Shown one piece after another: positions 1 through 32,000 of a DNA stretch of 32,000 nt. The notes under the pieces were generated by a model. That model searched no databases. It had not been told where the DNA came from and saw nothing but the letters and a program-made list of their open reading frames with translations. The position numbers were made by a program, and so were the translations under genes. Origin of the DNA: Schaalia meyeri. Its GTDB lineage: Bacteria; Actinomycetota; Actinomycetes; Actinomycetales; Actinomycetaceae. Positions within the stretch are counted from its first letter, which is position 1, and each line of letters starts with the position of its first letter. The stretch lies in assembly GCF_900105015.1 (NCBI RefSeq), contig NZ_FNLK01000015.1, forward strand, positions 151,702-183,701, in the 5' to 3' direction.

Positions 1-487
1 TCCGTTGGAGGAGGCCAGCGCGTATCAGCAGCTCATGGCGGATTTCGGTGCGACTCAGGAGGAGCTGGCAAAAAGGATCGCACGCTCACGCCCGCAGATT
101 GCCAATACTCTGCGCCTTCTGAAACTGCCGCCGTCCGTCCAAAAGAAGGTGGCCGCGCAGGTGATCACCGCGGGACATGCCCGCGCCCTGCTGGCCCTGC
201 CCAGCCCCCAGGAGATGGAACGGTTGGCGGAGCGTATCGTAGCGGAGGGGCTCTCGGTGCGTACCACCGAGGAGATCGCCCGCCTGGGTAAGGTGAAGGC
301 TGCCTCGCGCCCGCGCCCCCGCCAGCAGCGCCCGCTGTCGCCGCTGGGGGAGAGCGTCGTGTCTGCCCTATCCGACGCCTACGATACGCGCGTGTCCATC
401 ACCGAGGGGCGCAAGAAGGGGCGAATCGTCATCGAATTCGCCGGCGCAGATGACCTCCAGCGGATTGCGGATCTCATTCTGCGCTGA
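1..487 (+). CDS. parB: Chromosome partitioning protein ParB, C-terminal part (5' end cut by window edge)
   Basis: The ORF is open to the window edge. The translation ...YQQLMADFGATQEELAKRIARSRPQIANTLRLLKLPPSVQKKV...AGHARALL matches the ParB HTH/DNA-binding core. Three consensus parS sites lie downstream in the window. Confidence 0.85.
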   Translation, partial: PLEEASAYQQLMADFGATQEELAKRIARSRPQIANTLRLLKLPPSVQKKVAAQVITAGHARALLALPSPQEMERLAERIVAEGLSVRTTEEIARLGKVKAASRPRPRQQRPLSPLGESVVSALSDAYDTRVSITEGRKKGRIVIEFAGADDLQRIADLILR

Positions 488-633
488 CTGAACTTTATAC
501 GTCTTTTCGCAGGTCAGGCGGGGTATGTTTCCAATCATACATTTTCCGCACTATTCTGCGATTCTTTCAACGCTTAGACTACTTCTACAGGGTCCGCCGG
601 TGGGCCCGCGCAGTACCAGAAGGAGCGAAAGGC

Positions 634-1263
634 ATGAACGCCCAAGGCAGTTCGCGCACCGTGCTTTTCGATGTCGGAGGGGTCCTGGTGGACTCTCACC
701 CCGATCCGCACATCATCGCCGAGATGCTTGGCGACGGCTCGCGTGCCTTGACGTCGCTGGTCGATCAGGCGATATGGACGCATCGAGGCGACTATGACGC
801 GGGCTTGCCGGATCGTGAGTTTTGGGATCGGATTGCGGGTGACTGCGGAAAGCCGGAGCCGACCAAGGAACTTTTGAGCGCTCTGGTGGCGCTGGACGCG
901 TCGCGCATGGCGACCGCAAACGGACAGACCCTGGGTCTGGTTCGTCAGTTGCGTCAGCAGGGCGTTCGCGTGGGTATCTTGTCGAACGCGCCCTATCCGA
1001 TTGCGAAGGCGATTCGGCGATCGGAGTGGGGCAGGCTCTTCGATTTCTTCTCCTTCTCCTGCGACTACGGAATCTGCAAGCCCGCGCGCGGCATCTATCG
1101 GGACGTCCTGCATCGCATCAACACGCCTTACGAACAGGTGGCGTTCATCGACGATCGGCGCGAAAACGTGCGCGCCGCCGAACTGATGGGGGTTCAGGGC
1201 ATCGTCTGGAAGGGCGTGGAGCATGCACGCGAGCGCTTGGAGCAGCTGGGATTCCTGGCCTAA
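634..1263 (+). CDS. HAD-superfamily hydrolase (phosphatase-like)
   Basis: 209-aa ORF with an SD-like gaaggag just upstream of the ATG. HAD-like motifs are present: LFDVGGVLVD, ILSNAP, FIDDRRENV. Confidence 0.75.
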   Translation: MNAQGSSRTVLFDVGGVLVDSHPDPHIIAEMLGDGSRALTSLVDQAIWTHRGDYDAGLPDREFWDRIAGDCGKPEPTKELLSALVALDASRMATANGQTLGLVRQLRQQGVRVGILSNAPYPIAKAIRRSEWGRLFDFFSFSCDYGICKPARGIYRDVLHRINTPYEQVAFIDDRRENVRAAELMGVQGIVWKGVEHARERLEQLGFLA

Positions 1264-1541
1264 CGCCCGGAAGGGCAGCTGCAGCCACGCGTCGCGGGCA
1301 CTACAGCTGTTTTGCCGCGTTTGAGGATATATCAGCGTTCATGGCATCCAGTCGGGCGACGTCGTTTGTCCCGTGCATCAGTCGGCCCAATCACGCATCG
1401 GATTCGCACCAGCGTTTCGCTCCGCACTGTCTCTCGCGTGGCGCACATTCTGTGCCTCGCTGCGACTCTGCTGCTCGAAAGCCCAGCTTCACGTGACTCG
1501 GGCAGCGCCCGGTGGGTTCCTCGGACTCTAATCAATCCCAT

Positions 1542-1557
1542 TGTTTCACGTGAAACA
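1542..1557. promoter_or_regulatory. parS: parS centromere-like site (perfect TGTTTCACGTGAAACA; 20-bp palindrome 1540-1559)
   Basis: Exact match to the canonical ParB-binding consensus tGTTtCACGTGAAACa. It sits in the convergent intergenic region between the HAD gene and ddl, 1 kb from parB. Confidence 0.85.
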
Positions 1558-1632
1558 ATGAGCCCGCCGGGAGGATGTATCCCCCGGCGGGCCCCAAGTC
1601 TGTCGGGCGTCAAACTACCCTCTCCGCCGTTC

Positions 1633-2643
1633 TTACTGTGCGTCCTCCTGGGAGTCAGCCACGGCCCGGTCGGCATCCTGGGGATCTGAGGAGACCACGC
1701 GGCCGGCGGCGACGAAATCAACGATGTCGGCGCACAGATGGGCGAAGGAGGAATCGTTGAGCGCGTTAGCTGCCTGAGGCAGGAGCGAGGTGTCCGTCAT
1801 GCCGGGGGCAACGTTCGCGTCGATGAACCAGCAGGTTCCCTCACGGTCAACCACGAAGTCCATGCGCGACAGGTCGCGCAGACCCAGGGTTGTGTGGGCC
1901 TCGACCGCTGCGGCCTGCAGGTCTGCGAGCGTTTCCTCGGATAAACGGGCGGGGACAAAGTACTCGGTTTCGTCGGTCGTGTAACGGGCGTCGTAGTCGT
2001 AACGGCCACCGTCCGTAGAAATCTCGACGGGGGGCAGGGCGATGGGCCCGTCACTCAGATCGATCACGGAGACGGCGACATCGCGCCCGTCGATGCGCTG
2101 CTCGACCATGAGCCGCTGCCCATAAGCGAAGGCATCCACCATCGAGCGACGCAGCTGGTTTGCGTCGTGCGCCGTCGAAATGCCCAGCGCCGAGCCACCA
2201 TCCGTGGGCTTAATGACGACGGGGAAGGACACGGAATCCTCCAGGGCGCTGAGCACGTTGGATGCCCCCAGCTGGCGGAAAATTGCCTGCGGAAGCGTCA
2301 CCCACCCCGGCGTCGCCATGCCGGCAGAACCCAGCAGTGCCTTCGCGGTGGGCTTGTTCGAGGCAAGCATGGCCTGAACGGACGAAGAACCCACGAAGGG
2401 GATGCCGACGGACTCCAAGAACGACTGCAGGGAGCCGTCCTCGCCGATCGAACCGTGCACCAGGGGCCACACGACGTCGGGTGCGAAAGATCTAATTGCC
2501 TCGCTCAGCGAGGCGTTGACGTCGGAGCGCATGACCTCGTAGCCGAATTGAGTAAGGATATTGGCGACGCGGCGACCCGAACGGACCGACACGTCACGCT
2601 CGTGAGTAAGTCCGCCGGCGATGATGAGAACTTTCGTGGCCAT
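1633..2643 (-). CDS. ddl: D-alanine--D-alanine ligase
   Basis: 336-aa ORF. The N-terminus MATKVLIIAGGLTHERDVSVRSGRRV and the ATP-grasp body are typical of Ddl. Confidence 0.85.
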   Translation of the reverse strand: MATKVLIIAGGLTHERDVSVRSGRRVANILTQFGYEVMRSDVNASLSEAIRSFAPDVVWPLVHGSIGEDGSLQSFLESVGIPFVGSSSVQAMLASNKPTAKALLGSAGMATPGWVTLPQAIFRQLGASNVLSALEDSVSFPVVIKPTDGGSALGISTAHDANQLRRSMVDAFAYGQRLMVEQRIDGRDVAVSVIDLSDGPIALPPVEISTDGGRYDYDARYTTDETEYFVPARLSEETLADLQAAAVEAHTTLGLRDLSRMDFVVDREGTCWFIDANVAPGMTDTSLLPQAANALNDSSFAHLCADIVDFVAAGRVVSSDPQDADRAVADSQEDAQ

Positions 2644-2665
2644 GGGTGGTTTCTCCTAACGTTAC

Positions 2666-3994
2666 CTAGCGGGTCGAGGCGGCCCCGGCCTCGTCGATTG
2701 AGGCGGTTCCAAACATGTCGACGATGTCCTTTTCGGTATTGACGACAGTTGACAGGCGGCGCACGCCCTCGCGGATCTCCTCGGGCGTCGGGTAGCAGAA
2801 CGACAGGCGCATGTGGTTCGATCCTTGGCCGTCGTAGAAAAAGGCCGTGCCCGACACGTAGGCCACCTGAGCACGGACGGCGCGCGGCAGCATGGCCTTT
2901 GCGTTGAGGCCGTCGGGCAGGGTCACCCACGTGTAGAAGCCCCCGTCGGGGACCGTCCACGTGCACGAGGGCATGAACTCTTCCAGCGAGGCGAGCATGG
3001 CACGGCAGCGCTCGGCGTACATTGAGCGGAAGGACTTCACCTGGCCGTACCAGTCGTAGCTGCTCAAGTAGTCGGCGATCGTCATCTGGCCGACCATCGA
3101 TGGGCACAGGATCGCGGACTCCAACGCCAGGACCAGCTTGGCGCGGATCGCGTGCGGCGCGTACGCCCAGCCGATGCGGAAGCCCGGCGCAAACATCTTG
3201 GAGAAGGAACCCAGATAGACAACGCCCTCGGGGCTGTACGAGGCGATGGCCGGCAGCGGGTCGCTGTGAAAGCCCAGCAGGCCGTAGGGGTTGTCCTCGA
3301 CGATGAGGATGTGTTCGCGCAGGCAGATGTCCGCGATGATCGGGCGGCGCTGCGCGGAAAGGGTGACGCCGGCGGGATTGTGGTAGTTCGGGATGATGTA
3401 GATGAACTTGATCGTCCGGCCGCTGGCGCGCACGTCGCGAATGGTATCGACGAGGGCCTCGGGGATGATCCCGTCCTCGTCCATGGGCACGTGGACGACG
3501 TCGGCCTGGCGCGCACGGAAGACGCCGAGGGCGCCCACGTAGGAGGGCGCCTCCGCGAGAACGACGTCGCCGGGGTTGACGAATAGCTCGGTGACAATGT
3601 CGAGGGCCTGCTGGCTGCCCGTCGTGACGACCACATCGTCAGGGTCGGCGCCAACGATGCCGTCGTAGCCCATGACCTCGGTGATGCGTTCGCGCAGCAC
3701 CTCCCAGCCCTGCCCGCTGCCGTATTGCATGGCCTTTGCCCCGTGGTTGCGGATGAGCTTCTCCGCGGAGGCGGCCAAGCTGTCCAGCGGCAGGTCCTTC
3801 AGGTTCGGCATTCCTCCCGCCAGTGAGACGACCTCGGGCCGAGAAACCACGGAAAAGAGCGCGCGGATCTCGGAGGCACGCAGGTTGTGGGCGCGGTCCG
3901 CGTAGACGTCATACCAGGGATCGAGTCGGTTACCGTGCGAGGGCGCCTTCCCGGATGAGGCCGGGGTCGCTCCGTGCGATGAGGGCTGAGTCAA
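2666..3994 (-). CDS. PLP-dependent aminotransferase, class I/II fold
   Basis: 442-aa ORF ending 22 nt upstream of ddl, so probably in the same operon. It carries the motifs IPNYHNPAGVTL and GSFSKMFAPGFRIGW (SxSK PLP-lysine motif). Confidence 0.8.
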   Translation of the reverse strand: MTQPSSHGATPASSGKAPSHGNRLDPWYDVYADRAHNLRASEIRALFSVVSRPEVVSLAGGMPNLKDLPLDSLAASAEKLIRNHGAKAMQYGSGQGWEVLRERITEVMGYDGIVGADPDDVVVTTGSQQALDIVTELFVNPGDVVLAEAPSYVGALGVFRARQADVVHVPMDEDGIIPEALVDTIRDVRASGRTIKFIYIIPNYHNPAGVTLSAQRRPIIADICLREHILIVEDNPYGLLGFHSDPLPAIASYSPEGVVYLGSFSKMFAPGFRIGWAYAPHAIRAKLVLALESAILCPSMVGQMTIADYLSSYDWYGQVKSFRSMYAERCRAMLASLEEFMPSCTWTVPDGGFYTWVTLPDGLNAKAMLPRAVRAQVAYVSGTAFFYDGQGSNHMRLSFCYPTPEEIREGVRRLSTVVNTEKDIVDMFGTASIDEAGAASTR

Positions 3995-4089
3995 GGGCGT
4001 GCCATCCTTTGTGTGAAGTCGCGTTATCCGTATAGGTCAAGTGTGCCACTTTCTGGGTCACGCGTGGTGTTGGGGTGGGGATGGGCAGA

Positions 4090-4105
4090 TGTTTCACGTG
4101 AAACA
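4090..4105. promoter_or_regulatory. parS: parS centromere-like site (perfect TGTTTCACGTGAAACA)
   Basis: Exact 16-bp consensus in the intergenic region upstream of the aminotransferase gene. Confidence 0.85.
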
Positions 4106-4391
4106 ATCGCGCCCGCGCCCCGCCTGATGCCCGGCCGTCGCCTGGCCTGTGTTGCTGTGGTATGGCTTCGTTGTGTGCCCGCGGGCGGGCAGGCCGCGAG
4201 ATCGCCACCCGTGTCCGAGCTGGGAGGGATCGATTTCGAAGCCCGGCCAGGCCTGTGGCAGCCTGTATCGGGACGTGCTGTGTTGTGGGTGAAAACAGGT
4301 GACGAGTGCTTCGATCGTGCTACCATCAGAGGCAGCAAAGCCAGCCGTTGACCCTCCGCCGATATGGAGATGCCGATGACTGGCTTTTTAT

Positions 4392-4643
4392 ATGTCGAGG
4401 AGTAGCAACGTGGCTATTTTTACTGAACGAACGGCAATCCTTGTTGATGGTGGCTTCTACCGCATTCGTGCGCGGAATCTATTCGGTGACAAGAGCCCTG
4501 AAGAACGAGCAGACGAGCTCTTCGCCTATTGTTTGCGTCATCTCGACAAGGGGAAAACGCCGGATGACTCACCGAAATCTCCTCGGAACACTCCTTCTAT
4601 CCACAAGCTCCGCCTGCGGTGCCACGGTGGGATAGCAGGGTAG
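4392..4643 (+). pseudogene. Possible truncated or frameshifted NYN/PIN-like domain gene remnant
   Basis: The 83-aa ORF begins ...RTAILVDGGFYRIRARNLFG..., resembling the N-terminal Asp-containing strand of NYN-domain proteins. It stops after ~80 codons. A plausible continuation (..FYPQAPP..) lies in another frame. The local GC looks lower than the surroundings. Confidence 0.3.
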
Positions 4644-5277
4644 GGGAGGTGTGCTTGTGGGTCGCGCCTCGTGAATGGACCATGCGCTCCTGGATAGGTT
4701 GGTATCCACGAGCACGGTTCCTGCCCAGTCACCAACTGACCATGACGACGACTCCCAGTTCACGAGCAGCGATCTCGCCGATACGCCACCCGTGTTCGGG
4801 CTGGTCCGGGTGCGCGCATGGCGCGTTGAAACCGGCGTCGCCCCTGCGCGGGTGAGAAGACTCAAACTGGGGACTTTGGGGCGTGCTGGGGTGGTGCCAG
4901 TTTCATACGTTTGCTGGTTTGCGCTCGCGGGGGTGGCGTGGGTGTCATGCGTGGGGCGGCGGTGCCGTGTTGGGGGTGGTGCCTGTACCGCGAGGCTGTG
5001 GAGGAATGGGAGCAGGTGGCAACAGCGTCTTTTCTGTCTCGAGGATGCAGATAGCTGACTGCGGATCGTGCCAGGGCTGGGGAGTGGGCGCGGAGGCGTG
5101 GGCGGTGAGCTGGCTGTCGTGCTTGGGTGTGGCCGGCGCTCGTTGGGGGTGAGTGCCAGTTGCTTGGGCGGGGATGCGTGTGAAAGGAGAAGTGGCGATC
5201 AGCATCTATATACAAGAAGTCCGCAGCCCCGTGGGGTCTGCGGACTTGCGTGCTACGTTGGCGGCGCCGGAAAAATC

Positions 5278-5376
5278 TCAGTGACGGTCGGTCTTACGGA
5301 AACGCTTCGTCTCGGCGAGCTCGTTGATCTGATCAATGTGGGCCTGGGCGACCATGATGTCGATGGTAGAGAACAT
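5278..5376 (-). CDS. Candidate small ORF (32 aa, MFSTIDIMVAQAHIDQINELAETKRFRKTDRH), unknown function
   Basis: Not in the ORF track because it is under 60 aa. A strong SD (AGGAGG) lies ~7 nt upstream of the ATG on the minus strand. A GC-rich hairpin (5221-5243) follows the stop. No family was recognised. Confidence 0.3.
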   Translation of the reverse strand: MFSTIDIMVAQAHIDQINELAETKRFRKTDRH

Positions 5377-5499
5377 GTTTTGCTCCTCCTGGGATTGTAT
5401 CGTGGGTTGTATCCCTGTTTGACGAGGCCGGGGATCAACCGGCGGGCCTCGTACGCGGAGTGTGCCAACGCGGGTTGCGTCGGCGCGACCCTGCGTGTT

Positions 5500-5547
5500 T
5501 CAAACAAGAAAAGCGCCCGACGAGCTTGGCAGCTGTGTCAGGCGCTT
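5500..5547 (-). terminator. Intrinsic-terminator-like hairpin with T-tract (minus strand), no obvious upstream gene
   Basis: On the minus strand the sequence reads AAGCGCC-(23-nt partly self-pairing loop)-GGCGCTT followed by TTTCTTGTTTG. No ORF of 60 aa or more ends here. Confidence 0.45.
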
Positions 5548-5864
5548 GATGGTTATAGCCTATCCCTTTCAGTCCGGACAATCAACCGTGCGGACAGTAA
5601 GATGCATCGCACGAAAAACCAAGTGATTGCAAAGAAAAGTGGCCGTCTACACTAAGGTGAGCGGTGCGTGCGGGAGCGGCCACGCTGCGTCGTTGCGGTG
5701 CGGAGTATTCGGGCGATAAATAAGTTATTTCGCACCGTTTCTTTATTGTACGTAACAGTTCATCATGCGGGGCGGTCGGGTGGTGTCGGTCATGGATGTG
5801 GCGTGTGGTGAGGGGTCGATCGCGTGGTATCTCCACTTCGAGCAAGGTTTCGGGTGCTAGAACT

Positions 5865-5893
5865 TTGCAGCCCGGGGTGAGCAGGCATAGAAT
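5865..5893 (+). promoter_or_regulatory. Putative promoter of the anchored-repeat transporter operon (-35 TTGCAG, 17-nt spacer, -10 TAGAAT)
   Basis: TTGCAG lies at 5865-5870 and TAGAAT at 5888-5893, ~55 nt upstream of the ATG at 5947. It is an AT-rich island in GC-rich DNA. Confidence 0.45.
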
Positions 5894-5910
5894 GATAACG
5901 ATTCTCATTC
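5888..5910. promoter_or_regulatory. Fur-family (Zur/Fur-like) operator candidate overlapping the -10
   Basis: tAGAATGATAACGATTCTCATTC contains nested palindromes AGAAT-N7-ATTCT and GAATGA-N9-TCATTC. By my count it matches 14 of 19 positions of the classical Fur box GATAATGATAATCATTATC. It lies directly upstream of a TroA/ZnuA-type metal transporter. Confidence 0.45.
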
Positions 5911-5946
5911 AATACTCACGTGCGACGCACCTAGAGGACGAGTTCA

Positions 5947-7938
5947 ATGAACCCCACGATGCACCGGAGCCCGGGCCGCCAAGCCGCCCGGGCCTTTGCC
6001 GCGATGGCCCTCGCGGCCACGTCTTTCCTGGTCCCCGGAGTGGCCCAGGCTGAGGGCGAGGCAACCGCAGGCCCCGATACGGCCACTCAAACAGAGGGCA
6101 CCACCTTAGATGCCGCGACGGCCAACACGACGGAAGACAACGCCGCGGCAAACCCCGAAACACCCGCGGCCGAGCCGACCGCCATCACATCCTGCGAGGC
6201 TATGCGCGCCGCCCCCCAGGGCACCACCGCGACCCTCGACCGTGGACACGCGGACATCTTCGACCTGACCTCCGACGCAAGCGGAGCGCTCACACTGCGC
6301 ATCAAAGAGGACGCGACCGGCAGCGGCGTTCTGCGCGAACCTGAACAGACCCTGCTGGCAGTCTCGAAATCAACCCTCACCCAGATCCCGACCGAAATCA
6401 GCAAGGCCACCGGAGCACCCAGCTCCGCCTACCTGCTCGGCCAGTCGGGCGACAACCAGGCGACGGTCCTGTGGCCCGGATGGGACACGCTGGGCATCAC
6501 AGCTGGCGGCTACGACGCGGCACGCTTCCACGTCACCTACTCCGGCCCGCGCGACGGTCGCATCTACGCCTTCACCTCCGGCTTGAGCGGGAATGCGCAG
6601 GCGGTCACCGCCGACCACAGCTTCGACCTGGCCCCGGAAGGCGACGACATCGACCAGCCCTACCCCGCGCACAAGCACGTCAACTGGCTCTTCACGCGTG
6701 CCGGCCGCTACGTTCTCACCGTCCAGGCGGGCGCCTGGGCCAAGGGGGCCACCGGGGCACCAACCGCCCAGAGCGTCGCGCACACCTACACGATCGACGT
6801 GGCCGACGAGGCCTCGTGCGTCTCCGACGCCGCCCAGGGGCCCAACGCCAACCGGCCCGGCACCAACCCCTCCACCCCCGGCGCTAACCAGGGCGGGTCG
6901 AACTCGACCGCCGACCAGGGACAGGCTCAAAACACCGATTCCGGCGCAAGCGGTGGCGGCGCCACCGACAACCCCCCGAACACATCGGGCGGTGCCACGA
7001 CCGGTGGCAAAACCCCCACCACTCAGACACCCCGAGGCTCGAGCGGCGGCGGCGCCGAACGCTGCGTCGCCACCCGCATCACCCGCGAGGCCACGGAAGC
7101 AGAGGCCGCCACCCTGGCCTCGTCGAAAGCACCCGCGAACACCGCCCGCACCAAGCTGACCTTCAGCGTCGGCGAGGGCGCCTCCGGAAACGCGACAGAC
7201 GGACACTTCGACCTGGGGCCCGCGATCGAGAACGGAACCCTCGTCGCCCGCATCAAGGACGACCGCTCGCAGCCCGCCCAGTGGGTCGATCCCTCGTCCC
7301 TGACCTTCGCCCTCGGAGACGCCGCACGCATCAGCGCGCCCGCAGACCTTAGCTTCGTCGCCTCCGCCGGATCCAACGTCTGGCTCATCCCCTCCACCCA
7401 GATCGCGGGCGTCCCGTGGCTGGGCCTGAACTCCCAGCGCGAAGAAATCGTCACCGGCACCACCGGGGGCGTCCAATTCAGCCTCGACGCCGTCGAAGGA
7501 CCCGGACGCGTCGCCGTCTTCAACGCGGGAGCACTGGGATCCGGCGTCGGCGAGCACGTCTTCGACGGCCCCGGCTCCACCTACACGCTCGGCGCCAACA
7601 CGCACGCCCACCAGAACTGGGTGTTTACCGCGCCTGGAACCTACACGCTCACCATCTCCATGCGCGTCACCCCCAACGGCGCCGCCCTGTCCGGCAGCGG
7701 CTTCGGCAGCGGCGGGGAGCTCACCGCCACCGGTGCCCTGGGTCCGAACGGACGTCCCATGGTCTCCCAGGTCGTCGGCCGCACCGCATCCGGTAAAGAC
7801 TGCGATCTGTCCCTGGCCACCACCGGCGCCGACACCATCCCCCTGGCCGTCGTGTCCCTCACGTGGGCCCTCACAGGCGCGGCCTGCGTGTGGGTGGGCG
7901 CCATCGGCCGCCGACGCCTCGAGCGTGCCAAGTCGTGA
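5947..7938 (+). CDS. Cell-wall-anchored surface protein with two 'actinobacterial surface-anchored' (TIGR03769-like) repeat domains and an LAxTG sorting signal
   Basis: 663 aa with signal peptide ...AAMALAATSFLVPGVAQAEG. Two copies of the H-x-H-x-NW-x-F-x-x-x-G-x-Y motif are present (HKHVNWLFTRAGRYVLTV, HAHQNWVFTAPGTYTLTI). They are separated by a Gly/Ser/Thr/Pro linker. The C-terminus reads LATTG + hydrophobic segment + RRRLERAKS, a class E sortase-type signal. Confidence 0.8.
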   Translation: MNPTMHRSPGRQAARAFAAMALAATSFLVPGVAQAEGEATAGPDTATQTEGTTLDAATANTTEDNAAANPETPAAEPTAITSCEAMRAAPQGTTATLDRGHADIFDLTSDASGALTLRIKEDATGSGVLREPEQTLLAVSKSTLTQIPTEISKATGAPSSAYLLGQSGDNQATVLWPGWDTLGITAGGYDAARFHVTYSGPRDGRIYAFTSGLSGNAQAVTADHSFDLAPEGDDIDQPYPAHKHVNWLFTRAGRYVLTVQAGAWAKGATGAPTAQSVAHTYTIDVADEASCVSDAAQGPNANRPGTNPSTPGANQGGSNSTADQGQAQNTDSGASGGGATDNPPNTSGGATTGGKTPTTQTPRGSSGGGAERCVATRITREATEAEAATLASSKAPANTARTKLTFSVGEGASGNATDGHFDLGPAIENGTLVARIKDDRSQPAQWVDPSSLTFALGDAARISAPADLSFVASAGSNVWLIPSTQIAGVPWLGLNSQREEIVTGTTGGVQFSLDAVEGPGRVAVFNAGALGSGVGEHVFDGPGSTYTLGANTHAHQNWVFTAPGTYTLTISMRVTPNGAALSGSGFGSGGELTATGALGPNGRPMVSQVVGRTASGKDCDLSLATTGADTIPLAVVSLTWALTGAACVWVGAIGRRRLERAKS

Positions 7939-9638
7939 CCTCCAATCAACGAGGCCCACGCACCACCGTCCCCCGCCGCCCCACCCGTGGGTGGCGGGGG
8001 AGTGGGTGTACGCTCGCGGCTACGACGTTAGCCCTGACAGCGACGCTGGCGGGGTGCGCGCCCGCACCCGACCCCGCCAGCGATGGGGAGCTACGCGTCG
8101 TCACCACGACCGGCATCCTCGCCGACCTCGTGCGAAGCGTCGCGGGCGAGCGCGCCCACGTCACCCAGATGGTGCCAGACGGAGCCGACCCACACTCGTG
8201 GGAACCCTCCCTGCGCACCATCCGTGACGTTGCCTACGCGGACGTCGCCTTCTCCAACTACCTCATGCTCGAAGAACACGCCCTCATCCGGGCCCTGGAC
8301 TCCAACCTGCCCACCGGCTCCCAGTCCGTGTCCGTCGCCGAGGAAGCAGCAAAGAACGGGGCGACCATCCTGCCCCTCGTCGAAGACCGGGCCCTCGACA
8401 CCCCCTGGCTGGGCATGCGCGTCTGGGGAGACGGAGCCGACCTGGGCGCTACCCGCGCCTCCCAGATCGACCTCACCGCCACCGGCGTTGACGGACCCGG
8501 CGAGGCCTCCGCCTACCTCACCACGTCCTTCGGCCAGCCCGAAATCGCCTTCGCATCCTCTGACGGCTTCGACGCCGCCACCGGATACGACGCCGACACC
8601 GCGCACCTGCCCGCCGACGCGCACCAGCACATGAGCTGGGCGTTCACCGCCCCAGGCGTCTACCGCGTCCACTTCCGCGCAAGCCTACGAACCACCCCCG
8701 GAGCCACACCCACCCCCGTCGGGGAAGGCACAGCGGTCTTCGCCGTCGGCACCCCACCCGAAGAGATCGCCGCCGCCGAAGGACGCCGCATCCTGCGCGG
8801 CGGACACGCCGACATCACCGTCAACCTCGCCACCAAACGCGTCGAACTCGCATCCGACGTCGGCGCGCTTTCCGTTGGCTCCTCCGGGGACCAAGAACAC
8901 TCGGCCCCCTGCTCTCCGCAGGCGAACGCGGCAGGCGCCGGGGCCTCCACCATGGAATGCACCGACCTTGATCACGCCGTCATCGAAGTACCCACCCGGG
9001 CGCTCACCACGATTCCCGGCCAGGCCACGTTCCGATTCATCGGAGGGGCAGGCGCCAACGTTTACATGCTGCCCCAGGCGGTCCTCGGCAAACACGTGCA
9101 CGGCGACATCGACCCCCACCTGTGGCACGACGTCCATAACGCGCAGGCCTACGTGAGGGTCATCCGCGACACCCTCACCCGCGTCGACCCGGGCGGTGAG
9201 GCCACCTACCGTACCAACGCCGCCACGTACCTCGCGCGCCTCGACGCACTCGATGCCTACGTCAGCGACACCATCAGCTCCATCCCCAAGGAAGCGCGCA
9301 AGCTCGTCACCACAAACGACGCGTACGGGTATCTGGCGAACGCCTACGGGCTCACCGTCGCAGGCTTCGTCGCACCCAATCCCAGCGTCGAACCATCCGT
9401 CGCCGACCGGATCAAACTCCAGGCGACCCTGGCAGATGCGAACATCCCCGCCGTGTTCCTGGAACCCAACCTGGCGCGCACCCGATCCACCCTGCGCACG
9501 GCCGCCACCGATGCCGGGGTCGACATCTGTCCGCTCTACGGTGACACCCTGGACGACCAAGCACCCACCTACATCGACATGATGCAACACAACGCCCGCT
9601 CACTGGCACGCTGCCTGGGCGGCAAGGAGATGCCATGA
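7935..9638 (+). CDS. Anchored-repeat-type ABC transporter substrate-binding lipoprotein (TroA/ZnuA cluster-9 fold with inserted repeat domain)
   Basis: Start placed at GTG 7935, which overlaps the upstream stop (GTGA). The track ORF starts at 7863, inside the upstream gene. Lipobox LTATLAGC is present. TroA-like segments are VVTTTGILADLV and DPHLWHD. The inserted domain carries HQHMSWAFTAPGVYRVHF. Confidence 0.8.
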   Translation: MTSNQRGPRTTVPRRPTRGWRGSGCTLAATTLALTATLAGCAPAPDPASDGELRVVTTTGILADLVRSVAGERAHVTQMVPDGADPHSWEPSLRTIRDVAYADVAFSNYLMLEEHALIRALDSNLPTGSQSVSVAEEAAKNGATILPLVEDRALDTPWLGMRVWGDGADLGATRASQIDLTATGVDGPGEASAYLTTSFGQPEIAFASSDGFDAATGYDADTAHLPADAHQHMSWAFTAPGVYRVHFRASLRTTPGATPTPVGEGTAVFAVGTPPEEIAAAEGRRILRGGHADITVNLATKRVELASDVGALSVGSSGDQEHSAPCSPQANAAGAGASTMECTDLDHAVIEVPTRALTTIPGQATFRFIGGAGANVYMLPQAVLGKHVHGDIDPHLWHDVHNAQAYVRVIRDTLTRVDPGGEATYRTNAATYLARLDALDAYVSDTISSIPKEARKLVTTNDAYGYLANAYGLTVAGFVAPNPSVEPSVADRIKLQATLADANIPAVFLEPNLARTRSTLRTAATDAGVDICPLYGDTLDDQAPTYIDMMQHNARSLARCLGGKEMP

Positions 9639-11017
9639 ACGCTGACATTGTTTCCTCTTTCGTCCGCCGTCTCGGTGCCCTGGGGGCGGCGGCCCGCCCG
9701 CGAGACTCGGCGACCGAGCTGCGCTCTGCGCCGCGTCTCGAAGCCCGGCCGGGCCCTGCCGCCACCCCCAGGGCTAAACGGCGTCCGATTGCTGTCTCCG
9801 GTCGGGCCCTGCGGCTGCCTCGTGCCGCGTTGGCCTCAGGCTTTGCTGCCGAGCTCAGCCGGGTCCTGCCGTCAGCGTCGGGGCCCCGCGTTCGTGCCAT
9901 GCGCGTGGTGCGCTGGCCCATCGCTGCCCTGCTGTGCGCGCTTGCCTGTGTGATCGGCGCGCCCGTGGCCCTCGCCGACCCCACCGACCCCGACCTGGCC
10001 CAGAGCGTCGCCGCCCACGAAGAATGGTCGGCCGAGCCCGCCGAGATCGGCGTCGGGCACCTCGACCTCGGGCCTCGCCTGATCGACGGGCAATGGCGGG
10101 CCGGCCTGCGCCACGACGACGCCGGACGCGGCGTCTGGCACGACCCGAACCAGACGGTGCTGCGAGTATCCGACTCGGCCATCATGACCGCGCCCGACTC
10201 GGCCGACTACCCGTTCCTGGCCGACGTGGCCGGCAAGCCCGTGCACGTGATCCCCCAGACGCAGAACCCGAACGTGGTCTGGCTCGGCTGGAACACCCAG
10301 GACCCGGCCGTCACCGCCACCATCGACCGCGGCCTCACCATGCGCGTCGGCCCCGTCAGTGGTCCCGGCCGCGCCTGGCTGTTCCTGCAGTCCGGCACCT
10401 TCGGCAAGCCCCTGCTGCTGGCCGACTCCGGCGCGGCTCCCGGCGACGTGTGGATCGACTCCGGCACCCACGTGCACGCCAACTGGGCGTTCTCCGCCCC
10501 CGGCACCTACACGGCCACCGTCACGTTCTCGGGCACCACCACCTCCGGCGAGGCCGTGAGCGCCTCCACCACCCTGCGCTTCGCCGTCGGCGACTCCGCT
10601 TCCGCTTCCGAGGCCTTCGCGATGGCCCCGCCCACCGATAAGGCCGCCGCGTCCCCGTCCAAGGGGGGCGCCTCCGGCAAGCCTTCAGCCCAGCGCTCCT
10701 CCGGCGAGGCTGCCGCCGACGGCTCCGCCTCCGAAGGCGGCCTGCCCGACTGGGCGTTCCTCGCCCTTATCGGCGCGGTGATCGTCTCCGTTGCGTTCAT
10801 CGCCGCCCTTGTCGTGGCTCGCGCACGCAGCAGCCGTGCCGAACAGGCCGCCGCCATCGCCGAGGCCGACTCCGCTTCGTCGGCCGCCGACCCGGGCGCT
10901 GCCTCGACTGCGGATGAGAGCTCAGGCGCGGGCAAGAGTGCTGCCTCGACCGCGGGCGATGGCTCGGACGAGGGCTCAGCTTCGGACGGCCCGGCCAGCG
11001 GGGGAGGGGAGAGGTGA
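9635..11017 (+). CDS. ABC-transporter-associated repeat protein (TIGR03773-like), membrane-anchored by a C-terminal TM helix
   Basis: ATGA overlap with the upstream stop, and AAGGAG 5 nt upstream of ATG 9635. One repeat domain is present (HVHANWAFSAPGTYTATVTF). The C-terminal TM segment WAFLALIGAVIVSVAFIAALVVA is followed by an acidic Ser/Ala/Gly tail. Alternative start ATG 9899 would give a classical signal peptide (MRVVRWPIAALLCALACVIGAPVALA). The start is unresolved. Confidence 0.7.
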   Translation: MNADIVSSFVRRLGALGAAARPRDSATELRSAPRLEARPGPAATPRAKRRPIAVSGRALRLPRAALASGFAAELSRVLPSASGPRVRAMRVVRWPIAALLCALACVIGAPVALADPTDPDLAQSVAAHEEWSAEPAEIGVGHLDLGPRLIDGQWRAGLRHDDAGRGVWHDPNQTVLRVSDSAIMTAPDSADYPFLADVAGKPVHVIPQTQNPNVVWLGWNTQDPAVTATIDRGLTMRVGPVSGPGRAWLFLQSGTFGKPLLLADSGAAPGDVWIDSGTHVHANWAFSAPGTYTATVTFSGTTTSGEAVSASTTLRFAVGDSASASEAFAMAPPTDKAAASPSKGGASGKPSAQRSSGEAAADGSASEGGLPDWAFLALIGAVIVSVAFIAALVVARARSSRAEQAAAIAEADSASSAADPGAASTADESSGAGKSAASTAGDGSDEGSASDGPASGGGER

Positions 11018-11733
11018 GCCAGCTTCGCGTCACCTCTGTGGGCGCATCCCTGGGCGGGCGCAGCGTCCTTGAGGGCGTCGACCTGGAGGTCGAGGCGGGG
11101 GAACTCGTCGGCCTCATCGGACCCAACGGCGCTGGGAAAACCACACTGATCCGCGCGATCCTGGGCCTGATCCCGTCGACCGGGCGCGTCGAAACCGACG
11201 GTGCGATCGGGTACGTGCCGCAGCGCCACGAATTCGCGTGGGACTTCCCGATCAGCGTGCGTGGCGCCGTCCTGCAGGCCGTCACGGTCAGGCAGGGACT
11301 GATGCGAAGGCCCCGCACCCCGCACTTTCGGGCCGTCGAGGAGGCCCTGGGCCTCGTCGGCATGCGCGACCTCGCGGGTCGGCCCATCGGGGAGCTCTCT
11401 GGCGGACAACGCCAGCGTGTGCTCGTCGCCCGGGCGCTCGCCATCCGGCCCGCTGTGCTGCTGCTCGACGAACCCTTTACGGGCCTCGACATGCCCACCC
11501 AGGAGATGCTCATGGACCTGTTCCGCTCCCTCGCTAACGGGGGCCGCGCCCTGCTCATGACCACCCACGACCTGATTGGCGCCCGCGCCGGATGCGACCG
11601 CCTGTACCTGCTGCGGCGCACAATCATCGCCTCGGGCACGCCCGGCTCTCTCACCGACGCAGACCCGTGGATCCGCGCCTTCGACGTGCGCTCCGACAAC
11701 CCCATCCTCGACGCCCTGGGAGTGCGCGCATGA
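11014..11733 (+). CDS. Metal ABC transporter ATP-binding protein (anchored-repeat type)
   Basis: GTGA overlap with the upstream stop. Walker A GPNGAGKTT, signature LSGGQRQRV and Walker B LLLDEP are present. Confidence 0.9.
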   Translation: MSQLRVTSVGASLGGRSVLEGVDLEVEAGELVGLIGPNGAGKTTLIRAILGLIPSTGRVETDGAIGYVPQRHEFAWDFPISVRGAVLQAVTVRQGLMRRPRTPHFRAVEEALGLVGMRDLAGRPIGELSGGQRQRVLVARALAIRPAVLLLDEPFTGLDMPTQEMLMDLFRSLANGGRALLMTTHDLIGARAGCDRLYLLRRTIIASGTPGSLTDADPWIRAFDVRSDNPILDALGVRA

Positions 11734-12644
11734 ACACCGTCATCCACGCCGCCGGCCACGGCCTGGTCGCGACCACCGACTTCCTCAGCCCCCTGGACTT
11801 CTTCCGCGACCTGATGAACCCGGCGCTCGCGTTCCTGCCGCGCGCGCTGCTGATCGCCGTCGTCGCCGCCCTCGTGTGCGGCAGCGTCGGCGTGCACGTC
11901 GTCCTGCGCGGCATGGCCTTCATCGGCGACGCCGTCGCGCACTCCGTGTTCCCCGGCCTGGCGATCGCGTTCGTGTGCGGCGGGTCCCTGGTGCTCGGCG
12001 GGGCTCTCGCGGGCGTCGTGACCGCCGTGCTCGTGGCGCTGCTCGCGCAGAACCGGAGGCTCAAGGAGGACTCCGTCATCGGCGTGCTCTTCGTCGGCGC
12101 GTTCGCCCTCGGCATCGCGATCATCGCGCGCGCGCCGGGGTACGCGGGCAGCCTGCAGGACTTCCTTTTCGGGTCGATCACGGGCATCCCCGCCTCCGAC
12201 GTGCCCGTCGTGCTGGCTGGGGCTGCGCTCGTATTGCTCATGCTGTTCCTCGCTCACCGGCCCATCGTCGCGGTGACGCTGGACCGCGAGAGCGCCCGGG
12301 CGGCGGGCGTGCGCGTGCTCGCCGCGGACCTGTCCCTGTACGTCGCCGTGGCGCTCGCCGTCGTGATCTCCGTGCAGACGATCGGAAACGTGCTGGTCCT
12401 CGCGCTGCTCGTCACTCCCGCGGCCACCGCGCGACTGCTGTGCGATCGGCTGGGCACCATGATGGTTCTGTCGCCCGTTTTGGGGGCCGGCGGGGGCCTG
12501 GTGGGCCTGTACCTGTCGTGGGCGCTGGACGTGCCCACGGGCGCCACGATCGTCCTGGTGCTCACGGCGTGCTTCGTGCTCGCCTGGCTCTTCGCGCCGA
12601 GGCACGGCCTCCTCGCGCGGACCCTTCGCGAGAGGCGGGGATGA
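11730..12644 (+). CDS. Metal ABC transporter permease (ABC-3 / ZnuB-TroC family)
   Basis: Start at the internal ATG 11730 (ATGA overlap with the ATPase stop) rather than the track start 11592. The protein is polytopic and hydrophobic, with the typical segment LRGMAFIGDAVAHSVFPGLA. Confidence 0.85.
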   Translation: MNTVIHAAGHGLVATTDFLSPLDFFRDLMNPALAFLPRALLIAVVAALVCGSVGVHVVLRGMAFIGDAVAHSVFPGLAIAFVCGGSLVLGGALAGVVTAVLVALLAQNRRLKEDSVIGVLFVGAFALGIAIIARAPGYAGSLQDFLFGSITGIPASDVPVVLAGAALVLLMLFLAHRPIVAVTLDRESARAAGVRVLAADLSLYVAVALAVVISVQTIGNVLVLALLVTPAATARLLCDRLGTMMVLSPVLGAGGGLVGLYLSWALDVPTGATIVLVLTACFVLAWLFAPRHGLLARTLRERRG

Positions 12645-12686
12645 CGCCCTTGTGAGGGCTTCCGGCTGCGCTTGCGCTCGCGGAGG

Positions 12687-12766
12687 CGTCTCGCCCGTGG
12701 GGGTGTCTCGCTCGCGGGGGTGTCTCGCTCGCGGGGGTGTCTCGCTCGCGGGGGTGTCTTCCGGGG
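12687..12766. repeat. 17-bp GC-rich tandem repeat (TGTCTCGCTCGCGGGGG), ~4.7 copies
   Basis: TGTCTC cores at 12704, 12721, 12738 and 12755 are spaced exactly 17 bp apart, with a degenerate copy at 12687. The array is flanked by the 16-bp direct repeat CTGCGCTTGCGCTCGC at 12666-12681 and 12794-12809. Confidence 0.9.
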
Positions 12767-12910
12767 AACCCCGACGCGATCCCCGGCCGGCCACTGCGCT
12801 TGCGCTCGCCGGGTGTCTGGGTCCGGGCGCGTGTGCGTGCTTGTAAGCGTGTGTGCGCTTGCGGCTCGTGAAGCCCTGTTTCCCTGCCGGTATCGCCGAT
12901 CGTCGGCGAG

Positions 12911-12926
12911 TGTTTCACGTGAAACA
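12911..12926. promoter_or_regulatory. parS: parS centromere-like site (perfect TGTTTCACGTGAAACA; 22-bp palindrome 12908-12929)
   Basis: Exact 16-bp consensus in the intergenic region between the transporter operon and the repeat arrays. Confidence 0.85.
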
Positions 12927-13023
12927 CTCGTGCGGTGGACGTGGGGGTGGCGGTGTCCCGTGGCGTGCGCGTCGGCTCCGGCCCTGCGCTTCCCGGCGTC
13001 TTCCCATGATGTTGTCTGCCTCT

Positions 13024-13172
13024 TCTATGAGCTTCTATGGGGTTGATGAAGAGTTCTATGAGATACAAGTGGGGTTCTATGAGATAGAAACCGGGGTCTA
13101 TGAGATAGAAACCGGGGTCTATGAGATAGAAACCGGGGTCTATGAGATAGAAACCGAGTTCTATTATCAACG
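13024..13172. repeat. 21-bp AT-rich tandem repeat array; each unit holds the palindrome TCTAT-GAG-ATAGA (candidate operator or iteron array)
   Basis: TCTATG cores at 13034, 13055, 13076, 13097, 13118 and 13139, plus TCTATT at 13160, are spaced exactly 21 bp apart. An extra core lies at 13024. Three identical units TCTATGAGATAGAAACCGGGG span 13076-13138. The array ends ~30 nt before the GTG of the next gene. Confidence 0.9.
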
Positions 13173-13201
13173 ATCTTGATGACCTGCTGGGCGCCCTGGC
13201 T

Positions 13202-14629
13202 GTGCTTGAGCTGCGCGGTGGCGATACCACGTCGATCGAAGCGAAGACCTTTTCGGAATACACGCCGGAGCAGCTGGGGCCGACGTTGGGCTCGTTCGCG
13301 AACAAGCCGGGCGGAGGCGTGATCCTGCTGGGCGTGTCGGAGCGGGATGGGATCAACGTCGTCGGCGTCGATGACGTTGATGGCCTGTTGAAGAGAGCGG
13401 CTAACCAGGCGAGGAATGGTTTCAGCGCGCCGATCAGGGTAGATGTGCGTGCCTTTGATCTGGACGGCAAAGCGATCGGGGTCGTTAACGTTGAGGGCGC
13501 TAATGTGAACGAGAAGCCCGTGCGCTGGTTGAAGGATAAGAAAGCGTATCTACGCCAGTACGACGGGGACTATCAGATGGCGGTATCGGAGGAGCAGATG
13601 CTCCTGCTGCGCCATCGTCGACCAACTGCAGACGCGGACCCGGTGCGTGGCAGTTCGCCCCGCGATCTCGACCAGACCCTGGTGTCCCAGTACTTGGCAT
13701 CCGCTCGTGAAACTACGTCGCGTCTCGCCGACTATAGCGACGAGGAGGTTCTTTACAACACGGGCGTTGTTGCGGATCGCCAGAGCGGAGAGTTGTCGGT
13801 TGCCGGTCTGTATGCGCTGGGCGAGTATCCGCAGCGTCTTCTCCCGCACCTGACACTCACGGCAGCGGTTGAGGGGAGTGGGGATGTGAGGGCGGTGAAT
13901 CGGCGTGATTTTACGGGCGCGTTGCCGGTCATACTGGACGATGTCTTGGAGTGGGTCAGAGGGAACGTGGAGTCGAGGCAGCTTGTCACTCGTGACGGAG
14001 ATGGTCTGACGGAGTATGCGGTGCCGCTGCTGGCCGCCCGCGAGGTCAGCGCGAACGCGCTGGTTCACCGTGATCTTTCCGAGGCGTCGCGGGGAAAAGG
14101 TATTGATCTGAGGATCACCCGAGATGGGTTTCGTTTGACGAATCCCGGTGGCCTGTGGGGAATCACGGTTGACCGACTGGGTTGTGGTGACCACCCCGCG
14201 GTGAATGAACGACTCTACGGGATCTGCAGGAATGTGCATGGTCGCAGCGGGCGGGTGATCGAGGCGATGGGTACCGGGATCAGGGAGGTTCGCCGGTCGT
14301 TGCGCGAGGCTGGGATGGCGGAGCCACGTTTCTACGATAATGGGGTGTCGTTTACGGTCCGTTTCCCGAATTCGGCGCTGATTCCTGACGGTGACCTGGC
14401 GTGGCTCGGCGGGCTTGGACGGGACGTGGCGGTTGAGCTGAATCGGCGCCAGAAGGAGGCGCTGGTCGAGATGCGCCACGGGCGCACGTGGAGCAATGGA
14501 GAATATAGGGAGCACTTTGGTGTGACTGCTGAGGAAGCGCGCTCAGATTTGCGTGATCTCGTGTCGCGAGGCCTGGCAATCTCCACGGGTCAGCGTCGCT
14601 GGGTGCGCTACGAGCTTGCTGGGGAATAG
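13202..14629 (+). CDS. AlbA_2 (Schlafen/AAA_4-like) + HATPase_c_4 + C-terminal winged-HTH protein (often annotated 'putative DNA-binding / RecG-like ATP-binding protein')
   Basis: 475 aa. The N-terminus SIEAKTF...FANKPGGGVILLGVSERDGINVVGV matches the AlbA_2 pattern. REVSANALVHRDL...LTNPGGL...IEAMGTGIREV matches HATPase_c_4. The C-terminal segment LNRRQKEALVEM...LRDLVSRGLAISTGQRRWVRYEL is wHTH-like. A GTG start is assumed. Confidence 0.75.
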   Translation: MLELRGGDTTSIEAKTFSEYTPEQLGPTLGSFANKPGGGVILLGVSERDGINVVGVDDVDGLLKRAANQARNGFSAPIRVDVRAFDLDGKAIGVVNVEGANVNEKPVRWLKDKKAYLRQYDGDYQMAVSEEQMLLLRHRRPTADADPVRGSSPRDLDQTLVSQYLASARETTSRLADYSDEEVLYNTGVVADRQSGELSVAGLYALGEYPQRLLPHLTLTAAVEGSGDVRAVNRRDFTGALPVILDDVLEWVRGNVESRQLVTRDGDGLTEYAVPLLAAREVSANALVHRDLSEASRGKGIDLRITRDGFRLTNPGGLWGITVDRLGCGDHPAVNERLYGICRNVHGRSGRVIEAMGTGIREVRRSLREAGMAEPRFYDNGVSFTVRFPNSALIPDGDLAWLGGLGRDVAVELNRRQKEALVEMRHGRTWSNGEYREHFGVTAEEARSDLRDLVSRGLAISTGQRRWVRYELAGE

Positions 14630-14705
14630 CTGTTGCGCGGGGTAGTCCGTCTTTTCGGAGAGCCTGGCGGCCGCTGGCGGTTGTGGGTGGCGTGGCTCGT
14701 TGGCT

Positions 14706-15416
14706 TTAGGCGTTGTCTGGCTTTCTCAACACGATTCCCACAATGATGAAGGAATGGTCGTCTTGTTCCGACAAGAAGAGGCCAAGTGTCAAGTTTTCTT
14801 CCTCTTGTGTTCCGTCACTCTCTTTGGAACGTACAGTCGAGTATTCGTGTGGGCTCTCACCTGAACGTGCTGGTAGGCTTATCGCATGCTTCTCTGACAT
14901 TGACAGAAAGATGCAGATGCCGACGGTGTTGTCGGAGCGTTTGTAGCAGGGGTATACCTCATCGGTCGCGAGGTATGTGTATTCAAGTGGTTTGATGACT
15001 ACTTCGTGTTCGTGAAATACTTGCATGTCTTCCGCGAAACGGTCGCAGAAATCGCCGTCTTGGCATAGCTGCATGAGTTCTTCCGTGTCGCCGGTGTTGA
15101 ATGCGTATGCCCACAGGTCGAGGAATCGCTGCGCGGTTGCTTCTACGCCTTCCTTTCCGCCCGCGTAGAGGTTGGGTGGGGGAGTGGGCTTGGGGATGCT
15201 GACGGGTGTGGGGGTGGCGGACTGGGGAGCGTTGTCGGATTGGGTATAGGCATCGGACTGGGCCGACTGCGAGGATGCGGCGGCTTCGGCGTTTGCTGGC
15301 GTGTGTCCTGTGAACAGGCGGAATCCGAGGACAGAGCCGACCGCGACGATGGCCGTTGCGACGGTGCCAACGATCCACGGAGTGAGGCTGGTGAGGCGTG
15401 TTTGTTGGGTGGTCAT
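14706..15416 (-). CDS. Membrane-anchored DUF6318-like protein
   Basis: 236 aa with an N-terminal TM segment (WIVGTVATAIVAVGSVLGF) and a Pro/Thr linker. The domain ...GVEATAQRFLDLWAYAFNTGDTEELMQLCQDGDFCDRF... follows the actinobacterial DUF6318 pattern. Confidence 0.65.
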   Translation of the reverse strand: MTTQQTRLTSLTPWIVGTVATAIVAVGSVLGFRLFTGHTPANAEAAASSQSAQSDAYTQSDNAPQSATPTPVSIPKPTPPPNLYAGGKEGVEATAQRFLDLWAYAFNTGDTEELMQLCQDGDFCDRFAEDMQVFHEHEVVIKPLEYTYLATDEVYPCYKRSDNTVGICIFLSMSEKHAISLPARSGESPHEYSTVRSKESDGTQEEENLTLGLFLSEQDDHSFIIVGIVLRKPDNA

Positions 15417-15430
15417 CGGCTATCCCTCTC

Positions 15431-16356
15431 TCAGTGGCCTTGTTTTTCTTCTGAGGTGTCGGTGTTGTTGATGATGAGGTGGTCGAGGCGGAAGGGGTCG
15501 GTTGTTTCGGTGGTGGTGACGAGGCCGTTGATGGTTTGGGTTTCTCCGGTGAAGGGGTTGGTGGCCGTGCCGCTCCATGTTGTGGTCAGGGTGATGGTGC
15601 GTGTGGCCCGAGGGTAGGGGCCGTCGAGGAAGGACTTCCACCCGCCCGGTGCGGTGTAGTAGTGGCGTATCAGGGTCGGGTCGGTATTGGGGTCCATGCC
15701 CCTCACCCACGCCGCCCCCGGCGAAGACGTCACCGTGTTGGGTGTGTCGTCTCCCCAGTCCCACGTGTACTCCTGAGCGGTGAGGGTCACGGTGACATCG
15801 CGGCCCAGCAGGGTGACTGTGTGGGTTTGGGTAGGGTGACGAGGGTGGGGATACGCCGGTTCGTGTAGGACACCCCATCGGGACGCTTACGCAAACCCGC
15901 CCCATCAGCGTGGATCGTGGCAGCCGCATAGTAGAGGATCTCCCGTGTCGTAGGCACTGCTCCTGCAGACTCGGGCGTCCCACTCCGAGTGATGTGCGCG
16001 CACGCGAAAGGCGCCGACTCTGTCCCATCGGGCAACGTGACCGTGTGCATCGTCTTCCCATCACACTTGTCATCCGCCGCATACACCTGCGCCTCAGGCG
16101 AAGCGCTGGCATCCGCCGTCGTCCGACTTCTATCGTCTGACGCCGTCTAGCCGCTAGAGGACTCCTGGTTAGCTGCTTCCTGTGCCGCCGCAGAGGCTAC
16201 CGACTTAACCGTGGAGCCGTCACCGTCGACTTGAAAGTGCGGAGAATCCAAAGGAATCCCATCATCGGCGACGGCGCCTGGCGTAGCAAGCCCCACGAGA
16301 AGGCTAACAACCTGCAACGTCGAAACAACTGCGATTGAGGGCTTTATTCTAGGCAT
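15431..16356 (-). pseudogene. Secreted PKD-like protein gene, interrupted by an in-frame TAG (16147-16149) and one frameshift (~15790-15850)
   Basis: The 69-aa ORF (16356..16147) carries a signal peptide (MPRIKPSIAVVSTLQVVSLLVGLATPGAVA). It is in the same frame as ORF 16086..15787, and only one TAG separates them. ORF 15790..15431 continues in another frame (...THTVTLLGRDVTVTLTAQEYTWDWGDD...). Its ATG overlaps the stop of the upstream gene (GATGCCTAG). Confidence 0.5.
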
Positions 16357-17380
16357 CGGGCTTCACCGCGGTTCCTTCAGTTACGATCCACCTGTTGTCC
16401 CGCCACGTCATAAGTAATGCGACAACCGTTTGATAGTCCGAACCACTGGTCGTGATCTTCTGCCCCCGGCAGGTCGTGCCGTCAGATGAAGTGGTAAGGA
16501 AAGTGACAGAAATCGTATTGGGCGGCACGTCAGTATCAGTGGCGTCGACAGGGTCGACGCGGAGAATACGATCAATCGTTGAACGGTTATCGTATGTCCA
16601 TCCACTTGAGTATGTGTCTCGTATCTTGGAAGCCAGCTTCTGGTGGAAATCGTCTCCGCTATCTGACATATCCATGAACGGTGTGGTGTTTCCTGTGTTC
16701 CATGCGTAGACCAGGAGGGCGAGGTAGTGTTCGGCTGCGGCTTCTGCTCCTCGTTCGGTGTTTTCTGTGGCGGCCTGGGGGAGTTCGGGCAGGGTGTAGG
16801 TGGAGGCGGCGTGTTCGGCGGGGCGTACCAGGACGCCGTCGGGGCCGATCTGGTAGCCGCCCGGCATCGCCGCCTCACCCGACGCGCTCGGCGTCGGCGT
16901 GGGCGTGGGGGCCCGGCCCGACATGGCGGACCGCGTGGGAATAGCGGTGGGGTTCTCGCCCCAGGCGCGCCACCAGCCCTCGGCGACACCGTTGATGTAG
17001 ACGGCGTAGCAGCCCGCGACGATCAACAAGACGACGGCGATGCGGATACCCCAGTCCACCGGATCAGCACGCAGCCAGGCCACGCCCCCACCCGGGCCCC
17101 CACCGCCGAAGGCGGCACCCCCACTCTGACTGCCGCTGTCGAAGGTGGCGTCCCCCTCGCCGGACTGGCTTGTCCCGCTGCTGCGCCCACCGCCGCGCAC
17201 ACGCGGGACCCAGGCCCAGTCCGGCCGCCATCTCCTCGGGCCGATGAAACGCCGACCGAAGAGGCCTCGTCGGGGTTGAATGGAGCGCAGGAAGGCCTCT
17301 TCCTCCTCCTGGCTCACGGGTCGCTCGGACAGGGGTGGTATCTCCATGGCGTGTGCCCTCCACACTGAGGTCTCCTCCAA
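16349..17380 (-). CDS. Membrane protein with C-terminal DUF6318-like domain
   Basis: 343 aa with a Gly/Ser-rich N-terminal region and a TM segment IRIAVVLLIVAGCYAVYI. The extracytoplasmic domain ...RGAEAAAEHYLALLVYAWNTGNTTPFMDMS... is paralogous to the 14706-15416 product. The start may be the internal MEIPPL. Confidence 0.65.
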   Translation of the reverse strand: MEETSVWRAHAMEIPPLSERPVSQEEEEAFLRSIQPRRGLFGRRFIGPRRWRPDWAWVPRVRGGGRSSGTSQSGEGDATFDSGSQSGGAAFGGGGPGGGVAWLRADPVDWGIRIAVVLLIVAGCYAVYINGVAEGWWRAWGENPTAIPTRSAMSGRAPTPTPTPSASGEAAMPGGYQIGPDGVLVRPAEHAASTYTLPELPQAATENTERGAEAAAEHYLALLVYAWNTGNTTPFMDMSDSGDDFHQKLASKIRDTYSSGWTYDNRSTIDRILRVDPVDATDTDVPPNTISVTFLTTSSDGTTCRGQKITTSGSDYQTVVALLMTWRDNRWIVTEGTAVKPDA

Positions 17381-17698
17381 CGCTCCCCCACCACCGGGAC
17401 CGCGCCCTTACACACCACCATACGCCAAGAACCGACACGAAACAATAAGAATACACTGTAACCGTCATGCAACTATTCGCAACACGTCTGCGCGTATGTG
17501 CGTCGAGGTGGAGGTCCTCACCCCGATCGCGGCTGCCTTGTCGCTGAGCAGCGGGTACAAGGAATTTGGTGTGACGCGCGTACGCAGATGTAGATGGGCC
17601 GCCTTACTCTCTGCTTGACAGCCAGGGGCTGTCGATGGTGACAACGACCTATACGAAAGGAAAGACTGTGTTATGCCAGTTAAGCTTGCTGCCTCTTG

Positions 17699-17953
17699 CT
17701 ATAGGGCATCATCGGGTGTTCTCGCGATTATCGCAGTGAGTAGTCCAATGAGCGCAGGAATCGATGCGGTGGTGGTTGCCTCGCCGCTGATGCGCCAGGA
17801 GAGCCGACTTTTTTGCGGCCCGATGATCTGATGTATCGATGAGGCGCGCATTGGTCCAATAATGGTTTTGATTTGGGGTGAGCGATCCACACGGTCGGTC
17901 ATCAGCTGCTGATTCATGGTAGTGGCGTCCGAGTATTCTATGTGCAGTGCCAT
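17699..17953 (-). CDS. Hypothetical small protein (84 aa) with C-terminal hydrophobic segment
   Basis: ORF in a lower-GC intergenic patch. A weak SD (AGGA) lies upstream. The C-terminus IPALIGLLTAIIA is hydrophobic. No family was recognised. Confidence 0.2.
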   Translation of the reverse strand: MALHIEYSDATTMNQQLMTDRVDRSPQIKTIIGPMRASSIHQIIGPQKSRLSWRISGEATTTASIPALIGLLTAIIARTPDDAL

Positions 17954-18245
17954 ACGTCCTGGGAACGAAGAGGCCTAGTGCCTCGGTCGGCACCCTCCTC
18001 TTGTGGGTGGTAGCGTCGCCGTGACGCGGACGCTGTCACGCTGCAAGTTCACCTCAGAATGAACAAATGAGCGGTGTGCCAGAAGTATGAGCCACGCGAA
18101 GTTTGTCGCGCCTCGACGAACAACCATGCATTATAGTGCTACAGTGGCGGCTTCCTCAAGCAGGATGCGGACCTTGACGCTCACCATCCGGCCGAAGGCC
18201 GCAACCCTAAGATTAATAACGTTTGAGTTTGAGAGGGCTTGAGAC

Positions 18246-19772
18246 ATGGTTCCTAAAGGGCACAAGAATCGCTCCATCAAACGCCTCCATCTCGACCTGC
18301 GAAATCCTCGCCTGGGCCGTCCCGCAGTAAAGAACGAGGCAGAGGCCACGAGTCGGCTACTGAGGGAATTCGGGCCAAAGATCGTTGCCTTGGCGAAAAG
18401 TATCGCCGAACACGGTCTTAATCCCACCGAGTCTTGGGCAATCGTCCAAGAAGAGGGCAAGTACGTTGTCCTCGAAGGCAACCGACGCCTCGTCGCCTGC
18501 CGTCTCCTCGACAACCCCAGCAAGGCCCCCGACCCGCAGACAGTTGCAACCTTCGAGCGCATCAAACGAGGAGTCCGCACCACTAGCTCCTATCTGAACC
18601 CCAGCTGCGTAGAGTTCGAGCACCGCGCCGACGCCCGCTACTGGATCCACCTCAAGCACCATGGCGCAGGCAGCGGTGAAGGCACCGCCGCTTGGGGCCC
18701 AGAGATGGTCTACCTCGACCAGGTCAACAGCGGCAGCGCTCCTGTGGAGTGGAAGGAGTTCTGGTACTGGCTGGAGGAGACCTACCAGCACGACCGCCCA
18801 CTGGTCGACCTCATCGACCAGGCCCGACGCGAGCAGTACACCCTCATGGACCGCGTCTACACCTGGAAGGTCAAAGAGCTCCTCGGCGCCAGCTTCACCC
18901 AGCCCGGCCAGATCAACGTCAACGTCGACACCGAGAAGATCAAGCCGTTCATCCATGAACTCATCACCGGGATGCTTACACCTCAACCTAAGGATCCCAA
19001 AGCGCCCGGCGCTGCCGACATTCTCGTCATTTCCTCCCGCACTCTCAACAGCAGAGATGTCGCCAAGGAGATAATTGAGAAGGTGTGGACGGAAACCGTT
19101 GGAGAGGCCGACGTCACTCCCGCAATAGACATTGATACAGCCAAACCTTCGGGGGACACGGCAGATGCCGCGCCGACACCAGACTCTTCCACTCCAGATA
19201 ATGATGCTGCGAAAAGGGATCCGGGCGAGGATCCGGATCCTCACCCGAAAAACGACTCCCGATCCCGCCATCCCAAGCCCCGCAAGAGCGAGACCCACCT
19301 CTACAATGGCGTACGGTGCACCCGCATGCCCGACCGACTCCGGAAGCTGATAAAGGAGTGCGGCGAGCTAGAGATCAGTAAGCATCCTGAGATTGCGTCA
19401 GTCACGGCGCGCGTCGTGGTCGAGCTCGCCGCCGATGCACTCATCGACCACCAGAAGCTCAGGCCGAAAGGCAAGCAGCTCACTGACAAACTTGCCGCTG
19501 TCTTGCGTCACCTCGACCCTCTCCTGGACTCCAAGAACCCCACCCGCCTAGAGCTAGCTGGAACCTGGGCGGCAGTACGCACCGACACCGCTGACGGACA
19601 CTTCGTCCGCGACCTCCACAACTGTGTGCACTCTTACCAGTTCACGGCCGCGACCGAGATAGCCAAACGAGCAAACGCCCTGTTCACGCCCCTGCTCAAC
19701 GCCATCAACACCGACCTCGCCAAGCCGCCCGCTAGTGCGGTGGCCACGAGCAAGAAAAACGGGCAGGCTTGA
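18246..19772 (+). CDS. ParB/Sulfiredoxin-fold N-terminal domain protein with ~400-aa uncharacterised C-terminal region
   Basis: 508 aa with SD gagaggg upstream. The N-terminus reads IKRLHLDLRNPRL...GLNPTESWAIVQEEGKYVVLEGNRRLVACRLL. This is the ParB-N (GxxRxxA-type, Arg-Arg) motif. No known domain was recognised by eye in the remainder. Confidence 0.7.
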   Translation: MVPKGHKNRSIKRLHLDLRNPRLGRPAVKNEAEATSRLLREFGPKIVALAKSIAEHGLNPTESWAIVQEEGKYVVLEGNRRLVACRLLDNPSKAPDPQTVATFERIKRGVRTTSSYLNPSCVEFEHRADARYWIHLKHHGAGSGEGTAAWGPEMVYLDQVNSGSAPVEWKEFWYWLEETYQHDRPLVDLIDQARREQYTLMDRVYTWKVKELLGASFTQPGQINVNVDTEKIKPFIHELITGMLTPQPKDPKAPGAADILVISSRTLNSRDVAKEIIEKVWTETVGEADVTPAIDIDTAKPSGDTADAAPTPDSSTPDNDAAKRDPGEDPDPHPKNDSRSRHPKPRKSETHLYNGVRCTRMPDRLRKLIKECGELEISKHPEIASVTARVVVELAADALIDHQKLRPKGKQLTDKLAAVLRHLDPLLDSKNPTRLELAGTWAAVRTDTADGHFVRDLHNCVHSYQFTAATEIAKRANALFTPLLNAINTDLAKPPASAVATSKKNGQA

Positions 19773-19775
19773 TCC

Positions 19776-20663
19776 GTGAGGTATCTGTCCCCCCTGCGCT
19801 ACCCTGGTGGCAAAGCCCGCCTGGCCCCCTTCTTCGCCCGCTTGATCCGCGCCCAGATCCCCGCCCCGACCCACTACGCCGAGCCCTACGCAGGAGGTGC
19901 CGGCGCCGCCCTACGACTCTTGACCGACGGCGCCGTTGACCACATCCACATCAACGATATCAATGTTGGCGTTGCCGCGTTCTGGCGCACCATCACCGCC
20001 CCCGACGGCGCCAACGCGTTCTGTCAGCTCATCAACAACACCCTCGTCACCGTTGAGCAGTGGAACCACCAGAGAGCCATCTACCAGGCCGGTAAGGGAG
20101 ACGACCTCGCCCTCGGCTTCGCCACTTTTTACCTCAACCGCACCAACCGCTCCGGCATCCTCGACGCGGGCCCCATCGGCGGGTTCGAACAGGTCGGCAA
20201 ATGGAAGATTGATGCCCGCTACAACAAGTCGGCGCTTATCGAGAGGGTCAAACACGTTGCCGCCCTGGGCGACCGCATCCACGTCACCCAGCTCGACGGC
20301 CTCGACTTCCTCACCACAATGGAAGCCCACGCCACGGACGTCCTCGTCTATGCGGACCCGCCCTACGTCGAGCAAGGAGGAAGGCTCTATCTCCACGCCT
20401 TCAATGGCGACGACCATAAGGCTCTAGCCGAAAAACTACAGGCTGCGAAGTACCCATGGTTGTTGACCTACGACGATCAAAGGATTGTCTGGGACAACCT
20501 CTACGATGCCGCCCGCTGCGCCCGCTTTGATATTGCGCATACAGCTGCTATCCAGCATGTCGGCAAGGAGACCATTGTCTATGGCCCAACCCTCACAGTT
20601 CCCACAGATGTAGAGATTACCCCTGGAGTCAGTCCAACTTGGATTGAGAGGTCGCGCCACTAG
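19776..20663 (+). CDS. Dam-family (D12 class, alpha group) N6-adenine DNA methyltransferase
   Basis: 295 aa, with the GTG start 3 nt after the upstream stop. Motifs: LRYPGGKARL, EPYAGGAGAAL (AdoMet motif I), NRTNRSG, YADPPY (catalytic DPPY). Confidence 0.85.
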   Translation: MRYLSPLRYPGGKARLAPFFARLIRAQIPAPTHYAEPYAGGAGAALRLLTDGAVDHIHINDINVGVAAFWRTITAPDGANAFCQLINNTLVTVEQWNHQRAIYQAGKGDDLALGFATFYLNRTNRSGILDAGPIGGFEQVGKWKIDARYNKSALIERVKHVAALGDRIHVTQLDGLDFLTTMEAHATDVLVYADPPYVEQGGRLYLHAFNGDDHKALAEKLQAAKYPWLLTYDDQRIVWDNLYDAARCARFDIAHTAAIQHVGKETIVYGPTLTVPTDVEITPGVSPTWIERSRH

Positions 20664-20702
20664 GAGGAGACATGGGCACCACAGCCAGCCGGATTCGCTG
20701 GT

Positions 20703-20740
20703 CCCCGGGTGCTTGTGATCCGCGTGGTCGGCACCCGGGG
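20703..20740. terminator. Hairpin between convergent methyltransferase and hsdR genes (possible bidirectional terminator)
   Basis: CCCCGGGTGC (20703-20712) and GCACCCGGGG (20731-20740) form a perfect 10-bp inverted repeat with an 18-nt loop. There is no clear T-tract. Confidence 0.35.
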
Positions 20741-20757
20741 TGCGGCGCGCAGGAACT

Positions 20758-23700
20758 TCAGCTCCGCGCCGCGTCTCCCGTTGCCAGGTGTTCGGCCTGT
20801 TCAATCACGAGCCGCACGGCTTCTTCCTGCTTGTCGGGCGGGTACTTGTACCTGGCCAGCAAGCGTTTGATGCGCGATCGCATGCGGGCGCGGACGGATT
20901 CCTTGAATGTCCAATCGATGGTTGCAGACTTCTGGATGGTGGTGACCAGTTCGCGTGCGATGGTCTTCAACGTTTCGTCACCGAGCTCGAGGATTGCAGA
21001 GTCGTTCTGGATAATCGCGTCATATAGAGCGATCTCTGCCTCGTTCAAGCTCAGCTCACGCGATCGTTGCTGGTCCTGGCGCATCTCCTTGGCAAGCTTC
21101 ACCAACTCGGCGATGATCTCCGCCGTTGTCAGTGATCTGTTCGTGTAACGGCTCAATGCCTCGGCGAGCATCTGGGAGAACTTCCGGCCTTGCACCAGGT
21201 TCTTGCGTTGAAGCGTGCGAATCTGGTCGTCGAGCAGCCTACGCAGGAGCCCCAGCTGAAGATTCGGCTGGTTCGAGTGGGCGATGGAGTCCAAGAACTC
21301 GTCTGATAGCAGCGAAAGTTCTGGAGACTTCATACCCACGAATTGGAAAACGTCGACGACCTGGTCTGCGGTGACAGCGTCATTGACCATCTGGCCCAGT
21401 ACTGAGTCGAGGTTGCTGCCGCCTCGTTGGGACTGACCGGCATCAGGATTGAGGATCTTGAGTGCTGCCGCCCGAACGTCGGTGAACAGGCGTACATCAT
21501 CCCGAATGGTTTGTGATTCGGGACGCGAGGCAGTCAGAGCGTAGGCTTTTGCGAGTGCGAGCACCTGGTCGCTGTAGCGCTTGGTCAGATCCGGGTCTGA
21601 GAGCACGTGGTCCAGTACGGCGGCATACTGGGCTAGGCGCTCCTTCGCCGACAGTTCCGTTGAGGAGTCGTAGGTGACACCATGCAGCATCCCTCGGACG
21701 ATATCGTGTTTCTCAAGCATGACGTCAACGAGTTGTTCAATTGGCACACCGGCCTGCTCCCGGTCGGACGGCGAGTAGACGCTGAGCGCTCGCTGCAGGG
21801 AGGTGAACAGCCCAATGTAGTCGACGATGAGTCCGCCGGGCTTGTCCTTGAAACGGCGGTTGACCCGGGCGATTGCCTGCATGAGGCCGGCCCCTTGCAT
21901 GGGCTTGTCCACGTACATGGTGTGCATGGATGGGGCGTCGAATCCCGTGAGCCACATGTCGCGCACGATGACGAGCTCGAGTTCGTCATCGGGGTTCTTG
22001 GCGCGCAGCTTCAGATCGCGGCGCTCGTCCTTGGAGTGGATGTGCACCTGGAACTCTTCTGGGTCGGCCGCCGAGCCGGTCATAACGACTTTGATGCGGC
22101 CCTTGTTGATGTCGTCGGAGTGCCACTGGGGCCGCAGTGCTGTGATCTTGTTGTACAGGGCAACGGCAATACGGCGGCTCATGGTCACGATCATCCCCTT
22201 GCCAGCCATGGAGGCGCGGCGCTTCTCCCAGTGCGCCACGATGTCAGCAGCAACTGCATCCAGCCGGGAGTCCGCCCCGACCAGAGCCTCCAGGCGCGAC
22301 CACTTGGTCTTGGCCTGTTCGGCCTCACCCGTGCTGCTTGCCTCGCTACTGTCATCAACAATGGTGTCCAACTGGCCGAGCTGCTCCTCGTCCAAATTGA
22401 TCTTGGCCAGGCGGGACTCGTAGAAAATCTTGACGGTTGCGCCGTCTTCCACGGCGCGAGTGAGGTCGTAGATGTCGACGTAGTCGCCGAACACAGCACG
22501 GGTGGAGCGATCGTTCGACTCGATGGGCGTTCCGGTGAAGCCGAGGAACGTCGCGCCGGGGAGTGCGTTACGAAGGTGCTTGGCGAGCCCCGCTTTGAGA
22601 CGGCCTTGGCTGTCGAGGGTCTCCTCGAAGCCGTATTGGGATCGGTGCGCTTCGTCGGCCACCACAACAACGTTGCGCCTATCGGTGAGCACCGGGTTCA
22701 TGTCCCCGTCCTGGCCGGGAGCGAACTTCTGCAGTGTGGTGAAGATGATGCCGCCCGATGCGCGGGTGAGCAGCTGACGCAGGTTGTCTCGCCCCGTGGC
22801 CTGGACCGGGGTCTCGGGAAGGATCTGAGCAGGGGAGAACACCTCGCCGAAAAGCTGGTCATCAAGGTCGTTCCGGTCGGTGATGAACACCAGTGTTGGG
22901 TTGGACATGCGCTGGTCCCGCATGAGTTTGGCCGCGTAGAACACCATTTCGAAGCTCTTGCCGGATCCCTGGGTGTGCCACACCACGCCACCGCGCTTGT
23001 CCCCGTTTGGACCGGCTGCCCTGACTGTGGACTCAACGGCAGCGTTGACCGCCCAGTACTGGTGGTACTTCGCAATGCGCTTGATGATCATGCGGCGGCG
23101 TTGACCAGTGGCCGCGTCGGTGACGGGCTCGTCCGAGTAGACGACGAAGTTCCGCAGAATGTCGAGAAACCGTGCGGGGGTGAACACACCCTTGATGAGT
23201 ACTTCGAGTGCTGGAGGGTCTGTGACGATGTCGTGTCCGTCCATGGTCTTCCACGGAGCGTAGTGCTCGAAGCCTCCGGTGAAGGAACTCATCGCCGCAG
23301 ATGTGCCGTCGGAAATGACGGTGATGACGTTGGGGAAGAAGACCGAGGGAATCTGCTTGCGGTATGTCTGAATCTGGTTCCAGGCATTGCGCAGAGTTGC
23401 CTTTTCGTCCGTGGGATTCTTCAGCTCCATGAGGCCGACGGGCAGGCCATTGAGAAACACCAGCACGTCGGGGCGACGGTTGTGGCCCCCCTCGACGACT
23501 GTGAACTGGTTGAGTGCGCGCCAGTCATTGTTCGCCGGATCGTTGAAGTCAACGAGGCGCAGCCGTACTGTGGTGGGTCGACCATCCTCGCCGGTGGTTT
23601 CGACGGGCACGCCCGCCACCATGAGCTCATGAAGCCGCTGGTTCTCACTCATCACGTCCTGGGACTCGGCACGCTGAATGCGCGCGAGCGCGGAGCGCAC

Positions 23701-23904
23701 CAGATCATTCGACGCCCTAGGGTTGAGTCGGACAAGTGCTTCAGCCACGTACGACCACAGAACGCAGTCCCCGGGAGTCTCGCGCGCCTGGCCCACGGGG
23801 GCGTCAACAGGCGCGTATCCGGTGCGGTAACCGATCTCGGCAAGCCACTCCTTCGCGGCCTGTTCGACTGTCGATTCATCAAACCGGTAGACGGAACTAG
23901 TCAT
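20758..23904 (-). CDS. hsdR: Type I restriction enzyme, R subunit
   Basis: Start set at ATG 23904 (MTSSVYRFDES...), overlapping the hsdS stop (ATGACTAG). Motifs: PDVLVFLNGLPVGLMELK nuclease region, helicase motif I HTQGSGKS, DEAH box VVVADEAHRSQ, GFTGTPI. Confidence 0.92.
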   Translation of the reverse strand: MTSSVYRFDESTVEQAAKEWLAEIGYRTGYAPVDAPVGQARETPGDCVLWSYVAEALVRLNPRASNDLVRSALARIQRAESQDVMSENQRLHELMVAGVPVETTGEDGRPTTVRLRLVDFNDPANNDWRALNQFTVVEGGHNRRPDVLVFLNGLPVGLMELKNPTDEKATLRNAWNQIQTYRKQIPSVFFPNVITVISDGTSAAMSSFTGGFEHYAPWKTMDGHDIVTDPPALEVLIKGVFTPARFLDILRNFVVYSDEPVTDAATGQRRRMIIKRIAKYHQYWAVNAAVESTVRAAGPNGDKRGGVVWHTQGSGKSFEMVFYAAKLMRDQRMSNPTLVFITDRNDLDDQLFGEVFSPAQILPETPVQATGRDNLRQLLTRASGGIIFTTLQKFAPGQDGDMNPVLTDRRNVVVVADEAHRSQYGFEETLDSQGRLKAGLAKHLRNALPGATFLGFTGTPIESNDRSTRAVFGDYVDIYDLTRAVEDGATVKIFYESRLAKINLDEEQLGQLDTIVDDSSEASSTGEAEQAKTKWSRLEALVGADSRLDAVAADIVAHWEKRRASMAGKGMIVTMSRRIAVALYNKITALRPQWHSDDINKGRIKVVMTGSAADPEEFQVHIHSKDERRDLKLRAKNPDDELELVIVRDMWLTGFDAPSMHTMYVDKPMQGAGLMQAIARVNRRFKDKPGGLIVDYIGLFTSLQRALSVYSPSDREQAGVPIEQLVDVMLEKHDIVRGMLHGVTYDSSTELSAKERLAQYAAVLDHVLSDPDLTKRYSDQVLALAKAYALTASRPESQTIRDDVRLFTDVRAAALKILNPDAGQSQRGGSNLDSVLGQMVNDAVTADQVVDVFQFVGMKSPELSLLSDEFLDSIAHSNQPNLQLGLLRRLLDDQIRTLQRKNLVQGRKFSQMLAEALSRYTNRSLTTAEIIAELVKLAKEMRQDQQRSRELSLNEAEIALYDAIIQNDSAILELGDETLKTIARELVTTIQKSATIDWTFKESVRARMRSRIKRLLARYKYPPDKQEEAVRLVIEQAEHLATGDAARS

Positions 23905-25084
23905 CAACTGACTCCTTTCCAAACGCGTCCGCGACGAGCCGACCAGCCTCGTCGACTCGCATCCGCCCGCTCATCAGCTCCGGCAACAGTGTATCGCGGA
24001 GCTCAGCAAGCATCCTGGTTTCGATGGAACAATGATGTGCCATTTCTTCAAGTGTTGAAAGCTGTTCGACGACGGTCTTCTGCTCTTCGAGAGTAAGCAA
24101 AGGAACCTGTAGTGATCCAAGACTTGACGGGGAAAGTTCTGTCTGTCCCGTGGAACCCTCAGCCATTTGTTCAATCTCTGACTGGAGCGGAAAAACAAGG
24201 TACGGAAGAAGAACCGGTGAAATGCGCTGCCGGTCAGCCTTTACGACTGTCACGTGGCCGTCGACGTAGACGGGTTCCCGATAACTCCAACGACCGACTC
24301 TGCCGAGGGTCCCCTGGCCCGTTGAATTGACAAGTAAATCATCAAATTCTGCTATAGCGGATTTCTTCTCGCGCCTGCGAGGTAGCATCAGGCGTGCTGA
24401 GCTGAGCGACACCCATCCATCTCGAATGCATCTTTGATTCAAAACGCAGATAGGCGTTGCATTATGACCCTTGTAGTATTTTGGAGTAACTCCCCGCGAA
24501 ATAGACTCCGCATAGTAACTAAGCGGCACACATGACGTATTGCGTATTAAATAGTCCGTAATAGCGAGCCCTAGTTTACGGCAGAGAACTCGTCGGCGAT
24601 GGTTGAAGTCGATCTTGTCATCAAGTCTCCCCAGAAGGTCACCTATTGCCATTTGCTGCTCGTACGTGAAGTCTGCAATTTCGTACTCGGAAATTGTGTC
24701 CCAGTTTGCGCGAGGCATCCTTGTGCCCGTCGCAGAAGCCGAAGCGAGGTTGGTAAACTCAGGAAGTGCCGCTACGTAAAACAGAAAACGAGGATCAGTG
24801 CCGTTTTTCGGTTGAAACACCCAGAAGTCTGAAGAACAAATGCCGTAGCTTGACCCTGTCCATACTACCTTACGAAAGTATGGACGTAAACGGCCGTAGA
24901 TGGTGTCGTTAGGGAAAAAAGCTAACTTCGCACTGGAAACTGCTTTCGGCGTGTCCCACTGTGTAATATGGAGAGAGCCAGGAGCGATGCTGTCGTACCC
25001 AAGGTATTTGCAGTATTCTTTAAATTTGTCGGGTCGAACAAGTTGCCGACGTAGTTCTGCGATTTCACCAAACCTCACTGCCAC
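23897..25084 (-). CDS. hsdS: Type I restriction-modification specificity subunit
   Basis: 395 aa sandwiched between hsdM and hsdR, with overlapping stops and starts. It has a two-TRD architecture with conserved helical spacers (...LLPELMSGRMRV at the C-terminus). GC is visibly lower than in the neighbours. Confidence 0.85.
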   Translation of the reverse strand: MAVRFGEIAELRRQLVRPDKFKEYCKYLGYDSIAPGSLHITQWDTPKAVSSAKLAFFPNDTIYGRLRPYFRKVVWTGSSYGICSSDFWVFQPKNGTDPRFLFYVAALPEFTNLASASATGTRMPRANWDTISEYEIADFTYEQQMAIGDLLGRLDDKIDFNHRRRVLCRKLGLAITDYLIRNTSCVPLSYYAESISRGVTPKYYKGHNATPICVLNQRCIRDGWVSLSSARLMLPRRREKKSAIAEFDDLLVNSTGQGTLGRVGRWSYREPVYVDGHVTVVKADRQRISPVLLPYLVFPLQSEIEQMAEGSTGQTELSPSSLGSLQVPLLTLEEQKTVVEQLSTLEEMAHHCSIETRMLAELRDTLLPELMSGRMRVDEAGRLVADAFGKESVDD

Positions 25085-26646
25085 TCCTTGAGGGAGACGT
25101 GAATTTGTTCTTCAAGGAGGTGATCTATCTCGAACGCATTGAGAAGTTCGTTTGTCAGACGTGTTATTCTCTTCTCAATCGGCTCAGCATCGGGGTCGAT
25201 GGAGTCGTCGAGTCCGACGTACCGGCCGGGGGTGAGGATGAAGTCGTTGTCGGTGATTTCCTGGATAGTGGCTGCTTTGCAGAATCCGGGCACATTCTCG
25301 TAGTCATTGTACTCAGTCCGGGAGCGCCACGTATTGTACACACTGGAGATTCGCTCGATGTCATCAGCAGTGAGCTGACGGTGGGCGCGAGTGATCATCT
25401 CACCCGTGTTGCGCGCGTCGATGAACAATACCTCGCCGTGCCGGTCGCGGTGCCCGTCGCCATGACGGTTCTTGGAAAGGAACCACAGGCAGGCCGGGAT
25501 GCCGGTGTTGAAGAAGAGTTTGTCGGGCAGTGCCACGATGCAGTCCACCACGTCCGCCTCGACCATAGCTCGGCGGATGATGCCGTCAGTCTTTGCTTTG
25601 GAGGAGAGCGCCCCGTTCGCCATGACGAAGCCCGCGCTACCAGAAGGGCTCAAGTGGTAGAGGAAATGCTGAATCCACGCGTAGTTCGCGTTAGAGTCGT
25701 TCGGAGTGTCATACACCCAACGCGGGTCGTCCTGGAGTGTGGCGGACCAGTAGCCCTTGAGGTTGAAGGGCGGGTTGGCGATGATGAAGTCCGCGCGCAG
25801 ATCCGGGTGCTGGTCCTCGGTGAAGGTCTCAGCGTCCCGAGGGCCGAGGTCTGCCTCGATCCCTCTCAGCGCCAGGTTCATCTTAGCCAGTCTCCACGTG
25901 GACGCAGCCTTCTCCTGGCCGTAGATCGACAGTTCGTCGCGATTTCCGCCGTGCGCCTCAACGAACCTCGCGGATTGCACGAACATACCACCACTGCCGC
26001 AGCATGGATCGTACACGCGACCTGAAAAAGGCTGGAGCATCTCCACAAGGAGGTTGACGACGCTCCTTGGCGTGTAAAATTCCCCGCCGTCCTTGCCCTT
26101 CTCCGCGCCGGCGAACATACCGAGGAAATACTCGTAGACTCTGCCGAGGATGTCGTCGGCATTGTGATCGTCGTCAGCGCCGAATCCGATGGAGCCGATG
26201 AGGTCGATGAGTTCACCGAGCATCTCCTCCTTGAGGTCCTCGCGTCCGTAGTTGCGCGGCAGCACGCCCATGAGTGATGGGTTCGCCCGCTCAATCAACC
26301 GCATGGCCCCGTCGATTCGCTGGCCGATTCCGGGGAGTTTCGCCGCTGCTTGGAGCTGATCCCAACGCGCGCCGCCGGGAATCCAAAAGACGTTGTGACC
26401 AGAGTACTCGTCCCTGTCCTCCAGGAACGACCCGGTCTGCGCTTCGTCCAAGCCGTCCTCAACGAGCTCCCGGCGCAGCTCCTCCCGGCGCTCCGCGAAT
26501 TTGTCCGAGACGTACTTGAGGAACACGAGCCCGAGCACAACGTGCTTGTATTCAGAGGCCTCCTGGTTCCCCTTCGCCCGCATTGTTTCAGCGGTAGACC
26601 AAAGAGTTTGCTCAATACTCGGCGTCGTTCTTTTGTCTGTCGGCAT
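25075..26646 (-). CDS. hsdM: Type I restriction-modification N6-adenine methyltransferase subunit
   Basis: 523 aa. The N-terminal HsdM domain reads LWSTAETMRAKG...YKHVVLGLVFLKYVSD. Also present are the AdoMet motif VYDPCCGSGGMF and the catalytic motif IIANPPFN. Confidence 0.92.
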   Translation of the reverse strand: MPTDKRTTPSIEQTLWSTAETMRAKGNQEASEYKHVVLGLVFLKYVSDKFAERREELRRELVEDGLDEAQTGSFLEDRDEYSGHNVFWIPGGARWDQLQAAAKLPGIGQRIDGAMRLIERANPSLMGVLPRNYGREDLKEEMLGELIDLIGSIGFGADDDHNADDILGRVYEYFLGMFAGAEKGKDGGEFYTPRSVVNLLVEMLQPFSGRVYDPCCGSGGMFVQSARFVEAHGGNRDELSIYGQEKAASTWRLAKMNLALRGIEADLGPRDAETFTEDQHPDLRADFIIANPPFNLKGYWSATLQDDPRWVYDTPNDSNANYAWIQHFLYHLSPSGSAGFVMANGALSSKAKTDGIIRRAMVEADVVDCIVALPDKLFFNTGIPACLWFLSKNRHGDGHRDRHGEVLFIDARNTGEMITRAHRQLTADDIERISSVYNTWRSRTEYNDYENVPGFCKAATIQEITDNDFILTPGRYVGLDDSIDPDAEPIEKRITRLTNELLNAFEIDHLLEEQIHVSLKEWQ

Positions 26647-26896
26647 TGCGATTTCCTTAGCTATCTCCCGCTTGCTTCAACGGCTTGTCGATCACCGTGA
26701 GGGCTCGCAGGGAGTTGTGGTGTCGGTGTGTGATTCTAGCGGGGAGATCTCCTCCGATGTCTTCCGAGGTGCCCCAATCGACACGACAAAGGATCTTACG
26801 CTCAGAACCTTGACGGATCTGGTGGGAGTTTGATCGGCGAATGTCGCCGCCGACAGGAACCTTGGGACTCGGTCCCCCGGTCCCAAGGGCTCTGAC

Positions 26897-27646
26897 CTAC
26901 CCCTGACTCACCTCGGCCCGGATGAGGGGGATCGGGTAGGCGGCGGCCGAGATGGGGGAGAGGTAGGAATCGGTGATGCCCGCGGTGAAGGCGTCGATGC
27001 CGAGGACCTTGTAGAGGGCGTTGCGGCCGAACTTGGTGGAGTCCGCGACGAAGTAGGCGGTCGACGCGATCGCGCGGACCTTCTGCTGCAGCTCGATCGA
27101 GTAGCCGGAGGAGGCGTAGATGCCGTCCTCCATCACCGAGTTTGCCCCAAACACGGCGGTGTTCACGCGGATGTGGTCCAGCTGGTCGATCGCGGTCGGC
27201 CCCCACATGTGCGTCCGGTTGGGCAGCAGCTCGCCCCCGACGAACACCAGGTTCAGCGATGGCTTCTTGAGGATCTCCAGGCCAACCAGCAGGTCGTGCG
27301 TCACCACGGTGACGCGGCGGGCGTTGAGGGCGCGCGCAACCTCCAGGCACGTCGACCCCGAGTCGAGGAAGACGGACTGCCCGTCCAGGATCCGCTCCGC
27401 CATCGCCGGCCCGATCGCGCGCTTCTCGGCTCGGTTGGGCGAATCGTGCAGGAACTCCTCGGTGTCCTCGTCCTGCGGGACGGGGATCGCGCCTCCGTGG
27501 GTGCGGCGCACGAGGCCCGCCTCGGCAAGGTGCTCCAGGTCCCTGCGGATGGTTGACACGTTGACCTCGAGGGCTTCCGCCAGGGAGGACACGGTCTCGA
27601 AGCCTGTCGCCTCAATCATGGAAACAATGGTGTCTTGCCGGGTCAC
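26897..27646 (-). CDS. DeoR-family transcriptional regulator
   Basis: 249 aa with a GTG start. The HTH reads VSSLAEALEVNVSTIRRDLEHLAEAGLVRRTHGGA, followed by a DeoR C-terminal sugar-phosphate-sensor domain. It is divergent from the sugar ABC genes. Confidence 0.88.
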   Translation of the reverse strand: MTRQDTIVSMIEATGFETVSSLAEALEVNVSTIRRDLEHLAEAGLVRRTHGGAIPVPQDEDTEEFLHDSPNRAEKRAIGPAMAERILDGQSVFLDSGSTCLEVARALNARRVTVVTHDLLVGLEILKKPSLNLVFVGGELLPNRTHMWGPTAIDQLDHIRVNTAVFGANSVMEDGIYASSGYSIELQQKVRAIASTAYFVADSTKFGRNALYKVLGIDAFTAGITDSYLSPISAAAYPIPLIRAEVSQG

Positions 27647-28038
27647 GATGCTTCCTTCTGCTGGCTACGGACGGGGGACGGCGGCGGAATCAACGACGGA
27701 TGCCTGCAACAGGGCATCGCGGACTCCGCCCTCTTGACACTGTAGCGAACTTTCGGAGCGAATGTGCGCGATACCGCGCAACGAGAGATCTCGCGAGTAA
27801 TCGCAGTCTACGGGGAGTTATTCGCTCAGTATTTGCGTGTAACCGTGCAACCGAGCGGAGAGGACCGCGCGATGATGGCTGCTTCAGCGCATGAGACATG
27901 CGCGAAAGAGAGTTGTAAATGCGCGAAAGCGCGTGTACTGTTGGTGATTGCGACGCGGGTCACGCCATGTTGCGTGCGCCATCGCGGGAGATGGCGAACC
28001 CACAGCGTCGGCCAACGAGATCACGAGGAAGTGACGAC

Positions 28039-29085
28039 ATGAAGATCGGAAGACTGAGCGCGGCAGCGATGTCCATTGCGTCGATCCTGGCTCTGACGGC
28101 CTGCTCGACCGTCGGTGGGACGGCCGGGGAGAACCCCGGGAGCACCACCGGATCGGCCTCAGGCGATGCCAGCAAGACGATGGTCACCGTCGTCAAGGTC
28201 AAGGGAATCGCCTGGTTTGATCGAATGGACGTCGGAGTCAAGGAGTGGGGCGCCGCCAACGGCTACGACACGCGAACGGAAGGAGGAACGGACGTCTCCC
28301 CCGAGAAGCAGATCCAGATCATCCAGGATCTCATCGCGCAAAAGCCCGCGGCCATCACCGTCGTCCCCAACTCCCCCGAGGCCCTCTCCGCGGTCCTTGA
28401 GCAGGCCCGAGCCCAGGGCATCAAGGTGGTCTCCCACGAGGCGACCGGCATCAAGAACGTCGACGTCGACATCGAAGCCTTCGACAACGCCTCCTACGGG
28501 GTAGACATCATGAAGAGCATCGGCGAATGCACTGGCGGCACCGGCAAGTACGTGCAATTCGTCGGCGGCCTGACCGCCAAGACCCACATGGAATGGGTCG
28601 AGGCAGCCTACGACTACCAGCAGAAGAACTTCCCAGGCATGGAGCGAGTCGAAACGCCCATCGAGTCCACCGACAACGAGACCGCCGCCTACGAGAAGGC
28701 GAAGGAGGTGCTCGGCAAGTACCCCGACATCAAGGCCTTCCAGGGCTCCGCAGGTAACGACGTGCCCGGCATTGCACGCGCGATCGAAGAAGCCGGCCTC
28801 TCCGACCAGGTCTGCGTCATGGGAACCTCCATCCCCTCCGCCTCCGCCAAGTACCTCGCCACCGGATCGATCGACAAGATCTTCTTCTGGGATCCCGCCC
28901 TCGCCGGGAAGGCCCAGCTCCAGATCGCCAAGATCCTCGCTGACGGCGGAACCATCACCGAGGGCACGGACCTCGGCATCGAGGGCTACAACAACCTGCA
29001 CAAGCTCGACGGCTACGACAACGTCTGGGTCGGCTCCGCCCAGATCGCCGCCGACGCCGAGCAAGCCAAGAAGTACAACTTCTAA
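28039..29085 (+). CDS. Sugar ABC transporter substrate-binding lipoprotein (PBP1, RbsB/LsrB-like)
   Basis: Start at the internal ATG 28039 (MKIGRLSAAAMSIASILALTACS, lipobox LTAC) with SD gaggaag upstream. The track start 27919 was rejected. The body is a type 1 periplasmic-binding fold (VVKVKGIAWFDRM..., ITVVPNSPEAL...). Confidence 0.85.
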   Translation: MKIGRLSAAAMSIASILALTACSTVGGTAGENPGSTTGSASGDASKTMVTVVKVKGIAWFDRMDVGVKEWGAANGYDTRTEGGTDVSPEKQIQIIQDLIAQKPAAITVVPNSPEALSAVLEQARAQGIKVVSHEATGIKNVDVDIEAFDNASYGVDIMKSIGECTGGTGKYVQFVGGLTAKTHMEWVEAAYDYQQKNFPGMERVETPIESTDNETAAYEKAKEVLGKYPDIKAFQGSAGNDVPGIARAIEEAGLSDQVCVMGTSIPSASAKYLATGSIDKIFFWDPALAGKAQLQIAKILADGGTITEGTDLGIEGYNNLHKLDGYDNVWVGSAQIAADAEQAKKYNF

Positions 29086-29092
29086 CGAGGCG

Positions 29093-29128
29093 GCCCCGGC
29101 CTCGGCGCGAGAAAGGCGAGGCCGGGGC
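29093..29128 (+). other. Intercistronic GC-rich stem-loop between SBP and ATPase genes
   Basis: GCCCCGGCCTCG (29093-29104) and CGAGGCCGGGGC (29117-29128) form a perfect 12-bp stem with a 12-nt loop and no T-tract. Such hairpins commonly stabilise the SBP part of ABC operon mRNAs. A mirror copy lies at 29906-29941. Confidence 0.5.
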
Positions 29129-29175
29129 TCGCGTCCCACGACAGCGCTGTCCACACGACACTCGAAGGAGAGCAC

Positions 29176-29547
29176 ATGCGCACCAATGTGGAACAAGCAC
29201 CGCGCCCCAACGGACAAGGCTCGAGCGCGCACGAGAACCCCTTCCTAGAGGTTCGTCATATTGTCAAAAACTTTGGCGGCGTCCGAGCCCTCGACAGTGT
29301 CGACCTGGCTGTGTGGCCCGGCGAGGTCCTGTGCCTGGCCGGAGAGAACGGCTGCGGGAAATCAACCCTCATCAAGGTAATTTCCGGCGTACACCGGCCA
29401 GACTCAGGAACCATCGCAATTGACGGCCAAGAAATCACGGCACTCACGCCGCTCAGTGCGATGAAAGCAGGCATTCAGGTCATCTACCAGGACTTCTCCT
29501 CCCCCTCCGTCCGGTCTCCAACCTCACCCGTGGACCGAGAACATCAT
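29176..29547 (+). pseudogene. Sugar ABC transporter ATP-binding protein, N-terminal ~100 codons only; reading frame decays in the palindrome spacer
   Basis: The sequence [49 protein letters not shown] contains Walker A. The Q-loop region reads [11 protein letters not shown]. Beyond 29484 the expected motifs appear only across three frames. The gene is then cut by the start of the inverted right arm. Confidence 0.75.
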
Positions 29548-29858
29548 GATGACCTGAATGCCTGCTTTTCATCGCACTGAGCGGCGTGAGTGCCGTGATT
29601 TCTTGGCCGTCAATTGCGATGGTTCCTGAGTCTGGCCGGTGTACGCCGGAAATTACCTTGATGAGGGTTGATTTCCCGCAGCCGTTCTCTCCGGCCAGGC
29701 ACAGGACCTCGCCGGGCCACACAGCCAGGTCGACACTGTCGAGGGCTCGGACGCCGCCAAAGTTTTTGACAATATGACGAAACCTCTAGGAAGGGGTTCT
29801 CGTGCGCGCTCGAGCCTTGTCCGTTGGGGCGCGGTGCTTGTTCCACATTGGTGCGCAT
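29548..29858 (-). pseudogene. Mirror copy of the ABC ATPase 5' fragment, frameshifted
   Basis: It starts with the identical [26 protein letters not shown]. An extra T (AAA at 29780-29782 on the plus strand versus TT at 29252-29253 in the left arm) then shifts the frame. Confidence 0.7.
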
Positions 29859-29948
29859 GTGCTCTCCTTCGAGTGTCGTGTGGACAGCGCTGTCGTGGGA
29901 CGCGAGCCCCGGCCTCGCCTTTCTCGCGCCGAGGCCGGGGCCGCCTCG

Positions 29949-30995
29949 TTAGAAGTTGTACTTCTTGGCTTGCTCGGCGTCGGCGGCGATCTGGGCGGAG
30001 CCGACCCAGACGTTGTCGTAGCCGTCGAGCTTGTGCAGGTTGTTGTAGCCCTCGATGCCGAGGTCCGTGCCCTCGGTGATGGTTCCGCCGTCAGCGAGGA
30101 TCTTGGCGATCTGGAGCTGGGCCTTCCCGGCGAGGGCGGGATCCCAGAAGAAGATCTTGTCGATCGATCCGGTGGCGAGGTACTTGGCGGAGGCGGAGGG
30201 GATGGAGGTTCCCATGACGCAGACCTGGTCGGAGAGGCCGGCTTCTTCGATCGCGCGTGCAATGCCGGGCACGTCGTTACCTGCGGAGCCCTGGAAGGCC
30301 TTGATGTCGGGGTACTTGCCGAGCACCTCCTTCGCCTTCTCGTAGGCGGCGGTCTCGTTGTCGGTGGACTCGATGGGCGTTTCGACTCGCTCCATGCCTG
30401 GGAAGTTCTTCTGCTGGTAGTCGTAGGCTGCCTCGACCCATTCCATGTGGGTCTTGGCGGTCAGGCCGCCGACGAATTGCACGTACTTGCCGGTGCCGCC
30501 AGTGCATTCGCCGATGCTCTTCATGATGTCTACCCCGTAGGAGGCGTTGTCGAAGGCTTCGATGTCGACGTCGACGTTCTTGATGCCGGTCGCCTCGTGG
30601 GAGACCACCTTGATGCCCTGGGCTCGGGCCTGCTCAAGGACCGCGGAGAGGGCCTCGGGGGAGTTGGGGACGACGGTGATGGCCGCGGGCTTTTGCGCGA
30701 TGAGATCCTGGATGATCTGGATCTGCTTCTCGGGGGAGACGTCCGTTCCTCCTTCCGTTCGCGTGTCGTAGCCGTTGGCGGCGCCCCACTCCTTGACTCC
30801 GACGTCCATTCGATCAAACCAGGCGATTCCCTTGACCTTGACGACGGTGACCATCGTCTTGCTGGCATCGCCTGAGGCCGATCCGGTGGTGCTCCCGGGG
30901 TTCTCCCCGGCCGTCCCACCGACGGTCGAGCAGGCCGTCAGAGCCAGGATCGACGCAATGGACATCGCTGCCGCGCTCAGTCTTCCGATCTTCAT
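29949..30995 (-). CDS. Mirror copy of the sugar-binding lipoprotein gene
   Basis: The translation is identical to 28039..29085(+). Whether it exists in the real genome depends on whether the inverted duplication is genuine. Confidence 0.6.
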   Translation of the reverse strand: MKIGRLSAAAMSIASILALTACSTVGGTAGENPGSTTGSASGDASKTMVTVVKVKGIAWFDRMDVGVKEWGAANGYDTRTEGGTDVSPEKQIQIIQDLIAQKPAAITVVPNSPEALSAVLEQARAQGIKVVSHEATGIKNVDVDIEAFDNASYGVDIMKSIGECTGGTGKYVQFVGGLTAKTHMEWVEAAYDYQQKNFPGMERVETPIESTDNETAAYEKAKEVLGKYPDIKAFQGSAGNDVPGIARAIEEAGLSDQVCVMGTSIPSASAKYLATGSIDKIFFWDPALAGKAQLQIAKILADGGTITEGTDLGIEGYNNLHKLDGYDNVWVGSAQIAADAEQAKKYNF

Positions 30996-31387
30996 GTCGT
31001 CACTTCCTCGTGATCTCGTTGGCCGACGCTGTGGGTTCGCCATCTCCCGCGATGGCGCACGCAACATGGCGTGACCCGCGTCGCAATCACCAACAGTACA
31101 CGCGCTTTCGCGCATTTACAACTCTCTTTCGCGCATGTCTCATGCGCTGAAGCAGCCATCATCGCGCGGTCCTCTCCGCTCGGTTGCACGGTTACACGCA
31201 AATACTGAGCGAATAACTCCCCGTAGACTGCGATTACTCGCGAGATCTCTCGTTGCGCGGTATCGCGCACATTCGCTCCGAAAGTTCGCTACAGTGTCAA
31301 GAGGGCGGAGTCCGCGATGCCCTGTTGCAGGCATCCGTCGTTGATTCCGCCGCCGTCCCCCGTCCGTAGCCAGCAGAAGGAAGCATC

Positions 31388-32000
31388 GTGACCCGGCAAG
31401 ACACCATTGTTTCCATGATTGAGGCGACAGGCTTCGAGACCGTGTCCTCCCTGGCGGAAGCCCTCGAGGTCAACGTGTCAACCATCCGCAGGGACCTGGA
31501 GCACCTTGCCGAGGCGGGCCTCGTGCGCCGCACCCACGGAGGCGCGATCCCCGTCCCGCAGGACGAGGACACCGAGGAGTTCCTGCACGATTCGCCCAAC
31601 CGAGCCGAGAAGCGCGCGATCGGGCCGGCGATGGCGGAGCGGATCCTGGACGGGCAGTCCGTCTTCCTCGACTCGGGGTCGACGTGCCTGGAGGTTGCGC
31701 GCGCCCTCAACGCCCGCCGCGTCACCGTGGTGACGCACGACCTGCTGGTTGGCCTGGAGATCCTCAAGAAGCCATCGCTGAACCTGGTGTTCGTCGGGGG
31801 CGAGCTGCTGCCCAACCGGACGCACATGTGGGGGCCGACCGCGATCGACCAGCTGGACCACATCCGCGTGAACACCGCCGTGTTTGGGGCAAACTCGGTG
31901 ATGGAGGACGGCATCTACGCCTCCTCCGGCTACTCGATCGAGCTGCAGCAGAAGGTCCGCGCGATCGCGTCGACCGCCTACTTCGTCGCGGACTCCACCA
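31388..32000 (+). CDS. Mirror copy of the DeoR-family regulator gene (3' end beyond window)
   Basis: This is the reverse complement of 27034..27646, with GTG at 31388 and the same MTRQDTIVSMIEATGFETVSSLAEALEV... translation. Whether it is real depends on the inverted duplication being genuine. Confidence 0.6.
   Translation, partial: MTRQDTIVSMIEATGFETVSSLAEALEVNVSTIRRDLEHLAEAGLVRRTHGGAIPVPQDEDTEEFLHDSPNRAEKRAIGPAMAERILDGQSVFLDSGSTCLEVARALNARRVTVVTHDLLVGLEILKKPSLNLVFVGGELLPNRTHMWGPTAIDQLDHIRVNTAVFGANSVMEDGIYASSGYSIELQQKVRAIASTAYFVADST

Follow-up and report, generated by a model that had tools for sequence, protein, structure and literature searches.

The 32,000-nt stretch of Schaalia meyeri DNA analysed here (the window) encodes two tightly linked, co-oriented ORFs on the + strand, A followed by B, with a spacing of 3 nt. 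The first (component A, 18246..19772, +) has an ATG start and encodes a protein of 508 aa, in which a ParB/Srx-like N-terminal domain is followed by a helical middle region, a disordered linker and a helical, putatively HEPN-like C-terminal domain. The second (component B, 19776..20663, +) has a GTG start and encodes a D12-class (alpha-type) N6-adenine DNA methyltransferase of 295 aa. The two ORFs are separated by TCC (19773..19775, +; junction ...GCT TGA tcc GTG AGG...), and end-to-end alignment with the E. coli homologue from residue 1 supports the GTG start. An earlier note on this DNA had given both ORFs, their 3-nt junction and a D12 methyltransferase with a DPPY motif, all of which proved exact. 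The 3-nt spacing is shared by the Actinomyces homologues (loci L001-L006), and in other phyla the spacing ranges from -8 to about +90 nt. Scans of the operon's surroundings for promoters and terminators revealed nothing convincing upstream of A on the + strand. Downstream, B converges with hsdR across an intergenic region of 94 nt between stop codons (20664..20757, assigned to neither strand). A GC-rich hairpin in this region (CCCCGGGUGC...GCACCCGGGG) could act as a bidirectional terminator. The whole-region folding z-score of the spacer was not significant, no better than that of shuffled sequences, and a search of the spacer for a canonical T-tract terminator found none.

We identified the pair as PD-λ-5, an anti-phage system of two genes reported from E. 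coli in 2022, because both proteins match PADLOC family models over their full length. Component A matches PD-Lambda-5_A (PDLC03999) at 1.5e-82, with residues 2-508 aligned to model positions 2-493 of 493, and 25 more PD-Lambda-5_A models also match; it further matches PHROG 9592 at 4.3e-45. Component B matches PD-Lambda-5_B (PDLC04018) at 3.7e-104 over its full length. The E. coli system, which comes from a P2-like prophage of ECOR7 and is listed in PADLOC and DefenseFinder as PD-Lambda-5, was labelled “ParB/HEPN, methyltransferase” and called a compacted “RM+Abi” system (Vassallo et al., 2022; PMC9519451). Cloned as a two-gene operon, it gives protection against a broad phage panel, restricting T-even phages more strongly than λvir, and its cloning needed a strain in which the mrr-containing region had been deleted (PMC9519451). 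PD-λ-5 has also been catalogued in Actinobacteria (bioRxiv 10.1101/2023.03.30.534874). The architecture is thus already known from this literature and from the PADLOC models, and not undescribed as the earlier note had supposed. A literature search for a published PD-λ-5 mechanism, combining ParB, HEPN, adenine methyltransferase and anti-phage, returned only comparative genomics of BREX and Dnd.

The E. coli reference used for comparison was L162, a pair in a P2-like prophage between gpA (replication) and the portal gene, and not the ECOR7 originals (RCQ13837.1 and RCQ13838.1). L162 matches the PD-λ-5 models at 5e-168 and 8e-122. Gene order and orientation are the same in the two species and the systems are of similar size (2,461 bp in E. 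coli and 2,418 bp in S. meyeri). Both combine an A protein of about 500 aa, with a ParB-like N-terminus and a weakly HEPN-like C-terminus, with a D12 adenine methyltransferase of about 295 aa. The A proteins share 35% identity only in the N-terminal ~150 residues (residues 7-150, 2e-21), beyond which the similarity of the C-terminus is weak but collinear, and the B proteins share 38% identity over their full length (2e-74). The spacer is 3 nt in S. meyeri and about 70 nt in E. coli, the S. meyeri linker is longer and Pro/Asp-rich, and the S. meyeri pair neighbours a type I R-M system in a chromosomal island instead of occupying a P2 prophage hotspot. Phage defence is known from the E. coli member, whereas the S. 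meyeri clade is known from its genes alone.

The N-terminal domain of A (residues ~1-125; 18246..18620, +) is predicted to have a ParB/Srx fold. It carries a box-I-like motif (D17-x2-N20-P-R22) and a box-II-like motif (E77-G-N-R-R81-x2-A84). The latter lies in the sequence LEGNRRLVA (residues 76-84; 18471..18497, +), the equivalent of ParB box II GERRxRA, which is the phosphate-binding loop of the nucleotide pocket. Across 110 family members N20, R22 and L76-R81 are 100% conserved, and the Arg-Arg motif string to which the earlier note had drawn attention (VVLEGNRRLVACRLL) is present in A. A profile of the A family matches H. pylori ParB (4umk) at 2.8e-5, with LEGNRRLaA aligned on IAGERRLRA. 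When the AlphaFold model of A (pLDDT 79.3) was compared to known structures using Foldseek, the top matches included sulfiredoxin 6ky4 (probability 1.0, TM 0.62) and the ParB-CDP/CTP structures 6sdk, 7bnr and 7bnk (probability 0.9-0.98). The neighbours include ParB, Noc and KorB, and also GmrSD_N and DndB-like proteins. Pfam gave no match to A at E ≤ 1, ParBc (PF02195) included, the ParB and RepB matches in NCBIfam were all sub-threshold (TIGR00180, 20.3 bits versus a cut-off of 58.45), and no equivalent of ParB box III (ENLQR-type) was recognised in A. The ParB-N domain proposed from the sequence therefore stands on remote profile and Foldseek evidence and failed to appear in the Pfam check. 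ParB/Srx homology is supported at this remote level of profile and structure comparison, and nucleotide binding by the domain is predicted from motif conservation.

The residues beyond this domain, about 400 in number, had been described as matching no recognisable domain. They are in fact conserved throughout the family, and the last of them form a helical domain that is weakly HEPN-like. The helical middle region (residues ~127-290; 18624..19115, +), with invariant R127, H138, W150 and R203, may be a ParB-HTH-like DNA-binding region. Foldseek alignments of A cover ~290 columns of the ParB N-terminal and HTH domains, and profile alignment gave a second collinear stretch on the ParB HTH region that is weak and not significant by itself. 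It is followed by a disordered Pro/Asp/Thr-rich linker of variable length (residues 295-342; 19128..19271, +), which has a pLDDT below 50 and is gap-rich and unconserved in the family alignment. The C-terminal domain is modelled as a six-helix bundle (residues 343-497; 19272..19736, +; domain model pLDDT 86.3), in which E371, R389, E/D393 and H462 are near-invariant across the family. HEPN proteins were the best interpretable Foldseek neighbours of the isolated C-terminal model, none of them significant (4nqf at E 0.68, 1wol, 8xeh and Csm6; E 0.7-3 and TM 0.43-0.57 for the HEPN matches). The canonical HEPN motif Rx4-6H is not conserved in the A family, in which R389/E393/H462 are invariant instead, and a comparison of the C-terminal-domain profile with PDB sequences gave no meaningful match. 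The published HHpred analysis of the E. coli protein returned DUF4145 at 35.6% probability (PMC9519451). We describe the domain as weakly HEPN-like, a putative non-canonical effector domain, and do not claim membership of the HEPN superfamily.

Component B also matches Pfam PF02086 (MethyltransfD12) at 3.2e-14, as the earlier note had anticipated. It contains EPYAGGAG and the catalytic motif IV DPPY (D194-Y197, residues 194-197; 20355..20366, +), which is invariant in the B-family alignment and was kept in 140 of 144 B homologues. Its score against the Dam model TIGR00571 is below threshold (50.6, cut-off 114.85). An assignment of B as an orphan Dam (GATC) methyltransferase was rejected on this score and on its pairing with A, here and in related loci.

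ParB-family proteins are frequent in phages and plasmids, as are Dam-like methyltransferases, solitary B-type methyltransferases occur in viral contigs, and ParB, Noc and KorB are among the structural neighbours of A. The pair might on these grounds have no role in restriction or defence, with B serving a prophage-type element as an orphan, regulatory or anti-restriction adenine methyltransferase, and A being a ParB/KorB-like DNA-binding regulator or partition protein. We regard this as very unlikely. A scores far below the cut-off of the ParB partition model and B below that of the Dam model, the conserved C-terminal domain of A is unrelated to ParB dimerisation domains, and a defence phenotype is known for the E. 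coli homologue. No ParA partner is encoded by the neighbouring ORFs that were compared with Pfam. ParABS partition was rejected as a function of A, with TIGR00180 sub-threshold and no ParA-type ATPase among those ORFs.

The relationship between the two genes was evaluated across related loci. The A family comprises 1,707 representative clusters at E ≤ 1e-30. A B-type methyltransferase gene, counted by presence and not by integrity, was detected within about 150 nt of A in all 118 related loci whose A is intact and full-length (at least 430 aa). B follows A on the same strand and within 100 nt in 116 of these loci. B is uninterrupted in 114 of the 118 loci and cut by a contig end in two, carries a single frameshift in one and is decayed in one. 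The frameshifted B is from a long-read MAG (L046), where it lies beside an apparently intact A, and could be a sequencing error. Conversely, an intact B occurs with an interrupted A in six loci, and of about 65 B-type methyltransferases encoded on viral contigs, about 25 lack an A within 4 kb. Across phyla as well as in prophages, A-B pairing is thus near-obligatory, and the functional coupling that the earlier note had proposed for the two genes is supported. Such strict dependence of A on B is, moreover, unexpected for a regulator.

The decayed B is that of Bartonella sp. CB60 (L038). It has four stop codons, and DPPH replaces DPPY. The A protein next to it is the sole one of 110 without E371, R389 and H462, and its N-terminal motifs are intact. 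Loss of the C-terminal invariants of A where B has decayed fits an R-M-like logic, in which methylation shields self DNA from a toxic effector. The proposal that the ParB-like protein is an effector made tolerable by the methyltransferase is therefore plausible: intact A was never found without B and B was often found without A, an asymmetry drawn from loci that were identified via the N-terminal motif of A and joined by Bartonella as a single example.

The same asymmetry is expected from post-segregational killing. The pair could then be an addiction (toxin-antitoxin-like) module that stabilises its mobile element or island, with A the toxin, methylation by B the antidote and phage defence a side effect at most. 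The pair is often found on prophages or near IS or conjugation genes, and the coincidence of B decay with the loss of A's C-terminal invariants in Bartonella would also suit a toxin. However, mobility genes are absent among the window ORFs scanned, and addiction does not exclude defence, as classical R-M systems do both. We consider addiction as the main role improbable, and the results support the reading of the pair as a defence module with R-M-like logic.

Beyond the 94-nt intergenic region lies a complete type I R-M operon, hsdMSR (20758..26646, -), which is convergent with B, as had been noted. It comprises hsdR (20758-23922, -; REase_I), hsdS (23897-25084, -; Specificity_I) and hsdM (25075-26646, -; MTase_I), each identified by both Pfam and PADLOC. 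The same pair-hsdMSR arrangement recurs in another assembly that encodes an identical A protein (L163). This recurrence, the proximity and convergence of hsdR, and the “RM+Abi” description of PD-λ-5 by Vassallo et al. could indicate that the pair cooperates with hsdMSR, for example as a back-up or Abi layer upon type I inhibition, like PrrC with EcoprrI. However, the adjacency is lineage-specific: a 75%-identical homologue pair on oral Actinomyces contigs (L167-L170) is located beside IS110 and T4SS coupling protein/conjugation genes and has no type I R-M genes. In the E. coli P2 hotspot the pair is flanked by phage replication and portal genes, the E. coli system is active when its two genes are cloned as an operon, and the pair has its own methyltransferase. 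There is accordingly little to recommend cooperation with hsdMSR, to which we give only a very small chance. Functional coupling was rejected on the non-conserved gene context, and with it the inclusion of hsdMSR in the module. As the type I R-M adjacency is not conserved, we infer that hsdMSR forms a system of its own within a small defence island.

The window provides partial evidence on the nature of this island, which had been described as a segment of accessory character. GC content is 0.50-0.63 across 13-27 kb, versus 0.69-0.73 across 6-13 kb. tRNA and Rfam scans of the whole window gave no match, so no integration-site boundary is definable, and no integrase or transposase was found among the window ORFs scanned against Pfam. 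The accessory character is thus only suggested, by the lower GC. In combination, these findings make it highly probable that the pair represents PD-λ-5 in the Actinomyces lineage, as a self-contained operon of two genes that shares a small defence island in the chromosome with an adjacent type I R-M system unrelated to it.

PD-λ-5 resembles classical type II R-M systems in that a solitary-capable methyltransferase is tightly linked to a partner never found intact alone, the genes are mobile, and methylation presumably marks self DNA. In contrast to type II systems, A lacks a recognised REase fold (PD-(D/E)XK, HNH, GIY-YIG or PLD; Pfam gave no match at E ≤ 1). Its structural neighbours are ParB/Srx and HEPN-like proteins instead of REase folds, it has a ParB/Srx nucleotide-pocket domain, and the strong T-even restriction by the E. 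coli homologue is atypical for type II enzymes.

With GmrSD, SspE, DndB and PD-T4-2A (DUF262-type), A shares the ParB/Srx N-terminal domain, a [DE]G-x-x-R phosphate loop, coupling to a C-terminal or partner nuclease, putative in A, and a DNA-modification context. However, it matches neither the DUF262 nor the DndB Pfam models, its putative effector is a helical HEPN-like bundle and not DUF1524/HNH, the cognate modification would be m6A made by a D12 methyltransferase and not phosphorothioation, and A does not belong with the type IV enzymes, whose target is modified DNA. Among the window ORFs covered by the Pfam scan, there were no dnd or dpd genes. The likeness to the CTPase clamps ParB, Spo0J and KorB extends to the box-I-like NPR, the box-II-like GNRRxxA and the N-terminal fold, and may include the HTH-like region. 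Unlike these clamps, A has no ParA partner, is below the TIGR00180 cut-off, has no recognised box III and has an unrelated C-terminal domain, and its methyltransferase partner is obligatory.

Based on these comparisons, we propose a possible mechanism. B would be active as an N6-adenine methyltransferase and place its mark on a short motif in the DNA of the cell itself. A would be the sensor-effector, in whose N-terminal ParB/Srx-type domain the nucleotide-triphosphate pocket residues of box I and box II are retained; this domain, together with the helical DNA-binding region, would engage DNA and read the presence of B's mark. On unmarked (invading) DNA, A would license its C-terminal HEPN-like helical domain (R389/E393/H462, not Rx4-6H). 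This domain would then degrade nucleic acid, and the infection would be stopped directly or by abortive infection. A lacking its partner B would target self, and this would account for the absence of loci with an intact A alone. The stronger restriction of T-even phages than of λvir by E. coli PD-λ-5 is not predicted by a simple reader of unmethylated adenine, and hints at another trigger. Perhaps, and we advance this as a tentative reading, PD-λ-5 A is a mechanistically new restriction factor: a ParB-type nucleotide-gated clamp that would load onto DNA, scan it for its partner's m6A and, on unmarked DNA, unleash a non-canonical HEPN-like domain with an R-x3-E...H triad in place of Rx4-6H.

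For annotation, the pair should be labelled PD-λ-5 and not an unknown module, and the locus is a two-system defence island (PD-λ-5 and type I R-M). The question of mechanism belongs to the PD-λ-5 family and not to the S. meyeri locus. It is sharpened by the dependence of A on B, the residues that are invariant across phyla and the C-terminally “disarmed” A of Bartonella, and the residues singled out by these results are R80/R81, R389, E393 and H462. If the clamp reading is true, the Bartonella locus, with its decay of B and loss of C-terminal residues, would be a natural record of toxicity, and the actinobacterial clade, in which the disordered linker is long and translation is coupled, would provide a tractable second model.

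Two forward-strand ORFs make up the pair, one of 508 aa (A, 18246-19772) and one encoding a 295-aa D12-class adenine methyltransferase (B, 19776-20663). They are separated by three bases, TCC, and both the ORF calls and the junction sequence bear out the two-gene structure, coordinates and 3-nt gap described in the earlier note. The D12 assignment also holds: B carries the EPYAGGAG and DPPY motifs, as in D12-class adenine methyltransferases, and matches PF02086 (Pfam, 3.2e-14). Protein A contains VVLEGNRRLVACRLL. However, the ParBc domain proposed for A found no Pfam match even at E ≤ 1, and the NCBIfam ParB model scored 20.3 bits against a cut-off of 58.45.

Both proteins matched the PADLOC models of PD-Lambda-5 (PD-λ-5), a two-gene anti-phage system. 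A aligned to PDLC03999 at 1.5e-82, with residues 2-508 on model positions 2-493 of 493, and B aligned to PDLC04018 over its full length at 3.7e-104. For comparison with E. coli we used L162, a P2-like prophage in which a 501-aa hypothetical protein and a 294-aa adenine methylase sit between the replication endonuclease and portal genes and match the PD-λ-5 models at 5e-168 and 8e-122. Window A is 35% identical to L162 A over residues 7-150 (2e-21), with a further weak collinear C-terminal stretch, and window B is 38% identical to L162 B over its full length (2e-74). Judged by these matches, the pair is a member of an already known, already modeled defense family.

PD-λ-5, a 2,461 bp system from a P2-like prophage of strain ECOR7, was discovered by selecting functionally for phage-resistant E. 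coli and was labeled “ParB/HEPN, methyltransferase” in the table of that study (Vassallo et al., 2022; PMC9519451). Its protection is stronger for T-even phages than for λvir, and its cloning needed a strain with a deletion of the mrr-containing region (PMC9519451). HHpred on the E. coli A protein gave ParBc at 96.4% (residues 6-89) and DUF4145 at 35.6% (residues 388-418) (PMC9519451). The system has also been counted among the defense systems of Actinobacteria (Georjon et al., bioRxiv 10.1101/2023.03.30.534874). Thus, the suggestion that this architecture was undescribed was wrong, as it is published, modeled in PADLOC and reported in Actinobacteria, and the guess of an R-M-like defense role is essentially the published view. 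Our literature search found no mechanistic paper on PD-λ-5.

An AlphaFold model of A (24 homologs as input, mean pLDDT 79.3) divides into an α/β domain at the N-terminus, a middle region of helices, a linker at residues 295-342 that is disordered, and a bundle of helices at the C-terminus. A Foldseek search of the PDB matched the model to ParB-CDP/CTP structures (6sdk, 7bnr and 7bnk, probability 0.9-0.98), as well as to Noc, KorB and sulfiredoxin 6ky4 (probability 1.0), and the search of viral models returned ParB/Srx, GmrSD-N/DUF262 and DndB-like proteins. The A family profile matched H. pylori ParB 4umk at 2.8e-5, with LEGNRRLaA aligned on IAGERRLRA, which is ParB box II. The family members compared, 110 distinct full-length sequences spanning many phyla, share N20, R22, L76-E-G-N-R-R81, H138 and W150 without exception, and D17, R127, R203, E371, R389, E393 and H462 are 86-99% conserved. 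When the C-terminal domain was modeled in isolation (pLDDT 86.3), its best interpretable Foldseek neighbors were HEPN proteins (4nqf, E 0.68; 1wol; 8xeh; Csm6). Because none of these was significant and the canonical HEPN Rx4-6H motif is not conserved in the A family, the HEPN-like character of the modeled domain is suggestive only. The family motif in this region is [LMF]-[NHQ]-x-[YFC]-[VI]-H-[NS], together with an invariant R-x3-[ED] in the first long helix.

At E ≤ 1e-3 the A family counts 6,263 representative clusters, and 1,707 reach E ≤ 1e-30, with end-to-end alignment. We retrieved 160 related loci, of which genomes of many phyla contributed 80 and viral contigs from IMG/VR the other 80, and 118 of these have an intact A (an uninterrupted ORF of at least 430 aa). 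Co-occurrence with a methyltransferase, which the earlier note had named as a test, was found throughout: a B-type gene is present within about 150 nt in 118/118 intact-A loci, none of which has A alone, and in 116 the two genes are co-oriented and no more than 100 nt apart. B is uninterrupted in 114 of the 118 and cut by contig ends in two; in L046, a long-read MAG, it has a single frameshift, and in the remaining locus, from Bartonella, it has decayed. Conversely, six loci combine an intact B with an interrupted A, and about 25 of about 65 B-type methyltransferases on viral contigs lack A within 4 kb, one neighboring an integrase and another an AAA ATPase and a GmrSD_C nuclease. This asymmetry would match the logic of R-M systems, in which the methyltransferase can occur alone or swap partners and the effector cannot, and it suggests that the harmful part of A is its C-terminal domain. 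A pure addiction module would produce the same asymmetry, but does not fit the origin of the system in a selection for phage resistance. That A is a ParB regulator and B an orphan Dam is disfavored, given that both fall under the family thresholds, that the neighboring ORFs scanned against Pfam include no ParA, that A depends strictly on B and that the E. coli homolog has a defense phenotype.

In the isolate genome of Bartonella sp. CB60 (L038, 5926-8269), B is clearly decayed: four in-frame stops interrupt it, and the DPPY position reads DPPH. Its A partner remains an open reading frame with all N-terminal motifs kept, and is the only one among 110 family sequences without E371, R389 and H462. 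This single example may be a natural “disarmed effector.” On the IMG/VR contig L173 (1958-5661), a B-type D12 methyltransferase with 43% identity to window B stands without an A gene, and its neighbors on either side are an AAA_15/AAA_21 ATPase and a GmrSD_C (DUF1524) nuclease; the B family is therefore seemingly reused with other effector sets.

Other IMG/VR loci (L116, L119, L120, L128, L132, L135-L137, L140-L144, L149, L152, L154 and L155) encode a shorter A-like protein of ~366 aa that resembles A only in its N-terminal ~140 residues. A gene of ~350 aa separates it from a B-type methyltransferase, which lies about 1 kb off and is encoded on the other strand. Coliphage Wphi (L161) has an equivalent trio, gp98, gp96 and Mth, in which Mth is a C5-cytosine methylase (PF00145), not D12, and gp98 also matches the PADLOC candidate PDC-M38A. 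The arrangement could represent a related variant of three genes in which the type of methyltransferase has been exchanged.

The window appears to be chromosomal and Actinomyces-like; the closest homologs, at 92-93% identity, come from Actinomyces sp. HMSC035G02 and from a MAG of an uncultured Actinomyces. Its gene order is ddl, aminotransferase, ZnuA-type ABC transporter, Schlafen/AlbA_2, two DUF6318 genes, the A-B pair, hsdRSM and a DeoR regulator. The neighboring complete type I R-M operon was correctly recognized: hsdR (20758-23922), hsdS (23897-25084) and hsdM (25075-26646) lie on the opposite strand to the pair, the operon ending 94 nt downstream of B. An identical A protein occurs in other assemblies in the same hsd context (L163). 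Human oral metagenomes contain a 75%-identical homologous pair, likewise spaced by 3 nt, that adjoins IS110 and a gene for a T4SS coupling protein, with type I genes absent, and we therefore regard the window pair as an autonomous module. Functional coupling to hsdMSR, which their closeness might imply, is disfavored, as the context is not conserved and the cloned E. coli pair is active; we attribute the closeness to defense-island clustering.

GC content is 0.69-0.73, with negative GC skew, at 6001-13000 (the ZnuA/ABC transporter block) and 0.50-0.63 over 13001-27000. This sharp compositional step is consistent with horizontal acquisition of the 13-27 kb segment. No tRNA turned up in the window, and the ORFs scanned against Pfam included no integrase, which leaves the segment without a marked boundary. 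The hsdS gene is polymorphic between assemblies sharing the identical A (395 aa at 23897-25084 in the window, where GC falls to 0.50 at 24-25 kb; 255 aa at 7174-7941 in L163, where a 430-nt gap precedes hsdM), a difference typical of specificity-subunit shuffling or decay.

At the edge of the lower-GC segment, a forward-strand gene (13202-14629) encodes a 475-aa protein with Schlafen AlbA_2 and HATPase_c_4 domains, weak PADLOC matches to pAgo-associated models (2e-13) and a match to a PHROG “DNA helicase” family; it could be a further defense-related or regulatory gene. Between it and the pair are two reverse-strand DUF6318 paralogs (14706-15416 and 16349-17380) with Pro/Ser/Thr-rich N-terminal regions. 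The 865 nt upstream of A (17381-18245) are largely non-coding. A reverse-strand 84-aa ORF (17699-17953), called in all near-identical contigs (L163-L166), has no PADLOC or PHROGs family match, and a consensus scan gave no convincing forward-strand promoter for A. At its right end the window closes with a perfect fold-back (27034-29466 and 29567-32000, with a 100-nt center) whose arms, 27034-29253/29781-32000 and 29252-29466/29567-29781, are 100% complementary. The DeoR regulator and sugar-binding protein are thereby present twice, as inverted copies; at the same locus in L163 an ABC ATPase follows the sugar-binding protein instead. The fold-back looks like an assembly artifact (a chimeric hairpin contig) and not biology.

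Our reading of the published methods statement, that E. coli cloning required the mrr-region deletion, suggests that B is an active DNA methyltransferase. B would methylate adenine in a short motif of host DNA, and the ParB/Srx nucleotide-pocket domain and helical region of A would engage DNA and read this mark. On unmarked DNA, A may turn its C-terminal domain on nucleic acid, which could amount either to direct restriction or to abortive infection. The strong T-even effect in E. coli is not what one would predict if A simply read unmethylated adenine. The value that this locus retains lies in the mechanism of the PD-λ-5 family and in the comparative clues gathered here.

What the first reader, a model, noticed from the sequence alone, without database searches (positions are those of the whole stretch)
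27034..32000. Near-perfect inverted duplication of at least 2.45 kb per arm, folding back on a 63-nt spacer inside an ABC ATPase gene
What the sequence shows:
- From 27034 to about 29250, each base x is the reverse complement of base 59034-x. After that the offset shifts by 1 and then 2 nt, up to 29484/29548.
- The ORF track mirrors this with identical 388-aa, 357-aa, 205-aa and 127-aa ORFs on opposite strands.
- The arms carry deoR, the sugar-binding lipoprotein gene and the first ~100 codons of the ATPase gene.
- The centre is a unique 63-nt spacer (29485-29547).
- The right arm runs off the window, so the outer boundary is not visible.
- I see no transposase, integrase or IS-like ends at the fold point.

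Interpretation: long, almost perfect palindromes with a short spacer are normally unstable in bacteria because of hairpin or cruciform processing by SbcCD and replication slippage. The most parsimonious reading is therefore a fold-back (template-then-complement) chimeric long read assembled at a contig end. If the structure is real, it would be a remarkable palindromic duplication. It would destroy the transporter ATPase and permease genes and double the regulator and binding-protein genes.
Basis: partly seen in the sequence, partly recalled or inferred. Interest (0 to 1): 0.7.

Follow-up and report, generated by a model that had tools for sequence, protein, structure and literature searches.

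The report
Fold-back assembly artefact, not a palindrome
The 2.45-kb mirror-image duplication is really in the sequence, but it is almost certainly an artefact of long-read sequencing and assembly, because a finished genome of the same strain has the normal, uninterrupted sugar-transporter operon at this spot.

Summary
Window 27034-29484 and 29548-32000 are reverse complements (2451 vs 2453 nt, no mismatches, two 1-nt indels). The left limit is only the mirror of the window end.

- Window 1-29499 is 100% identical to the complete genome CP066065.1 (GCA_016127995.1).
- In that genome the locus runs deoR, binding protein, intact 514-aa ABC ATPase, two permeases, Dak1, Dak2. Five related Schaalia/Actinomyces genomes are collinear with it.
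- The "unique 63-nt spacer" is the next 50 nt of the native ATPase gene plus 13 spurious inserted bases.
- The turn lies at a native 6-bp inverted repeat, GTCATC...GATGAC.
- All 15 differences from the reference are inserted bases. All fall within 283 nt at the turn: 13 in the loop and 2 homopolymer insertions in the right arm.
- This suggests the junction rests on very few raw reads.

The likeliest mechanism is an in-vitro snap-back of a 3' end at the 6-bp repeat, followed by self-primed fill-in. The hairpin molecule was then read through and assembled.

A real inverted duplication in the sequenced culture cannot be strictly excluded without reads (about 5%).

The parts
27034..29484 (+). Left arm. 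This is the native copy. It carries part of deoR, the binding-protein gene and ATPase codons 1-103.
   Evidence: 100% identical to CP066065.1 with no gaps. Perfect complement of the right arm apart from 2 extra bases in the right arm.
26897..27646 (-). deoR-family regulator gene (249 aa). It starts outside the visible arm.
   Evidence: Pfam HTH_DeoR + DeoRC. The exact protein is on record only once, on CP066065.1.
28039..29085 (+). Sugar-binding lipoprotein gene (Peripla_BP_4). The likely true start is M41 of the 388-aa ORF 27919-29085.
   Evidence: Pfam E=1e-56. Lipobox ILALTAC. The gene call in the reference is 348 aa.
29176..29553 (+). 5' part of the ABC ATPase gene. It is native and in frame up to 29499, then garbled by inserted bases, and ends at the junction.
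   Evidence: Pfam ABC_tran on residues 39-107. The native gene encodes 514 aa with two ABC_tran domains in CP066065.1.
29479..29484 (+). GTCATC, the left half of the native 6-bp inverted repeat at which the fold-back was primed.
   Evidence: Native gene sequence. The DNA fold pairs it with the 3'-terminal GATGAC.
29485..29547 (+). Loop. It holds 50 nt of native ATPase sequence (TACCAGG...AACATCAT) plus 13 spurious inserted bases in 6 events at 29500-29534.
   Evidence: Base-by-base comparison with CP066065.1 and with five relatives.
29548..29553 (+). GATGAC, the junction microhomology. It is shared by the native downstream sequence and the start of the reverse-complement arm.
   Evidence: The two BLAST segments against the reference overlap at exactly 29548-29553.
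29548..32000 (-). Right arm. This is the reverse-complement copy, cut by the window end. It has two extra homopolymer bases (about 29569 and 29782) that frameshift the ATPase fragment. It carries a mirrored binding-protein ORF at 29949-31115 (-) and a partial deoR at 31388-32000 (+).

Best explanation
The palindrome is not part of the organism's genome. It is a fold-back chimera produced during long-read library preparation or sequencing and kept by the assembler.

Proposed steps:
1. (Inferred) A DNA fragment ended in a single-stranded 3' tail terminating at ...ATCATGATGAC inside the ABC ATPase gene.
2. (Inferred) The last 6 nt (GATGAC) annealed to GTCATC, which lies 50 nt upstream on the same strand. 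A repair or fill-in polymerase extended the end back along its own strand. This gave a hairpin molecule with a 50-nt native loop.
3. (Inferred) A long-read sequencer read through the hairpin: forward strand, loop, then reverse complement.
4. (Inferred) The assembler kept this read or these few reads. The arms were corrected to perfection by ordinary reads from the same locus. The loop and the first ~235 nt of the second arm, supported only by the chimeric read(s), stayed at near-raw quality.

Shown directly: the geometry, the native loop, the 6-bp junction homology, the clustering of insertion-only errors, and the absence of the structure from an identical finished genome and from relatives.

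The insertion-only errors suggest PacBio CLR-type data.
For: 1. Window 1-29499 is 100% identical (0 mismatches, 0 gaps) to CP066065.1, 1,728,078 down to 1,698,580. In that 2,033,037-bp complete genome the locus continues as an intact 514-aa ATPase, two BPD_transp_2 permeases, Dak1 and Dak2.
2. That 7.7-kb operon is collinear in one piece with five related genomes, L001-L005, at about 84% nt identity. The uninterrupted form is therefore ancestral.
3. All differences from the reference are 15 inserted bases in 8 events inside 283 nt at the fold. There are 13 in the loop and 2 in right-arm homopolymers, and none in the other 31.7 kb. The chance of such clustering is about 4e-15.
4. The loop keeps all 50 native bases in order. 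The two alignments overlap on GATGAC, the reverse complement of GTCATC at the end of the left arm. The probability of 6-bp complementarity at a blunt joint is 2.4e-4.
5. The native strand ending in GATGAC-3' folds with that end paired to GTCATC, in both the MFE and centroid structures.
6. There is no independent occurrence. The junction is absent from viral and metagenome contigs. The chimeric 134-aa ORF is not on record. DeoR is on record once only.
7. Fold-back or inverted-repeat chimeric reads are a documented long-read artefact. Breakpoints lie within 200 bp, about 0.6% of ONT gDNA reads are affected, and up to 7% in ligation preps (PMC12870357; PMC13141652). Polymerase-made inverted chimeras typically join at 2-21 nt of complementarity between nearby segments (PMC1855051).
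Against: - No raw reads, coverage or contig boundaries are available. Read support for the junction was inferred from consensus quality and not measured.
- The source assembly of the window could not be located. It could in principle be a different culture of the strain.
- 26% inserted bases in the loop is higher than I would expect from a typical raw read. The exact error process is therefore not explained.
- 6-bp inverted repeats within 100 nt are common, at about 4% of positions. The site itself is not special, and the same junction would also result from template switching in vivo.
- Heinz et al. saw almost no fold-backs in the three modern PacBio data sets they tested.
Confidence: 0.8

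Rival explanations
1. It is an artefact made by a different route. One option is a missed SMRTbell adapter. Another is an unsplit template-then-complement nanopore read. A third is an in-silico mis-join in which the assembler or consensus graph switched strands at the short inverted repeat.
For: - The extra bases make 29493-29510 a 16/18 match to the core of the PacBio hairpin adapter, CTTTTCCTCCTCCTCCGT.
- 0 of 4200 genomic 63-mers score as high.
- Only 0.2-0.4% of simulations with the same insertions placed at random score as high. The adapter sequence was verified.
- All the general evidence for an artefact applies here too.
Against: - A missed adapter or unsplit duplex read gives arms that are symmetric right up to the adapter or fragment end. 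Here 50 nt of native sequence lie asymmetrically between the arms, and the arms stop exactly at the 6-bp repeat.
- The adapter resemblance was noticed post hoc in a CT-rich stretch. Only about 11-18 of the adapter's 45 nt are represented.
Confidence: 0.12
2. It is a real inverted duplication in the sequenced culture. It would have been formed in vivo by replication template switching or hairpin-primed repair at the 6-bp inverted repeat. This is ODIRA-like or palindrome-type rearrangement. It would inactivate the transporter and duplicate deoR and the binding-protein gene.
For: - The junction architecture (short inverted repeat, retained spacer, long perfect arms) is exactly what in-vivo models produce (PMC10766183 and PMC3315005, listed).
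- The arms have no substitutions, as expected for a very recent event.
Against: - The structure is absent from a finished genome that is identical over 29.5 kb and from all relatives.
- A real structure at normal coverage should have a loop polished as well as the arms. Instead it has 13 spurious insertions, and only one arm has two frameshifting homopolymer errors next to the turn.
- There is no independent occurrence anywhere searched.
- From established E. coli work, a long palindrome with a short spacer is expected to be unstable.
- A single fold-back junction in a circular chromosome needs a second novel junction, and none is visible.
Confidence: 0.05
3. It is the hairpin telomere of a linear replicon that was read around its closed end.
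For: Reading through a covalently closed hairpin end also gives sequence followed by its reverse complement.
Against: - The turn is inside a gene that is intact and internal (about position 1.70 Mb) in the finished genome CP066065.1.
- The centre has a 50-nt asymmetric loop and is not a perfect palindrome.
- No Pfam hit suggests a protelomerase, although several genes there have no Pfam hit at all.
Confidence: 0.01

Closest known systems
Foldback (duplicated-inversion) artefact reads in long-read sequencing (Heinz, Meyerson & Li 2026, PMC12870357; Xie et al. 2026, PMC13141652)
   Same: [quoted passage not shown]
- The breakpoints are less than 200 bp apart (here 50-56 nt).
- The structure is absent from the true genome.
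- The cause is attributed to library preparation.
   Different: - Here it is seen in an assembled consensus and not in single reads.
- The error profile is insertion-only, which is PacBio-CLR-like. Those papers found the artefact mainly in ONT ligation and direct-cDNA data.
- The loop and the junction homology are resolved here at base level.
Polymerase-made inverted chimeras, as in multiple displacement amplification (Lasken & Stockwell 2007, PMC1855051)
   Same: - The join is inverted and connects two nearby segments.
- It is primed at a short complementary stretch. That paper reports 2-21 nt; here it is 6 nt.
   Different: - Nothing shows that amplification was used on this sample.
- That study argued that simple hairpin self-priming was not the main route in MDA. 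The geometry here (3' end re-annealing upstream on its own strand) fits self-priming or strand switching.
In-vivo inverted duplications formed at short inverted repeats or palindromes (ODIRA in yeast, PMC10766183; palindrome-centred inverted duplications in E. coli sbcCD/recA backgrounds, PMC3315005)
   Same: The junction anatomy is the same: a short inverted repeat, a retained spacer and long perfect arms.
   Different: - Those rearrangements are present in the genome and supported by independent molecules.
- Here an identical finished genome lacks the structure, and the junction has raw-read quality.

Membership tests
Long-read fold-back chimera carried into an assembly | The two halves map to the same locus on opposite strands, with breakpoints within about 200 bp. 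| tested here: met
   Both halves map to CP066065.1 at the same place on opposite strands. The breakpoints are 50-56 nt apart. The criterion comes from PMC12870357.
Long-read fold-back chimera carried into an assembly | The structure is absent from an independent or finished assembly of the same genome. | tested here: met
   There are 0 differences over 29,499 nt, yet the reference has the intact operon. Relatives are collinear with the reference.
Long-read fold-back chimera carried into an assembly | The junction is supported only by one or a few (symmetric) reads, while ordinary reads cross the site without a break. | not testable with these tools
   No reads are available. There is a proxy only: all 15 consensus errors in 32 kb lie within 283 nt of the turn.
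Long-read fold-back chimera carried into an assembly | It lies at a contig end, or there is a coverage step beyond the arm. | not testable with these tools
   The right arm runs off the window. The source contig could not be found.
Snap-back / template-switch junction (as opposed to blunt joining) | There is short complementarity exactly at the joint, and native sequence is retained as the loop. | tested here: met
   6-bp GTCATC/GATGAC overlap and a 50-nt native loop. The 3' end pairs there in the DNA fold.
Missed SMRTbell adapter / unsplit duplex read | The arms are symmetric right up to an adapter, or there is no spacer. | tested here: not met
   The loop is native sequence and asymmetric. 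Only a 16/18 partial resemblance to the adapter core is present.
Genuine inverted duplication (template switching in vivo) | It is present in the genome, with independent support and a second outer junction. | tested here: not met
   It is absent from the identical finished genome and has no other occurrence. The outer junction is not visible in the window.
Hairpin telomere of a linear replicon | A perfect palindrome at a natural replicon end, together with a telomere resolvase. | tested here: not met
   The loop is 50 nt and asymmetric. The site is inside an ORF at about 1.70 Mb of a 2.03-Mb record. No Pfam hit suggests a resolvase.
IS / transposon-mediated inversion | A transposase or terminal inverted repeats at the breakpoint. 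| tested here: not met
   No transposase or integrase domains appear in the Pfam results for this stretch. The breakpoint sequence is purely native gene.

The most novel reading that the evidence does not exclude
The sequenced culture, or a subpopulation of it, really carried a giant fold-back inverted duplication. It would have been created in vivo by strand switching at a 6-bp inverted repeat inside the ABC ATPase gene, and it would have been tolerated by a Schaalia/Actinomyces-like bacterium despite a spacer of only 50 nt.
Probability: 0.05. Interest if true: 0.55.

Novelty: not a real feature. Interest (0 to 1): 0.08.

Why it matters
The value is mainly for quality control. The deposited or scanned sequence contains a false inverted duplication. 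That duplication would wrongly suggest a destroyed sugar-transporter operon and duplicated regulator and binding-protein genes.

The case also gives a base-level recipe for recognising such artefacts without reads:
- a native loop;
- a few bases of inverted microhomology at the joint;
- consensus errors that pile up only at the turn;
- a normal locus in the same strain's finished genome.

If the structure were real, it would be an unusual example of a long, nearly spacer-less palindrome maintained in a bacterial chromosome.

Tried and rejected
Attempts to find the source contig, to see whether it ends after the arm, all failed:
- Exact-protein look-ups of the 388-aa ORF and of the chimeric 134-aa ORF found nothing.
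- DeoR and HsdM are on record only in CP066065.1, once each.
- There was no hit in PLSDB plasmids.
- The junction pattern was absent from viral and metagenome contigs.
- The single genome-contig scan returned only relatives at 93% aa identity or less.

Attempts to name the organism of CP066065.1 / GCA_016127995.1 from the literature gave no paper. I therefore call it only Schaalia/Actinomyces-like, from its nearest relatives.

Hypotheses considered and rejected:
- Missed-adapter origin. The loop is native, although a 16/18 adapter-like stretch remains unexplained.
- A specially evolved hairpin at the site. The fold energy is ordinary, z = -0.08.
- A hairpin telomere, or IS-mediated inversion. 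No supporting genes or ends were found.
- Structured RNA or tRNA in the window. None was found.
Full report

Yes. The repeat finder reports two perfectly complementary blocks: 27034-29253 / 29781-32000 and 29252-29466 / 29567-29781. A BLAST of the left side against the reverse complement of the right side gives one alignment of 2451 vs 2453 nt, with no mismatches and two one-base gaps.

A third perfect block, 29467-29484 / 29548-29565, completes the arms. The mirrored 388-, 357-, 205- and 127-aa ORFs are there.

The left limit, 27034, is simply 59034 minus the window end. The real arm length is therefore unknown.

**2. What the arms carry**

Pfam gives this layout:

| Window coordinates | Strand | Feature |
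|---|---|---|
| 20758-23922 | - | Type I restriction-modification hsdR |
| 23897-25084 | - | hsdS |
| 25075-26646 | - | hsdM |
| 26897-27646 | - | DeoR regulator |
| 27919-29085 | + | Peripla_BP_4 binding protein (ORF) |
| from 29176 | + | N-terminus of an ABC ATPase |

- The binding protein has a lipobox, ILALTAC, after an internal Met, so its true start is probably M41.
- The ATPase reading frame is continuous only in the left arm. In the right arm it is split into short ORFs.

**3. Relatives**

A scan of one genome per species with the binding protein found Schaalia/Actinomyces genomes as the closest relatives (92-93% aa, about 86% nt).

In these genomes the ATPase gene reads on through ...CAGGTCATCTACCAGGACTTCAGCCTGTTCTCGAACCTGACGGTCGCCGAGAACATCATGATGACC.... 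This shows that the window's "spacer" is a garbled continuation of the gene and not unique DNA.

**4. The decisive comparison**

The exact HsdM, DeoR and a 460-aa protein of the window are on record on only one contig. That contig is CP066065.1 of assembly GCA_016127995.1, a complete 2,033,037-bp record.

- Window 1-21017 and 15075-29499 are 100% identical to it, with no mismatch and no gap.
- Window 1-29499 therefore equals record positions 1,728,078 down to 1,698,580. This is the same strain.
- In that genome the locus is not palindromic. deoR and the binding-protein gene are followed by an intact 514-aa ATPase with two ABC_tran domains, two BPD_transp_2 permeases, Dak1 and Dak2.
- This 7.7-kb operon aligns in one piece with five related genomes. 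The uninterrupted form is therefore ancestral, and the reference is not a mis-assembly.

**5. Anatomy of the turn**

The native sequence is ...GGCATTCAG**GTCATC**TACCAGGACTTCTCCCTGTTCTCCAACCTCACCGTGGCCGAGAACATCAT**GATGAC**ATCCTCC....

- The window follows it through GATGAC (29548-29553). It then continues with CTGAATGCC..., which is the reverse complement of the sequence upstream of GTCATC.
- The two alignments to the reference overlap on exactly these 6 nt.
- The fold-back therefore happened at a native 6-bp inverted repeat with a 50-nt loop.
- A strand ending in GATGAC-3' folds with that end paired to GTCATC, in both the MFE and the centroid structure. An inner 7-bp helix helps. The energy is ordinary, z = -0.08.
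- Such sites are common: about 4% of positions have a 6-mer whose complement lies 3-100 nt upstream.
- At a fixed blunt joint, 6 bp of complementarity would occur with probability 2.4e-4. This argues for an annealing-primed event and against end-to-end joining or an unsplit template/complement read.

**6. Error pattern**

The window differs from the reference only by 15 inserted bases in 8 events.

- Thirteen lie in the loop (29500-29534).
- One lies at about 29569 (TTT to TTTT) and one at about 29782 (AA to AAA). Both are in the right arm.
- There are no substitutions and no deletions, and nothing differs anywhere else in 32 kb.
- The chance that 8 events fall within one 283-nt span is about 4e-15.

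My inference runs as follows. The arms were corrected by the many ordinary reads from the locus. The turn, which exists only in the chimeric molecule(s), kept near-raw quality, and correction improved with distance from the turn. A real palindrome at full coverage should have a clean loop. From general knowledge, insertion-dominated errors are typical of PacBio CLR data.

**7. An unexplained detail**

The inserted bases turn 29493-29510 into CTTCTCCTCCCCCTCCGT. This is a 16/18 match to the core of the PacBio hairpin adapter.

- No genomic 63-mer scores as high.
- Only 0.2-0.4% of simulations with the same insertions placed at random score as high.
- The adapter sequence was confirmed.

A plain missed adapter does not fit, because all 50 native loop bases are present in order and the arms stop exactly at the 6-bp repeat. 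I noticed the resemblance post hoc, in a CT-rich stretch. I list it as a lead that, if anything, points again to a sequencing artefact.

**8. Independent occurrence**

None was found.

- The junction is absent from viral and metagenome contig collections.
- The chimeric 134-aa ORF is not on record.
- DeoR occurs once only.
- There is no plasmid record with this DNA.
- The source contig of the window could not be located. Whether it ends just beyond the arm remains untested.

**9. Comparison with what is known**

Fold-back or "inverted repeat" chimeric reads are a documented long-read artefact.

- Heinz et al. define them as two segments mapping within 200 bp on opposite strands. They find about 0.6% in ONT genomic DNA and argue for an origin in library preparation (PMC12870357).
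- Xie et al. find up to 7.3% in ligation libraries, including microbial standards (PMC13141652).
- Lasken & Stockwell showed that polymerase-made chimeras are mostly inversions between nearby segments, joined at 2-21 nt of complementarity (PMC1855051).
- The same junction type arises in vivo by template switching at short inverted repeats (PMC10766183) or around palindromes in E. coli (PMC3315005). The anatomy alone therefore cannot separate in vitro from in vivo.
- What separates them here is the identical finished genome without the structure, together with the raw-quality turn.

**10. Verdict**

| Explanation | Probability |
|---|---|
| Any artefact | about 0.92 |
| Snap-back hairpin molecule specifically | about 0.8 |
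| Real inverted duplication in the sequenced culture | about 0.05 |
| Hairpin telomere | about 0.01 |

Interest is low. The finding is useful as a quality-control flag on the source assembly.

Noticed in passing
window 12675-12759 and 13055-13164: There are two tandem arrays in one ~520-nt intergenic gap. One is 17 nt x5 (CGCTCGCGGGGGTGTCT). The other is 21 nt x5.2 (TCTATGAGATAGAAACCGGGG) and ends at the start of a 488-aa SLFN_AlbA_2/HATPase_c_4 gene. Both are identical in CP066065.1. Their function is unknown; they could be repeated protein-binding sites.
   Followed up: partly
window 12907-12930: A perfect 24-nt palindrome, CGAGTGTTTCAC|GTGAAACACTCG, lies in the same intergenic gap, preceded by a small GCCGA/TCGGC hairpin (read). 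It may be an operator.
   Followed up: no
window ~6000-13000: This block has about 70% G+C against about 60% around it. It encodes a 663-aa and a 460-aa protein with no Pfam hit, a long ZnuA-type binding protein (567 aa), an ABC ATPase and an ABC-3 permease. It may be a horizontally acquired metal-uptake cluster.
   Followed up: no
window 18246-26646: This stretch carries a Type I restriction-modification system (hsdR/S/M), a MethyltransfD12 (Dam-like) methylase and a 460-aa protein with no Pfam hit. The nearest related genomes share DNA only from 26897 onward, so this looks like a strain-specific defence island. The hsdS region drops to 50% G+C.
   Followed up: partly
window 29493-29510: The spurious inserted bases create a 16/18 match to the PacBio SMRTbell adapter core. 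This is statistically unusual (about 0.3% of simulations) but was noticed post hoc and does not fit a simple missed adapter.
   Followed up: partly
window 27919-28038: The 388-aa ORF of the binding protein probably starts 40 codons too early. A signal peptide with lipobox (MKIGRLSAAAMSIASILALTAC) begins at M41, which matches the 348-aa gene call in the reference.
   Followed up: yes
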